64,000 bases of DNA. Origin: Methanocaldococcus sp. 16A (lineage in GTDB: Archaea > AGJL01 > Methanococci > Methanococcales > Methanocaldococcaceae). This document shows positions 1 through 64,000 of this stretch, one piece after another. Numbering within the stretch: the first letter of the stretch is position 1; each line of letters opens with the position of its first letter. The DNA lies in assembly GCA_049860595.1 (NCBI GenBank), contig CP187551.1; one strand, given 5' to 3'. A program made the translations under genes and the position numbers. Below the pieces are notes generated by a model that saw only the letters and a list, made by a program, of their open reading frames with translations, was not told the origin of the DNA and searched no databases.

Positions 1-291
1 GTCTTCAATTGTTAAACCTCTTTTCTCTCTAGCTTCTCTAATAACATCACCATAATCTTCTCTCAACATTGGTAAGGTATCAAAGATATCTCTTTTTCTT
101 TTTTTAACAGGTTTATTAGTAGATGATATTGAACTTCTTCCAATTATTGTAGTTTTTTTACCAAATCTTGAATATGTTTTTGGACTTTTTCCAAATTTAG
201 CACATTCTTTACAAACTTGCATTTCAGAACCTTCAATCATTACCTTGTAAAGCTTATCTGTAAGCTTTCCGCACAATTCACACATTTTCAT
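1..291 (-). CDS. Archaeal multiprotein bridging factor aMBF1 (Zn-ribbon + HTH), 5' part only; runs off window
   Basis: Manual translation from ATG at 291: MKMCELCGK...CKECAKFG...[20 protein letters not shown]; CxxC..CxxC ribbon then start of an XRE-type HTH. Not in ORF track (truncated). Confidence 0.85.
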
Positions 292-389
292 AATACTATC
301 CCTCAAAAATGTAATAACATTTATATATTATGGAGTTCATTTATAATTTTATTAAATAATTTTAGTTATATATTGGTTGTGGTGAAATT

Positions 390-560
390 ATGGAAAGAGA
401 AAAGTTAATAAAAAAACTTCTTCACACATTGCACCATACAGAAGAGCATTTTGAAGCAATAATAAACCAATTAAAAGAACTCGGCTTAGAAACTAAGGAG
501 TATGAAGAGCTATACAATAAATTAAAAGAGTTAAATGAAAATATTAAGAAAAATCTATAA
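390..560 (+). CDS. Small 56-aa helical hypothetical protein
   Basis: GGTGA RBS at 381-385; manual translation MEREKLIKKLLHTLHHTEEHFEAIINQLKELGLETKEYEELYNKLKELNENIKKNL; below ORF-track cutoff. Confidence 0.7.
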   Translation: MEREKLIKKLLHTLHHTEEHFEAIINQLKELGLETKEYEELYNKLKELNENIKKNL

Positions 561-570
561 AATAAATTAA

Positions 571-1665
571 TTATCCAAGAATTATTCCTGCAATATAACC
601 ACAAATTGTTGAAAATATTACAACTAAAGCTAAATAAGTTGCTGCCTTGGTTTTTCCTAATATCTTTGAGATTGTTAAAACTGTAGGAATACTTAAGCTT
701 GGTCCTGCTAATAATAAAGCCATTGCCGGACCAACACCCATACCAAGTTCCATTAGAGCTTTTATAATTGGAACTTCTGTTAATGTGGCAAAATACATTA
801 AAGCCCCAATGAATGAAGCTATGAAATTAGCTTGTAAAGAGTTTCCTCCAACGTAATTGGCTATGTAGCTTGGTGGGATAATAGCTTTAATAACTCCTGC
901 TATAGCAACCCCAATAATTAGCAGTGGGAATACTATTTTTAATAAAACAAATGTTTCTCTAAGCCAACTTTCAATTTCATCTTTTTTAAACCACATTTTT
1001 GTTGTTATAGCTAAGATAATCCCAAGTATTATAAATAGTAAATGTTTTAGTAAAAATCCATCATATAATGGCATTGATAATGTTGGAAACAGCTTAGGTG
1101 AAGCAGTTATCACAAGTAGCATAATAAATTGCAGTGCAAAGAATATTATTGTTTGATATAAAGGTCTATTTGATATTTTATCTGCTTTTATGTTTAATTT
1201 TCTTCTCTTTTCTTCTTTTCTAAATATCATCTCCATTGATAAACCTATAAATATTGAAACAATTATAGCAAACACTGCTCTTAAAAATCCAATATCCCAT
1301 CCAAGTAATGCCGCTGAATAAAATATTGCCAAAACATTAATTGCTGGACCAGAGAATAAAAATGTTGTTGCCGGTCCTATTCCTGCTCCTCTTTTGTATA
1401 TACTGGCAAACAATGGAAGAATTGTGCAAGAACAAACAGCTAATAGAGTTCCACTGATAGCAGCAACACTATAAGATATATACTTTGGTGTGTTTGAACC
1501 AAAATACTTTATAATAAAGTTTTTGTTAATCATTGATGCAATACCTCCAGCCATGAAAAAGGCTGTTAATAATGCTAAAACTCTATTTATGCTTAAATAA
1601 TCAATAATTGTGTTTATCATAACGTTAATAATGTGAATTATAAAACTTGTGGCATCCATTTTCAT
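571..1665 (-). CDS. Permease, DUF318/ArsP family
   Basis: Multi-TM protein with AVCSCTILP and FLFSGPAIN / LLAGPSLSIP motifs typical of DUF318. Confidence 0.85.
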   Translation of the reverse strand: MKMDATSFIIHIINVMINTIIDYLSINRVLALLTAFFMAGGIASMINKNFIIKYFGSNTPKYISYSVAAISGTLLAVCSCTILPLFASIYKRGAGIGPATTFLFSGPAINVLAIFYSAALLGWDIGFLRAVFAIIVSIFIGLSMEMIFRKEEKRRKLNIKADKISNRPLYQTIIFFALQFIMLLVITASPKLFPTLSMPLYDGFLLKHLLFIILGIILAITTKMWFKKDEIESWLRETFVLLKIVFPLLIIGVAIAGVIKAIIPPSYIANYVGGNSLQANFIASFIGALMYFATLTEVPIIKALMELGMGVGPAMALLLAGPSLSIPTVLTISKILGKTKAATYLALVVIFSTICGYIAGIILG

Positions 1666-1835
1666 CCCCTCTTGATTCTTCTCCTTCCTTTTAGTGAATT
1701 TATATCATAGGTCATTTTTTCTCCACAATCTGGACAGTTTGGAAGTTCCACCTCTGATGCCATGCATGGGCAGACATCTACTTTGTATCTCATTCTTTTT
1801 CCACACTTTGGACAGATTAAGTTCCAGACAATCAT
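1662..1835 (-). CDS. Small 57-aa Cys-rich zinc-ribbon protein
   Basis: Manual translation MIVWNLICPKCGKRMRYKVDVCPCMASEVELPNCPDCGEKMTYDINSLKGRRRIKRG; GGTGAG RBS; TGA overlaps permease ATG (ATGA). Confidence 0.8.
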   Translation of the reverse strand: MIVWNLICPKCGKRMRYKVDVCPCMASEVELPNCPDCGEKMTYDINSLKGRRRIKRG

Positions 1836-1922
1836 CTTCTCACCATAAATCTACATATTTAACTTAATTAATTAAAATATCTATAAAAATAAGAATTTAA
1901 ATGAGTAATCTTCTAATCATTC

Positions 1923-2171
1923 TTATTTACCCTCCAAATAACTTTTTAACTCTTCTTTAATTTCTTCAACAGATGGAATTTTACCTTCAAAAACAACTAC
2001 ATCATCAAACGCAACTCCTGGAGCTACAAAAATCCACTCTGCTATTTCATTTATATCAGTAACTTTAACAATCTCTGCATCTATGCCAAGTTCTTCAACT
2101 GCCTTTTTAACATTTTCATAGGTTTGATTGCATTTTGGACAACCGGTTCCAAACACTCTTATCACTACCAT
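1923..2171 (-). CDS. Small redox-active disulfide protein (thioredoxin fold)
   Basis: GTGCPKC motif, 82 aa; family commonly adjacent to DUF318 permeases. Confidence 0.9.
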   Translation of the reverse strand: MVVIRVFGTGCPKCNQTYENVKKAVEELGIDAEIVKVTDINEIAEWIFVAPGVAFDDVVVFEGKIPSVEEIKEELKSYLEGK

Positions 2172-2252
2172 ATTGTTCCACCGAAATTTAATAGGAAATA
2201 ACTAATATTTATAGATAATTTTTGATTTGGTTTATATATTTTAATTTTACAA

Positions 2253-2726
2253 CTAACCCCTCTTCACTATCAAAACTGGTTTGTCTGATTTTTTAATAAC
2301 ATTTTCAGTAACTGAACCAAGCAAGATGTCTTTTAAGTTGGTTTTTCCATGAGAGCCCATTATAATCACATCAACATTTTCTTCTTCTGCAATTTCAACA
2401 ATTTTTTCATGTGGATTTCCTACAATAACAATGTCTTTAACTTTAAATCCAATGTCTTCAAGTTCTTTTTTAATTTTTTCCATTTTGTCTTTTGCTTCTT
2501 CACTAAGTTTCTTTTTTAATTCATTTTCTAACTCTTCTATTGATTTGTTCAATCCAGCAACACCCAATATCAAGGAGAATATATCTTTCTTTTTAATATC
2601 GTTCTCATCTATAATATGCAGTAAAATAACCTCCTCCCCCCCAAGGTTTTTAAATGCTTTGACATGCTTTAATACCATCTCAGCCACTTCAGAAAAGTCT
2701 GTTGGATATAGAATTTTTTTATACAT
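2253..2726 (-). CDS. Universal stress protein (MJ0577-like ATP-binding USP)
   Basis: MYKKILYPTDFS N-terminus; IIMGSHGKTNLKDILLGSVTENVIKKS motif. Confidence 0.95.
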   Translation of the reverse strand: MYKKILYPTDFSEVAEMVLKHVKAFKNLGGEEVILLHIIDENDIKKKDIFSLILGVAGLNKSIEELENELKKKLSEEAKDKMEKIKKELEDIGFKVKDIVIVGNPHEKIVEIAEEENVDVIIMGSHGKTNLKDILLGSVTENVIKKSDKPVLIVKRG

Positions 2727-2806
2727 CTGCTTTCACCCAAATTTGATTGAATCATATTTAAAATTATTATTCCATCTATATTATAATTTTTACTATATTT
2801 ATTTTA

Positions 2807-3501
2807 GAGACTGTCAAGATAAAGATTAAATAAATATGTGTAAATAAAGGAAGATATGAAACTTACGATAGAAATGTTAAAGGAAGGGATTAAGAAGATA
2901 GTTAAAAGGAATAAGAAGTCGATAGAGATTAAAATTTTAGCTGGAATTTTGTATTATTTAGGATTATCGTTAAGAAAGGTTAGTTTGTTTCTTTCTCAAT
3001 TTGAAAGTATAAGTCATGAATCGGTTAGAACATATTATCACAAGATTAAGGAGATTTTAAACGAGCCTGAAAGAAAGACAAGAAACCTAATAGCAATCGA
3101 TGAAACTAAACTAAAGATTGGAAATGAAACTATTTATGTATGGTCTGCTATCGATGTGGGTTCTAAAGAATGTTTAGGTATCTATGTCTCTAAAACAAGA
3201 TGCTACCTCGATACAATCTTATTCGTAAAAAATATATTAAAATTTTGCTCGAATAAACCAAAGATTTTAGTCGATGGTGGCAAATGGTATCCGTGGGCAC
3301 TGCAAAGATTAGGACTAAAATTCGAAAGAGTTCGATTCGGTTTAAGAAATTGTGTCGAAAGTTTCTTTTCCCTACTCAAACGAAGAACTAAATCTTTCTA
3401 TAATCGATTCCCAAGTAATACTAAATTCTCAACCGTCATTAGCTGGCTCGTATCTTTCTCCTCTTTCTATAACTTCTTTCTCTCCTTATCTTGACATCGT
3501 C
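2807..3501 (+). mobile_element. IS6-family insertion sequence, 695 bp, intact
   Basis: Imperfect 16-bp TIRs GAGACTGTCAAGATAA (2807-2822) / TTATCTTGACATCGTC (3486-3501), flanked by direct repeat TTTATTTTA (2798-2806, 3502-3510); encloses DDE transposase. Confidence 0.9.
2856..3494 (+). CDS. IS6-family DDE transposase
   Basis: AIDETK...[33 protein letters not shown]: DDE triad of archaeal IS6/IS240 type. Confidence 0.93.
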
Positions 3502-3565
3502 TTTATTTTAATACAAAAGAGAAAAATTAATCAAAAAATTGAAATTTTAATATTAAACAAAATTG

Positions 3566-3940
3566 TTAAATTAGATTATGATTTTTTAAGGTTTCTTTAG
3601 CTTTTAATAAAATTTTATGATTTTTAATGATATTTTGCATATAATCTCTTCCTGGAAACTCTAAAGCATCAACTGGACAGAGTGTTTTGCAAGTTGTGCA
3701 TGCAACAACACAATTGTAAGGTCTTGCTACAACAGGTTTTTTCTTTTCTTTATCCCAATCAAATACAATTCTATTTGCACATGTTATAAAGCACACTCCA
3801 CAACCTATACATTTATCATAATTTATTTTTGGATACCATTCTATTTCTTTTCTGTCTATTCCCCACCATGGTTTTTTGCTCCAATCCTTTATTGTTCTAC
3901 CCAATGCATCTTTTCCTATTACTGGAAGTTCTTCACTCAT
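3566..3940 (-). CDS. 2[4Fe-4S] ferredoxin-family protein
   Basis: CIGCGVCFITC and CVVACTTCKTLCP motifs. Confidence 0.9.
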   Translation of the reverse strand: MSEELPVIGKDALGRTIKDWSKKPWWGIDRKEIEWYPKINYDKCIGCGVCFITCANRIVFDWDKEKKKPVVARPYNCVVACTTCKTLCPVDALEFPGRDYMQNIIKNHKILLKAKETLKNHNLI

Positions 3941-3986
3941 AAAATCACCATATTAAATTTTTATGGTATGGTTTATTGTAATACCT

Positions 3987-4028
3987 ATATTTATAGTTTT
4001 CGATTAATTAATGTATTTTGATATTTTT
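3987..4028 (-). promoter_or_regulatory. Promoter of ferredoxin gene (BRE CGAAA + TATAAATA) with conserved upstream block, copy 1
   Basis: 38/42 identical to 6850-6891. Confidence 0.65.
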
Positions 4029-4045
4029 TAAGAATATTTAAATAT

Positions 4046-4735
4046 TTAAATAAAAATTATACCTTTCAATATAGCCTCTTTATGTATTTTTAAAGCCTTC
4101 TGCTTTTTACAATCCCCTCTAAAAATTTTTATCTTTCCAGCAACACATGGATATCTTTGAATTAACATGGCTGATTTTTTGCTGAACTCTTCAATATCAC
4201 CAACTTCCATTCCTTTCATCAACTTAGCCATGAATAGGGTTGAGCCACAGATTGATGTTCTTAAAACCTCCACATTTTCAACTTTGTTGTCTTTAACATA
4301 AACTTTAACCTTTGGACTTCCAAATTCATCTAAAAATTCTTTTAATTTTGGATATTTATTTATCAAATTCCCAACTTCTTTTTCATTTAATAAACACATT
4401 TCCTCCGGGCATATAGCATCAAACTTACTCAATTCTTTCTTCTCTCCCTCTCCTTTCCATGTAGCAACGATTATGGCTATATTTTTATTCAATTTCCTTG
4501 CCTCATAGCAGAGATAGTATGTGTTATCTGGATGTTGAGTGTAGAGTAATAAAATATCAGCTTCTTTAATTTTATTTAACAATGTCTCTGGAAACTCTAT
4601 ATCATCAACTATTAAATCATTTGGCTTATCAATCTTAAAAATATCAATAAACTCATTTTTCTTTCCAAATGAATTAACAGTTCCTTTAATCCTATAACCA
4701 TAAGCTCCGTCAGTTACTACCAATATCTTTGCCAT
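4046..4735 (-). CDS. DUF166-family protein
   Basis: HPD motif, [31 protein letters not shown] pattern recalled for DUF166. Confidence 0.7.
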
Positions 4736-4736
4736 A

Positions 4737-6155
4737 TTATCCCCTTATAATTTTTTTAGTTAAAATGCATCCAGGGTCTTCTCTTAAATAATCCCTATAA
4801 TAAGAATAAGCTCTTGCTCTACAACCCCCACAGACATATTTGTATTGACATTTTCCACATATCTTTAATTTATCTCTATCTCTTAAATCATTTAATATCT
4901 TATTTTCTTTCCAAAAGTTTAAAAAATCATTTTCATCGTTAAATTCTCTCATATTCCCTAATTTCAATGGGAAAAATACACATGGTTGAATATCTCCATT
5001 AGCCCTTAAACTTAAATAGAATCTTCCACATCCACATCCTCCAATAAAATTGGCTAAACTTTTTAAACGTTCATTCTCATCCAAATCAACATTAGCAAAG
5101 TGTGTTGCAAGGTAGTATTTATTATGCTCTAATGCAGTTCTCGAATAATATGGAGCTGTTGATAAAAAGGCAGTTTTACATTTTTTTCCAGTTTCATTGT
5201 TTAATTTTTCCCATAACATATTTAATAACTCTTCCCTTTCTTCAGGAGATAAATCGATTTCAAAATCTCCAGCACCAACTGGAATATAGTTGTACAGCAT
5301 GAAATAATCAACCCCAAGTTCTTCAGCAAAATCCATAACTTTTGGGACATCTTTATAGTTTAATTTTGTTGCGGTTGTCGCAATTGCACAGCATATATTT
5401 TCTTCAACAACATTTCGTATTCCCTCAACAGTTCTGTCATAAATTCCCTCTATACCCCTAAATTTTTCATGAGTTTCCTTTGTTCCATCTAAACTTATTT
5501 GTATAAAATCCACACCATGGTCTTTTAGTTTTTTTACATTTTCCTTTGTTAGTAAGGTTCCATTCGTTGCTATGGAAACTTGCATATCGTAATCTTTTGC
5601 TTTATCTATTAATTCAAATAATTCTTTTCTCATCAATGGTTCTCCTCCAGAAAATGCTAAAGCTACAACTCCTGCGTTTCCCAATATATCAACAACTTTT
5701 TTTGCCTCTTCTGTGTTTAATTCATCTTCTAATGGTTTTCCCGCATTTGCATAGCAATGCTTACATCTTAAGTTACACCTATATGTAACATCCCACACAA
5801 CTAAAAATGGAGCTCCAGAGACAAAAGGTCTTCTTACACCAAAATAACCTAAGCCCCTAACAACACTTATTAATCCTTTTTTAAAGTAAGGGTCTTTTAA
5901 ATATTCTTTAAAAATTTCTTTATATTTTCCTCCTGCAAATGTTTTTAATCCATTATCTAAAACACTTTTTAATGTTTTGTATTTTAATGAGTTAATATCC
6001 TCCCCTTTAATATAAGCATCAATATAATTTTCAATAATAAGTTTTCCATTTTTATCTTTTTTAAAAAGACCTAAAAGATGTCTTTTTATTATTGGATTTA
6101 AAATCAATTTTGAAAACACTAAAGCCATATCTTCTGTTTTCATAATATCAACCAT
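4737..6155 (-). CDS. Radical SAM/SPASM-domain protein (PqqE/NirJ/Ahb-like superfamily)
   Basis: [15 protein letters not shown], and SPASM cysteines CGCG...GDIQPC...[13 protein letters not shown]...EDPGC. Confidence 0.9.
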
Positions 6156-6230
6156 ATATTATTAATAATTATCGCTAAAAAACCTTATCTTTAAATATGA
6201 ATAAAAGAAAATTAAAAGATAAAAATATAG

Positions 6231-6800
6231 TTATTCAAAGATAACGTTTTTTTCAATCTCACAATTTAAAGAATTGCTAATTAAGCATTTTTTAGAACCT
6301 TCTAAAATTAATTTCTCTAAGTCTTCTTTATCCATATCTTTATTAACTTTTACATGAATATTTATGATTATTTTCTTTATTTTTCCTTCTTCAAATGATT
6401 TCTCAACATTTCCATCTACCTTTATTTCAGCATCTATGTTGTTATCTTTTAATGTATTACCAACAGCTATACAGATACATCCACACAGCCCTGCTAAGAA
6501 TAAATCCATTGGAGATATTTTTTCTTTTGTAGCTCCTTTTCCTCCTCTTGAATGAATTTTTAGTCCCTTAATATTTAACATTACTTCAAACATATCACAA
6601 AACTCAGCGGAAATTTCCTTTTTCTCATCTTTACTAACAAATATATCAACTATCTTTGCTATAAACTCTTTTCTTTCATTTTCAGGAATTTTATCTAAAA
6701 ACTTTTCTAAAGCCAATGGCATCATCTTAGGCATCATCTTTGGAGCCATTTCTTTGGCCATGTCTGAGTTCATCATTTCCATTATCATCTCTGGATTCAT
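6231..6800 (-). CDS. OsmC-family protein with Met-rich N-terminal extension
   Basis: SPMDLFLAGLCGC and KKCLISNSL OsmC motifs; N-terminus MNPEMIMEMMNSDMAKEMAPKMMPKMMP. Confidence 0.8.
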   Translation of the reverse strand: MNPEMIMEMMNSDMAKEMAPKMMPKMMPLALEKFLDKIPENERKEFIAKIVDIFVSKDEKKEISAEFCDMFEVMLNIKGLKIHSRGGKGATKEKISPMDLFLAGLCGCICIAVGNTLKDNNIDAEIKVDGNVEKSFEEGKIKKIIINIHVKVNKDMDKEDLEKLILEGSKKCLISNSLNCEIEKNVIFE

Positions 6801-6849
6801 ACTCTCACCATACTTTATTTTCCCCTCATGAGTAAAAGTATATCAAGCC

Positions 6850-6891
6850 ATATTTATATCTTTCGATTAATTGATGTATTTTAATATTTTT
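6850..6891 (-). promoter_or_regulatory. Promoter of OsmC operon with conserved upstream block, copy 2
   Basis: 38/42 identical to 3987-4028; minus strand reads AATCGAAAGATATAAATAT (BRE+TATA). Confidence 0.65.
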
Positions 6892-6989
6892 AAAGTATAT
6901 TCATATATATTGATTAACTAACTTTAGAATAATTTTAAAATTGTAGAATTAAAAATGGAAACTTTGATAGTTTTGTGCAAAGTGAGAGG

Positions 6990-7856
6990 ATGAAATATCT
7001 CATCTTAAAAATAACAAACAGATGTAATTTAAATTGCATCTATTGTTATGCATCTAATAAAAACAACAAAGACATGGATTTTGAAACTGCAAAAAATGCA
7101 GTTGATTATATTTTGAAAATAGATGATAAGTTAAAAATCCAATTTACTGGTGGAGAGCCACTTTTGAATTTTGATTTGATTGAAAGAATAATAAGTTATT
7201 GCACTGAAACTTATTCCAATAAATATATTTCTTATGCAATACAAACAAATGGAACTCTGCTAAGTGAAAAAATTATTAAAAAAATTAAGGATTTGGAGAT
7301 AAAAATTGGTATTAGCATAGATGGTTTAGAGGTAAATGATATATTAAGACCATACAAAAACAAAAAACCTTCAACAATAGACACATTAAAAGGTATTTAT
7401 CTTTTAAAAGAACACAATATTCCTTTCGGTGTAACAATAGTTGTAACAAACAAAAATCTACCATATATCAAAGAATTTATTGAATATTTAATGGCTTTGG
7501 GAATTAAAAGTGTAAGTTTTGATTTATTAAAGCCAAAGAAAAAGGAACATTTAAAATTAATGCCAAATGAAGATGAATATAATAGAACTTTAGATGAATT
7601 GAAAGATTATCCAATATATATTAAGAACATACGAAGGGACGAAAAACTAAAGGAAGGTAAAAAATACTGTTTTTTGAATAGTGGGGACTTGCTCTTTGTC
7701 AATGAGTTTGGAGATATTTATCCCTGCCCAACACTGGAAGGGTCTTTTTATATGGGTAATATAAATAAAATTGATAAAGAAAACCTAAAATTATTTAAAG
7801 TTGATTGTAATTATTGTTTTGCAAGGAAGTTTTTGATGGATAATATTAAGGGATAA
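6990..7856 (+). CDS. Radical SAM protein (anaerobic sulfatase maturase-like, short Twitch-type C-terminus)
   Basis: CNLNCIYC, FTGGEPLLN, QTNGTLL, C..GDIYPC..CNYC; ATG at 6990 after GTGAGAGG RBS. Confidence 0.85.
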   Translation: MKYLILKITNRCNLNCIYCYASNKNNKDMDFETAKNAVDYILKIDDKLKIQFTGGEPLLNFDLIERIISYCTETYSNKYISYAIQTNGTLLSEKIIKKIKDLEIKIGISIDGLEVNDILRPYKNKKPSTIDTLKGIYLLKEHNIPFGVTIVVTNKNLPYIKEFIEYLMALGIKSVSFDLLKPKKKEHLKLMPNEDEYNRTLDELKDYPIYIKNIRRDEKLKEGKKYCFLNSGDLLFVNEFGDIYPCPTLEGSFYMGNINKIDKENLKLFKVDCNYCFARKFLMDNIKG

Positions 7857-7857
7857 G

Positions 7858-8610
7858 ATGATAGGCATCTCAACAAGCGTATTTGCAAACTCAAATACAA
7901 AGTTGGAAGATACTTTATCAATTTTAGAGAATAAAACAAGATATGCTGAACTTATTTGTGATGGTTACTTGAATGTTATGGAAAACACTGAAGTTCCGCT
8001 TTCTTTTGATTTGAAATATACATTACACTGCCCACTTTCAGATATGAATTTGTCATCCTTTAGGGAAAAGGTTAGAAAAACAAGCGTAGAGGTTGTTGAG
8101 GATATTTTAAAGGTTGCTGATGAAGTTAATGCCTCTTTAGTAGTCCTCCATCCAGGTTATTGCATCTTTGAGGAAGATTATCCAAAGGCATTAAATGCCT
8201 TAAAAAAGTCCATAGTTGAGTTAAACGAACTTCAAAATGAATATTCCATAAAAATAACAATAGAAAATATGCCATCCTATAGTATGTTTATGTTTAGGGA
8301 GCCAATTGATGAAATTATTGAAATTTTGGGAGATGTTGGAATAACATTTGATATTGGACATTCCTTTTTAAATAAAAACATTGATGCTTTTTTAAATGAT
8401 AAAGTCGTTGATAAAATTGCTCATATTCATATCCATGACAACAATGGAGAGTTTGATGAGCATCTATGCATAGGGAAAGGAAAGATTGATTTTGAAAATT
8501 ATAAGAAAATATTAAGGAAAATAAATAGCATAAAAATGATTGAGATGCAAAATAAAAGTATTGATGATTTAGATTTATGCATTAAAAGAGCTAAAAAGCT
8601 ATTTGGGTGA
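7858..8610 (+). CDS. AP endonuclease 2 / xylose-isomerase-like TIM-barrel metalloenzyme
   Basis: LHCP..D.NLSS, VLHPG, IENMP, FDIGH, HIHIHDNNGEFDEHL..G.G.IDF motifs. Confidence 0.85.
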   Translation: MIGISTSVFANSNTKLEDTLSILENKTRYAELICDGYLNVMENTEVPLSFDLKYTLHCPLSDMNLSSFREKVRKTSVEVVEDILKVADEVNASLVVLHPGYCIFEEDYPKALNALKKSIVELNELQNEYSIKITIENMPSYSMFMFREPIDEIIEILGDVGITFDIGHSFLNKNIDAFLNDKVVDKIAHIHIHDNNGEFDEHLCIGKGKIDFENYKKILRKINSIKMIEMQNKSIDDLDLCIKRAKKLFG

Positions 8611-9388
8611 TGTTGTGAAAGAGTTGGTTTATAATATAGATGATTGGAAAGCATATAAAATTCCTCATAATATTGAAATAGAGGATGAGATTGAAAAAAC
8701 AAAGACATTAATAATTGAGTTTGATAAAAGAAGGAGAGTTTTATCTACAAGAGAAGGATTTAAGGTAGTTAAATATGTAGGAAACCATTCAATTCCAGAA
8801 ATATTTTGGGATAAGGTCCATAACTATAAAGATTATGAAAATCAGGTTTTGAATAAAATTGGTGTTAAAAAGGAGGATATTGCTTTGTTATCTACTGGAG
8901 CAGATATGGACAATTTGGCAATTGCTAAGGAGAAGTTTGATGAATTTTATGTTATAGCATTTACAACCGCTGGAGCAAAATACAACGCTATAAGATTGGG
9001 AGATGAAGAAGCAGACTATATAGAGAAGGATTTTAAAACCTACAAAATTGAAAATGGAAAATTAATCTCTAAGGAGGAGATTGGGACTGTTAATATTATT
9101 TTAATAACAAATGCAAACCTAACAGATGGAGCAATGGCGAGAGCTATAATAACTATTACAGAGGCAAAAACAAATGCCTTCCAAGAGTTGGATATAAGAA
9201 GCACTAAATATCCTGAACTTCAAGCAACTGGGACTGGAACTGATAATGTTATTGTTGTTGGTGGTTTTGGAAGGGGAGTTGATTATACAGGAGGACATAC
9301 TAAGATTGGAGAAATGATGGCAAAGGTTGTAAAAAGAAGTGTAAAAGAGGCATTAATTAAACAGGATAAATTAGATGTAAAATATTAA
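8603..9388 (+). CDS. cbiZ: Adenosylcobinamide amidohydrolase
   Basis: TGADM, TAG..NA, GTVNIIL, ITEAK, ATGTGTD, GGHTKIGE motifs of CbiZ; real start possibly GTG 8615. Confidence 0.88.
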   Translation: MGDVVKELVYNIDDWKAYKIPHNIEIEDEIEKTKTLIIEFDKRRRVLSTREGFKVVKYVGNHSIPEIFWDKVHNYKDYENQVLNKIGVKKEDIALLSTGADMDNLAIAKEKFDEFYVIAFTTAGAKYNAIRLGDEEADYIEKDFKTYKIENGKLISKEEIGTVNIILITNANLTDGAMARAIITITEAKTNAFQELDIRSTKYPELQATGTGTDNVIVVGGFGRGVDYTGGHTKIGEMMAKVVKRSVKEALIKQDKLDVKY

Positions 9389-12300
9389 AGTTTTTCCTCA
9401 ATCATTCCCTCAATTTCTAAGTATTTCTTTCTTAACTTTTCTTTTGTTTCTTCATCTGCTTTCCACATTCCTCTTTCAATAGCCTCTAACAACACCTCAG
9501 TTATATTTAATAAGGCGTAAGGATTATTTTCTTTAAAGAATTTTTCCATATCTTTATCAAAAACATACTTCTCAGCAATTTTTTGATACATCCAATCATC
9601 TATTATGTTTGAGGTTGCATCCCATTGGAACATATGCTCAATATACTTTGAGAAATCACTTGCCCCTTTATATCCATGCTTCTTCATTCCTTCAATCCAC
9701 TTTGGATTCATTATTTTTGTTCTAAATATTTGCTTTCCTTCTTCTTTTAAATGTTTTGTTTTTATTTTATATGGATTTGATGTATCTCCAATATAGCTCT
9801 TTGGTTGCTTGCCAGAATAATAAGTTACTGCTGCAATCATTCCACCATGATAGCTGTTGAAGTCATCTCCCTCAAAAATATCCCATTCTTGGCTATCTTC
9901 ATTTTTAACAGTTACTTCAATCTTTGAGAGCCTATTAATAAATTCCTCCTTTGCATCAACACCATAAATACCTTTTCCATAAGCATAACCTCCCCACTCA
10001 ACATAAACCTTTGCCAAATCTTCCAAAGATTTCCAGTTCTTCTCAGTCAATAAATCAGCAACTCCAGCTCCATAACATCCTGGCTTGCATCCAAATATTC
10101 TATATAACGATGTTTCTCTTGCTGTTTTCTCATCCATACCCTTCTTTAATTTTTCTTCAACCTCCTGTTTATAGTGTTTTTTTACATAATTCATTTCATC
10201 TGGCTCATCCAAATTTGCAACAGTTCTTATTGCCTCATCGATTAAATCAACAACCTGTGGGAAAGTATCTCTAAACAAGCCACTAATCCTTAAAGTTACA
10301 TCAATTCTCGGCCTTCCTAATTCTTCCAATGGAATAACCTCAAAGCCAACAATTCTTCCCATCTTATTCCAAACTGGCTTAACTCCTAATAAGTATAGTA
10401 TTTCTCCAATATCATCTCCCTTAGTTCTCATTGTAGGAGAGCCCCAAACTACAATTCCTAAATACTCAGGATATTTACCCTCTTCCTCCAAATACTTATT
10501 TAATAAATCCTCAGCCAATCTCTTTCCCATCTCATAGGCAGATTTCGTTGGAATCTCCTGAGGATTGCAAGAATAGAAGTTTCTTCCTGTAGGAAGACAG
10601 TTTATATCCTTTGTTGGAGCCCCTGCTAATCTTGGAGGGATATATTTTCCTTCTAAAGCATTTACTGCATTTTCAATCTCTTCATTTACTCTCATTAAAT
10701 TTTTATATATTTTTGAAACGGTTTTTAAAATCACCATTAATTCAGAATTAATTTTTATGGTTTTTAACTCATTAATTTTGTTCTCATCAAAGTTGTATTC
10801 CATATACTCCTCCAATAAATTTAATCCAATTTCATTTATCTTATCAATAATTTTATGATTTTTTCCTTTCTCCTCATTTAGTTTATCCCAATCATATCCC
10901 AAAATCTCTGCCAATTTTTCTAAATAATTGAACTGGTATCTAATAATCATAAAGAGCATATTAACTAATTTATCCCCTTCTAATGGAACTCCCATTATAT
11001 GCAATCCTTCATTTATTTGCCTATTTTTTAACTCCTCTAAGTAATCGTGAATTTTATTTAAAAGATTTTCAAAATTCTCCTCATTAATATTCTCATTTGT
11101 AACTTTTCCATCCATTAAATCTTCATCCAACTTCAATTCTTTAATTTTATTTATAATATTTTTCTTTAAAAAGTTCTTCTTTTCTTTATTATCTGCTTCA
11201 TAATATTCATCTATTTCTCTTTCTAACTCAGCTAACTCCCCATACAAATCAGATGTTGTCATTGGAGGAATTAAGTGGCTTATTATTGTTGCATAACTCC
11301 TCCTCTTTGCCTGTGTTCCTTCTCCTGGATTATTTACAATAAATGGATATACATTAGGAAGTCCCATACAAATATCAGGATAACAATCTCTTGATAAACC
11401 TGCTCCCTTTCCAGGAAGCCATTCTAAACTTCCATGTTTCCCTATATGCATTACTGCATCTGCTTTAAAAACATCCTTAATCCATTTGTAAAAGGCAATA
11501 TAATAGTGTGTTGGTGGCATATCTGGAGAATGATAAATTGCAGAAGGATTCTCTCCAAAGCCCCTTGGTGGTTGAACAGAAATGAAGATATTTCCATTTA
11601 TTATTCCTGGGATTATTAATTCTCCATTAAAATTCATAACTTCTCCAGGAATTGCTCCCCAATTTTTGATTAATTCATTTTTTACTTTCTCAGATAATGA
11701 GTTGAACCATTTTTTATAATCTTCTTTCTTAACTTTTCCTACAGCCTTTTTTATAACATCTTCTGTCAAAAATCTCTTATCATTTGTTGCATAGTTTAGC
11801 ATTTTTTTGATTAATTCAGTTCCATTTTCATAGAGTTCATCAACAACAAAACCCCTCTTTTTTAATTCTTTTAATATATTTAAAACACTTTCTGGGCTAT
11901 CTAATCCAAAAGCACTTGCAATTTTATCATTTCTTGGTGGATAGTTGTGGAAAATTATTGCTATCCTTTTTTCATCGTTTGGCTTTAACTTTAAATTTGC
12001 ATATCTTATAGCTAAATTAACAATCTTCTCAGCTCTATCTTTTATTGATTTGTATTTTATAATTGGAACTCCAACATCTCCATCTTTAATCTTTTTCTTT
12101 CCTCCTATTGGGAAATGTATTATTGTCCCATCGAATTCAGGCATAGCCATTCCAATAACTAAGTCGATTGGATTTATTCCAGATATTGACTTCTCCCAAT
12201 CTTCAATAAATCCTGTACTTACAATTCCCTGCAAAATTGGCACATTTAATTTTTTTAAAAATTCTGGTTCATCCATTAAGATATCTGCCTTTACTCCCAT

Positions 12301-13086
12301 AGATAGTGTAAACATGGTTGTGTTTATTAAAACATGGATGAATGGCTTTCCATCTTTATAGAAGAATTTTTTAAACACACCTAATGTTCCAATAGCCCCT
12401 AATTCATTTTTTAAATGAGATGTAAAGACGGCAACAGGTATTGCTCCCTTATCTTCAATAATTTCAATTAAATCGTTGAGATAATCGATATTGTTTGCAA
12501 TAAACCAATTTCTATAAAATAGAACACCAATTATCGGTTTGCCATTTATATCTTTTCCAATTTCTTTTAAATAATTTAAATAATCCTCTAAAGTTTCAAA
12601 GTATTTGTTTTTGTAATAAATTCCCTGCCATGGCATTGGCTTTGGTTCTTCATAGGGGATGTTTTTATCTCCAAATGTATTTGCTAAATATAATAATAGA
12701 TTTTTGTAATTTTCAACTCCTTCATAGCCCAAATATTTGATAACCTTTAACTTAACTTCCTCGCTCACTGTCGTTGCTTCATCCAAGTCAGGATGAACCT
12801 CATTTAGCGTAGGAAGAGGTAGGAAGGGAATGTTATGTTTATCAACAAATGCTTTTAATTCATCAAAATATCTAAACGCACTTTTACCACCCATGAGTTT
12901 TGTAAATACAATGTTAGCATCTTTAATAAATTCTAAGAACTCTTTAAACTCTTCCTCGCTACATTTATAGTCTAATATTTTAAATTCAATTCCATATTTT
13001 TTTACGTCCTTGTATGCCTCTTCAAAAACTAAATCATCACTATCAACAGTTGAAACAAACCCTATCTTTATCATAATTTTCACCAT
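9385..13086 (-). CDS. cobN: Cobaltochelatase subunit CobN (CobN/ChlH family)
   Basis: 1233 aa; MPEFDG, HIGKHGSLEWLPGK, NNPGEGTQAKRR, LPTGRNFY, RPRIDV..RISGLFRD, NPKWIEGM..HGYKGA; start may be ATG 13074. Confidence 0.95.
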   Translation of the reverse strand: MVKIMIKIGFVSTVDSDDLVFEEAYKDVKKYGIEFKILDYKCSEEEFKEFLEFIKDANIVFTKLMGGKSAFRYFDELKAFVDKHNIPFLPLPTLNEVHPDLDEATTVSEEVKLKVIKYLGYEGVENYKNLLLYLANTFGDKNIPYEEPKPMPWQGIYYKNKYFETLEDYLNYLKEIGKDINGKPIIGVLFYRNWFIANNIDYLNDLIEIIEDKGAIPVAVFTSHLKNELGAIGTLGVFKKFFYKDGKPFIHVLINTTMFTLSMGVKADILMDEPEFLKKLNVPILQGIVSTGFIEDWEKSISGINPIDLVIGMAMPEFDGTIIHFPIGGKKKIKDGDVGVPIIKYKSIKDRAEKIVNLAIRYANLKLKPNDEKRIAIIFHNYPPRNDKIASAFGLDSPESVLNILKELKKRGFVVDELYENGTELIKKMLNYATNDKRFLTEDVIKKAVGKVKKEDYKKWFNSLSEKVKNELIKNWGAIPGEVMNFNGELIIPGIINGNIFISVQPPRGFGENPSAIYHSPDMPPTHYYIAFYKWIKDVFKADAVMHIGKHGSLEWLPGKGAGLSRDCYPDICMGLPNVYPFIVNNPGEGTQAKRRSYATIISHLIPPMTTSDLYGELAELEREIDEYYEADNKEKKNFLKKNIINKIKELKLDEDLMDGKVTNENINEENFENLLNKIHDYLEELKNRQINEGLHIMGVPLEGDKLVNMLFMIIRYQFNYLEKLAEILGYDWDKLNEEKGKNHKIIDKINEIGLNLLEEYMEYNFDENKINELKTIKINSELMVILKTVSKIYKNLMRVNEEIENAVNALEGKYIPPRLAGAPTKDINCLPTGRNFYSCNPQEIPTKSAYEMGKRLAEDLLNKYLEEEGKYPEYLGIVVWGSPTMRTKGDDIGEILYLLGVKPVWNKMGRIVGFEVIPLEELGRPRIDVTLRISGLFRDTFPQVVDLIDEAIRTVANLDEPDEMNYVKKHYKQEVEEKLKKGMDEKTARETSLYRIFGCKPGCYGAGVADLLTEKNWKSLEDLAKVYVEWGGYAYGKGIYGVDAKEEFINRLSKIEVTVKNEDSQEWDIFEGDDFNSYHGGMIAAVTYYSGKQPKSYIGDTSNPYKIKTKHLKEEGKQIFRTKIMNPKWIEGMKKHGYKGASDFSKYIEHMFQWDATSNIIDDWMYQKIAEKYVFDKDMEKFFKENNPYALLNITEVLLEAIERGMWKADEETKEKLRKKYLEIEGMIEEKL

Positions 13087-13190
13087 TCAGATTAAGTTAA
13101 ATAATTATTAAGTAATTTTGATAAATTATATATTAACGTATGTTAAAAATTTTTTGGAATATAGTAAAATAATTTTAAATAGGTGAAAAT

Positions 13191-13622
13191 ATGGAAAAGA
13201 AGAAAGAACTTTTAAAGAAAATCAGAGAGTTTATGATTTTAAATTTAGAGATTAAAAAACTATCAAAAGAGTTAGGAATTAATGAAATACATGACACTTA
13301 TGAAGATGTTACAAAACTTGTTAGAGAACCAAATAAAAGATTATATAAAATGCTTTATGATGCGGCAATGGAAATAGAATACGAAGAGTTTGGCGGGAAG
13401 AAAAGGAAAGAAATTCCATGGTTTCCAAAGATTGACTATGAAAAATGCAAAAATTGTAAGAAATGTGTTGAATTTTGCCCTAAAGGTGTCTATGATATAG
13501 AAAATGGTAGAGTTATTGTTAAATACCCATACAATTGCATAATTAACTGCAACGCTTGCTCATATATGTGCTGTGAGAACAACGCCATAATTTTTCCAGA
13601 GAATAAAATAGAAAAATTATAA
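13191..13622 (+). CDS. Ferredoxin-domain protein (N-terminal helical region + 2[4Fe-4S])
   Basis: CKNCKKCVEFCP and CIINCNACSYMCC motifs. Confidence 0.85.
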   Translation: MEKKKELLKKIREFMILNLEIKKLSKELGINEIHDTYEDVTKLVREPNKRLYKMLYDAAMEIEYEEFGGKKRKEIPWFPKIDYEKCKNCKKCVEFCPKGVYDIENGRVIVKYPYNCIINCNACSYMCCENNAIIFPENKIEKL

Positions 13623-13632
13623 GTGATAGATT

Positions 13633-14319
13633 ATGAAAATTGGTTATTTGAGTATTAGTGATAAAATAACAGTTATGTGTTACGGATGTAATTTTAAATG
13701 CAAAAATTGTTTTGTTAAGATGGACAGTTATAAAGAAATTTCTCCAACCAAACTATGCAAAATAATTGATAATCTATGCAGTAAAAAGAAAATAAATACT
13801 ATCCTAATCGCTGGTGGAGAGCCTACACTTCAGAAAGATTTGCCCGAATTTACAAGATTGTTAAAGAGTAAAAATAGAAAAGTGATTCTAACCACAAACG
13901 GATATTATTTAAAAAATATTGTTGATGATTTATTTGTTGATGAAATACATGTTGATTTAAAAGCTTTTAATGAAGAAAAACACAAATATTTAACTGGAAA
14001 ATCAAATAAAAATGTCCTAAAATGTATAGAATATTTAGCAAAGAAAAAACTTAATTTTGAGGTAGATACTGTTCTAATTCCAAATATTGTGGATATTGAT
14101 GAGATTGAGAAGATTGCAAAATTTTTAAGCAAATGGGATGTTAGATATAGGATTATTGGATATACTCCATTTAACAATAATCTAAATGCACGAAAACCTA
14201 CAAAGGAAGAGCTTTTAAAGGCAAAAGAAATTGCAAAAAAATATTTAAGTAATGTAACTACCTCATTAGATTTTAGACGGCATAAAAAAGTTAAAGAGAT
14301 TATAAAATTTGATAAATAA
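13633..14319 (+). CDS. Radical SAM protein, PFL-activase/NrdG-like
   Basis: GCNFKCKNC, GGEPTLQ, TNG, VDLKAF..EKHKYLTG motifs. Confidence 0.85.
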   Translation: MKIGYLSISDKITVMCYGCNFKCKNCFVKMDSYKEISPTKLCKIIDNLCSKKKINTILIAGGEPTLQKDLPEFTRLLKSKNRKVILTTNGYYLKNIVDDLFVDEIHVDLKAFNEEKHKYLTGKSNKNVLKCIEYLAKKKLNFEVDTVLIPNIVDIDEIEKIAKFLSKWDVRYRIIGYTPFNNNLNARKPTKEELLKAKEIAKKYLSNVTTSLDFRRHKKVKEIIKFDK

Positions 14320-14324
14320 AGTTT

Positions 14325-15470
14325 TTAATTTTTAGATAAATTTTGATAATGTTTTAATAGTTGAGCCTCTAAATCTTTAATGCTTCCATTGAATTTTATA
14401 ACTTTTTTGGCATTCTCTAAAAGTTTTAAGTTTAATTTATTCATTTCTCCTACCGGAAAGTTTGTATCTATTACAACATCACACATTTTTAAGTATTTTA
14501 ATGCCTTATTGTAATTATCTTCAGAAATTGGTTGATATGCTTTTTCTTCAATAATCTCAACTTCCATTGCTTTAGCTATTATATAATCAATATCATTCTT
14601 ATGTAAGACCCCACAATAAACCTTATATCCATTTTTAACCAAATATCTCAAAACATTAGCTCCACTCCCCCCTCCACAAACTACAAAAACTTTTTTATCA
14701 CTTGTATTTTCATTTTTTAATTCAAAATAACCAATTTCTTTGGAAAAATTTGCATTTTTTATATCATATAAATTATTGACGGTTTCTTTGTCCATAACAT
14801 CCTCAGGATGTCCATAGGCAATTATCTTACCATCTTTGATTAGTGCTATTTTGTCGGCAATCCTTAAGGCGAGTTCTATATCATGAATAGTTACAATTAT
14901 AGCGAGATTTTTTTCTGTTGCCAATTTTCTCAACAACAAAGTAAGTTCTATCTTGTGCCTTGCATCTAAGAAGGATGTAGGTTCATCTAAAATTAAAACC
15001 TTTGGCTCTTGTGCTAACGCCCTTGCTATCATTATCTTCTGTCTTTCCCCATCACTCATTTCAAGGAAGTTTTTTTCTAATAAGTGAAGAGCATTAACAG
15101 CTTTCGCAGAATTTATAATAATTTCCTTATCCTTCTCTGATAATCTTCCAAATAAATCTGTATAGGGATGCCTTCCTATTGCAATTATATCAAATCCTGT
15201 TAAATTTCCTGGATTTACTCTTTCTGTTAAAACTACAGCCATTTTTTTAGCAAGTTGAGAAGGTTTTAGTTTATGTATTATATTTGAATCTAAATAAACT
15301 ACTCCTTTTATAGGCTCTAGATATGTTGCTATACACTTCAATAGTGTTGATTTTCCAACACCATTAGGACCTATTATTGCCAAAATTTCTCCTTCTTTAA
15401 CTTCTAAATTTACATTATCAACGACAATTCTCTTATGATAACCAATGGCAAGATTTTCCGTTTTTAACAT
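14325..15470 (-). CDS. ABC transporter ATPase, BtuD/FepC type, with C-terminal extension
   Basis: Walker A GPNGVGKS, MSDGERQ signature, LILDEPT, H-loop; extra ~125-aa domain VFVVCGGGSG...GVLHKNDID. Confidence 0.92.
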   Translation of the reverse strand: MLKTENLAIGYHKRIVVDNVNLEVKEGEILAIIGPNGVGKSTLLKCIATYLEPIKGVVYLDSNIIHKLKPSQLAKKMAVVLTERVNPGNLTGFDIIAIGRHPYTDLFGRLSEKDKEIIINSAKAVNALHLLEKNFLEMSDGERQKIMIARALAQEPKVLILDEPTSFLDARHKIELTLLLRKLATEKNLAIIVTIHDIELALRIADKIALIKDGKIIAYGHPEDVMDKETVNNLYDIKNANFSKEIGYFELKNENTSDKKVFVVCGGGSGANVLRYLVKNGYKVYCGVLHKNDIDYIIAKAMEVEIIEEKAYQPISEDNYNKALKYLKMCDVVIDTNFPVGEMNKLNLKLLENAKKVIKFNGSIKDLEAQLLKHYQNLSKN

Positions 15471-15554
15471 TTAATCACCTTATAAGATAAGATTATAATT
15501 AAAATCTCAAAAAGGAGAAATTAAAAAATATAAAAGTAGAAACATTGAATTATG

Positions 15555-17564
15555 TCATTTTTTTATTAGGAATAATAATTCTTTTTTATAAATTAACAGC
15601 AACCCTATCAAAAATCCAATTAAAGTAGTCCATATATTTGGTTCGTCTTCTATTTCAACTTTTTTTGTAATTGTGTAATTTTTTACGATTTTATTAACTT
15701 TTATAACAACTTTTGATTGGTTAATTGTTAAATTGTAGTAATAATCATTAAATATCGTCTTTTTTGGCTTTATAATCTCAACATCTTCTTTAAAATTCCA
15801 TATATATTTAATTAACCTCTCATAGGGCATGTAATATTCAACATACCCATTTATTTGAGTGCTTTTTGAGACATTTATTGGGATTGAAAATACTTTTGTT
15901 TCATTTGGCAGTAATTCAAATGAAATATGTGTTTTGTTTGGTTTGTAGTTATTATAATCTGAAAAGTAAATATATCCATGAATTTTTTCAGAGAAAGGAT
16001 TTTTTACTGTAATATTGCAAAATATTGTTATATTAGTTTCATTAGAATATATTGTTTTATTGCTAAGTGTGATATTTATTGGATTTAACTTTTTTATCTC
16101 AATTAGGCATTTATCATATGAAGTAGCTCCAAAGGTATCATTAACCTTTAATTTAACAACGTAATTTCCTTCTTTTTTATATCTATGAGTTGGATTTGAA
16201 GAAGTTGACGTTGAGTTATCGCCAAAATCCCAGTAGTAGTGGAGTTCATCATTTTCCTTATCATAGCATAAAGAATAGAAATGAACATCGTAATCATCAA
16301 CTATTTCAAATGCAAAATATGCTTTTGGAGGTGTGTTGTTTCCCCTTGGAATTATATGAATGATTTTTGTATCTTTCAATGGAACATCAACAATCCCATT
16401 TTCATCAAACAAATAAAGCTGTGAGATTTTTATTTCGGTAGTTACATTTTCATTTTTTATTGGCTCTATCCAGAAAGATAAAATACTGAAGTTTCCACGT
16501 ACACTTCCATTTATTTTAATATAAAAATCTATTGTACCATTCTCATCTGTCCAATTTTTATCTATGGTGGATAAACTTGTTGATATGTCACTAATTTTCA
16601 ATAGTGTTGAATTGTAGGATATTTTTCCTTTAATTTCTGATATATTTGCATCTATGTTTTTTGCCTCAATGTAAATGAATCCTTTATCTCCATAAGAGAT
16701 ATTTTTTTCAGTAGTTGAAAAACCAACATACTTTTCTACAGTTGTTTCTTCACCGATTGTGAAGTTTGCTGGTTTTACAATTGTGTCATTTCCATTTATC
16801 TTTACAGATGCGTTAATTAGGTAAGTCCCTTCTTTGCTTGTGAAGAATGTCAATTTCATCAAATCAAAATTTTCTTCTGAAGTATTTAACTCAACAAAGA
16901 AATTTAAACTATCGTTATTGTAATTTAAATCTACATTTGAAATGTTATTTTCTAAATAATAGAAGTTTAAACCTACAATACTTAAATTTGGGTAGTATAT
17001 TGTTCCAGTTATGTTATATGTATTTTCTTTTGCGTTTTTTATTGAAATGAGAACATCAAAATTCTCATTTAACTTTGGATTTATGGGAGTTATCTCAACA
17101 ACCGTTGAATTTAAACCAATAATATTTACTTCAACAGAGTTGTAAGTTGCATCTATGGCATTTCCATCTATATCAGACAGTTTAGGCTTTTGGGTTATTG
17201 TATATGTTCCATTGTCCAATGCTTTAAACCTCAAAGTAGCTACTGTAAAGTTTCCGGAAGGTTCATTGCCTGACCACATCAGTGATATTGATATTTTTCC
17301 ATCATCTACAGAAATACTCTTTAAGAATGCACTATTGGCTATATCACTTAAAATGATATCATCAGTGGTTATGTTTAATGCACTTGGGAAATATATGGTA
17401 TCTTCAAACCCACTCAATTTTTCTGATACATTTACGCTCAATGTTAAATCAAAGTAGTCATATTCATTCACAACAATATTATCTGGCGTTAATCTAACTT
17501 CATTTCCAAAACTTACATGAAAGAACAATAAAAATGAAATCAATATTAAAAATTTCGACTTCAT
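15555..17564 (-). CDS. Secreted multi-cohesin-like + PKD domain protein with C-terminal TM anchor
   Basis: Signal peptide; about three cohesin-like repeats (e.g. FDLTLSVN..LSGFEDTIYF...GNFTVATLRFKALDNG..LSDIDGN); PKD motif YYWDFGDNSTS..NPTHRYKKEGNYVVKLKV; hydrophobic tail + KK. Confidence 0.72.
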   Translation of the reverse strand: MKSKFLILISFLLFFHVSFGNEVRLTPDNIVVNEYDYFDLTLSVNVSEKLSGFEDTIYFPSALNITTDDIILSDIANSAFLKSISVDDGKISISLMWSGNEPSGNFTVATLRFKALDNGTYTITQKPKLSDIDGNAIDATYNSVEVNIIGLNSTVVEITPINPKLNENFDVLISIKNAKENTYNITGTIYYPNLSIVGLNFYYLENNISNVDLNYNNDSLNFFVELNTSEENFDLMKLTFFTSKEGTYLINASVKINGNDTIVKPANFTIGEETTVEKYVGFSTTEKNISYGDKGFIYIEAKNIDANISEIKGKISYNSTLLKISDISTSLSTIDKNWTDENGTIDFYIKINGSVRGNFSILSFWIEPIKNENVTTEIKISQLYLFDENGIVDVPLKDTKIIHIIPRGNNTPPKAYFAFEIVDDYDVHFYSLCYDKENDELHYYWDFGDNSTSTSSNPTHRYKKEGNYVVKLKVNDTFGATSYDKCLIEIKKLNPINITLSNKTIYSNETNITIFCNITVKNPFSEKIHGYIYFSDYNNYKPNKTHISFELLPNETKVFSIPINVSKSTQINGYVEYYMPYERLIKYIWNFKEDVEIIKPKKTIFNDYYYNLTINQSKVVIKVNKIVKNYTITKKVEIEDEPNIWTTLIGFLIGLLLIYKKELLFLIKK

Positions 17565-17579
17565 TGTTATCCCCTAACA

Positions 17580-18404
17580 TCATTTAAATCTTGATAGAAT
17601 AAAGCCAAAAAGAATCCCTGCCAACACTCCAGAGAGCAAATTAAATCCTAAAAATTTAAAACTACTCTTTTTTTCCACAACTACATTAACTACCGGATGG
17701 TATTCCGTTATGTTAATTTCTTTAACAATAACTTCTGGTTCCTTTACTTTAGGGGTTATGTAAATCCTATTTACTATTGTTGATGAAGATGTTTCAACAT
17801 CTTCTACATCTTCTTTTAGTTTCATTGTTGTTGTGTTTGTTACATTTCCAATGCCTTTTATTATCACCTTTGCCCCAAAGAACTTTATGTTTGGATATTC
17901 TTTGAATGTATTTGTAGATTTGTCAAAATAACTTTCACCACTACCATACCTGTACCCCAATGCTGAACTAACAGATCCTGACAAATTTAATTGGGTTTCT
18001 CCTTCTTTAATAGGAATAAACATTATTTCTCCGATACAAAAATCTTCTTCAATGGGATTATTAAATGAAATTGATAAATTAAATGCTCCATCTTTAAATT
18101 CATAAAACTTTAACTTCTCATTTTTACATATCTCACTCCAATTAAAACCATAAGGTTTTAAATATTCAGGAGGGTAGTTTATATAAATATCCACTCCTCT
18201 ACACCCACCGTCTTCACTATTATCATGATAAAGATCTCCAATTTTTGGAAGATTTTCTATCGTTATGTTAAATTTAATAATCTCTCCATTTGAAATAACT
18301 TCCTCGGGGATTAATTTAACATAGACATCTTCTGCATAACAAATATCTAAAAAAATAGAAATAATGGAAATAAGAGTTAAAATAACTAAAAAATGTTTAT
18401 TCAT
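17580..18404 (-). CDS. Secreted single cohesin-like protein with C-terminal TM anchor
   Basis: Signal peptide; FNITIEN..GCRGVDIYINYPPEYL...IGEIMFIPIKEGETQLNLSG; C-terminal FLGFNLLSGVLAGILFGFILSRFK. Confidence 0.65.
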   Translation of the reverse strand: MNKHFLVILTLISIISIFLDICYAEDVYVKLIPEEVISNGEIIKFNITIENLPKIGDLYHDNSEDGGCRGVDIYINYPPEYLKPYGFNWSEICKNEKLKFYEFKDGAFNLSISFNNPIEEDFCIGEIMFIPIKEGETQLNLSGSVSSALGYRYGSGESYFDKSTNTFKEYPNIKFFGAKVIIKGIGNVTNTTTMKLKEDVEDVETSSSTIVNRIYITPKVKEPEVIVKEINITEYHPVVNVVVEKKSSFKFLGFNLLSGVLAGILFGFILSRFK

Positions 18405-18949
18405 TACCCATCACCTTTTTTTATAATGTAAGCTATCAATCCAATTAAAAGAACTGCAAATATGACCATTATTGGATTAAATGAAAATGATTCATTTTTT
18501 TCTACTTTTTGAGTGGAATTAGATATTATCTTTAGATTTACTGTTTTTTGAGGGATTTTAATGGCATTTCCTTCACTGTCTGATGCCTTTGCCTTTATTG
18601 TTATCGTTGCATTTCCACATTCCAAAGCCTTTATTTTGAATTCACCAACTTTAAAATCCTCATTTTTTGGATTTGTCAAAAAAACATACTGTATTGCAGC
18701 ACTTCTATTTTTGTTTATTGTTAAGTTGTAATCTGCTCCAACATCATAGCTAATTACATTATCTACTACAAGGTTATTAGAGAGGTAAATATTGCATTCT
18801 AAACCTCCACAATTTGAAACATTATTTGCGTAAACTTCTACAACAAATAAATCTCCTTTTTTAACTTCAGAAGGAGCTTTTACTGAAACATCTATTGCCA
18901 TACATGTTGGAAGTATAAGAAAAATCAACAATGCAGCAAACTTTTTCAT
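18404..18949 (-). CDS. Secreted single cohesin protein with C-terminal TM anchor
   Basis: Signal peptide; APSEVKKGDLFVVEVYANNVSNCGGLECNI...VGEFKIKALECGNATITI..SDSEGN; TM tail + KK. Confidence 0.75.
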   Translation of the reverse strand: MKKFAALLIFLILPTCMAIDVSVKAPSEVKKGDLFVVEVYANNVSNCGGLECNIYLSNNLVVDNVISYDVGADYNLTINKNRSAAIQYVFLTNPKNEDFKVGEFKIKALECGNATITIKAKASDSEGNAIKIPQKTVNLKIISNSTQKVEKNESFSFNPIMVIFAVLLIGLIAYIIKKGDG

Positions 18950-18990
18950 GCTCTCACCAAAGTAAAGATTACTTTATTAATAGTAAAAAT

Positions 18991-19030
18991 TACCGTAAAA
19001 TATATATACCTACCGTAAAATATATATACC
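18991..19030. repeat. Perfect 20-bp tandem duplication TACCGTAAAATATATATACC x2 in divergent promoter region
   Basis: Read directly; each unit contains a TATA-like TATATATA. Confidence 0.9.
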
Positions 19031-19129
19031 TATTGTTAATATCATAATCTTTGTTTTTGTTAAAGATTTTTTTAATAAAATTAACTATTTATTTATAATA
19101 ACAATCTAATATAAATATTAAATGGTGGT

Positions 19130-20485
19130 ATGATGCCGAAAAATATTAATATCATTGGGTATATATTACTTACCGTTTTCTTACTATTAGTGCCAGTATA
19201 TGCAGAAGGTGATTACAACTATAGATTGGGTGATGTCAACAAAGATGGTTCCATTGATATTGCAGATGTGGTTTATCTTTTCAAACACAGAGACCTTGAT
19301 ATAGAAGATGGTGATTTAAACGCAGATGGCAGCATAGACATTGCTGATGTTGTTTATCTCTTTGTTAATTATCAAAAAATGAGAGAACCTATTCATTATG
19401 CCAAAAATATAAAAATTACATATTATGATGAAAATGGAAATGAAGTAAATCCTTACAATGGAGAATCTTATGCATACAAAATAGTTGAAGACGCCACTGG
19501 GCAGAGATTACTATTAAAAAATGAAAGTCAGCCAATACCTTCATGGGCTGAAGGAAAATACGACAAGGTAATTAATGTCCCATTAAAAAGAGTTGTTGTG
19601 ATGAGTTCCACCCACATAGCTTTAATGGAACCACTAAATGACGATGGCTCAGTGATTGGCTCAGTGAAGGGAATAATGTGGGGAGGAACATACAAGTGGT
19701 ACTTTGATGATATTAAAGAAGGGCTTAATAATGGTTCAATAATTGACGTTGGTTCTTCATACAGTCCAAATTATGACTTAATTATTAACATCTCCCCACA
19801 GGTTGTGTTTGTCTATCCAGGATACAGCGGAGATGCGATAATTGCAAAATGTAAGGAATTGAACATAACTTACGTTGCTGATGCAGAATACTTAGAAGAT
19901 TCTTACCTTGCAAGATGTGAATGGGTAAAGATGTTTGCAGCGTTTTACAATAAAGAAGATGTGGCAAGCAAATACTTCACAAGAATAGAAAAGAGGGCAT
20001 TGAATGTGAAAAGATTAACAAGAAATACAAATAGACCATTAGTGGCTTGGGGTAAGAACTATCCAAAATATGGTGGAACATACGTTCCAAAAGCACAGTC
20101 CTATGTTGCTAAGGCAATCATAGATGATTGCCATGGAGATTATATATTTAAAGACATTCCAGGGACTGGCAGTGCATGCATAGATTACGAGACATTTGCA
20201 GAGAGGGCAAAAGATGCAGACATCTGGGTAGTTCCATCAAGCACAACATGGTTATCAACCTTTAAAGATGACCATCCAGGATATGAAAACTTTAAAGCTG
20301 TGCAGAATGGAAGATTGTTCTGTATAAGTGATGATTACTGGCAACTTGGATTAATGAATACTGATGAGGTATTGATGGATTTAGCAACAATATTACATCC
20401 AGATGTATTCAAAGGAAGAACTACTCACTACTTCCTAAAATATAATCCTAATACTAATACAGCCGAGCCATATACCGCAGAATAA
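19130..20485 (+). CDS. Dockerin-tagged ABC substrate-binding protein 1 (BtuF/TroA-like helical-backbone fold)
   Basis: Signal peptide (VPVYA-E); duplicated GDVNKDGSIDIADVVYLF / GDLNADGSIDIADVVYLF (nt 19229-19372); then VPLKRVVVMSSTH, EYLEDSYLARCEWVKMFAAF, VLMDLATILHPD. Confidence 0.85.
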   Translation: MMPKNINIIGYILLTVFLLLVPVYAEGDYNYRLGDVNKDGSIDIADVVYLFKHRDLDIEDGDLNADGSIDIADVVYLFVNYQKMREPIHYAKNIKITYYDENGNEVNPYNGESYAYKIVEDATGQRLLLKNESQPIPSWAEGKYDKVINVPLKRVVVMSSTHIALMEPLNDDGSVIGSVKGIMWGGTYKWYFDDIKEGLNNGSIIDVGSSYSPNYDLIINISPQVVFVYPGYSGDAIIAKCKELNITYVADAEYLEDSYLARCEWVKMFAAFYNKEDVASKYFTRIEKRALNVKRLTRNTNRPLVAWGKNYPKYGGTYVPKAQSYVAKAIIDDCHGDYIFKDIPGTGSACIDYETFAERAKDADIWVVPSSTTWLSTFKDDHPGYENFKAVQNGRLFCISDDYWQLGLMNTDEVLMDLATILHPDVFKGRTTHYFLKYNPNTNTAEPYTAE

Positions 20486-20536
20486 ATAAAAATTACTTTT
20501 CTTCTTTTAAAAATAAATTTTTGAAGGTGACTGTTG

Positions 20537-23500
20537 ATGAAATGGAAGGTGCTTATACTGTCAATTTTAATGGCATCACTAATAGGAGTTTATGGTGAAA
20601 ACGTAACAGTAGAGTTGGTTCCATCAGATGTTATGGGATATGTTGGGGATACTATTAACTTAGATTTAGTTGTAAAAAATGTAGGTGCTGAGGGATGTGA
20701 GGGCTTTGATACATATATTTATTTTAATTCAAGTATTTTGAATATATCTGAAAACAATATTACCTTAAAAGATGTAAGTGGGAGTATATCTAAAGAGGAT
20801 ATATCAATATCCAATGGAAAAATTTGGATTTCGTTATGGTTTAGTAAAAGTTTTACAGGGAATTTTACAATTGCCACACTATCATTTAAGGCAATAAATG
20901 AAGGTCAAGGAACAATATCATTGTATGGAACTGTTTTATCTGATTCAAATGGATTCCACATTGAGCCATTAATTTTAAAAAACTCAAATGTAAAAGTATT
21001 ATATAAACCAATTGCTGACTTGTTAGTTCCTGAAATTATAAATGCTGAATTTGGAGATAATGTAACTGTTCCAATAACTGTAGCTCCAAAGGTAAATGAA
21101 ACTGTGAATGTAATAAAAGGATATTTATCGTACGATAAAAATATGTTAAAACCAGTAAATGTATCTTCAAATGTTGGAAATGTTTTCTTCAATAGTTCAA
21201 GTGATTACTTTGAAATATCAAATATAAATCAATCAACAAACTTCACAATTAACATCACCTACAATGTAATAAATGTTGGAAATACCACAGTAAAATTGGA
21301 TAATGTCTATATGGAAGATATCAATGGAAGTTATGTAAAGGATATTTCATCAAATGCAACCACAATAGTAATCCCAGGACCTGATTTAGTAGCAGAGATA
21401 ATACCAGTATCACTCAAAGCATATACAAACAATACAATACCTATATTGGTAAAGAATATTGGGGAGAGGAATGTAACAGGTAACTTCTCAGTTAAGTTAT
21501 TGGTAGATACAAATGAGATAGGAACCTATACAATTAATGGATTGAATGTTGGAGAAACTAAGGAGGTAAACTTCACATTCATGCCTACAGAAGAGAAGAA
21601 TTACACACTTTGTGTTTTAGTTGATTGCAACAATGACGTAAAGGAAATTGATGAGAACAACAACAAATACGTTGATGAATTGTATGCTACAGAGGAGCCA
21701 ATAAGTGTAAATCTTATATCATCAACGAACTTAACAAAAACTGAAGAAACCTTTGAAGTTAGCATCACATTAAATAATATAACATCCGATAGACCAGCAA
21801 AGGCAATAGAAGGAGTTTTAACTTATGATAGTGGAGTATTAGATTGTATAAACTTTACATTCCTAATCAATGCATCTGAAGAAAATGGGACCTTACTGGA
21901 GAACATAACCTATGAAAAAGGCAAGGTAATATTCAAATTAATGGATGGTATTATTAACTCCTCAACAGTTGTAGCTATTGCTAAATTTAAGGCAATAGAT
22001 GTTGGAAACTCAGATATTGGTCTATCAAATTTAGTAGTATCTGACATACATGGATATAAATTTAACAAAGTATTAACAAACAATGTAAATGTTGTTGTAC
22101 AAGGTCCAAACATCAAAATAACCGACATCAATATATCAAACCCATTAATATACAGAATTCCAACTACAATAAACATTACAATAACAAACAATGGACATCA
22201 AGAAGCAAAACCATTTGATATTGTATTATACGCTGATGCCAATGAGATTGGAAAAGTAACAGTTGATGGGCTGAATATTAGTCAAAGTAAGACTATAGTA
22301 TTTAATTGGACTCCAGATGATATAAAAACATTTACAATAGTAGCAGTTGTTGATCCATCCAACGCAGTTAAAGAGGAGAATGAAAGTGATAATAAGCTTG
22401 TTAAGAAAATAAATGTTATAGAAATTCCAGTTTGGGTAAATGTATATAACACAACACCTGTAATTAATGGAACCTTTAATGCTACAATAGAGGTTAATGG
22501 AATAAATGAAAGGTTATGTAGTGGATATGATGGAAAGTTGATATTCAAAAACTTAAAAATTGAAAACATAGAACTTATTGGAATAAACAACTACACAATA
22601 AATAACAGTGAGTTAATATTCAGCGGATACAACTTCACAAAGTTAGGAACATTTAAAATAGCAAATATAACATTTAGAATAATTGATGAGAACAAGAGTT
22701 ACTCAGCAATATTGAAGTGCGTAGTGTTATCGGACAAGGATGGATACAAGTTTGAGAAGGTATTTATCAACAACACAATATTGGATGAGAGCTTACAAAA
22801 GGTCTTTGAAGGATTGTGTATTGAATCAGATGTGCTTGATAAAGTGGATATTGATAATGTGAAATTAGAATCTGTTGGAGATATTAACATAACAGTATTG
22901 CCTGTTAAAATTGGAGATATTGTAGATGAATTAACAATACCAAAAGTTAGTGAAAATATAACAATAAATATTACAGATGATGTTATTATAAAAATAAATT
23001 CAATATTGAACGATGCAAAAACATTAGAAGAAATTACCAAATCAGTAGATGATGAAGTAGAGTTAAATAAAACGTTGGATATGATATTAGAAAATATAGA
23101 ACCACTACTATGCGAAGGATTTAACATAACAAACAAAACTAAAGAAGAACCAAAGGAAATTGGTAATAAATTAATATCAACAATAAAATTCAAGGCAGAG
23201 AACTCATCCAACAAAGGATTTGTAATCGTTAGAATTCCAGTTGGTGAATTAAAAGTTGAGAATATTGTTGTAAATAACGGAACAGCGAATATTACCTTAA
23301 AAGAAAACGATGCTAACAGTAATGTAGGTTGGTATAAATATGTAGGTAATGGAGTTATTGAAGTTATCTTAATAAAAGACCCAGAAGTAAGTATTACTCT
23401 TACTAAAACATTACCTGTAATTCAAACAACTACAACAGCTTATTACTACAGTGGTGGAGGAAGCCATCATACAGCAATAGAACTCTACTCAGATGTTGCA

Positions 23501-23917
23501 CAAGATATTAAATCAACAAAAATAAAAGAATTTGTCCATAAAGCAAAATTAATCATAGGTTCAAAAATTGACATGAACTTATCAGCAAAATGCCTTAAAA
23601 ACGAATCAGAGTTAATAAATAATGCACTAGAGATAAAAGAGGATTGCATTTTAATTGGAGGACCCGTAGCGAACCCACTAACTAAGAAATATATGTGGAC
23701 ATTCCCAGTAAAAGTAACTAACGACTATCCAGGAAAACACAAAGGAGTTATAGAAAAACAAATAATAAATGGACACACAGTAATACTATTAGCAGGTTCA
23801 GATAGATGGGGTACAAAGGCAGCTGTAGAATACTTCAAGCAGTTAGATGATATTCCAGATGAACCAATATTTGTAGAGTGGAAAGATGGAAAAGCTATTA
23901 AAATAGAAAAACCTTAA
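20537..23917 (+). CDS. Scaffoldin-like surface protein: multiple cohesin-like + 2 CARDB domains + C-terminal S-layer-type domain
   Basis: Signal peptide; cohesin-like repeats (GNFTIATLSFKAINEG..LSDSNG; VAIAKFKAIDVG..VSDIHG; IANITF..LSDKDG); CARDB motifs PDL..VKNIGE..VDCNNDVKEIDENNN and VDPSNAVKEENESDN; Thr/Gly linker; ILIGGPVANPLTKKY...LAGSDRWGTKAA as in methanococcal S-layer C-domain. Confidence 0.8.
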   Translation: MKWKVLILSILMASLIGVYGENVTVELVPSDVMGYVGDTINLDLVVKNVGAEGCEGFDTYIYFNSSILNISENNITLKDVSGSISKEDISISNGKIWISLWFSKSFTGNFTIATLSFKAINEGQGTISLYGTVLSDSNGFHIEPLILKNSNVKVLYKPIADLLVPEIINAEFGDNVTVPITVAPKVNETVNVIKGYLSYDKNMLKPVNVSSNVGNVFFNSSSDYFEISNINQSTNFTINITYNVINVGNTTVKLDNVYMEDINGSYVKDISSNATTIVIPGPDLVAEIIPVSLKAYTNNTIPILVKNIGERNVTGNFSVKLLVDTNEIGTYTINGLNVGETKEVNFTFMPTEEKNYTLCVLVDCNNDVKEIDENNNKYVDELYATEEPISVNLISSTNLTKTEETFEVSITLNNITSDRPAKAIEGVLTYDSGVLDCINFTFLINASEENGTLLENITYEKGKVIFKLMDGIINSSTVVAIAKFKAIDVGNSDIGLSNLVVSDIHGYKFNKVLTNNVNVVVQGPNIKITDINISNPLIYRIPTTINITITNNGHQEAKPFDIVLYADANEIGKVTVDGLNISQSKTIVFNWTPDDIKTFTIVAVVDPSNAVKEENESDNKLVKKINVIEIPVWVNVYNTTPVINGTFNATIEVNGINERLCSGYDGKLIFKNLKIENIELIGINNYTINNSELIFSGYNFTKLGTFKIANITFRIIDENKSYSAILKCVVLSDKDGYKFEKVFINNTILDESLQKVFEGLCIESDVLDKVDIDNVKLESVGDINITVLPVKIGDIVDELTIPKVSENITINITDDVIIKINSILNDAKTLEEITKSVDDEVELNKTLDMILENIEPLLCEGFNITNKTKEEPKEIGNKLISTIKFKAENSSNKGFVIVRIPVGELKVENIVVNNGTANITLKENDANSNVGWYKYVGNGVIEVILIKDPEVSITLTKTLPVIQTTTTAYYYSGGGSHHTAIELYSDVAQDIKSTKIKEFVHKAKLIIGSKIDMNLSAKCLKNESELINNALEIKEDCILIGGPVANPLTKKYMWTFPVKVTNDYPGKHKGVIEKQIINGHTVILLAGSDRWGTKAAVEYFKQLDDIPDEPIFVEWKDGKAIKIEKP

Positions 23918-23918
23918 T

Positions 23919-23947
23919 CATTCTTCTTTTTTAATTAATCTTTTTTA
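23919..23947 (+). terminator. Oligo-T archaeal terminator after scaffoldin gene
   Basis: TTCTTCTTTTTT...TTTTTT immediately after stop codon. Confidence 0.45.
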
Positions 23948-24159
23948 AAAGTTTCATGGAAAAGTAATAAAAATTGAAAAACCTTAAAAATCTCTCAATT
24001 TAATTCTTTATTTTATTATTTTAGTAATAATATTTTTAAAAATTCTCTTACTTTTAACAACATTTAATTAAAAACATCATAAATTATATATATAAAATAT
24101 GTTAAATTATTATCACGTAACATTATTTGAAAAAATATAATACTAAGGAGTGGATTACC

Positions 24160-25479
24160 ATGTTTAAAAAAATAGTATTAATAATGGCTATTTTATTGAC
24201 ACCATTAGCATTTGGAGAAAACGTAGGAGATGTAAATGGAGATGGTTCAATAGATATTGCTGATGTTGTATATCTCTTTAAGCATAGAGATGTCCCATTA
24301 GAAGTTGGAGATTTAAACTGTGACAATTCCGTTGACATTGCAGATGTTGTATATCTATTCGTCAACTACCAAAAATGGAGAGAACCTGTAGTGTTTGCTA
24401 AAAACTTTGAAATAGAATACTACGATGTAAATGGAAATCCAGTAAGTTATGATGACAATTGGGCTTATAAAATTGTAACAACAAAATACGGGGACAATAT
24501 TTATAATAAGTACTGCATTGTTAGAGAAGGAGAGAATCCTCCAAGTAATCTGCCTTCAGATGTTAAAGTTATATATGCCCCAGTGAAAAAAGTTGCTACA
24601 GATAGTTCTTTCCAAGTAGCTATGCTTGAGGCTTTAAATGATGATAATGTAAGAAAATCCTTAAGAGGAGTATCTAAATACACATATACCAAAATAAAAG
24701 ATTATGGAGTTTTCCCGAACTTAAAACCTTATGTCGATAGTGGAAATATAATTCCAATAGGAAAATGGGGCGCACTTGATAAAGAGGCATTATTAAATAT
24801 AAGTCCAGACATTGTTTTCTTAACTTGGACACATGGTTATTTAACTACAGATATTGATACTGTAAAGGATTTAGGACTCAATTATCTCGTAACTGTAGAA
24901 TCAAATGAACCAGACTTTAGAGCAAAGGCAGAATGGGCAAAGGTATATGCTGCATTTTATAACTTAGATGCCAAAGGAAATGATTTCTTCCAGAAAGTTT
25001 GGAAAAAGAGAAATGAACTTATAAGAAAAACAAGAAATGCTGACTATAGACCAAAAGTAGCTATGCTCTATTGGTCACTATATTCAGGACCTTGGGTCTA
25101 CTGTGCCCAAAACTACTATGCAAAATGGGTTTTAGATGTTAAAGGAGATTACTGCTTCCTTGATATTCCAGGAACATCTTATGTAAATCTTGATAAAGAA
25201 ACAACCTTAGAGCACCTCCAAGACTGTGATGTATTCATATACATGAATTGGAACTCATTAAATGAGCCAATGGATACACTTGAAGAATTAAAAGAAAGAA
25301 GACCTGACTTAGCACCTATATTAGATCATGCAAAGAGAGTATATGTAACAAAACCAAATTATTCCTATGATGGAAATGTAAATATGGACTTGTTGATGGA
25401 AGACTTTGCAAGAATGATACATCCAGAATGCTTTGATGGTGGAGATAGCGAATTACATTACTTCAAAAAACTGAAATAA
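24160..25479 (+). CDS. Dockerin-tagged ABC substrate-binding protein 2 (BtuF/TroA-like)
   Basis: AGGAG RBS then ATG 24160; signal peptide (PLAFG-E); dockerin nt 24226-24369; APVKKVA, EPDFRAKAEWAKVYAAF, LLMEDFARMIHPE. Confidence 0.85.
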   Translation: MFKKIVLIMAILLTPLAFGENVGDVNGDGSIDIADVVYLFKHRDVPLEVGDLNCDNSVDIADVVYLFVNYQKWREPVVFAKNFEIEYYDVNGNPVSYDDNWAYKIVTTKYGDNIYNKYCIVREGENPPSNLPSDVKVIYAPVKKVATDSSFQVAMLEALNDDNVRKSLRGVSKYTYTKIKDYGVFPNLKPYVDSGNIIPIGKWGALDKEALLNISPDIVFLTWTHGYLTTDIDTVKDLGLNYLVTVESNEPDFRAKAEWAKVYAAFYNLDAKGNDFFQKVWKKRNELIRKTRNADYRPKVAMLYWSLYSGPWVYCAQNYYAKWVLDVKGDYCFLDIPGTSYVNLDKETTLEHLQDCDVFIYMNWNSLNEPMDTLEELKERRPDLAPILDHAKRVYVTKPNYSYDGNVNMDLLMEDFARMIHPECFDGGDSELHYFKKLK

Positions 25480-25789
25480 TCATACTATTTTTTAATTTTT
25501 ATTCTATTTTTATCTTCTAAATATTTAAATTTAAAGTTTATTAAAATATTTTTATATATTATCAAGATAACTATAAGTGATTTGATATGATTTTCAATAA
25601 CACTTTATATTCAATAAAAAACTCATTTCTATGAATGGTCTATACTATTGAACTTATTGAAGTCAAAGGCTTCAAAATATCCTTAATATCTATTTAAAGT
25701 GCATTCAACCTGTTATATATGACTTTAAGCATCTATATGCCTTATAAAATTTTATTTCTGCGAAAGCTCTATTTAAACTCTCATAGAAG

Positions 25790-26842
25790 GTGGTTATTTT
25801 GAAAATTAGGATTAAAGCTCTAACAGTATTTTTACTTTTAATGATATTTTCTTTGTCAATATTGAGTATAACTACTGGAACCATAAAAATAGAGCCAAAA
25901 AAATTTTATAACTATTTAATGGAAGGCACTACGGGTAATCCAATATGGGATAATGTTATTGAAAAGTGCAGACTTCCAAGAACTGTTGGAGCAATATTTG
26001 CAGGAATGGGTTTAGCAGTAGCAGGCTTGTTGATGCAAAGTTTGTTTAGGAACCCTTTAGCTGACCCTTATCTAATAGGGGTCTCGAGTGGGGCATCTTT
26101 AGGAGTAGCTCTTTATGTTTTTACATCATTACTATTTGAATTAGGAATTCCTCATTCAATATGGGGTTTTATATTAGCAGCCTATTTAGGCTCTCTGTTC
26201 TCTATGTTAGTAGTTATATCGTTAGCAAGGAAAGTTAGGCAAATTACTACACTTTTAATTGTTGGGCTCATGATTGGCTATATTTCCTCAGGTTTAATAA
26301 CTATTGTTATAACCTTTGGAGATTTCTTAGGTGTGGAGAATAGCAATTTGGCAAGTTTTATGATGTGGGGATATGGTTCTTTAAGTTCTTTGACTATGAA
26401 TAGAGCCATAATAATGGCTATACTGGTGGTTATTTGTAGCTTTATAACCTATTTTTTATCTAAGTATCTTGACGCCTATTTGCTTGGAGAAAACTACGCA
26501 AAGAGTGTTGGAGTTAATATAAAAAATTTGAGGATTGCCATAATTTTAATATCTTGTATGATTACTGCAAGTATTGTAGCATTTGCTGGACCAATAGGAT
26601 TTGTAGGAATGGTTTGTCCAATTGTTGCAAGGTTGGTATGTGGAACATCAAAACATTTCTATGTAATTCCTAATGCTATGTTAATAGGTGCAATTTTTTT
26701 AATAATAGCTGATATTCTTGTAAGACCTGGAGTAATAATTCCAACAACAAGCACAGAACTACCTTTAATGTGTCCTTTATCAATTATAGGGGCTCCAATA
26801 GCCATAATGATATATATCAAAAGAAAAAAGATGGGGATATAA
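25790..26842 (+). CDS. FecCD/BtuC-family ABC permease
   Basis: [32 protein letters not shown]; [11 protein letters not shown]; GPIGFVG. Confidence 0.95.
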
Positions 26843-27858
26843 TGAGAAAAATATCCGTGATTTTGCTAATGGTTTTGTTAATATTTTCTCTATTTGTTTT
26901 TGGGATATTTAAAGGAGGTAATGCAAAATCAATAACTATGGGTGATGTAAAAAATTTTTTAATTTATGGGACTACAGGAGATGAGTTTAAAGACAATATT
27001 ATATGGAATGTTAGAATTCCTCCGTTAGTCACTGCTTTAATTGTTGGAGCAGTTCTATCAGTTTCAGGATTAAAACTTCAGACACTTTTTAGAAATATTT
27101 TAGCGTCTCCATATACAACTGGAATATCCACTGGAGTTATATTAGGTGTGGCTATAACAGTATTCTTAGGTTTTTCATTCTCAAATATTATAAGAATTCC
27201 TGATTATATTGTAGGAGGTTGGATAGGTGCAGCTATAGCTTTAATAATATTATTGGCTCTTGCTTCAAAAATTAAGGATGTTACTGGAGTTTTAATTTGT
27301 AGTATATTGTTTGGATACTTCTACTATGGAATTGAGAGTTATTTAATAAGTTTTGCTGACAATGTCCAGATTCAAGAATTTTGGATGTTTTTACAGGGAA
27401 GTTTTTCAGGGACTAGATGGAATGATTTAAAATTAATGGCTATCTGCTCATTAATCTTTTTGATATTCTCATATATGCTTTCAAAGCATTTAAATGCCTT
27501 ACTCTTTGGAGAAAAATATGCAAAAAGCTTTGGTTTAAATATAAAATATGTTAGGATATTAATTTTATTACTCTCGGGATTTATTGTTGGGGCAGTAATT
27601 CCTTATGTAGGTTTAATTCCATTTGTTGGTTTGGCAGCGCCATATATTGCAAGAATTTTAATGAAAACTTCAGACCACAGATGGACAATTCCAGCAGCTA
27701 TGTTAATTGGGATGTTCATTTCACTACTGTGTTATTTGGTGTCAATAAAGATATTTGCCCCGAGAGTAGTTCCTGTAAAATCAATTTTAGATTTATTAGG
27801 TGGGGCGTTAGTAGTGTATATAATATACAAATCTGAAAAAAGATATAGAATAGATTGA
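26842..27858 (+). CDS. FecCD/BtuC-family ABC permease 2
   Basis: LQTLFRNILASPYTTGI, LFGEKYAKSFG, GLIPFVGL..P; ATG overlaps previous TAA. Confidence 0.93.
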   Translation: MRKISVILLMVLLIFSLFVFGIFKGGNAKSITMGDVKNFLIYGTTGDEFKDNIIWNVRIPPLVTALIVGAVLSVSGLKLQTLFRNILASPYTTGISTGVILGVAITVFLGFSFSNIIRIPDYIVGGWIGAAIALIILLALASKIKDVTGVLICSILFGYFYYGIESYLISFADNVQIQEFWMFLQGSFSGTRWNDLKLMAICSLIFLIFSYMLSKHLNALLFGEKYAKSFGLNIKYVRILILLLSGFIVGAVIPYVGLIPFVGLAAPYIARILMKTSDHRWTIPAAMLIGMFISLLCYLVSIKIFAPRVVPVKSILDLLGGALVVYIIYKSEKRYRID

Positions 27859-27875
27859 AATAAAGATTAATTTAC

Positions 27876-28136
27876 TTATTTTTCATCATTAATATTTTGT
27901 TTTTTACACATTAGGTATTTTTCAACAGCTAAACCTCTAAAAAAACACTCTCTCGCTTCATCATATCTTCCCAAAATTCTCAGAGCTAAAGCTTTATTAA
28001 AATATGCATCCCTATAAAATGGATTTAATTGTATTGCTTTATCAAAATACTCCAACGCTTTTTCTATATCTCCTTTATTTCCAAGTTCCACACCTTTTTT
28101 ATAATAATACTCTGCCTTTTTAATATTTTCATCCAT
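27876..28136 (-). CDS. Small TPR protein
   Basis: TPR repeats YYYKKGVEL..KALEYFDKAIQLNP..AYFNKA; start MDENIK after AAGGTG RBS. Confidence 0.85.
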   Translation of the reverse strand: MDENIKKAEYYYKKGVELGNKGDIEKALEYFDKAIQLNPFYRDAYFNKALALRILGRYDEARECFFRGLAVEKYLMCKKQNINDEK

Positions 28137-28153
28137 ACTAAACACCTTAAAAA

Positions 28154-28269
28154 TTATAGCTTTGTGCAAAAGTTTTTTAATTAAAATAAGGAATTAAAGA
28201 ATGTCTTCCATAAGGAAGACATTCAAATTGTCCTTTTTAAAGTTTATTTTATTTTGCACAAAGCTATAA
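28154..28269. mobile_element. 116-bp MITE-like palindromic element
   Basis: Perfect 18-bp TIR TTATAGCTTTGTGCAAAA / TTTTGCACAAAGCTATAA; internal hairpin GAATGTCTTCC-ATAA-GGAAGACATTC. Confidence 0.75.
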
Positions 28270-28282
28270 AAATAAAAAATAA

Positions 28283-29701
<1,419 letters not shown>

Positions 29702-29830
29702 TTACACCAAAAATGTTTTAGATTTTAATTAGATTTTAATGGGATTAATTATGAAATATAATTTTTTGGAAATGTGTTAAAATAAAATTATGTCTAATTA
29801 TTTAAGTTTAACAAATTATTTCAAAAAATT

Positions 29831-29930
29831 ATAGTAGGACTTTCGCAGGTATAAATATTGGAAGGTTTATTTAATGCTTTTGGCATCATTTTTTTACTAC
29901 TAAATATATAAAGTGCGAAAGTCCTATTAT
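29831..29930. repeat. ~100-bp palindromic repeat (TAGGACTTTCGCA...TGCGAAAGTCCTA family)
   Basis: Terminal inverted repeats read directly; multiple copies in window. Confidence 0.85.
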
Positions 29931-30379
29931 AATCACACAAAAAATTTTAAAACAAATATTTAAAATTTTTCTTTAAATTTTAAATTCTAACAATACACTC
30001 ATTTTTTTGTTATTTATCTTTTAGTTTATATTAAAATAGGATGTTTTTAGCAAAAAAGAATCTAAATATAGAAAAATCAATAATTAAATTTTCAATACCA
30101 TATGTCTGATTTTAATTATATTTTTTTAATCATTTAATTTTTAATCATTTAATATTCTTTAAAACTTAAATACGTATATTACCTAATTAATATCACAGAT
30201 TTTTTCGCCAACATCATCAATAGATAATTTTCCCACAATTAATGAAAAAATCGCTCATACCTTTGAGTGATTCAGTTAAGGGAACCTGAATTTAGTATAT
30301 CTACCGTTAGAAAGGTTTATCTTTGGGATGTATCCAAGACAGCATAAATTACTGACATACTAACACTAATTTTATTTGC

Positions 30380-31057
30380 TTATTTGCAACATTTTATAAT
30401 CCAATTATAATATAAATCAACAGCCAAATTCGTTGATTTAATAAAAGTATCTAATTTTCCTTGAGTCATTTTGCCTTCTTCAAAAATAATTTCTAGATCA
30501 TTAGTAATTCTGCATTTCTTATTTCTATCAGCAATTCCATTATTATGAACAATAATATTTCTCAAATCTATTAAGCAATCCCACTTCTCTTTTTCATCTT
30601 GAGTAATTAGTTTTTTATTATATGTCTCTTTAATAATTCCACTAAGATATATTAATTTTCCCGAAGCGATTCTATTATTATACCATCCATTTAAAGGATG
30701 ATTTTCATTTTTAATTGCTTCTTTTGCACAAAATTCAATTGATGACATTGTAGGAATAAACAAAATACTCCTTGTAGCCATGAAAACTCTTTCACCATTT
30801 TCTCTTCTAACTCTTTCTAACTCATCTGGAGTTTCTGGAACTTTTAATCCGAATATTTGTGGATTACACCAGATGTTGTAATAAAAGTTTAACAATTCTT
30901 GAGTTTGGGTAGCATGGTTATATATCATTCCAAAACATCCTGCTCTAATATCATCTTCAGCATCAAATTTTTCATTAAGTTCATCTTGATATCTTGCACA
31001 TTTATTTCTGAGATCTTCTAACAAATCTAATAATTCTTTCATCATCTCATCTCCCAA
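30380..31057 (-). CDS. Hypothetical protein with HEPN-like Rx4H motif
   Basis: Helical 225-aa ORF; LIDLRNIIVHNNG in C-terminal third; SSIEFCAK upstream. Confidence 0.55.
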   Translation of the reverse strand: MGDEMMKELLDLLEDLRNKCARYQDELNEKFDAEDDIRAGCFGMIYNHATQTQELLNFYYNIWCNPQIFGLKVPETPDELERVRRENGERVFMATRSILFIPTMSSIEFCAKEAIKNENHPLNGWYNNRIASGKLIYLSGIIKETYNKKLITQDEKEKWDCLIDLRNIIVHNNGIADRNKKCRITNDLEIIFEEGKMTQGKLDTFIKSTNLAVDLYYNWIIKCCK

Positions 31058-31417
31058 TTTGATAATTTTTTATTTTTTAGTTAGATATTATTAGTATTTA
31101 TCATTTAAAGTAAAACCAATATATTTCAGCTAACTTCCTATAAAAAATAATAAACAAAAATCCCATAAAAATCTTATTAATTTAATACATCCTAATAAAT
31201 AAAATATTCAAAATAATCTTCCATTAGAAATTATCTAAAAATCCATAAAATCAAAAAATAAAGATTTTAAAGTAGTTAATCTTAAATCTAAAACTTTTTA
31301 TCGTGATAAATATAATCCCACTGACAAACTTAAACTAAAATATAGAATGGTTATATTAAAATACCTTACATGTAATTTTAATATAAAATTATTACAAAAA
31401 ATAGTGCTGGTGATAAG

Positions 31418-33064
31418 ATGCCTACAATAAATGTAAAAAAAGCTGATTTGGAGAGATTAGTAAATATGCCCTTAGAAGATGAGTTTATTGAGGAAAAATT
31501 TCCAATGATGGGTGTTGAGGTCGAAGGAATCTTTGAAGAAGATGGAGAAAAAATTATTCAATTCTCAATAAACCCAAATAGACCAGATTATTTAAGTGCT
31601 GAAGGTTTGGCAAGAGGTTTTAGGGGAATTATTGGAATAGAAACAGGATTAAAAAAATATGATATTGAGAGTTCAGATGTAAAGCTATATGTTGAAAATG
31701 TTGAAACAAGGCCCTATATAGCAATGGCTTTAGTTAAAGGGGTTATTATTGATGATTATGTTTTAGAGAGTATAATTAACCTTCAAGAGAAATTACACTG
31801 GGTTATGGGAAGAGATAGGAAAAAAGTGGCAATAGGAATTCACGATGCGGATAAAGTTAAGCCTCCATTCTACTATAAAGAAATTGGTGGAGAAGAGATT
31901 AAATTTGTCCCATTGAACTCTGAAGAAGAGATGACTCCAAGAGAGATTTTAGAAAAACATGAAAAAGGAATAAAATATGCCCATTTGATTAAAGATGACA
32001 AGTTTCCAATAATATTAGATAGTGAAGGAAACGTCCTATCCATGCCTCCAATAATTAATGGAGAATTAACTAGAGTTACAACAACAACGAGAAATTTGTT
32101 GATTGATGTTACTGGAACTGATAAGTATGCCGTTGAGAAGACATTAAATATTATTGTTACAGCATTGGCAGAGAGAAAATACGCTAAGATACATGCTGTT
32201 GAAGTAATTAAAAATAATGAAAAAACTGTATATCCAGATTTAAAAGAAGATGTTTTAGAAACAACTCCAGATTATATAAACAAAGTTTTAGGAACTAATT
32301 TAACTCCTGGAGCTATAATAAATTACTTAAGAAGATGTAGATTAGAAGCTCAATTTGTAGATAACAAAATAAAGGTTTTCATTCCAGCTTATAGAGTAGA
32401 TGTATTTGGAGAGATTGATATTGCTGAAGAAGTAGCTATTGCTTACGGTTATAATAAATTCTCTGGAGAGTATCCAATTATAGGAACTATTGGTGAGCTT
32501 GATAAATTAGAAAAGAAGTGTGATTTTATAAGAGAAATTATGGTTGGATTTGGGTTTTATGAGGTTATAAACTTAATGCTATCAAATGATGATGTTTTAT
32601 TTAAAAAGATGAGGATTGAAGACAACAACTATATAGAAGTTTTAAAGCCAGCATCAATTGAACACAGAATAGTTAGAAAAAGCATTCTACCATTATTAAT
32701 GGAAACTTTGAGGATAAATAAGCATAAAGAATTACCTCATAAAATATTTGAGATTGGAGATTGTGTAGTTATTGATGAAAATGCTGAAACAAAATCAAGA
32801 GTTGTTAAAAAAATAGCTGGGGTTATTGTAGATAATGAAACAAACTTTAATGAGATAAAGAGCTATGTTGAAGGATTGCTGAGAGAACTAAAAATTGAGT
32901 ATGAGCTTGATAATTTTGAACATCCTTCATTTATTAAAGGTAGATGCGCAAAAATTTTAAAAGATGGAAAAATTATTGGCTACTTTGGAGAAATTCATCC
33001 AGAAGTTATTACAAACTTTGAATTAGAGTTTCCAGTTGTAGGATTTGAGTTAGAAATTGAATAG
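31418..33064 (+). CDS. pheT: Phenylalanyl-tRNA synthetase beta subunit
   Basis: [47 protein letters not shown]. Confidence 0.97.
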
Positions 33065-33155
33065 GACTTTCGCAGTTTATAAATTAAGTAATGAAAAAAT
33101 TATTCCCTTGGCATCGAAAATTTCTTTCAATATTTATTCCTGCGAAAGTCCTATT
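33060..33155. repeat. Palindromic repeat copy; supplies pheT stop codon
   Basis: AATAGGACTTTCGCAG...CTGCGAAAGTCCTATT; TAG 33062-33064 is pheT stop; TTGAA on both sides of TAGG...CCTA core. Confidence 0.88.
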
Positions 33156-33209
33156 GAATAATTCTAATGTCTTGTATAGATATTTATAAAAAATTTTTTA
33201 AGTGAAAAT

Positions 33210-33764
33210 ATGCTTAAAAAACTCTTATATAAAATTGAAAAATTAAGGAACAATGAATTAGAAGGATTTGAAATTTTAAAAGAGCATATACAAAGCTTAG
33301 ATGAGTTTCAATATCGACAGATAGTTGAGAGATTAAAGCTTCAAATTGAGATTGTTGAAAAATATAACCCAAAGGTTAGGCCTGCAATAGACCCAGTAGT
33401 TTCTACAGAACTTGGAATTTATAGAAGATTGGATGATTTTGAGATAGGAAAACTTTTAGATTACCCAGAATGTTGTATAAAATCTTTTGTTGAAGATTTT
33501 AGAATATCAATAGATAGAGAACATTTAAAAGAAGTTGAAGAAATGAAAGATGAGTTAAAAAATAAAGGAATTTATGCTATTGTCTTACCTTCTGGTTTTA
33601 TTCCTTGCAGTTTGAAATGTAAAGAGGCAATAAAAAGAGGATATATTGGATATTTAAATAAAGAAGAGTTTGATAAAATATTGAAGCTTGAGAAAGAGCT
33701 TAAAGAAAAAATTAAGCATTGGCACTTTGGATATGACGAATACTATGAAAAAATAATTTTATAA
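33210..33764 (+). CDS. DUF483-family protein
   Basis: GKLLDYPECCIKSF and SGFIPCSLKC motifs. Confidence 0.65.
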   Translation: MLKKLLYKIEKLRNNELEGFEILKEHIQSLDEFQYRQIVERLKLQIEIVEKYNPKVRPAIDPVVSTELGIYRRLDDFEIGKLLDYPECCIKSFVEDFRISIDREHLKEVEEMKDELKNKGIYAIVLPSGFIPCSLKCKEAIKRGYIGYLNKEEFDKILKLEKELKEKIKHWHFGYDEYYEKIIL

Positions 33765-33769
33765 TTTTT

Positions 33770-34438
33770 TTGGTGTTAGTTATGTACATCATAATAGCTG
33801 GGATTGGTAGAGTAGGTTATACTTTGGCTAAATCTCTATCTGATAAAGGATATGATGTAGTTTTAATTGATATAGATAAAGAAGTCTGTAAAAAAGCTTC
33901 TACAGAGATTGATGCTTTAGTGATAAATGGTGATTGCACAAAAACAAAAACTTTGGAAGAGGCAGGAATAGAAGATGCAGATATGTATATAGCGGTTACT
34001 GGAAAGGAAGAAGTTAATTTAATGAGTTCATTATTGGCAAAGAGTTATGGAGTTGATAAAACTATTGCAAGAATTTCTGAAATAGAGTATAAAGATGTTT
34101 TTGAAAGGTTGGGTGTTGATGTAGTTATTTCTCCAGAGCTAATAGCTGCTAACTATATTGAAAAATTAATAGAGAGACCTGGAATCTTAGATTTAACTAT
34201 TGTTGGTAGGGGAGAGGCTGAGATTTTAGAGTTTATAATCCCAGAAAAATCTAAGGTAGTCAATAAAAAGATAAAAGACCTTGGAAGGCCGAGAGATTAT
34301 TTAATAATTGCCGTTTATGATGGGGATGAGATAAAAATCCCAAGTGGAGATACTGAATTAAAAGCAGGAGATAGAGTTTTAGTTTTAGTTAAAAAAGATG
34401 CTGCTGATACCATAAGAAAGATGTTTTTAGAAGAATAA
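33770..34438 (+). CDS. trkA: Trk potassium uptake NAD-binding protein
   Basis: GIGRVG Rossmann (RCK_N) plus RCK_C (IPSGDTELKAGD). Confidence 0.92.
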   Translation: MVLVMYIIIAGIGRVGYTLAKSLSDKGYDVVLIDIDKEVCKKASTEIDALVINGDCTKTKTLEEAGIEDADMYIAVTGKEEVNLMSSLLAKSYGVDKTIARISEIEYKDVFERLGVDVVISPELIAANYIEKLIERPGILDLTIVGRGEAEILEFIIPEKSKVVNKKIKDLGRPRDYLIIAVYDGDEIKIPSGDTELKAGDRVLVLVKKDAADTIRKMFLEE

Positions 34439-34452
34439 GGTTAGAAGAATAA

Positions 34453-35355
<903 letters not shown>

Positions 35356-35381
35356 TAGGATTTTCTAATTAATGCATTATT

Positions 35382-35864
35382 TCATTTCCCTTTATAAATT
35401 CCCTCATAAACTCCTCTAACATCTTTACACTTAACAAAAACAATTTGTGCAATTCTTGCGTATCTATAGATAGTTATTGGATTAAAAACCTGCAGTAAAT
35501 ATTCTGGCCTCCCTTCATATCCAGGGTCGTGAACTGCAGAGTATAAAGTTGCTCCCATTCTCAATAAAGAGCTTCTTGGAAATACAAAAGCCGCCATATT
35601 ATTAGGAATTTTTATATATTCTGCTACTTTTACAATGTAAATTCCCTTATCTAATCTTATAAATTCATCTTTTTCAGAGTTAAATATCTCAATGTAATTT
35701 GGTAACTTTCTTTTTTCGTTTGAAAAATCGATAACTCCCTCTCCTTCTATTTTAAATATTTTCCAAACTCTTAAATCAATTCCACACTGTTGAATTTGCT
35801 CATCTTTCAAATTATCAAAAAAATTTTTTGAGGTATTAGGACCAATAATCATTAATTCCACCAA
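35382..35864 (-). CDS. dut: dUTPase (dCTP deaminase/dUTPase superfamily)
   Basis: GIDLR, PRSSLLRMG, HDPGYEG, RIAQIVF. Confidence 0.85.
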   Translation of the reverse strand: MVELMIIGPNTSKNFFDNLKDEQIQQCGIDLRVWKIFKIEGEGVIDFSNEKRKLPNYIEIFNSEKDEFIRLDKGIYIVKVAEYIKIPNNMAAFVFPRSSLLRMGATLYSAVHDPGYEGRPEYLLQVFNPITIYRYARIAQIVFVKCKDVRGVYEGIYKGK

Positions 35865-35873
35865 TTTAATTTT

Positions 35874-37106
35874 TTAATTTTCTTTTAATTTTTTAAAAAT
35901 TAACTCATCCTTTTTATATACAAAAGTATTGCTCTCAATGTCTCTATCTATTAAGCAGCTTGCTCCTATCCAGCAATTGCTACCAACCTTAACTCCCGGC
36001 ATAAAAGAGACTTGAATGCCAGTTTTAACATTATCTCCCATTATTACTCCCAATTTTCTTACACTTTCAACTCTTTTACCTTTTATATTAACTTTAACAG
36101 GTTTGTCATCAAATCTTAAGTTGGCAGTTATTGTATTGCATCCAAAGTTGCAATTTTCCCCTATAATACTATCTCCAACATAAGAGAGATGAGGAATTTT
36201 TGTATTTTTCATTATTATGCTTGCCTTAACTTCAGATGAGTTTCCAACAAAAGTATTTTCCATTAAAACTGTGTATGGCCTTATATATGCTAACGGCCCC
36301 ACAACTGCCCCTTTTTTAATAATTGCAGGCCCTTCAATAACTGAATTTGCTTTAATAACTGCTCCTTCTTCAATTATTACCTTTCCTTTAATAACTACAT
36401 TTTCTTCAATTTTTCCTTTAATATTTGTATTTATTTTATTTAGAAGATGTTTATTTGCTTCTAAAACATTCCATGGCCTTCCAACATCGTTCCAATATCC
36501 ATTTAACTTAATACCTTTAACCTTTTCTTCTTTAATAAGCTGTTTTATTGCATCTGTAATTTCTCTCTCCCCTCTTTCAGAGATTTTTGTTTTTTCAATT
36601 AAATCAAAAATCTTTCTATCAAATTTATATATTCCAGCATTTATTAAATTTGATTTTGGATTTTTTGGTTTTTCTTGTAGTTCTATAATGTTATTTTCAT
36701 CATCTAAAACCACTACACCAAAATTTTCAGGATTTTTTGTTTCTTTAACAGCAATGGCATATTTATATTTTAAAAATCTCCTTAAATCATCTTCAAAGAT
36801 AATATCTCCATTTATAACTAAAAATTCGTTATCTACATAATCCTTAGCAGTTAAAACTGCCTGTCCAGTTCCGTCTATTTTCCCCTGCTCTAAAAATTTG
36901 ATTTTTGGATAATCTTTGAAGTAATCAATAATTTTTTCTTTTTTGTACTTAACAATTAGGTAAATATTATCTACTAAATCTTCAACTTTCTCAATAATAT
37001 GTTGCAAAATTGGCTTTCCAGCTATGGGAATCATTGGTTTTGGCCTATTTTCAGTTAATGGTCTCAATCTTTCCCCTTTCCCCGCACATAATATTATAGC
37101 ATCCAT
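35874..37106 (-). CDS. glmU: Bifunctional sugar-1-phosphate nucleotidylyltransferase/acetyltransferase (archaeal GlmU)
   Basis: LCAGKGERLRPLT..RPKPM; hexapeptide repeats; HLSYVGDS. Confidence 0.92.
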   Translation of the reverse strand: MDAIILCAGKGERLRPLTENRPKPMIPIAGKPILQHIIEKVEDLVDNIYLIVKYKKEKIIDYFKDYPKIKFLEQGKIDGTGQAVLTAKDYVDNEFLVINGDIIFEDDLRRFLKYKYAIAVKETKNPENFGVVVLDDENNIIELQEKPKNPKSNLINAGIYKFDRKIFDLIEKTKISERGEREITDAIKQLIKEEKVKGIKLNGYWNDVGRPWNVLEANKHLLNKINTNIKGKIEENVVIKGKVIIEEGAVIKANSVIEGPAIIKKGAVVGPLAYIRPYTVLMENTFVGNSSEVKASIIMKNTKIPHLSYVGDSIIGENCNFGCNTITANLRFDDKPVKVNIKGKRVESVRKLGVIMGDNVKTGIQVSFMPGVKVGSNCWIGASCLIDRDIESNTFVYKKDELIFKKLKEN

Positions 37107-37122
37107 TTATATCACCAAAATT

Positions 37123-38469
37123 TTATGAAGAAGCTATACCATCTTTAACTAACTTTAATCCTTTTTCCAACAATTCTTTAGCTAAATTTCTATCTTTAGC
37201 TTCAACTCTAATCCTTATGTATGGTTCAGTTCCTGAAGGTCTTATTAAGATCCATCCATTTTCTAAGTTAAATCTTGCCCCATCAACTGTGTCAGGAATT
37301 GTTTTAAATAAACTTTCCCCATTTTCAATAATATAATTCATTACTTTTTCTTTTTTGCTATCTTCACAAGGAATCTTCTCCCTCAAATTTATATAAGATG
37401 GAATTTCGTCTAATATCTCATATAATTTCTTATTGTAAAATTCTAACATCTCTAAAACTCTCAATCCACTTAGAATACCATCTGGTGTTAAATGTATATC
37501 TGCATGAATCCAAGTACCAGATGGCTCTCCACCAAAAACAGCAGAGTTTTTAATCATTTCTTCAGCAACAGCCACATCTCCAACTTTTGTTCTTATTATT
37601 TCAACATCTAAATCTTTTAAATATTCATCAATAATCATTGAAGCATCAACTGTTGTAACAATCTTTTTGTTGTTAGTTTTTTCAACCATATATCTTGAGA
37701 AAGCTGCTAACAACTTATCAAAATCAGCCAATCTTCCTTTTTCGTCTATTGCTACCATCCTATCTGCATCTCCATCATGAGCTATGCCAATATAATTCAT
37801 CTCATTTGAATTTAGGCCTTTAACCATATCCATTGTCTTTCTTAGGTTTTTTTCATCTGGTTCTGGCAATCTACCAATAAATCTTCCATCCATGTGGCTA
37901 TTAACTGATATAACATGACAGCCAATATCTGTAAATAAGTATGGAGAGACTAAACAGGCAGAGGCGTTTGCACAATCAACAACAACATTAAATTTCTCAT
38001 GTACTTCAACATTTTTAAGAATATGTTCCATATAGTTTCTTATTGCTCTGCAATCTTCCCAAATATCCCCCACTTTATCCCATCCTACTTCAACAAAATC
38101 TTCTTTGAATATAATTTCCTCTATTTCATCTTCTTCTTTTTTATTAAAAGCTAAACCATTTTTATTGAAGAGCTTTATTCCATTATACTCTGGAGGATTG
38201 TGAGAGGCAGTAATCATAACTCCAACATCATAATTTCTTGCATTAAAACCTAAAACAGGTGTAGGAACAATATCTATAGTTGTAACCTCCCCCCCTCCAT
38301 TTAAAATTCCTGCAATTAATGCTGTTTCAATTAACTTTCCAGTAGTTCTTGTATCTCTTCCAACTACAACATTTTTATACTTTTTAGCTATAGCTAATCC
38401 TACTTTATAGGCAATTTTTGGTGATAAGTTTTTCATTCTTATTCCAGAAGTTCCAAATAATTTTCCCAT
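37123..38469 (-). CDS. glmM: Phosphoglucosamine mutase / phosphohexomutase
   Basis: FGTSGIR, TASHNP, DGDADR, RPSGTEP; next to glmU. Confidence 0.92.
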   Translation of the reverse strand: MGKLFGTSGIRMKNLSPKIAYKVGLAIAKKYKNVVVGRDTRTTGKLIETALIAGILNGGGEVTTIDIVPTPVLGFNARNYDVGVMITASHNPPEYNGIKLFNKNGLAFNKKEEDEIEEIIFKEDFVEVGWDKVGDIWEDCRAIRNYMEHILKNVEVHEKFNVVVDCANASACLVSPYLFTDIGCHVISVNSHMDGRFIGRLPEPDEKNLRKTMDMVKGLNSNEMNYIGIAHDGDADRMVAIDEKGRLADFDKLLAAFSRYMVEKTNNKKIVTTVDASMIIDEYLKDLDVEIIRTKVGDVAVAEEMIKNSAVFGGEPSGTWIHADIHLTPDGILSGLRVLEMLEFYNKKLYEILDEIPSYINLREKIPCEDSKKEKVMNYIIENGESLFKTIPDTVDGARFNLENGWILIRPSGTEPYIRIRVEAKDRNLAKELLEKGLKLVKDGIASS

Positions 38470-38537
38470 AATATCACCATAAAAAATACTAAATCTTAAA
38501 ATCTTAAAACATAAAAGTTTTTATATAAATTTTTGAT

Positions 38538-38736
38538 AATAGGACTTTCACAAGAGTAAATATTATAGGACTTTCGCAGTTTATATATTAATCTATAATA
38601 AAAATATAATGTCTATGGCATCAAATCTACCTTATTAATATTTATTCAACGAGAATCCTATATTATTGTTATAAATATTAATCCTAAATGGTATCTAAGT
38701 TCCAAATGTAAAGGTATAAAACTGTGAAGTCCTATT
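38538..38736. repeat. Nested pair of palindromic repeats (inner copy 38564-38662 inside outer copy)
   Basis: Outer AATAGGACTTTCACAAG...CTGTGAAGTCCTATT; inner TATAGGACTTTCGCAG...CGAGAATCCTATA; removing the inner copy leaves a 100-bp unit. Confidence 0.75.
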
Positions 38737-38779
38737 AATTCTCAATTAAAATTAATATCAATATCATAGGTGTAACGTT

Positions 38780-39487
38780 ATGATACTATTGGTAAGTCCT
38801 ATAGATGTTGAAGAAGCAAAAGAGGCTATAGCTGGAGGAGCAGATATCATAGATGTAAAGAATCCAAAAGAGGGTTCTTTAGGAGCTAACTTTCCATGGA
38901 TGATTAAGGCTATTAGAGAGATAACACCAAAAGATTTGTTGGTTAGTGCTACAGTTGGAGATGTCCCTTATAAGCCAGGGACAATTTCTTTAGCTGCAGT
39001 TGGAGCGGCTATAAGTGGAGCTGATTATATAAAAGTTGGATTGTATGGAGTTAAAAGTTATTATCAGGCAGTTGAGTTAATGAAAAATGTTGTTAAAGCT
39101 GTTAAGGATATTGACGAGGATAAAATAGTTGTTGCTGCAGGATATGCTGATGCTTATAGAGTAGGAGCTGTTGAACCTCTTATTATTCCAAAGATCGCAA
39201 GAGATGCTGGATGCGATGTTGCTATGCTTGACACAGCAATAAAAGATGGAAAAACATTGTTTGATTTCCAAAGTAAAGAAATTTTAGCAGAATTTGTTGA
39301 AGAAACTCATGATTATGGATTAAAGTGTGCTTTAGCAGGTTCAATAAAAAAAGAACACATACCAATTTTAAAAGAGATAGGAACTGATATAGTAGGTGTT
39401 AGAGGAGCGGCTTGTAAAGGAGGAGACAGAAATAATGGTAGAATAGACAGAGAGTTAGTTAGAGAATTGAAAGAACTTTGTAAATAA
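38780..39487 (+). CDS. mfnB: 4-(hydroxymethyl)-2-furancarboxaldehyde-phosphate synthase (methanofuran biosynthesis)
   Basis: [46 protein letters not shown]. Confidence 0.92.
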
Positions 39488-39528
39488 ATATTATAATAAT
39501 TTTTTAATTTTATTTTATTTATTTTCTT

Positions 39529-39600
39529 GCCCCGGTGGGGTAGCGGATATCCTTTGACACTGCGGATGTCAAGACCCGGGTTCGAATCCCGGCCGGGGCG
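39529..39600 (+). tRNA. tRNA-Arg(GCG)
   Basis: Acceptor GCCCCGG/CCGGGGC, anticodon arm TGACA-CTGCGGA-TGTCA, T-arm CCGGG-TTCGAAT-CCCGG; CCA not encoded. Confidence 0.9.
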
Positions 39601-39611
39601 TATTTTTTATT

Positions 39612-39861
39612 CCATAAGGGGAAACCCCCTATTGGTATACACCGCATAGAGGGTAGCCCTCTATTGCTATACTCCCTAACACCTCTGCTAAAAGCAGAGG
39701 TGTAAATTTGGGTATTCCAAGGGAGTTAGCCTTATGGTTCGGGATACCCCACATCCATTAAGTTGCCCCTTTCAGGGGCAATTAATGTCCATTATTAAGA
39801 GGCATTGCTTCCTAAAGGAAGCAATGCATCCGTTTTGATGAAACTTTTTCTAAAAGTTTCA
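39612..39861. repeat. GC-rich array of stem-loops (REP/MITE-like or structured RNA) between tRNA-Arg and lysA
   Basis: Hairpins at 39646-39664, 39679-39703, 39756-39787, 39802-39827, 39839-39861 and others read directly. Confidence 0.7.
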
Positions 39862-39870
39862 GGTGAAAAG

Positions 39871-41178
39871 ATGTTTTTGGGCAATGATACAGTGGAGATA
39901 AAGGATGGAAGATTCTTTATAGATGGTTATGATGCTATAGAATTGGCTGAGAAGTTTGGGACTCCTTTATATGTAATGTCAGAGGAGCAAATAAAGATAA
40001 ACTATAACAAATACATTGAAGCTTTCAAAAGATGGGAAGAAGAGACAGGAAAGGAGTTTATTGTTGCCTATGCATATAAAGCAAATGCAAACTTGGCTAT
40101 TACAAGATTGTTAGCTAAGCTTGGTTGTGGGGCAGATGTTGTTAGTGGAGGAGAGCTATATATAGCAAAGTTGTCAAATGTACCTTCAGAGAAAATTGTT
40201 TTCAATGGAAACTGTAAAACAAAAGAAGAGATTATAATGGGAATTGAAGCAAATATAAGGGCTTTCAATGTTGATAGCATAAGTGAGTTAATTTTAATTA
40301 ATGAGACAGCAAAAGAGCTTGGAGAAGTGGCAAATGTAGCTTTCAGAATAAACCCGAACGTTAATCCAAAAACACATCCAAAGATTTCAACAGGTTTAAA
40401 GAAGAATAAGTTTGGTTTAGATGTTGAAAGTGGTTTGGCTTTGAAGGCAATAAAAATGGCTTTAGAGATGGAGAATGTAAATGTTGTTGGAGTTCATTGC
40501 CATATTGGTTCTCAATTAACAGATGTAAGTCCATTTGTTGAAGAAACTAGAAAAGTTATGGATTTTGTTGTTGAGTTGAAGAAAGAAGGTATTGAGATTG
40601 AGGATGTTAACTTAGGAGGAGGTTTAGGAATCCCTTATGAAAAAGATAAAGAAATCCCTACCCAAAAAGATTTGGCTGATGCAATAATAAACACAATGTT
40701 GGAATATAAAGATAAAGTAGAGATGCCAAACCTCATCTTAGAGCCTGGTAGAAGTTTGGTAGCTACTGCTGGTTATTTGTTGGGGAAGGTTCATCATGTA
40801 AAAGAAACACCAGTAACAAAATGGGTTATGATTGATGCAGGAATGAACGATATGATGAGACCTGCTATGTATGAGGCATATCATCACATAATAAACTGCA
40901 AAGTTAAGGATGAAAAAGAAAAGGTAAGTGTTGCTGGAGGGCTTTGTGAGAGTAGTGATGTCTTTGGTAGAGATAGAGAACTTGACAAAGTAGAGGTTGG
41001 AGATATATTGGCTATATTTGATGTTGGTGCATATGGAATAAGTATGGCTAACAACTATAACGCAAGAGGAAGACCAAGAATGGTTTTAACAAGTAAGAAG
41101 GGAGTGTTCTTAATTAGAGAAAAAGAGACATACGCTGATTTAATTGCTAAGGATATAATTCCTCCTCATTTGTTGTAA
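39871..41178 (+). CDS. lysA: Diaminopimelate decarboxylase
   Basis: YAYKAN, HIGSQ, EPGRSLVA, GLCESSD, GAYGISMANNYN; ATG 39871 after AGGTGA RBS. Confidence 0.97.
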   Translation: MFLGNDTVEIKDGRFFIDGYDAIELAEKFGTPLYVMSEEQIKINYNKYIEAFKRWEEETGKEFIVAYAYKANANLAITRLLAKLGCGADVVSGGELYIAKLSNVPSEKIVFNGNCKTKEEIIMGIEANIRAFNVDSISELILINETAKELGEVANVAFRINPNVNPKTHPKISTGLKKNKFGLDVESGLALKAIKMALEMENVNVVGVHCHIGSQLTDVSPFVEETRKVMDFVVELKKEGIEIEDVNLGGGLGIPYEKDKEIPTQKDLADAIINTMLEYKDKVEMPNLILEPGRSLVATAGYLLGKVHHVKETPVTKWVMIDAGMNDMMRPAMYEAYHHIINCKVKDEKEKVSVAGGLCESSDVFGRDRELDKVEVGDILAIFDVGAYGISMANNYNARGRPRMVLTSKKGVFLIREKETYADLIAKDIIPPHLL

Positions 41179-41239
41179 ATAAATTCTTAATTTTATTTTT
41201 TATTTATTCTTTTATTTTTTAAATTAAATATTTGGAGGG

Positions 41240-42775
41240 GTGTTTATGGATTTAAAAAAGAAATTGTATCAAATTATTCTCATCGCAGTATTGCTAATTT
41301 TGATGTATGCAATTGCTCCAATACTTCATCCATTTGCTATGTTTTTCTACAAAAATCCAATTGTAATTGAGTTGGGTATTTTAACAGTAGCAATTATTGG
41401 ATTTTTATCTTATAAAAGAAGAATAGATGAGATTTTTCATAACATAGCAATAATCTTTTTAATATTTTTTGTTATACTCTCTCCTCTATTGTATGTTACT
41501 AATGCTTACTCTCTAACAACTCTACAAAAAGAAAATATTCCAAAAGAATTGAGAGATTTTGAGGAATTTGATTTCAGTAATGATGGATATCTAAGAATAT
41601 TGCCAAAAAAGGTTGCAGAGACATATATGATTTCTTCCTTAGAGTATCCAAGATATACAATTGGAAATGTCCATATAACAACATTCAAAAACTCTATGTT
41701 TTGGTTTGCATACTTAGAACCTGATGGATTATTTAACAAAATCATTCTAAAATCTAAAGGGATATTTTTAATTCCAGCAAATACAACTGAAAGAGTTGTT
41801 GTAAGAGAAGAGAAAACTATAGAATACACACCGGGTCAGTTAGTTACTGATAATTTATATTGGAAGCTGTATAGGTTTGATTACTTTGCTGACTATGGAA
41901 AACCAAGAGTTGTTATCAAAAATAATGAAATATATACAATAGTTCCACAAATAAAGTATAAATTCCATTTATTTTATACGACACCATATTGGAGTGGTAT
42001 TGTTGTTATAGATGAGAAAGGAAATATAAAATACTACTCAAAAGAAGAAGCGTTAAAGGAATTTGGCAACTGTGTTATATTCCCAGAGAGTTTGGCTAGA
42101 AGAATAGTTGAATCACAAAACTATTGGAAGGAATCAGCAATAGCAAACATCTTAAATCTATGGTTTAAGCATGAAAATGAAATAGAACTTGTAGATACAA
42201 ATGGAAATAGACAACCATATTTAATTATGGTTAATAAAAAACCATACTGGGTTTTTGCTGTTGAACCTTATGGAAGAGCCTATGGAATTTCGAAGATTTT
42301 TGTAATTGGCATGGATGGAGAAATTAGAGAGTATAAATTCAGCGAACCAAAGATAGGTCCTATAAAAGCCAGGGACTATGTGCAGAAAACACTTCCAACC
42401 TACGATTGGGATAAGTTTGAGATTGTTGAACCATTGCCAATATTTGTTAATAACAAGTTATATTGGAGATATATTATAATTCCAAAATCAGGGGGAGGAA
42501 TTTCTAAGATAGTTTTAGTTGATGTTGAGACGGGAGATGTGAAAATATATAACTCTGCTGAAGAATATGCTTTATTTATAAGAAGTGGGAAAACTAAAGA
42601 AACAAAAAAAGTAACTATTAAAGATATTATAAAATATGAAAAGGATGGAAATACACATTGGATAATTGTTTTAAGCAACAACTCTTATGTAGAGTTATCA
42701 GCCAAAAATATGAGTATTGAAGAAATCATCAAGATAAATAACTTAAAACTTGGAGATGTTTATAATTGGAATTAA
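41240..42775 (+). CDS. Hypothetical membrane-anchored protein (3 N-terminal TM, large soluble domain)
   Basis: 511-aa ORF with GGAGGG RBS; hydrophobic N-terminal segments; no motif recognised. Confidence 0.6.
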   Translation: MFMDLKKKLYQIILIAVLLILMYAIAPILHPFAMFFYKNPIVIELGILTVAIIGFLSYKRRIDEIFHNIAIIFLIFFVILSPLLYVTNAYSLTTLQKENIPKELRDFEEFDFSNDGYLRILPKKVAETYMISSLEYPRYTIGNVHITTFKNSMFWFAYLEPDGLFNKIILKSKGIFLIPANTTERVVVREEKTIEYTPGQLVTDNLYWKLYRFDYFADYGKPRVVIKNNEIYTIVPQIKYKFHLFYTTPYWSGIVVIDEKGNIKYYSKEEALKEFGNCVIFPESLARRIVESQNYWKESAIANILNLWFKHENEIELVDTNGNRQPYLIMVNKKPYWVFAVEPYGRAYGISKIFVIGMDGEIREYKFSEPKIGPIKARDYVQKTLPTYDWDKFEIVEPLPIFVNNKLYWRYIIIPKSGGGISKIVLVDVETGDVKIYNSAEEYALFIRSGKTKETKKVTIKDIIKYEKDGNTHWIIVLSNNSYVELSAKNMSIEEIIKINNLKLGDVYNWN

Positions 42776-42870
42776 TATAGGACTTTCGCGGGGATAAGTT
42801 TTTATAAAGTATTTTATGCCTTTGGTATCGTATTTTCCTTATTAATTATATAAACTGCGAAAGTCCTATA
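42776..42870. repeat. Palindromic repeat copy
   Basis: TATAGGACTTTCGCGG...CTGCGAAAGTCCTATA. Confidence 0.85.
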
Positions 42871-42892
42871 AAAATAAAATTTTGGTGAGAGA

Positions 42893-43918
42893 ATGAAAGA
42901 AGTGGCAATAATTGGAGCTACTGGATATACAGGGGCTGAGTTGTTAAGATTATTAGCAAATCATGAAAAAGTTAATGTAACTTATATAACCTCAAGAAAA
43001 GAAGATGGAAATCATGTTTTTAAAGTCCATCCACATTTAAAAGGTATTGAAAAATATAAAGATTTGTATTTCACTGGAGATATTGATAAGGTTGAAGCAG
43101 ATTTAATATTTACTGCAACACCACACGGAGCTTCAATGGATATAGTTCCAGATTTTATTGAGAGGGGAATGAAAGTTATAGATTTAAGTGGAGATTACAG
43201 ATTTGAGGATTTAAGCTTATATGAAAAATATTATAAAATAAAACATAAAGGATTGCCAGATGTAAAAATTGCTTATGGATTGCCAGAGTTGCATAGAGAG
43301 GAAATAAAAAAAGCTCAACTTGTAGCAAATCCTGGATGTTTTCCTACTGGAGCTATTTTAGCAGTAACCCCATTAGTTAAAGAGAATATTATAGAGGAAA
43401 GAATTATATTTGACTCAAAAACTGGAGTTAGTGGAGCTGGAATAAATCCTACAGAAACTACCCACTTCCCAAATGTAAATGAGAACATAAACCCTTACAA
43501 AATAACTACTCACAGACACACTCCAGAGATTGAAAAAGAATTAAAAAAACTTGGAAAAGCAAAAGTTTCATTCACCCCTCACTTAGCTCCAATAACAAGA
43601 GGAATTTTAACAACTGCACATACATTTTTAGCTAAGGATGTTGATAGGGAAGAAATAATTAAACTATATGAAAAATTCTATGAGAATGAGATTTTTGTTA
43701 GAGTATTTTCAGATGAGATTCCAAAATTAACTTGGGTTAGGGGTGCAAACTTCTGTGATATTGGAGGGTTTGAGATAGATGAACATGGTAGATTGGTTGT
43801 TATCTCAGCAATAGATAATTTGGTTAAAGGGGCGAGTGGGCAGGCAATACAAAACATGAATATAATGTTTGGATTTGATGAAAAAGAAGGGTTATTTGGA
43901 ATTGGATTAAATCCATAA
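42893..43918 (+). CDS. argC: N-acetyl-gamma-glutamyl-phosphate reductase
   Basis: [39 protein letters not shown]. Confidence 0.97.
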
Positions 43919-43950
43919 AATCCCTTTTTATTTTTTATAGAGGTGATTGT

Positions 43951-44622
43951 ATGAAAGTTGCTGTTTTGTATTCTGGAGGAAAAGATTCAAACTATGCTTT
44001 GTATTGGGCATTAAAAGAAGGTTTTGATGTAAAATATCTTGTGAATGTTGAGAGTGAAAATAAAGAAAGTTATATGTTCCACATTCCAAATGTGCATTTA
44101 ACTGAGTTGAGTGCTGAGGCAGTAGGTATTCCTTTAATAAAACTATATACAAAAGGAGAAAAAGAAAAAGAAGTAGAAGATTTAAAAAAAGGGCTTAAAA
44201 AATTAGATGTTGAGGGAATTGTTACTGGAGCGATAGCAAGTGTTTATCAGAAATCAAGGATTGACAGAATTTGTGAGGAACTTGGATTAAAATCTTTTTC
44301 CCCATTATGGCACAAAGACCCTGAATGGATTTTAAGAACTGTGAGTGAGCTTTTTGATGTTAGAATTGTTGGAGTTTATGCTTATGGATTAGGTAGAGAA
44401 TGGTTAGGAAAACGAATAACAAAAGAAAATATTGATAAATTATTAAATATTTGTGAAAAGTATGGAATACATAAAGCATTTGAAGGAGGAGAAGCTGAAA
44501 CATTCGTTTTTGATTCCCCAGTATTTAAAAAAAGAATTGAAGTTGTTGAAGCAGAGATAGAATGGCATGAAACTTGGGGAATCTACCATATTAAGAAAGC
44601 AAAATTAGTTGATAAGGAATAA
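43951..44622 (+). CDS. dph6: Diphthine--ammonia ligase (PP-loop ATPase)
   Basis: [21 protein letters not shown]. Confidence 0.88.
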
Positions 44623-44631
44623 AGGGATATA

Positions 44632-45510
44632 ATGATTAGGATAGGAACAAGAGGTAGTAAGTTAGCATTATATCAAGCAAATAAGGTTGCTGAAAAATTA
44701 AAGAATTTAGGATATGATGTTGAGATAAAGATAATTAAAACAACTGGAGATAGAGTTTTAGATAAAAAACTTTCGGATATTGGTATTGGTGTCTTTACAA
44801 AAGAATTGGATTTGGCTATGTTAAATAATGAAATAGATATAGCTGTTCATAGCTTAAAGGATATTCCAACTATCTGGAATGAAAACTTAATGGTTGGGGC
44901 AGTTTTGGAAAGAGATAGTTATTATGATTTGTTAATTTGGAATAAAGATATTGATTTTGATGAAAATAGCGAGATAGTTATAGGAACTTCAAGTTTAAGA
45001 AGAAGAGCTTTTTTAAAGTTTATTTATACAAATGCAAAATTTGAACTGTTGAGGGGAAATGTAGATACAAGATTAAGAAAGCTAAAAGATGGGCTTTATG
45101 ATGCTATTGTTTTATCTGAAGCTGGAATAATTAGATTAGGGATTAATTTAGATGATTTTAACTATAAGAGGTTAGATATTCTTCCAGCTCCTGCTCAAGG
45201 AATTATAGCTGTTGCTTGTAAAAGAGATGATAAAGAGATGAGAAATATCTTAAAAGAAATTAACCATGAAAAAACTTATTTAGAATCAACTTGTGAAAGA
45301 ACTGCATTAAATGAATTTGGGGGAGGTTGTAGTGTTCCATTTGGAGCTTTAGCAATTTATGATGAAAAAAATAAAACATTAAAATTAAATGCAGGAGTTG
45401 TTATAAATGATGAGCTAAAAAAAGCTTTTGGAGAAATAAAATGTAAAATTGATGATGTTGATAAGGCTATTGAGCTTGGAAAAAAGATTGGGATTAAGTT
45501 GAAAAATTAA
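44632..45510 (+). CDS. hemC: Hydroxymethylbilane synthase
   Basis: GTRGSKLA, FTKELD, AVHSLKD, GTSSLRR, RGNVDTRL, GGCSVP. Confidence 0.97.
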   Translation: MIRIGTRGSKLALYQANKVAEKLKNLGYDVEIKIIKTTGDRVLDKKLSDIGIGVFTKELDLAMLNNEIDIAVHSLKDIPTIWNENLMVGAVLERDSYYDLLIWNKDIDFDENSEIVIGTSSLRRRAFLKFIYTNAKFELLRGNVDTRLRKLKDGLYDAIVLSEAGIIRLGINLDDFNYKRLDILPAPAQGIIAVACKRDDKEMRNILKEINHEKTYLESTCERTALNEFGGGCSVPFGALAIYDEKNKTLKLNAGVVINDELKKAFGEIKCKIDDVDKAIELGKKIGIKLKN

Positions 45511-45878
45511 TTTTTATATTTTTCTATGAAATTCTTTAATCTCTCCAAAACTTCATCAGACATTGCATGCTCTAGCTTACACGCCTCTTCAGAAGCTGTT
45601 TTTTCATCTAAAGCTAAAAACTCTACCAAGAATGTTTTGATAGTTTTATGCTTATCCAAGATTTTTTTAGCTTCTTCTAAACCTTTTTCTGTTAAAGATA
45701 TTCCAATATATGGCTCATAATTTATATAGCCTAATTTATGCAGCTTTTTTGCCATGTTTGTAACTGCTGATGGTTTTATATTTAATAATTTAGCTAATTC
45801 AGTTGTTTTTATTGGTCTATTGTTTTCTTTTGTAAATAGATAAATTCTCTCTAAGTAATCTTCAATACTTTGTGACAT
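45507..45878 (-). CDS. DtxR/MntR-family metal-dependent repressor
   Basis: EDYLERIY, SAVTNM..KL, YEPY, EEACKLEH; divergent from feoAB. Confidence 0.93.
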   Translation of the reverse strand: MSQSIEDYLERIYLFTKENNRPIKTTELAKLLNIKPSAVTNMAKKLHKLGYINYEPYIGISLTEKGLEEAKKILDKHKTIKTFLVEFLALDEKTASEEACKLEHAMSDEVLERLKNFIEKYKN

Positions 45879-45911
45879 GATGCCACCGAAAGGTTTTTAT
45901 ACTCTGCATGT

Positions 45912-45956
45912 AATTATTTAACTACAGTTAAAAGTTTTAATTATAGTTAAATAATT
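45912..45956. promoter_or_regulatory. Candidate DtxR operator: 45-bp inverted repeat containing two TTTAAYTAYAGTTAAA boxes
   Basis: 22-bp arms with 2 mismatches; lies between feoA BRE/TATA (CGAAAGGTTTTTATA, ~45887-45901) and the dtxR TATA. Confidence 0.6.
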
Positions 45957-45974
45957 TAATCATATATAAATATT

Positions 45975-46205
45975 GTGGTAGTTATGTATCCATTGGCTTT
46001 TGCTAAAGAGGGAGAGGAAGTCATTGTAAAGAGTATTAACGCTGGATGTGGAGCTATGCAGAGATTGACAAGTATGGGGATAAATATAGGGAGTAGAATA
46101 AAAGTTATAAGAAATCAAAATGGACCGGTAATAGTGTCAGCAAGAGGATGTAATATTGCAATAGGAAAGGGGTTAGCAATGAGAATAATTGTTGAAAGGG
46201 CGTAA
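45975..46205 (+). CDS. feoA: Ferrous iron transport protein A
   Basis: RLTSMGINIGSRIKV...IAIGKGLAMRIIV; precedes feoB. Confidence 0.92.
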   Translation: MVVMYPLAFAKEGEEVIVKSINAGCGAMQRLTSMGINIGSRIKVIRNQNGPVIVSARGCNIAIGKGLAMRIIVERA

Positions 46206-46282
46206 ATGTTTTGAAAAATGTTTTACAAAAAAGTATAAAACAATTATAATTAGTTTATTTAGTTTATAATGTTATTTACCAA

Positions 46283-48313
46283 ATGGTGGAGAAAATGGGT
46301 AATAAATATGAAATAGCTTTAATCGGCAATCCAAATGTTGGTAAATCTACACTATTTAATGCTTTAACTGGGGAAAACGTCTATATAGGAAATTGGCCTG
46401 GTGTTACAGTAGAAAAAAAAGAGGGAGAGTTTGAATTTAATGGAGAGAAATTTAAAGTTGTTGATTTACCTGGTGTTTATAGTTTAACAGCTAATTCTAT
46501 TGATGAAGTTGTTGCAAGGGATTACATAATAAATGAAAAACCAGACTTAGTTGTTAATATTGTTGATGCCACAGCCTTAGAGAGAAATCTATATTTAACT
46601 TTACAATTAATGGAGATGGGAGCTAATTTATTATTAGCTTTAAATAAAATGGATTTAGCAACGAGTTTAGGGATAGAGATTGATGTGAATAAATTAGAAA
46701 AGATTTTAGGAGTTAGAGTAGTTCCATTATCTGCAGTAAAAAAGATGGGCATTGATGAATTGAAAAAAGCGATATTTGAAGCAGTTAATAATAAAAAATT
46801 AGCAGAGATTAAATATCCACACTTTGAGCCATATATTAAAAAGATTGTATCAATTTTACAGAAAGATGAAAACTTAAAGAAATATAATTTAAGATATTTG
46901 GCTATAAAGTTACTTGAAAAAGATAATTATGTAGAAGAGATTGTAAAAAATAGCAAAGTTTGGAATGAACTAAATCCAGTTTTAGATAATATATTAAAAG
47001 AATTATCCAAAAAATACGGGGAGGCTGAGTTGGGAATAGTTGAAGAGAGGTATAAAGTTATTGATAAAATTGTTAAAGAAGCTGTTAAAAAGAAATCTGG
47101 AAAACTAACAACTACACAAATGCTTGATGATGTTTTAACTGATGAAAAAATAGGGACTTTATTGATGATTCCATTTCTATGGATGTTATTTAAGTTTACA
47201 TTTGATGTTTCAGCTCCGTTTTCAGCTATGATAGAGCATATCTTTGGATTTTTGGCAGAGGTTGTGAAATCATCTATATCTAATAAATTAATAGCTTCAT
47301 TATTAGCTGATGGTATTATTTCTGGGGTTGGGGCGGTTTTAGTATTTTTCCCAATATTGGCATTTTTGTTTTTTGCTTTGTCTTTCTTAGAAGATAGTGG
47401 ATATATGGCGAGAATTCCATTTATAGCAGATAGAGTTATGAATAAATTTGGTTTGCCAGGGAAAGCAGTAATTCCATTAGTTATGGGTTTTGGTTGTAAT
47501 GTTCCAGCAATAATGGCTGCAAGAACTATAGAAGATAAGAAAGATAGAATTCTAACCATATTAATAAATCCATTAATATCCTGCTCTGCAAGATTGCCTA
47601 TCTATGCATTATTTGCTGGAGCATTGTTTTCAAAATATCAAGGAATTGTGATTATAAGCATGTATGCTCTTGGGTTAGTTTTAGCTTTAATCACAGCAGT
47701 TCTATTTAGAAATTTTGTATTTAAAACATCTCCTTCATACTTAATTGTTGAACTTCCTCCCTACCATATCCCACATTTAAATATAGTCCTGAAAAATACT
47801 TGGGAGAGTGTTTATGACTTTTTAAGAAAGGCAGGGACAATAATAGTCTTTGGGGTTACGTTAGTTTGGCTTCTCTCTATTTATGGGCCTTCAGGATACT
47901 TAGGTGTGGAAGCTTTAGAGAATCCTCAAATAATAGCTAATTCTTATGTTGCATTAATTGGAAAAACTTTAGCTCCAATATTTAGCCCAATGGGTTGGGA
48001 TTGGAGAGCATGCTCTGCTTTGGTGTTTGGAGTTATAGCTAAAGAGGTTGTAGTTGGAACTTTAGCTATGCTATATGGGGTTGGAGAAGAAAATTTAACT
48101 CATATTATTGTAAATGCCTTCACTCCAGTATCAGCCTTAGCATTTATGGCATTCTCTTCACTATACCTCCCATGTATAGCAACATTGGCTGTAATTAAAC
48201 ATGAAATTGGGTGGAGATGGGCATTGTTTGCTGTTGCTTATGGAATAGCATTGGCTTATGTTGTAGCTTTAATAATCTCGGTTGTTGGAATGGGACTTTC
48301 GCAGTTTATATAA
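46283..48313 (+). CDS. feoB: Ferrous iron transport protein B
   Basis: [56 protein letters not shown]. Confidence 0.97.
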
Positions 48314-48367
48314 AATTTATAATGTGGGAGGATGCCTTTAGAAATTCATTCCTGCGAAAGACCTATT
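48289..48367. repeat. Shortened palindromic repeat copy encoding the FeoB C-terminus
   Basis: AATGGGACTTTCGCAGTTTATATAA reads MGLSQFI-stop; right end CTGCGAAAGACCTATT. Confidence 0.8.
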
Positions 48368-48392
48368 GGAAATCTATTATAGGTGATTAGTT

Positions 48393-48821
48393 ATGGATAT
48401 AAAAAATATAAAGAATATTATGGTTTCTATATCTTTAGTATATGGAATTTTATTTTCAGTTTCTGGAATTATTGAGATAATAATTGGGGCTTATTCAATA
48501 TTAGGAGTTGAGATAAATTTACCTTTATTTGTTGGGGATGTATTTGGTGGTTTGGCATTATTGGCTGTGGGGATAACATACTTTTTGGGAGTAAAAAAAG
48601 CAGTAGATGAAGATATAAAAGCAGTTTCTTATTTATTTACAGCTTCAATCATTGGTTTGGGTATAGGAATAATTGCTTTTTTATTTTTAGTATCTAATGC
48701 TATTGGATTTTTGTTAGGTTTTGAGGATTGGGCAGATTGGAGTGTTTTTAATGATTTAACCATATATTTGATTTTAGGGGCGCTTGCAATAATTCCATAT
48801 AAAATTGTTAAAACATTATAA
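48393..48821 (+). CDS. Hypothetical membrane protein (4 TM) downstream of feoB
   Basis: Hydrophobic 142-aa ORF with AGGTGA RBS. Confidence 0.7.
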   Translation: MDIKNIKNIMVSISLVYGILFSVSGIIEIIIGAYSILGVEINLPLFVGDVFGGLALLAVGITYFLGVKKAVDEDIKAVSYLFTASIIGLGIGIIAFLFLVSNAIGFLLGFEDWADWSVFNDLTIYLILGALAIIPYKIVKTL

Positions 48822-48918
48822 AAATTATATTCTTAATTTTATTTTATTGATAGGATTGAAAAATTAGGAAATTAATAAAATTAAATAGAAAAAATAAAAA
48901 TTTTGTATTGTAATAAAA

Positions 48919-49314
48919 TTATTCAATAATCTCAATAGCTTTAAATGGACAAGCTTTCATACAATTTTTACAACCAACACACTCTTCCTCTTTAAACACT
49001 ACGTTATATTCTTCATCCATATATATTGCATTTATTGGACATTGAGTGATACAGCAACCACAATGCACACATTTCTCTAAATCTCTTTTTATAACCTTAG
49101 AGATTTCTTCAACTTCTCCAAACTTTGATAAATAATCTAAAGCTTTCTCTACTGTTTCTTTATTTCCAAACAACTCCAATATTAAAAATGCTTCCTGTGG
49201 CTCTACTTTTGCCTTTAAAATGTTTATCTTAACTCCTGTATTCAATATAGTATCAGAAATAACTGGCTCATTTATATGCTCTGAGGCAGTCCAGTAGTAT
49301 ATTCTCTTCCTCAT
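48919..49314 (-). CDS. NIL-domain ferredoxin; Fe-S partner of aspartate-semialdehyde sulfurtransferase
   Basis: NIL motif (INILKAKV) + [24 protein letters not shown]; overlaps upstream gene. Confidence 0.85.
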
Positions 49315-50840
49315 TTTTTCCCTCCGAATAATCTTGAGATATCTTCAGATGTTACAATACCAACAACTCTTCTATAGTCATCAACCACAGGAACTCCTGA
49401 AATGTTGTGTTTGCTCATCTTTCTTGCTACATGGTCAACTGGTTCATCTTCATGAGCAGTTATTACATTTCTTGTCATTATTTCTTCAATTGTTTTCTTA
49501 TTTTGAGCAAGAGCTTTAGCTATATCCCATGATGTAATAATTCCAACTAATCTTCCATATTCATCAACAATTGGTAGATGGTTTATGTTATGCTTTATTA
49601 GAATCTTAGCAGCTTCCATAATAGATATATTGCTTTGAGCAGTTATTGGGGGCTTGCTTAAGATATCTTTGACTAATGTTATTGGTGATTTCATTGGCTT
49701 ATATTCTGCTCTTCCTAATGTATCAACTCTTTCTGTTAATAGGAACTTTCCATCTAAAATCCATTGTTTGAGTGTTTCAGCAACTTCTCTAGCCATCTTA
49801 TAGCTTGAGACAGAACCAGTTTTTACAGTCTTTTCTATCTCTTTTCCATCTACATTAACTCTTAAAGTTATTTTTCCACTTCTTAATACTTTATAGTTTG
49901 TTTTTGCTATTAATGGTCTATCTCTTCTTGGAGTTCCATAGTCATAGATTGGAACTTCTATGTCTTCATCTCTAATAGCACATCTTTCAGCTATCTTTTC
50001 ATTTAAAACTGGAATTGGAATCCCTAAACCAACATATAAAGTACTTCCATATTTTGGCATTGTAGCAGCCCTTATAAATTTAGGGTCCATCTGCTTTAAA
50101 TCTCCTTTAACCATCAATGTTCCGAATGGTGGGTTGTGTTGTGTTCCCTCACCAATAACATATCCAATTCCTCCTCCTAAGAAAATTCTTGTTCCAATAC
50201 CTATTGTGTTAAATGATTTTGTTTCTGGATTATAGTCGTTTTGTAAAGGGTTGAGTTGCCCAGCTCCTGAGTAATGGACATTGTTGTATTCTGGTAGAAG
50301 AATTCCCATATATGTATAGATTTTTTCATCTCTACTGTTTGTTGCTGCTGCGTAGGTTTGATAACCGTTTCTTGGATTTACCATAATTGCCTGATTAACA
50401 TCATCTAATGTTATCTTAACATTAACATCTTTTCTTGGATAGCAATCTGTTGTGTAACCTTCAGCATAAAGTTCAACTTCTTTCCCTCTAACTAAATCCT
50501 CTATAACATGAGCTCCTCCATAATCAATATCTACATCAGGGTCTTCATTTGGCTGTGTAGCTCCTATATAGGTATCAACAGCTGCTAAACCTCCATAAGC
50601 TTCAACATTGTTTAAATAAATCTTTAACATCTTTATTGGAGGGTCAGAATGTCCAAAGTTTATAAATACACCAGATGAACACATAGCTCCAAATGTTCCT
50701 GTAGTTACAACATCAACATAGTCAGCTGCTCTCTTAGCTCCTTCCTCTTCAACAATTTTTATCATTTCTTCAGCAGTTACAACAACAGCTTCTCCTTTTT
50801 TAATCTTTTCATTAATTTCTTGAATTGTTTTCATAATCAT
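49311..50840 (-). CDS. L-aspartate semialdehyde sulfurtransferase (homocysteine synthesis; DUF39 + CBS pair)
   Basis: [25 protein letters not shown]-terminal CBS domains. Confidence 0.88.
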
Positions 50841-50975
50841 AACCTCTACTTAATTTTTGGGTAATCTCTAAAATATATAAAAAGACATATAAAAATTTTA
50901 AAGTTTTAAACTATTAAAAAATTAAAATTAAATTATCAATTATGATAAATAGAAAATAAAAAAGAAATTATCACT

Positions 50976-52331
50976 TTAAATATCTTTATACATTAATTGT
51001 CTCAGTATTTGCCCTAACGGACCTCCAATTCTTAGCATTTTACCTTTTCTCAGCTTATCTATAGCATTTTTTGTAGTTTCATAGTATCTCAAAACCTCTC
51101 TAACGTCATTTTCTGTAGTTCCTGAACCTCTTGCAATTCTCCTTATCCTTGAAGCTTTAATAATCTTTGGGTTTTCTCTCTCTTCCTTAGTCATTGAGCT
51201 TATAATTACTTTATACTTCTTTATTTTTGCTTCAGTTAGATGAGAGAGTTCTTTAGGCATCGCTCCTCCAAATCCAGGAATCATACTTAAAATTTTTTTC
51301 ATTGAACCCATGTTTTCAATAGCTTCTAATTGGGTCATCAATTCATTTAAGGTAAATTTCCCTCTCATTATTGCATCTATACTTTCCTCTGTTTTTTCAT
51401 CAACCATATCTTCAGCTTTTTCTAATAAGCTATCCAAATCTCCCATCCCTAACAATCGAGATATAAATTTTTTAGGATCAAATGGTTCTAAATCATCTAT
51501 TCCTTCACCAATACCAATAAATTTTATAGGAGCTCCTGTTTCAGCAACTGCACTTAAAGCTCCCCCTCCTTTAGCAGAACCATCCAACTTTGTAACTATA
51601 ATACTTCCAATCTCTCCAACAGCTTCTTTAAATGCTTTAGCTTGAATTCCAGCTTGTTGCCCAATAGTTCCATCTATAACTAAAATAATTTCATCAGGAT
51701 TTGTAATATCTTTAATTTGCTTCATCTCCTCTAATAAGCCTTTTTCCTCTTTATGTCTTCCAGCAGTATCTATAATTAAAACATCTGCTTTCTTAAATTT
51801 CTCCAATCCTTCTTTAACAATTTCTAATGGAGATTTTGTTCTAGTCTCATCACCATACAATGGCACATGGATTTTTTCAGCTAACTGTTTTAATTGCTCA
51901 TAAGCTGCTGGCCTATAAGTGTCGGCAGCAATTAAAGCAGGTTTTAATCCTCTTTTTTGAATATATCTTGCTAATTTTGCTGCTGTTGTTGTTTTCCCAC
52001 TACCTTGAATCCCTACTAATAAAATAATATTTTGTCTTTTTGGACTTAATTCTAATTTTTTTGCTTCCTCTCCTAACAACTTAACCAATTCTTCATAAAC
52101 AATTTTTATAATATGTTCTTTCTTTGATAATCCTTTTGGAGTTTCTTCTTCTAAAGCTCTTCTTTCTATCTCTTTACTCATCTTTAAAACTAATTTTACA
52201 TTGACATCAGCTTGTATCAAAGCCCTTTGAATGTCTTTTATAACTTCCTTTATTAATTTTTTATCAACAAATGTAGCAGCTTTTAATTTATTTAAAGCTT
52301 TGTTTAAGCTTTCTCCTAATTTATCGAGCAT
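50976..52331 (-). CDS. srp54: Signal recognition particle 54 kDa protein
   Basis: [33 protein letters not shown] domain [11 protein letters not shown]. Confidence 0.97.
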
Positions 52332-52388
52332 AATATCACCAAATTAAACTCTATATAGGGCATAAATAAAAATTTTTCTATTTTTTAA

Positions 52389-52469
52389 AATAGAAGTTTT
52401 GCAGTTTATATACTCAATTTAAGAAAATTATGAAGGATGTAAAATATTTATTCTTGCAAAAGTCATATT
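52389..52469. repeat. Degenerate palindromic repeat copy
   Basis: AATAGAAGTTTTGCAGTTTATATA...TTGCAAAAGTCATATT. Confidence 0.6.
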
Positions 52470-52484
52470 AATTTGAGATTTGCT

Positions 52485-53054
52485 TTAATCAGCTCTCCAT
52501 CTTTTAAATAGGTTGTTTTCTATTCCTAAGATGTCTAAAATCCTCCCAACAACAAAATCTACTATATCATCAACAGTTTTTGGTTTGTGGTAGAAAGCAG
52601 GAATTGGTGGCATTATAACAGCTCCTAAATTTGATAATTTGAGCATATTTTCTAAATGTATGCTGTTTAATGGCATTTCTCTTGGCATAATAATTAATTT
52701 CCTTCTTTCTTTTAGAGCAATATCGCAAACTCTAACTATTAAATTAGCAGAATATCCGTTAGCAATAGCTGAGAGAGTTTTCATTGAGCAAGGTATAACT
52801 ATGACGGCATCAAATTTGTTTGAGCCAGAAGCAATTGGAGAGAAAAAGTCATTATTTTCATAATAATTAGAAGCTAATTTTTTTAACTCTTTCCAATCAA
52901 TGTTAAGTTCCTCTTTAATTATTTTCTTAGCTGAATTTGAGATAATTAGATTAACTTCAGCTCTATCTTTTAAAACCTCTAATAATCTTTTTGCGTAAAT
53001 AACTCCACTCGCTCCGGTTATGCAAACAATAATTTTCATTTTATCACAGAACAT
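52485..53054 (-). CDS. ubiX: Flavin prenyltransferase
   Basis: ITGASG, IASGS, PCSMKTLSAIANG, RE.PL, PAFYHKP. Confidence 0.95.
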   Translation of the reverse strand: MFCDKMKIIVCITGASGVIYAKRLLEVLKDRAEVNLIISNSAKKIIKEELNIDWKELKKLASNYYENNDFFSPIASGSNKFDAVIVIPCSMKTLSAIANGYSANLIVRVCDIALKERRKLIIMPREMPLNSIHLENMLKLSNLGAVIMPPIPAFYHKPKTVDDIVDFVVGRILDILGIENNLFKRWRAD

Positions 53055-53138
53055 TCTTTTAATAATTTTTACATATATCTAAATATATGGATACACCTAA
53101 TTAAAAATAAATATTATCAAAAAACAACAATAAAAAAA

Positions 53139-53250
53139 TGGTGCCGAGGGAGGGATTCGAACCCTCGACCTCCCGGTTTCCCAGGACCCAGGCAAAAAGC
53201 CTGGGATGTCCGTATGAGCCGGGCGCTATAACCAGCTAAGCCACCTCGGC
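53139..53250 (-). tRNA. tRNA-Met(CAT), elongator type, with 35-nt intron (53178-53212) at position 37/38
   Basis: GCCGAGG acceptor, CCCGG-CTCATA/A-CCGGG anticodon arm interrupted by intron with hairpin CCCAGGC-TTTTT-GCCTGGG; encoded CCA. Confidence 0.92.
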
Positions 53251-53341
53251 ACGCAACATCATTATAATTAGAAACCCCTATATATACTTTTCGGCGTAAG
53301 ATTTATATAGAGAGGTTTATAAATAACATTTGCCTATAAGG

Positions 53342-53429
53342 GCGGGGGTCGCCAAGCCAGGTCAAAGGCGCCAGATTGAGGGTCTGGTCCCGTAGGGGTT
53401 CGCGGGTTCAAATCCCGTCCCCCGCACCA
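53342..53429 (+). tRNA. tRNA-Leu(GAG)
   Basis: GCGGGGG/CCCCCGC acceptor, CCAGA-TTGAGGG-TCTGG anticodon arm, long variable arm, encoded CCA. Confidence 0.95.
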
Positions 53430-53558
53430 TTTATTGAGCTATTTTTGATGTTTTATAAATAAGTAAGATATAATCGAATTTTAGATTATTTAACTCCCTA
53501 AAATTTTAGAATTATTCACATTATTTTAATTAATGTAAATATTTAAATTTGTGGGATT

Positions 53559-54860
53559 ATGGTATGTTTAGATTTATCACAATATAGGATGATAACAGAT
53601 GTTAAAAACAAAGATAATATGCTAATTCTCGAAATAAATAAAATTTATGAAGTTGAAGTAGAAATTCCTTATGAAGAAGTTGAAATTGATGGCTCAATAA
53701 TAAAAATTAATGCTCATCCAAAAAGAGCTGAAAATATAAAGGTTGGAATTTTAAACTTAATCTCTTACAGCATAGCCAACAATTTAAAGAGCAAGATAAC
53801 AAAAAGAAAAACCATATATATAAATGAGCCAATTCCTTTGGTTGGGCATACAGCTTTTGGTTTAATTGAGAGAGGGAGGAACATTATACAAGTTAGAGGG
53901 CATTGCGGTTGTAATTTAAATTGCATATTCTGCTCAGTGGATGAAGGAGAGTTCTCTAAAACAAGAAAAAACGATTACTACGTTGATTTAGATTATTTAA
54001 TTGAGAATTACAAAAAGATTGTAGATTTTAAAGAAAATAAGTTTATTGAGGCTCACTTAGATGGGCAGGGAGAGCCAGCCCTTTATTATCCATTAGTTGA
54101 TTTGGTTCAAGAATTAGCTGAGATAAATAAAAAAGGTAAAGGTATTGTTTCTATGCAAAGTAATGGGACAGTTTTAGATTATAAGTTAATTGATGAGCTT
54201 GAAGAAGTTGGATTACATAGAATAAATCTATCTATAAATGCTTTAGATGAAAGAATGGCTAAAATGCTCTCTGGTAGGAGAAATTATGATATTGAGAAGA
54301 TTTTAGATATTGCTGAATATATAAAAAACTCTAAGATTCATCTGCTTATAGCTCCTCTTTTATTACCAAACATAAATGATGAGGAATTTAAAAGAGTTAT
54401 TGATTATGCTATTAATTTAGAAAAGAGAAATCCTCAAAATATTATAAACCCTCTAACAGGAAAAAAGGACCCTATTTTAGGATGCCAATTATGTAGAGTT
54501 TATCAATTAGGTAGAAGACCTAAAAAAATGAAGATTTGGGATTTTGAGAAGTTTTATAATTTGTTGAGGAAATATGAGTTAGAATATAAGAAGAATGGCA
54601 TTGAAGTTAAGCTTATTCTATCTCCAAAAGATTTTGGAACGCATAAAAGGAAAAGATTGCCTTATCCATTTAAAGTTGGTGAGATAACAAAGGTAAAAGT
54701 AGTTTTAGATGGAAGAGTTAAAGGAGAAGTTTTGGGAGTAGCTAAAGATAGGGTTATCCAGATAATTAACTGCAATAATGAGCAGAATATAATAGGAAAA
54801 ACAGTTAAAGTAAGAATTTTGAGAAATAAAGACAATATAATTGTTGCTGAAAAGTTATAA
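53559..54860 (+). CDS. Radical SAM protein with C-terminal TRAM-like domain
   Basis: GCNLNCIFCSVDEG, DGQGEP, MQSNG; C-terminal GKTVKVRILRNKDNI. Confidence 0.85.
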   Translation: MVCLDLSQYRMITDVKNKDNMLILEINKIYEVEVEIPYEEVEIDGSIIKINAHPKRAENIKVGILNLISYSIANNLKSKITKRKTIYINEPIPLVGHTAFGLIERGRNIIQVRGHCGCNLNCIFCSVDEGEFSKTRKNDYYVDLDYLIENYKKIVDFKENKFIEAHLDGQGEPALYYPLVDLVQELAEINKKGKGIVSMQSNGTVLDYKLIDELEEVGLHRINLSINALDERMAKMLSGRRNYDIEKILDIAEYIKNSKIHLLIAPLLLPNINDEEFKRVIDYAINLEKRNPQNIINPLTGKKDPILGCQLCRVYQLGRRPKKMKIWDFEKFYNLLRKYELEYKKNGIEVKLILSPKDFGTHKRKRLPYPFKVGEITKVKVVLDGRVKGEVLGVAKDRVIQIINCNNEQNIIGKTVKVRILRNKDNIIVAEKL

Positions 54861-54869
54861 GGTGATAGT

Positions 54870-56819
54870 TTGAATTTAGTTGATTTATACGTAAAGAAAT
54901 TTATGGATTTGATTGAGATTGAAAGAAGATGTGAGATGGACTTTCATAAAAATGAAATTATAAAGTTGGGAAAAAAGAGAGAAAATGTAGGTAGAGCAAT
55001 TTTAAATTTAAAAGGAAAATTTTTAGGAGAGAGCTTAGGATGTACAATTGTCAGATTTGGAAGGAAAAAGCCGTTTAAAACAGAAATCTCTCCTGGAGAT
55101 GTTGTTTTAATCAGCAAAGAAAACCCATTGCAGAGTGATTTATATGCTAATGTGATTTATGTGGGAAAAAACTTTATAGATGTGGCGTTTGATGTTGATG
55201 TTCCAAGATGGGTTTATAAGGAGAGAGTTAGGATTGATTTGTATGTAAATGATATAACATTTAAAAGGATGAAAGAGGCTTTGAGAGAATTTGCAATAAA
55301 AAGGGATAAGTTAGCTTACATTATTTTAGGAATTGAACATCCAGAGAAACCTTTGAGAGAAGATATTGAATTAGAATTTTATGATAAAAGTTTAAATGAA
55401 TCTCAAAAATTAGCTGTTAAAAAAGCAGTTTTAAGTAAAGATTTGTATTTAATACATGGACCTCCAGGAACTGGAAAAACAAGGACTATAACAGAAGTTA
55501 TCGTCCAAGAGGTTAAATTTAATAAGCATAAAGTTTTAGCAACTGCTGATTCAAATATAGCGGCAGATAACATCTTAGAATACCTAATTAAAAAATATCC
55601 TGATTTAAAAGTTGTTAGAGTAGGGCATCCTACAAGGATTTCAAAGGATTTGATACAACACTCTCTACCATATTTAATTGAGAATCATGAGAAATATCAG
55701 GAAATTTTATCTTTAAGGGAAAAAATTAAAGAGATTAAGGAGCAGAGAGATAAATTTTTAAAACCCTCTCCAAAATGGAGAAGAGGTATGAGTGATGAGC
55801 AAATTTTAAAAGTAGCTAAAAGAAAAAAATCTTATAGGGGAATTCCTAAAGAAAAAATTATCAGTATGGCAGAGTGGATTATAAGAAATAAAAAGATTAA
55901 AAAAATCATCAATAATTTAGATGAAATAACAGAAAAAATTATGAATGAAATTTTAAGTGAGGCTGATGTCATTGTAGCAACAAATTCCATGGCTGGCTCA
56001 GAGATTTTAAAAGGATGGGAGTTTGATGTTGTAGTAATTGATGAAGGAAGCCAAGCTATGGAACCATCTTGCTTAATTCCAATTGTTAAAGGAAAAAAAC
56101 TAATTATGGCAGGAGACCACAAGCAATTGCCTCCAACAGTATTGAGTGAAAATGAAGAGCTAAAAAAGACTTTATTTGAGAGATTAATTAAAAAATATCC
56201 AGAATTTTCATCCATATTAGAAATTCAATATAGAATGAATGAAAGAATTATGGAATTTCCAAATAGAATGTTTTATGACAACAAATTAAAAGCTGATAAG
56301 AGCGTTAAAAACATCACCTTATTAGATTTGGTTAATGAGGAAGAGATTGATGAATCCGATAGAGACATTATAAATGAAATTCCAGTTCAGTTTATACATG
56401 TTGAAGGATTAGAAAGAAAAGATAAAGAATCACCATCTTATTATAATATAGAAGAGGCAGAGAAGGTTTTAGAGATAATTAAAAAACTTTTAAAGTATAA
56501 GATACCAACAAACGTCATAACTCCTTACGATGCTCAAGTTAGGTATTTAAGGAGGTTGTTTGAAGAGCACAATATAGATGTGGAAGTTAATACAGTAGAT
56601 GGATTTCAAGGTAGAGAAAATGAGGCAATAGTTATCTCATTTGTAAGAACAAAGAATTTTGGATTTTTGAAAGATTTGAGGAGATTGAATGTTGCTATAA
56701 CAAGAGCTAAGAGGAAATTGATTTTAATAGGTAATGAGAATTTGTTAAAGCAGGATAAAGTTTATAATGAGATGATAAAGTGGTCAAAATCAGTTGAAGA
56801 AAAATATAAACAAAGTTAA
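54870..56819 (+). CDS. SF1 helicase, IGHMBP2/Upf1-like
   Basis: GPPGTGKT, DEGSQ, GDHKQLPP, QYRM, TVDGFQGRE, RRLNVAITRAK. Confidence 0.93.
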   Translation: MNLVDLYVKKFMDLIEIERRCEMDFHKNEIIKLGKKRENVGRAILNLKGKFLGESLGCTIVRFGRKKPFKTEISPGDVVLISKENPLQSDLYANVIYVGKNFIDVAFDVDVPRWVYKERVRIDLYVNDITFKRMKEALREFAIKRDKLAYIILGIEHPEKPLREDIELEFYDKSLNESQKLAVKKAVLSKDLYLIHGPPGTGKTRTITEVIVQEVKFNKHKVLATADSNIAADNILEYLIKKYPDLKVVRVGHPTRISKDLIQHSLPYLIENHEKYQEILSLREKIKEIKEQRDKFLKPSPKWRRGMSDEQILKVAKRKKSYRGIPKEKIISMAEWIIRNKKIKKIINNLDEITEKIMNEILSEADVIVATNSMAGSEILKGWEFDVVVIDEGSQAMEPSCLIPIVKGKKLIMAGDHKQLPPTVLSENEELKKTLFERLIKKYPEFSSILEIQYRMNERIMEFPNRMFYDNKLKADKSVKNITLLDLVNEEEIDESDRDIINEIPVQFIHVEGLERKDKESPSYYNIEEAEKVLEIIKKLLKYKIPTNVITPYDAQVRYLRRLFEEHNIDVEVNTVDGFQGRENEAIVISFVRTKNFGFLKDLRRLNVAITRAKRKLILIGNENLLKQDKVYNEMIKWSKSVEEKYKQS

Positions 56820-56824
56820 TGAAA

Positions 56825-57169
56825 TTAATACATTCTGAATGTTATCTCTACATAAATAGATTCAATTTTAACACATTTAGCAAATCCTAACATCTCCAGT
56901 TGAACTCTTCCAGCTATAATCTCTTTTTCTTCAAAGCCATTTATCATTTGAGGAACTAATGAGACTTTAATAACTCTACCTAAAATACCTTCTGTCCCTG
57001 ATCTCAAATCTTCTCTAAGTGTTGATGTTATAAAAACTAAATCCCCCTCTTTTAAATTTTTAACTGTCTCTAAGTTTAATGCATTAATTAAAGTGAAAGT
57101 TTTTACATGATTTTCAATAAAATCATTAATTGCATTCTCACTAATCCCAAATAATCCATATACTTTCAT
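56825..57169 (-). CDS. DUF473-family protein
   Basis: 114-aa archaeal conserved protein (GIS...GDLVFIT...GTEGI); family call from memory. Confidence 0.6.
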   Translation of the reverse strand: MKVYGLFGISENAINDFIENHVKTFTLINALNLETVKNLKEGDLVFITSTLREDLRSGTEGILGRVIKVSLVPQMINGFEEKEIIAGRVQLEMLGFAKCVKIESIYVEITFRMY

Positions 57170-57182
57170 AATTTCACCAGAT

Positions 57183-57899
57183 TTAAATATACATTGGATA
57201 TTCCTTTCTGCTCTTTGACATCATCTTCAAATGTTGTTCTGCCAATTCTTTGAGTTTGTTTTCAATAGCTTCAGCCTCTTTAATAAGATTCTCAATACTT
57301 ATGTTTAGGTTGAACATTTTATTCAAAACTTCTAATAGGTTAGCTCCACCTCTTGGGTCTGGTCTAACTCCAACAGTCTCAGCTAACAAGCCAATAGCAT
57401 CAAATCCATTATCTTGACATTTTATCAGTAAATTTCCACTTATTCCCCCCACAATACCAAAATCAAATATTTCAACATAATTTTTTAAGTCCTCTATTAA
57501 TTCTTCTTTATTGGCTATTCCAAATACTTTTTCTGATTTTCCAGCTACTATTCCCCCAAGAGAAACAAATAGCTTTGGATTTTTATTTGAGAAGGTTTTG
57601 ACTATAAACTCAGCCAATTCATTAATCTTAAGTGGAGGGATTATTACATCTGAAAATAAGATAATTAAATCATTTTTTGCATAAGCTCTCACTGGAGGAT
57701 ATGGAATGCCCTTCTCAACAGTTACAAGTGGAGGAATTCCCTCAATCTCAAAGTATCCAAAATATTTTAAGTTGAGCTCTTTTATTATTTGAAATGCAGC
57801 AATACTGCCAACTAACCCAGTGCCAGGAAATGCTTCAATAATTATTGGCTGTTCAAACTCTATTTTTGCTTTCTCAATAAACTTCATACTACCCCCCAA
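57183..57899 (-). CDS. Proteasome assembly chaperone (PAC2/PbaA-like)
   Basis: FPGTGLVGSIA, PPVRAY, GISGNLL, PDPRGGA, C-terminal MYI. Confidence 0.85.
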   Translation of the reverse strand: MGGSMKFIEKAKIEFEQPIIIEAFPGTGLVGSIAAFQIIKELNLKYFGYFEIEGIPPLVTVEKGIPYPPVRAYAKNDLIILFSDVIIPPLKINELAEFIVKTFSNKNPKLFVSLGGIVAGKSEKVFGIANKEELIEDLKNYVEIFDFGIVGGISGNLLIKCQDNGFDAIGLLAETVGVRPDPRGGANLLEVLNKMFNLNISIENLIKEAEAIENKLKELAEQHLKMMSKSRKEYPMYI

Positions 57900-57914
57900 A
57901 TTTAGCTAAATAAT

Positions 57915-58059
57915 AATAGGACTTTCGTAGGAATTTTTGTTAAATATAGATACATAAATATGTCAAAGTTCTAAATTTAATATATAAACTGCGAAAGTCC
58001 TATTTAAAGTGCATTTAACCTATTATTCATTGGTATTTTATTCGTGCAAAAGTCCTATT
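57915..58059. repeat. Palindromic repeat copy (57915-58004) followed by an extra right-end fragment
   Basis: AATAGGACTTTCGTAG...CTGCGAAAGTCCTATT, then second GTGCAAAAGTCCTATT ending 58059. Confidence 0.75.
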
Positions 58060-58126
58060 ATAAAATAATTTTATTAACTTAATTACATTTATAGTTTTCA
58101 TTTTCTTCTATTAACTATGAAAGTTT

Positions 58127-59716
58127 ATGAGGGAGATTATGAAAATACTAATAATAACTGGAAAATTAGCTGAAAAGAAAGTTAAAAAAGCTGTGGAAAA
58201 ATACGATTTTGTGGATGTTCATGTAGCGAATATTTCAGTAGCGGCTTTTTTAACACCAAACTTAATAATTAAAGAAATTAAAAAATTAGAAAACAAATTT
58301 GGAAAAAAATTAAAGGATATCTACGATTTTGTTTTAGTAACTGGATTGATAAGGCATGATTTAAAGAAGGTTGAGGAAGAGACTGGAATAAAATGCTTTA
58401 AATCTACGAGAGAGGCTTCTGATATTCCAATACTAATTGAAAATTTAGATAAAATAAAGCTATCCACTAAAGAATATGCCGATTTACAGCTATTGGAGAT
58501 TATTAGAGAGAGATGTGAAGAAGAGATTAAAAATGCAGAAGAACAGGAGTTAGGAGATGGAGATATAAAGATAGGTAAGTTAAAGGTTGGGGATAAATTT
58601 CCTATGAGAGTTTTGGGAGAGATAGTCCATGCCCCATGGCTAAAAGAAAAAGAGTTAGAGGAGAAAATAATATACTACTTAGAAAGTGGGGCAGATATGA
58701 TTGATTTGGGAATGGTTAGCAACGAAAACAATGCAGACAAAATTAAGGAGATGTTAAAAATAGCGAGAGATTTAACTGATAATCCAATTAGCGTAGATAC
58801 TTTAAACACAAAAGAGTTGATTGAAGCAATAAATTTAGGGGCAGATATGGTTTTGAGTGTTGATGCTGGAAATATGGATGAGTTAATTCCTTATTTGAAA
58901 GATTCAGATACTGCAGTGGTTGTTTTACCAACAAATTATAAAACAAACTATATCCCAGAGACGATTGAAGGAAAGATTAAGTATTTAGAGGAGAATATAA
59001 AAAAATTATTGGATGCAGGAGTTGAAAAGATAGTTGGTGACCCAATATTAGAGCCAATAAACAACAGTGGTTGTAGTTTTATAGAAAGTGTTATTGCATG
59101 TAGAGAATTTAAAAAAAGAAATAAACTCCCACTATTTTTTGGTGTTGGGAATGTTACAGAGCTTTTTGATGCTGATAGTAATGGAGTTAATGCTTTATTG
59201 GCAGCAATTGCTTCTGAGATTAATGCTAACATATTATTTACACCAGAAGCGAGTGCAAAATGCAAATTTTCAATAAAAGAGTTAAAGATTGCTTCAAAGA
59301 TGATGTTTTTAGCTAAAAAAAGGAATTCTTTACCAAAAGATATTGGTTATAATTTGATAAATTATAAGGATAAGAGATTTGATGAGGAAATAACTTTTAA
59401 CAACTATAAAGTTCCAATAATTAAAGCTGAAGAGGATAAAAAACAAATATTGGATGAAGGAAGTTTTAAAATTGAAATTGACAGAAAAAATAAAGAAATT
59501 GTAGCAATATACTTTAATAAAAGAAGAGAACCAGTTTTAATTATTAAAGGTAAGAAACCAAAAGAAATTTATGAAACCGCGATAAGATTAAATTTAATAA
59601 AAAAGATTGACCATGCCGCATATTTTGGTAGGGAGTTGGCTAAGGCAGAGATAGCTTTAAAAATAGGTAAAAAATACAATCAGGACTTTGATTTGTTTTA
59701 TAATGAATTTTGGTGA
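58127..59716 (+). CDS. Dihydropteroate synthase-like protein with C-terminal DUF4346-like domain
   Basis: Pterin-binding barrel (GADMIDLG, ISVDTLN, GDPILEP, GNVTELFDADS); C-terminal HAAYFGRELAKAEIAL. Confidence 0.8.
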   Translation: MREIMKILIITGKLAEKKVKKAVEKYDFVDVHVANISVAAFLTPNLIIKEIKKLENKFGKKLKDIYDFVLVTGLIRHDLKKVEEETGIKCFKSTREASDIPILIENLDKIKLSTKEYADLQLLEIIRERCEEEIKNAEEQELGDGDIKIGKLKVGDKFPMRVLGEIVHAPWLKEKELEEKIIYYLESGADMIDLGMVSNENNADKIKEMLKIARDLTDNPISVDTLNTKELIEAINLGADMVLSVDAGNMDELIPYLKDSDTAVVVLPTNYKTNYIPETIEGKIKYLEENIKKLLDAGVEKIVGDPILEPINNSGCSFIESVIACREFKKRNKLPLFFGVGNVTELFDADSNGVNALLAAIASEINANILFTPEASAKCKFSIKELKIASKMMFLAKKRNSLPKDIGYNLINYKDKRFDEEITFNNYKVPIIKAEEDKKQILDEGSFKIEIDRKNKEIVAIYFNKRREPVLIIKGKKPKEIYETAIRLNLIKKIDHAAYFGRELAKAEIALKIGKKYNQDFDLFYNEFW

Positions 59717-61056
59717 AGATAATGAGAAAAACTAAAATTTTAGTTACCTTAGGCCCTTCCTTAGAAAATAAACTAGATAAAGCAGTAAATTTAATAGATG
59801 GAGTTAGGTTTAATATGTCTCATGCTACAACAGATTATTGTGAAAAGTTTTTGAATATATTGGAAAAAAATAACATTGCCAAAGTCATGGATTTGAAGGG
59901 AATAAAGATTAGAGTAAAAAAAGTTAGATTAAAAAATAAAATATTAAAAAAGGGGGAAAAAGTTGTTATTGGGGAGGATATAAAATTTAACTACAACATA
60001 GACACAATTGAAGAGGAGCATTATATTTTAATTAACGATGGAAAAATTAAGCTAAAAGTTTTAGAAAAAAATGATGATAAAATTATCGCTATTGTAGAAG
60101 TTGGTGGTGAAATTAGAGAGGGAATGGGAGTAAATCTTCCAGATACAAAAATTGAATTACCAATAATTGATGAAATTGATTTAGAAAATATAAAATTTGC
60201 TGTAGAAAAGGACTTTGAATATATTGCCTTATCATTTGTTAGAAATAAAGAAGATGTTAAGGAATTAAAAGATATTATAGCAGAATATAAAGGAGGTTGT
60301 GAGGTAATATCAAAAATAGAGACAAGAGAAGGTCTAAAGAATATAAAAGAGATAGCAAGAGAAAGTGATGGAGTGATGGTAGCAAGGGGAGATTTGGGTG
60401 TAGAGATTCCAATAGAAAATATTCCAATTGAACAAAAGAAGATATTAAGGATAGCTAATAGATATGGGATTCTGTCAATAACTGCCACACAAATTTTGGA
60501 TTCTATGGTATATAATCCATTTCCAACGAGAGCTGAAGTTACAGACATAGCTAATGCCATATACGATGGAACTGACTGTTTAATGCTGTCCAACGAAACG
60601 ACTATTGGAAAATATCCAATAGAGGCAATAAAAGTATTAAATAAAGTTGCTGAAATGGCTGATAAACATTATGAAGAGTTTGGAGATATTGTTTGTTTAG
60701 AGGTTGAGAGTATTGATGAAGGTTTGGTATATGCTGTTTATGAGCTATATAAGAAACTAAATACAGAATTAATTATAGCCCCAACATATTCTGGAAGAAC
60801 TGCTAAGTTAATATCTAAATTAAGGATAAATAGTAAAATAATAGCACCTACACCAAATTTAAAAACTTTAAAAAAGTTGAGATTAGTTTGGGGTGTTGAA
60901 AGCTGTTTGATGAAAGAATTTGATAATGTAGAGAGTATAATCAACGCCTGTAGGGAGATAGCTAGAAAAGAAATTGAGAAAGGAATCTATTTAATAACAT
61001 TAGGTCATCCAATAGGTAAAAAGAAAACAAACACTATAAAAGTTGAGAGTATCTAA
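59710..61056 (+). CDS. pyk: Pyruvate kinase
   Basis: TKILVTLGPS, RFNMSH, ISKIET, MVARGDLGVE, ATQILDSM, PTRAEVTD. Confidence 0.97.
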   Translation: MVKIMRKTKILVTLGPSLENKLDKAVNLIDGVRFNMSHATTDYCEKFLNILEKNNIAKVMDLKGIKIRVKKVRLKNKILKKGEKVVIGEDIKFNYNIDTIEEEHYILINDGKIKLKVLEKNDDKIIAIVEVGGEIREGMGVNLPDTKIELPIIDEIDLENIKFAVEKDFEYIALSFVRNKEDVKELKDIIAEYKGGCEVISKIETREGLKNIKEIARESDGVMVARGDLGVEIPIENIPIEQKKILRIANRYGILSITATQILDSMVYNPFPTRAEVTDIANAIYDGTDCLMLSNETTIGKYPIEAIKVLNKVAEMADKHYEEFGDIVCLEVESIDEGLVYAVYELYKKLNTELIIAPTYSGRTAKLISKLRINSKIIAPTPNLKTLKKLRLVWGVESCLMKEFDNVESIINACREIARKEIEKGIYLITLGHPIGKKKTNTIKVESI

Positions 61057-61159
61057 ATATGACTTTCGCAGTTTATATATTTAGTCAATGAAAATATAAT
61101 GCCTTTGGCATCAAATATAAAATATACCTTTTAATATCTATTTATGCGAAAGTCCTATT
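61056..61159. repeat. Palindromic repeat copy filling the convergent pyk/suhB gap
   Basis: AATATGACTTTCGCAG...TGCGAAAGTCCTATT. Confidence 0.8.
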
Positions 61160-61916
61160 ATAAAATGTCTAAAATTATATCCAACATTTCTTTGCTATTT
61201 GCTACAATAATATTTATTCTGTCTGCTGCATTTAGCTCAAATTTCAACTCATCTCCATTCTCATCCGTTATTAAAGCTCCAGCCTCTTTGCATATTATAT
61301 ATGATGAAGCAATATCAACAGCTCTAACTTTAGGGCGGACATCAAAAACAGCATCTAAAGTGCCTTTAGCTACATAGCACATTTCTAAGCCAAAGGCTCC
61401 AAATATTCTAACTCTTTTAATTTTTTCTCTTAATTTTTTAATGTCTATATTATTGTTGGGATAGTAACTTATAGTTATGTCATTAGGATTGAATTCTTTA
61501 ACTTTTATTTTTTCTCCATTTAAATATGCTCCTTTTCTACTATATGCTTCATAAATGTTTTTAGTTAAAAATTCATAAGTTAAGCCATAATATGGTTTGT
61601 TATTTTTAAATACTCCAAAGCAGAATGCAAAAAATGGAATTCCGTTTATAAAATTGAATGAGCCATCTATTGGGTCTATAACTACAGTCCATTCACTTCC
61701 ATTGTCTATAACTCCAATTTCTTCACTTACAATATTTACATTCAAAGGTTGTAGGTAATTTAAAGCAATATTTTCACTTAGTTTATCAAAAATTTCAGTT
61801 TCATCTCCACTTGGCGACCTTCCAACAACATAGGATTTATCTTTTCTACCAAAATAATCTAATATATTTTTTTCAATTTCTTTTACTATATTTTTCCCAA
61901 TCTCATCCCATTTCAT
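61158..61916 (-). CDS. suhB: Bifunctional fructose-1,6-bisphosphatase / inositol monophosphatase
   Basis: SEE, IDPIDGSFNF, RIFGA, DIAS motifs. Confidence 0.93.
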   Translation of the reverse strand: MKWDEIGKNIVKEIEKNILDYFGRKDKSYVVGRSPSGDETEIFDKLSENIALNYLQPLNVNIVSEEIGVIDNGSEWTVVIDPIDGSFNFINGIPFFAFCFGVFKNNKPYYGLTYEFLTKNIYEAYSRKGAYLNGEKIKVKEFNPNDITISYYPNNNIDIKKLREKIKRVRIFGAFGLEMCYVAKGTLDAVFDVRPKVRAVDIASSYIICKEAGALITDENGDELKFELNAADRINIIVANSKEMLDIILDIL

Positions 61917-62179
61917 TTTCTCATCTCATCCTTTATTTTTAAGTAGGTTATCGGTATCCAAAACATTAAAGATAAAATGTTAAATACTATTATAGGGTAA
62001 TCTCTCTTTAATATTCCATACACCAACCAGAGAGTTAATCCAGTTGTGAATGTTATAACAAAAGCTAATGAGATATTGCTCATATCCCTCTCCTTCAACG
62101 ACTTTATTAATTGAGGGAGAGATGCAAAGGTTGTTAAAGTTCCTGCAATATATCCAATAATAGTTACATCAAAATCCAT
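61913..62179 (-). CDS. SemiSWEET / PQ-loop family transporter
   Basis: 88 aa, 3 TM, LPQLIK motif. Confidence 0.85.
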   Translation of the reverse strand: MDFDVTIIGYIAGTLTTFASLPQLIKSLKERDMSNISLAFVITFTTGLTLWLVYGILKRDYPIIVFNILSLMFWIPITYLKIKDEMRK

Positions 62180-62243
62180 ATTTAATCACCAATAAGAATA
62201 TTGTAAATTTTTAAAGGAATTTATATAGATATAGGTGGGATAA

Positions 62244-63434
62244 ATGGATATACTAAAGCTGTTAAAAGATAAAAAGATACTAATTTTGATTATATTTCTT
62301 ACTCTATCAGTATTTCTAATAGTATTTAAAGGAATTGATTATGGAATTGATTTAAGCGGAGGAACAGTTATTGTTTTAAAGGCAGAGAGACCAATGACTG
62401 ATGAAGAGCTACAATTAACAGTAGATATTATTGAGAAAAGATTAAATGCAAATGGTTTAAGTGATATAACTGTTTATCCAAGAGGAAATGATGAAATTAT
62501 TGTTATGATTCCCAACAGCTCAGACACTGAGAGAATAATTAAAGTTTTAGAACATCAAGGGGTTTTTGAAGCGAAGATTGATAATATAACTGTCTACACA
62601 GGAAAAGATGTTAAGCTTGTTGAACCTCCAACGAAGATTCCACAAGAAAATGGATGGGCTTATGGAGTTCCTTTTGAATTAACATTAGAAGGTGCCAAAA
62701 AGTTTGCTGAACTTGCTAAAGGTAAGGCATATCACAAAGTTGAGCTATATATGGATGGTAAGCTGATATCAGCTCCTGTCTTATCTCCAGATTTGGCAGA
62801 TGGAAGACCTCATCCAAAGCAGGTTATTACTGTTGGTAGCTACCCTCCAACTAAAGATGAGATTGATGAAGCAATGGCTATATATTCAGCTTTAAAATCT
62901 GGTGCTTTGCCAGTAAAATTGGATATCGAATATACCTATGCAGTTTCATCAGAGTTTGGTAAAGAATTTTTAAAAGGAACAGCTATTGCTTTACTATTGG
63001 CATTTATAGCAGTTGGAATAATTGTTAGTGTGAGATACAAACAACCAAAGATAGCTATTCCAATCCTAATAACATGTTTATCAGAAATTATTATAATATT
63101 AGGATTTGCTTCTTTAATAAATTGGAAATTAGATTTACCTTCAATAGCAGGTATTATAGCGGCTGTGGGGACAGGGGTTGATAACCAAATTGTTATAACT
63201 GATGAGACATTGAAAAGAGGAGCTGGAAAAATAAGAGCAAGTATTAAAAGAGCCTTCTTTATAATATTTGCTTCAGCCTCTACATCTATAGCGGCTATGT
63301 TACCTTTATTTGTGCTTGGTGTAGGAATGTTAAAAGGGTTTGCAATAACTACAATAGCAGGAGTTTTAATAGGGATATTTATAACAAGACCTGCATTTGC
63401 AAGAATTGTAGAAGAAATGTTTAAAAAATACTAA
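62244..63434 (+). CDS. secD: Protein translocase subunit SecD
   Basis: GIDLSGG, LKSGALP, IAGII..GTGVDNQIVI, LKGFAITT. Confidence 0.95.
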   Translation: MDILKLLKDKKILILIIFLTLSVFLIVFKGIDYGIDLSGGTVIVLKAERPMTDEELQLTVDIIEKRLNANGLSDITVYPRGNDEIIVMIPNSSDTERIIKVLEHQGVFEAKIDNITVYTGKDVKLVEPPTKIPQENGWAYGVPFELTLEGAKKFAELAKGKAYHKVELYMDGKLISAPVLSPDLADGRPHPKQVITVGSYPPTKDEIDEAMAIYSALKSGALPVKLDIEYTYAVSSEFGKEFLKGTAIALLLAFIAVGIIVSVRYKQPKIAIPILITCLSEIIIILGFASLINWKLDLPSIAGIIAAVGTGVDNQIVITDETLKRGAGKIRASIKRAFFIIFASASTSIAAMLPLFVLGVGMLKGFAITTIAGVLIGIFITRPAFARIVEEMFKKY

Positions 63435-63468
63435 ATATCATCTATTTTTATTTTTAATTTAAAAGAGA

Positions 63469-64000
63469 GACGATGTCAAGATAAGAGAAGGAAGAAGTTA
63501 TAGAGAGAGGAGAAAGATTTGAGCCAACTAATGACGGTTGAGAATTTAGTGTTATTTGGGAATCGATTATAGAAAGAATTAGTTCTTCGTTTGAGTAGGG
63601 AGAAGAAACTTTCGACACAATTTCTTAAACCGAATCGAACTCTTTCGAATTTTAAGCCTAATTTTTGTAGTGCCCATGATACCATTTGCCACCATCGACT
63701 AAAATCTTTGGTTTATTCGAGCAAAATTTTAATATACTTTTTACGAATAAGATAGTATCGAGGTAGCATCTTGTTTTAGAGACATAGATGGCTAAACATT
63801 CTTTAGAATCCACATCGATAGCAGACCATACATAAATAGTTTCATTTCCAAGCTTTAGTTTAGTTTCATCGATTGCTATTAGATTTCTTGTCTTTTTCTC
63901 AGGCTCGTTTAGAATCTCCTTAATCTTGTGATAATATATTCTAACCGATTCATGGCTTATACTCTCAAACTGTGAAAGAAACAAACTAACCTTTCTTAAC
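63469..64000 (-). mobile_element. Second IS6-family copy (partial at window edge)
   Basis: Right TIR GACGATGTCAAGATAA at 63469-63484 identical to that of the 2807-3501 copy; body highly similar. Confidence 0.9.
63476..64000 (-). pseudogene. Frameshifted IS6 transposase
   Basis: TGG TAT CCG TGG in intact copy vs TGG TAT CA TGG here (1-nt loss near 63678); split into ORFs 63658-63984 and 63476-63685. Confidence 0.85.

Follow-up and report, generated by a model that had tools for sequence, protein, structure and literature searches.

The DNA analysed here is a window of 64,000 nucleotides from the heat-loving methanogen Methanocaldococcus sp. 16A (contig CP187551.1), in which positions 14325-27858 hold an importer and scaffold cluster consisting of one ABC ATPase, two FecCD permeases, two Peripla_BP_2 proteins and four secreted cohesin proteins. 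The ATPase (14325..15470, minus strand; ABC_tran, 104.9 bits) has a C-terminal extension of about 130 residues. By gene layout it is the 3′-most gene of a minus-strand unit headed by three anchored cohesin genes, with which it shares orientation and tight spacing. A divergent intergenic region of 180 bp (18950..19129) separates this unit from a second, in which the gene for an S-layer scaffoldin sits between the two binding-protein genes. The FecCD/BtuC-type permeases are encoded on the plus strand at 25790..26842 (FecCD, 241.3 bits; 350 residues) and 26770..27858 (224.1 bits); alignments of the second with its orthologues begin at residue 25, and the orthologous start is the Met at 26842. With FecCD permeases, an ABC_tran ATPase and cluster A Peripla_BP_2 proteins, the importer belongs to the type II class (BtuCD-F/FecBCDE). 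A preliminary description of the locus had named the same ATPase and permeases and noted that no glycoside hydrolase was present; Pfam and NCBIfam profile searches agree, finding no glycoside hydrolase in the cluster. A promoter scan with a bacterial consensus identified no promoters there, returning 100 sites against 94.8 expected by chance.

Three of the cohesin proteins are encoded on the minus strand, each with a signal peptide and a C-terminal transmembrane anchor. Sca669 (15555..17564) carries three cohesins (nt 17121-17516, 16761-17129 and 16362-16748; HMM matches at aa 17-148, 146-268 and 273-401), a PKD domain (nt 16119-16289; PKD_4, 54.5 bits), a beta-rich region and its anchor at aa 647-667. 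Sca274 (17580..18404) consists of one cohesin (nt 17913-18341; aa 22-164, 118.5 bits by HMM), a linker and an anchor at aa 248-274, and Sca181 (18404..18949) of one cohesin (nt 18539-18910; aa 14-137), a linker of about 15 residues and an anchor at aa 153-181. The fourth protein, the scaffoldin Sca1127 (20534..23917, plus strand; Cohesin 39.4 bits, cut-off 24.1, CARDB 122.6 bits, S_layer_C 32.2 bits), begins with a signal peptide and contains four cohesins delimited by the cohesin HMM (20588-20992, 20996-21367, 21686-22093 and 22415-22783) and two CARDB domains (21380-21670 and 22145-22399, the second at 69.8 bits). A stretch of about 210 residues follows the fourth cohesin and leads to an S_layer_C module (23438-23833; 46.9 bits in the genome search), the module with which the S-layer protein of Methanococcales also ends. 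The two CARDB domains and the single PKD domain serve as spacers alongside the cohesins.

The preliminary description had counted about nine cohesin-like repeats by eye and allowed that they might prove to be generic Ig or CARDB folds. Sca1127 reaches the gathering score of the Pfam cohesin family (PF00963), with its first and third domains above the cut-off (25.6 and 29.6 bits), its second below (20.7 bits) and its fourth unmatched; the first and third domains of Sca669 score 21.2 and 20.0 bits, both under 24.1. The four of nine modules that Pfam leaves unmatched (Sca181, Sca274, Sca669 domain 2 and Sca1127 domain 4) are identified by an iterative HMM and, for Sca181, also by an AF2 model. 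Seeded on Sca1127 domain 3, a Pfam-certified cohesin, the HMM converged on exactly nine domains genome-wide, distributed as one in Sca181, one in Sca274, three in Sca669 and four in Sca1127, and it detected no cohesin in the other 2974 six-frame ORFs of the genome. A separate whole-genome search with a cohesin profile returned the identical nine. When a profile of 106 cohesin domains was compared with PDB sequences, it matched almost only solved cohesins, led by 3l8q (5.6e-13) and then 2xdh (5.6e-8). The AF2 model of the Sca181 cohesin, the least Pfam-like of the domains, has nine strands and a pLDDT of 95.3; its top Foldseek match is 2xdh (3.7e-8, TM 0.70), and cohesins fill nearly every other listed rank. 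The profile search, together with this model of one domain of the nine, supports their identity as cohesins rather than generic Ig or CARDB folds.

The binding proteins SBP451 (19130..20485; Peripla_BP_2, 79.4 bits) and SBP450 (24127..25479; 45.1 bits) are both encoded on the plus strand, and the true start of SBP450 is likely the ATG at 24160. They share one layout: a signal peptide (…VYA/EG in SBP451, …AFG/EN in SBP450), a dockerin (nt 19220-19405 and 24217-24402, respectively) and a cluster-A binding-protein fold. The cleavage region of neither signal peptide contains a lipobox Cys, and a Kyte-Doolittle scan shows the N-terminal segment to be the sole hydrophobic one in each protein. By these sequence features, both are exported by a type I signal peptide and have no lipid or membrane anchor of their own; the preliminary description had likewise noted a cleavable signal peptide and the lack of an anchor.

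Both proteins carry an N-terminal duplicated D-x-N-x-D-G-x-I-D-I-A-D loop, each copy with a helix. The resulting pair of tandem 12-residue Ca-loop and helix segments is the arrangement of a type I dockerin, and in the AF2 model of SBP451 (pLDDT 91.8) the dockerin helices lie at residues 44-52 and 71-85. SBP450 reaches the gathering score of the corresponding family (Dockerin_1, PF00404; 27.2 bits against a cut-off of 22.9) and SBP451 misses it by 0.4 bits (22.5). In all 27 orthologous dockerins compared, the Ca-ligand positions D5, N7, D9 and D16 and their counterparts D32, N34, D36 and D43 do not vary, and a V-V-Y-L-F helix after the loop is also conserved. A profile built from these 27 modules matches the solved type I dockerins 5lxv_B (1.1e-5) and 2ccl_B (2.5e-5), and the SBP450 dockerin alone matches 5lxv_B and 2jnk_A. 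Since a whole-genome PF00404 search gave no match at E<=0.01, we used a custom dockerin profile, and this located only two dockerins in the genome, on SBP451 and SBP450. Across 40 genomes, every dockerin match that was checked fell in an ORF of binding-protein type or a fragment of one.

Within a single genome the dockerins of the two paralogues are 52-92% identical and the remainder of the proteins 20-26% (11 genomes), and lineage-specific dockerin variants are common to both paralogues. The two dockerins thus appear, from their alignments, to evolve in concert. Variation in the 27-sequence alignment includes the specificity positions of the helix, occupied by I/V and then A/S/I.

These modules invite comparison with the cellulosome of Clostridia (1ohz, 2ccl), whose multi-cohesin scaffoldins, surface anchoring proteins and cargo-borne, type I-like dockerins with duplicated Ca loops all have parallels here, and whose solved modules are matched by the cohesin and dockerin profiles of the cluster. 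The cargo differs: cellulosomal dockerins are borne by glycoside hydrolases, whereas the only two dockerins in this genome lie on Peripla_BP_2 proteins, the ABC binding proteins, and none on a CAZyme. Anchoring differs as well, relying on a C-terminal transmembrane helix or an archaeal S_layer_C module instead of SLH or sortase, and the scaffoldins lack dockerins, leaving a single tier. The cluster is cellulosome-like in its principle of assembly; it is not a cellulosome.

Comparison with relatives shows how the binding proteins are held when dockerins are missing. At all four dockerin-less loci that were fetched, both binding-protein orthologues have a lipobox signal peptide (…PGC, …AGC or …SGC), at which lipid modification would be expected, followed by a Ser/Thr/Asn linker at the position of the dockerin. 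No Sca gene lies near these four loci, and a genome profile search found no cohesin gene in the dockerin-less relatives. Homologues in the outgroups, Archaeoglobi and bacteria, have the lipobox too. Of the 14 dockerin-bearing genomes that were fetched, 11 have all four Sca types next door. Because lipobox and dockerin are exchanged among orthologues, and cohesins are missing alongside the lipobox, these data support the earlier suggestion that docking replaces lipid anchoring, with the physical binding itself a prediction from sequence.

Among 40 Methanococcales genomes, 26 have dockerin and cohesins, 12 neither, one a dockerin only and one cohesins only. These counts represent few independent events, since the 40 genomes are kin and their tree needs just three changes of anchor type, and the co-occurrence is expected regardless of function because the genes share one mobile island. 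Island linkage alone could account for it if the Sca proteins were general surface or adhesion proteins, engaged in cell-cell contact, biofilm or S-layer decoration, and the dockerin-like repeats were no more than Ca2+-binding or stabilising modules at the N-terminus. CARDB, PKD and cohesin domains were interpreted as adhesion-related in the discussion of ANME genomes in PMC5244752, and one genome that is 99% complete (G017) encodes a dockerin-bearing binding protein and no detectable cohesin. We nevertheless regard this reading as very improbable. The dockerin occupies the exact place of the lipobox anchor of relatives, and binding proteins with no partner would escape from a cell that lacks a closed periplasm. 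The nine cohesins would have no other dockerin in the genome to bind, the dockerins of the paralogues change together, and the ATPase gene is co-oriented and closely spaced with the cohesin genes.

Flank comparison with relatives delimits the island to 20.9 kb and 15 genes. Its left boundary lies at about 6933; its right boundary is the stop codon of the second permease gene, with flank homology to two genomes (G001 and G005) resuming at 27858. The island is absent from the corresponding site of two close relatives. Upstream of the transporter, the island encodes three proteins linked to corrinoids. The first (7858..8610, plus strand) is a candidate cobamide remodelling enzyme, a CbiR-like xylose-isomerase-type TIM barrel of 250 residues (AP_endonuc_2, 109.1 bits); among NCBIfam models, CbiR, a phosphodiesterase that remodels cobamides, scores highest (61.7 bits, below its cut-off of 105). 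The second is the adenosylcobinamide amidohydrolase CbiZ (8603..9388, plus strand; PF01955, 179.8 bits over the full length, 1-191/191), described for archaea as a cobinamide-salvage enzyme in the relevant part of PMC3541065. The third, on the minus strand, is a CobN-type chelatase large subunit of 1233 residues (9385..13086; TIGR02257, 1041.3 bits, above its cut-off of 822; CobN-Mg_chel, 1357.7 bits). Further genera (L001, L004, L009, L010 and L017) again have at least one of these neighbours at the cluster.

The transporter proteins point in the same direction at lower scores. The top NCBIfam model for the ATPase is the corrinoid ABC transporter ATPase PRK09536 (232 bits against a cut-off of 537), in an alignment that spans residues 1-354 and includes the C-terminal extension, and that for the permeases is BtuC (183.8 against 334 for the one at 25790..26842); no NCBIfam model matched SBP451 or SBP450. 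On the basis of the gene neighbourhood and these sub-cut-off best models, the scarce ligand that the preliminary description left unnamed is most likely a corrinoid, cobinamide or cobamides. The same architecture could instead serve a ferric siderophore, heme, a Ni/Co complex or a metal-free tetrapyrrole destined for CobN, and some observations fit such a ligand. All corrinoid/B12 NCBIfam equivalog cut-offs were missed; the Foldseek matches to the SBP451 model are cluster-A proteins, comprising Fe-siderophore, heme, Ni (Ni-His) and molybdate binding proteins besides the B12 binders that include BtuF; in source annotations the homologues appear as binding proteins for 'Fe3+-hydroxamate' or 'iron complex'; and two unlike binding proteins with a heterodimeric permease recall Fec/Fhu systems. 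We consider a non-corrinoid ligand rather unlikely, given that several genera have CbiZ and the CbiR-like gene as direct neighbours of the transporter and that the ATPase, with its extension, finds its best model in a corrinoid ATPase.

We therefore favor, as probable, an explanation in which a type II (BtuCD/FecCD-like) importer, most likely for corrinoids, keeps both of its binding proteins on the cell through non-covalent docking of dockerin to cohesin, not through a lipid or membrane anchor. The dockerins of SBP451 and SBP450 would plug into the nine neighboring cohesins, arraying many copies of both proteins beside the membrane and at the S-layer, and this array would improve capture of a scarce ligand for the single permease/ATPase. 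Processing of the imported corrinoid may fall to CbiZ and the CbiR-like enzyme, and possibly to CobN as well. The island would have been transferred laterally within Methanococcales, and would do the job that the lipobox-anchored form of the transporter does in close relatives. A binding protein docked on Sca1127 must undock before it can reach the permease, a point that counts against this explanation.

For many years archaea have been known to possess cohesin-dockerin pairs that are not cellulosomal. The function of these pairs is still called unknown or unclear in the accounts given by PMC5244752 and PMC9012536, and this extends to the Archaeoglobus fulgidus cohesin 2xdh, which is likewise archaeal and unrelated to cellulose and is the top structural match to Sca181; in the present cluster, by contrast, gene context supplies a cargo and a role. 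[quoted passage not shown] Because of that report, the idea is not wholly undescribed: the domain combination and the notion of outer-layer attachment are shared. New relative to it are the operon link, the anchor swap and the probable ligand, since the relevant sections of the ANME report list domains genome-wide without tying them to a transporter operon, an anchor exchange or a ligand. Here, in Methanococcales, every cohesin and dockerin of the genome belongs to one self-contained cluster, which is linked with genes for corrinoid salvage. Relative to BtuCD-F and archaeal corrinoid importers with CbiZ, the cluster has the same FecCD/BtuC permeases, extended ATPase, cluster-A protein and adjoining CbiZ; it differs in encoding two permeases and a pair of dissimilar binding proteins, in falling below the corrinoid/B12 cut-offs, and in binding proteins that are predicted to be dockerin-tethered rather than lipid-anchored or free.

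The cluster gives these puzzling pairs a testable job. It is a closed, minimal case, in which nine sockets face two cargos and a single transporter has a probable ligand, and it comes with natural controls in close relatives whose same binding proteins are lipobox-anchored and whose cohesins are missing. If the favored explanation is right, docking would be a third means of keeping ABC binding proteins on periplasm-less cells, beyond lipid or transmembrane anchors and fusion to the permease, and would account for a raised ratio of binding protein to permease. It would also point to corrinoid scavenging as a selected trait in vent methanogens capable of their own cobamide synthesis, and protein display would gain cohesin-dockerin pairs that are hyperthermostable and orthogonal.

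A bolder version, which we put forward as doubtful, is a two-tier corrinoid-harvesting scaffold in which the S-layer scaffoldin (four cohesins) and the three membrane-anchored proteins (five) would pass binding proteins or ligand from the outer surface of the cell on to the permease, the 20.9-kb island being an intergeneric plug-in able to replace the lipid-anchored version. If true, this would amount to an archaeal counterpart, based on protein docking, of the relay from outer membrane to periplasm in diderms. The BtuJ/H/G-BtuB-BtuFCD relay of Bacteroides thetaiotaomicron, as outlined in PMC13616437, likewise has extra surface layers that capture scarce cobamides before they reach an importer of the BtuFCD type; its envelope and its proteins, lipoproteins on an outer membrane, are unrelated, and its capture proteins bind cobamide themselves, whereas the extra proteins here are predicted to hold binding proteins. 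That multiprotein extracellular relay lends some plausibility to dynamic shuttling, in which binding proteins would load at Sca1127 or off the cell and then re-dock on Sca181, Sca274 or Sca669 by the permease instead of being statically tethered. Shuttling would suit the two anchor classes (a C-terminal transmembrane helix on three Sca proteins, S_layer_C on Sca1127) and the nine sockets for two plug types, and the near-symmetrical dockerin repeats could permit two binding modes. Cellulosomal cohesin-dockerin pairs bind very tightly, which argues against fast hopping, and no affinity difference between tiers is visible in the sequences. Moreover, one genome (G006) retains membrane-anchored Sca181 as its sole Sca protein and can therefore do without the S-layer tier. 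Overall, shuttling seems to us quite unlikely.

The island also encodes two radical SAM proteins on its plus strand. The first island gene (6975..7856; 293 residues; Radical_SAM, 90.5 bits) has rSAM/SPASM maturases as its top NCBIfam models, each under its cut-off, and a radical SAM activase-like protein of 228 residues (13633..14319; 81.6 bits) has NrdG2 as its top model (92 bits, under cut-off). A 4Fe-4S ferredoxin-domain protein of 143 residues with Fer4 family matches is encoded at 13191..13622, also on the plus strand.

The region at 14325–27858 holds nine genes arranged in two divergent units. The minus-strand unit contains the genes for three secreted cohesin proteins (Sca181, Sca274 and Sca669) and an ABC ATPase, in that order, with spacings of a 1-nt overlap, 15 nt and 84 nt. 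The plus-strand unit begins beyond a 180-bp gap and encodes the binding protein SBP451 (19130–20485, plus strand), the S-layer-linked scaffoldin Sca1127, a second binding protein, SBP450 (24127–25479, plus strand), and two FecCD permeases. Pfam matches in the cluster include ABC_tran, FecCD (twice) and Peripla_BP_2 (twice), along with Cohesin, two CARDB domains and S_layer_C on Sca1127 and PKD on Sca669. Dockerin_1 matched SBP450 with 27.2 bits and SBP451 with 22.5 bits, against a cut-off of 22.9. The G+C content of the window is approximately 30%, the genome that holds it is 1.62 Mb and 99.98% complete, and the closest named relatives of its proteins come from Methanocaldococcus, Methanothermococcus, Methanofervidicoccus and Methanococcus. 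A scan for bacterial-consensus promoters and terminators returned 100 sites versus 94.8 expected, the consensus being bacterial and the host an archaeon.

When the nine candidate repeats were submitted singly to Pfam, five matched Cohesin, two of them above the cut-off and three just below it. The scaffold proteins carry the public names 'CARDB domain-containing', 'PKD domain-containing', 'APHP domain' or 'hypothetical'. Generic Ig or CARDB folds were considered as an alternative identity for the repeats. A cohesin HMM was seeded on the best Pfam-certified repeat and iterated over the six-frame ORFs of the genome and related loci. It converged on nine domains in the genome (three in Sca669, one in Sca274, one in Sca181 and four in Sca1127), with no cohesin among the remaining 2974 ORFs. 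A profile built from the 106 domains gathered with this HMM, searched against PDB sequences, retrieved almost solely solved cohesins among 39 matches at E≤1, the best being 3l8q (5.6e-13) and the Archaeoglobus fulgidus cohesin 2xdh (5.6e-8). The Sca181 domain, which lacks any Pfam match, is predicted to fold as a nine-strand sandwich (pLDDT 95.3), and a Foldseek search with this model placed 2xdh first and cohesins at nearly all other ranks listed. The PDB profile matches and the Sca181 Foldseek result rule out generic Ig or CARDB folds and identify the repeats as cohesins. The 'about nine' cohesin-like repeats of the preliminary description are thus exactly nine, and Pfam, the HMM and the gene layout confirm the combination it had reported of an ATPase and FecCD permeases with dockerin-bearing binding proteins and cohesin repeats.

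Sca181, Sca274 and Sca669 each carry a C-terminal hydrophobic helix. Sca1127 ends in S_layer_C, a domain also present in three other proteins of the genome, one of them the main S-layer protein (568 aa). Orthologues of Sca181 from beyond the genus of the window (L006–L012 and L019) have a conserved amphipathic tail (…NFLKSILGG-like) and no clear TM helix, and may attach to the membrane or the S-layer in another way.

In both binding proteins an N-terminal hydrophobic signal sequence is the sole hydrophobic segment, and the cleavage regions (…VYA|EG and …AFG|EN) contain no Cys. The absence of a lipobox Cys and of a second hydrophobic segment excludes an anchor of their own, bearing out what had been noticed initially. 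The signal sequence is followed in each protein by a pair of repeats, each made up of a 12-residue Ca loop and a helix. The loop ligands and a V-V-Y-L-F helix core are invariant across 27 orthologous dockerin modules, and a profile of these modules matches solved type I dockerins. A regex scan and this custom profile, on which the count rests, detected dockerins only in SBP451 and SBP450; a whole-genome Pfam search with PF00404 gave no match at E≤0.01, though hmmscan of the proteins detects the domain. Complex prediction for Sca1127 cohesin 3 with the SBP451 dockerin and two Ca, one of 18 possible pairs and run without controls, scored 0.26 and 0.21 versus a mark of 0.32, which weighs neither for docking nor against it.

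Outside the dockerin, the two binding proteins are only 20–26% identical and are old paralogues. Within each of 11 genomes, the two dockerins are 52–92% identical and have lineage-specific variants in common. Concerted evolution of this kind would be expected if both dockerins must fit the same cohesins. Overall, the proposed docking is supported by several indirect lines of evidence that converge.

To place these proteins in a comparative setting, 40 genomes of the Methanococcales were searched with the dockerin and cohesin profiles. Both modules were present in 26 genomes and both absent from 12; a single genome (G017, 99% complete) has a dockerin and no cohesins, and another (G030, 64% complete), in which a contig end cuts the binding-protein gene, has cohesins and no dockerin. 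These counts represent few independent events, since the genomes are kin, the binding-domain tree needs only three anchor-type changes and the genes are physically linked. A binding-protein match occurred in 37 genomes, and loci of 20 kb were fetched from 18 of these, 14 of them dockerin-bearing and four dockerin-less. Eleven of the 14 have the full set of four Sca types flanking the binding-protein genes; the exceptions are G006, with Sca181 only, G021, with a different three-cohesin scaffoldin, and G017, with none. None of the four fetched genomes in which the orthologue is missing its first ~80 residues has a Sca gene. There, each of the two binding proteins begins with a signal peptide of the lipobox type (…PGC, …AGC or …SGC), which leads into a linker rich in Ser/Thr/Asn. 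Named proteins of this form occur in M. fervens and Methanocaldococcus sp. FS406-22, and the control genome of M. jannaschii had no match to PF00404 or PF00963. Distant homologues in Archaeoglobi and bacteria have lipoboxes too. Taken together, the four lipobox loci, the outgroup lipoboxes and the co-occurrence counts argue that the dockerin sits in the place of a lipid anchor and comes and goes with the cohesins.

In the binding-domain tree, nine of the 40 rows retained the dockerin, whose columns a 30% fill filter (371 of 489 columns kept) should have removed. The A-type lipobox clade branches as sister to the dockerin forms as a whole (support 94 and 89), and the B-type lipobox clade is nested among them (support 96). 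A profile search for longer proteins, in which 8000 candidates were scored, gave source-named matches exclusively from Methanococcales except for P0087, a weak match (E 1.9e-6) to a bacterial T9SS sorting-domain protein; this is weak evidence on occurrence outside the order.

Some loci depart from the common arrangement. G006 (L009/L023) encodes two binding proteins with dockerins, the second repeat being degenerate in one of them, together with the ATPase and Sca181, and no permease was seen within the 20 kb fetched. In G004 (L003/L004), CobN and a radical SAM gene, both adjoining the cluster, are in fragments with stop codons. Both look like decaying or rearranged versions. In a draft genome that is 81% complete, a 627-aa ORF at 758–2641 of L021 (G011:C138) combines a dockerin, a truncated domain of the SBP450 type and, over its C-terminal ~250 aa, unrelated sequence; this could reflect a fusion or misassembly.

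The assembly principle is the same as in the cellulosome, whose defining cargo consists of dockerin-bearing CAZymes. Since the cluster lacks these, it is not a cellulosome. The nearest earlier description concerns ANME archaea (PMC9012536), and a passage in an earlier review (PMC5244752) regards the role of these domains in ANME as hypothetical. A literature search of a limited collection found no description of such a system in Methanococcales.

The binding proteins themselves say little about the ligand. A model of SBP451 (pLDDT 91.8) matched siderophore, heme, Ni-His, molybdate and B12 cluster-A binding proteins without discrimination. Single-sequence PDB searches gave no match for SBP451 and dockerins only for SBP450, so no solved close relative points to a ligand. 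An Rfam search of 5000–31000 matched no family, and hence no cobalamin riboswitch. The gene neighbourhood is more informative. CbiZ (179.8 bits) and a TIM barrel of the xylose-isomerase type lie directly upstream of the cluster; the barrel scores best in NCBIfam against CbiR, the cobamide-remodelling phosphodiesterase (61.7 bits versus a cut-off of 105). The same neighbourhood contains a CobN chelatase (1041 bits versus 822), two radical SAM proteins and a ferredoxin. A passage in PMC3541065 describes archaeal CbiZ as an amidohydrolase of cobinamide salvage, and one in PMC7733943 places CbiR, an enzyme that remodels cobamides, in the AP endonuclease 2 superfamily. CbiZ, CbiR-like or CobN genes adjoin the cluster in other genomes too, and at L017, from a distant genus, CbiZ and a CbiR-like gene bracket the permeases and a dockerin binding protein. 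The best NCBIfam models, both below cut-off, are 'corrinoid ABC transporter ATPase' for the ATPase, aligned through its C-terminal extension, and BtuC for the permeases. The neighbourhood and these models suggest that the system is a corrinoid salvage importer, a ligand class that we consider fairly likely. The C-terminal domain of the ATPase (14325–15470, minus strand; residues ~250–381, ~130 aa) has a weak YjeF_N-like Pfam match (18.1 bits), also falls within the NCBIfam model and is kept in lipobox-type loci.

Comparison of flanking DNA with the close relatives G001 and G005 showed that 6933–27857 is an insertion of 20.9 kb and 15 genes, which begins with the first radical SAM gene, ends at the second permease's stop codon and carries the transporter, cohesin and corrinoid genes. 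In these relatives the left flank (ending at 6932 and 6917) abuts the right flank (starting at 27858). G001 has the same island at another site, in circularly permuted form and with an exact 30-bp direct repeat on either side (L026 position 59, L027 position 1843). That repeat is absent from the window, and the island showed no integrase gene within it and no tRNA at its ends. Identities to the window's genome for aspartokinase and SBP451, respectively, are 98% and 92% in G001 and 95% versus 68% in G005, the closest relative with the lipobox version. In other genera, SBP451 is closer to that of the window than the housekeeping aspartokinase is (92% versus 80% in G039, 88% versus 79% in G004 and 81% versus 72% in G036). 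This difference between cluster and genome histories suggests lateral exchange of the cluster among Methanococcales.

Two kinds of repeated sequence occur outside the island. A 212-aa ORF at 2856–3494 (plus strand), ~3.4 kb to its left, is 73–78% identical in DNA to more than 15 sites in G001 and G005 and is probably an insertion-sequence transposase. Repeats of ~100 bp at ~29820–29935 and 33055–33165 match dozens of sites in G001 and G005, on both strands and at 70–79% identity, and appear to belong to a repeat family dispersed through these genomes.
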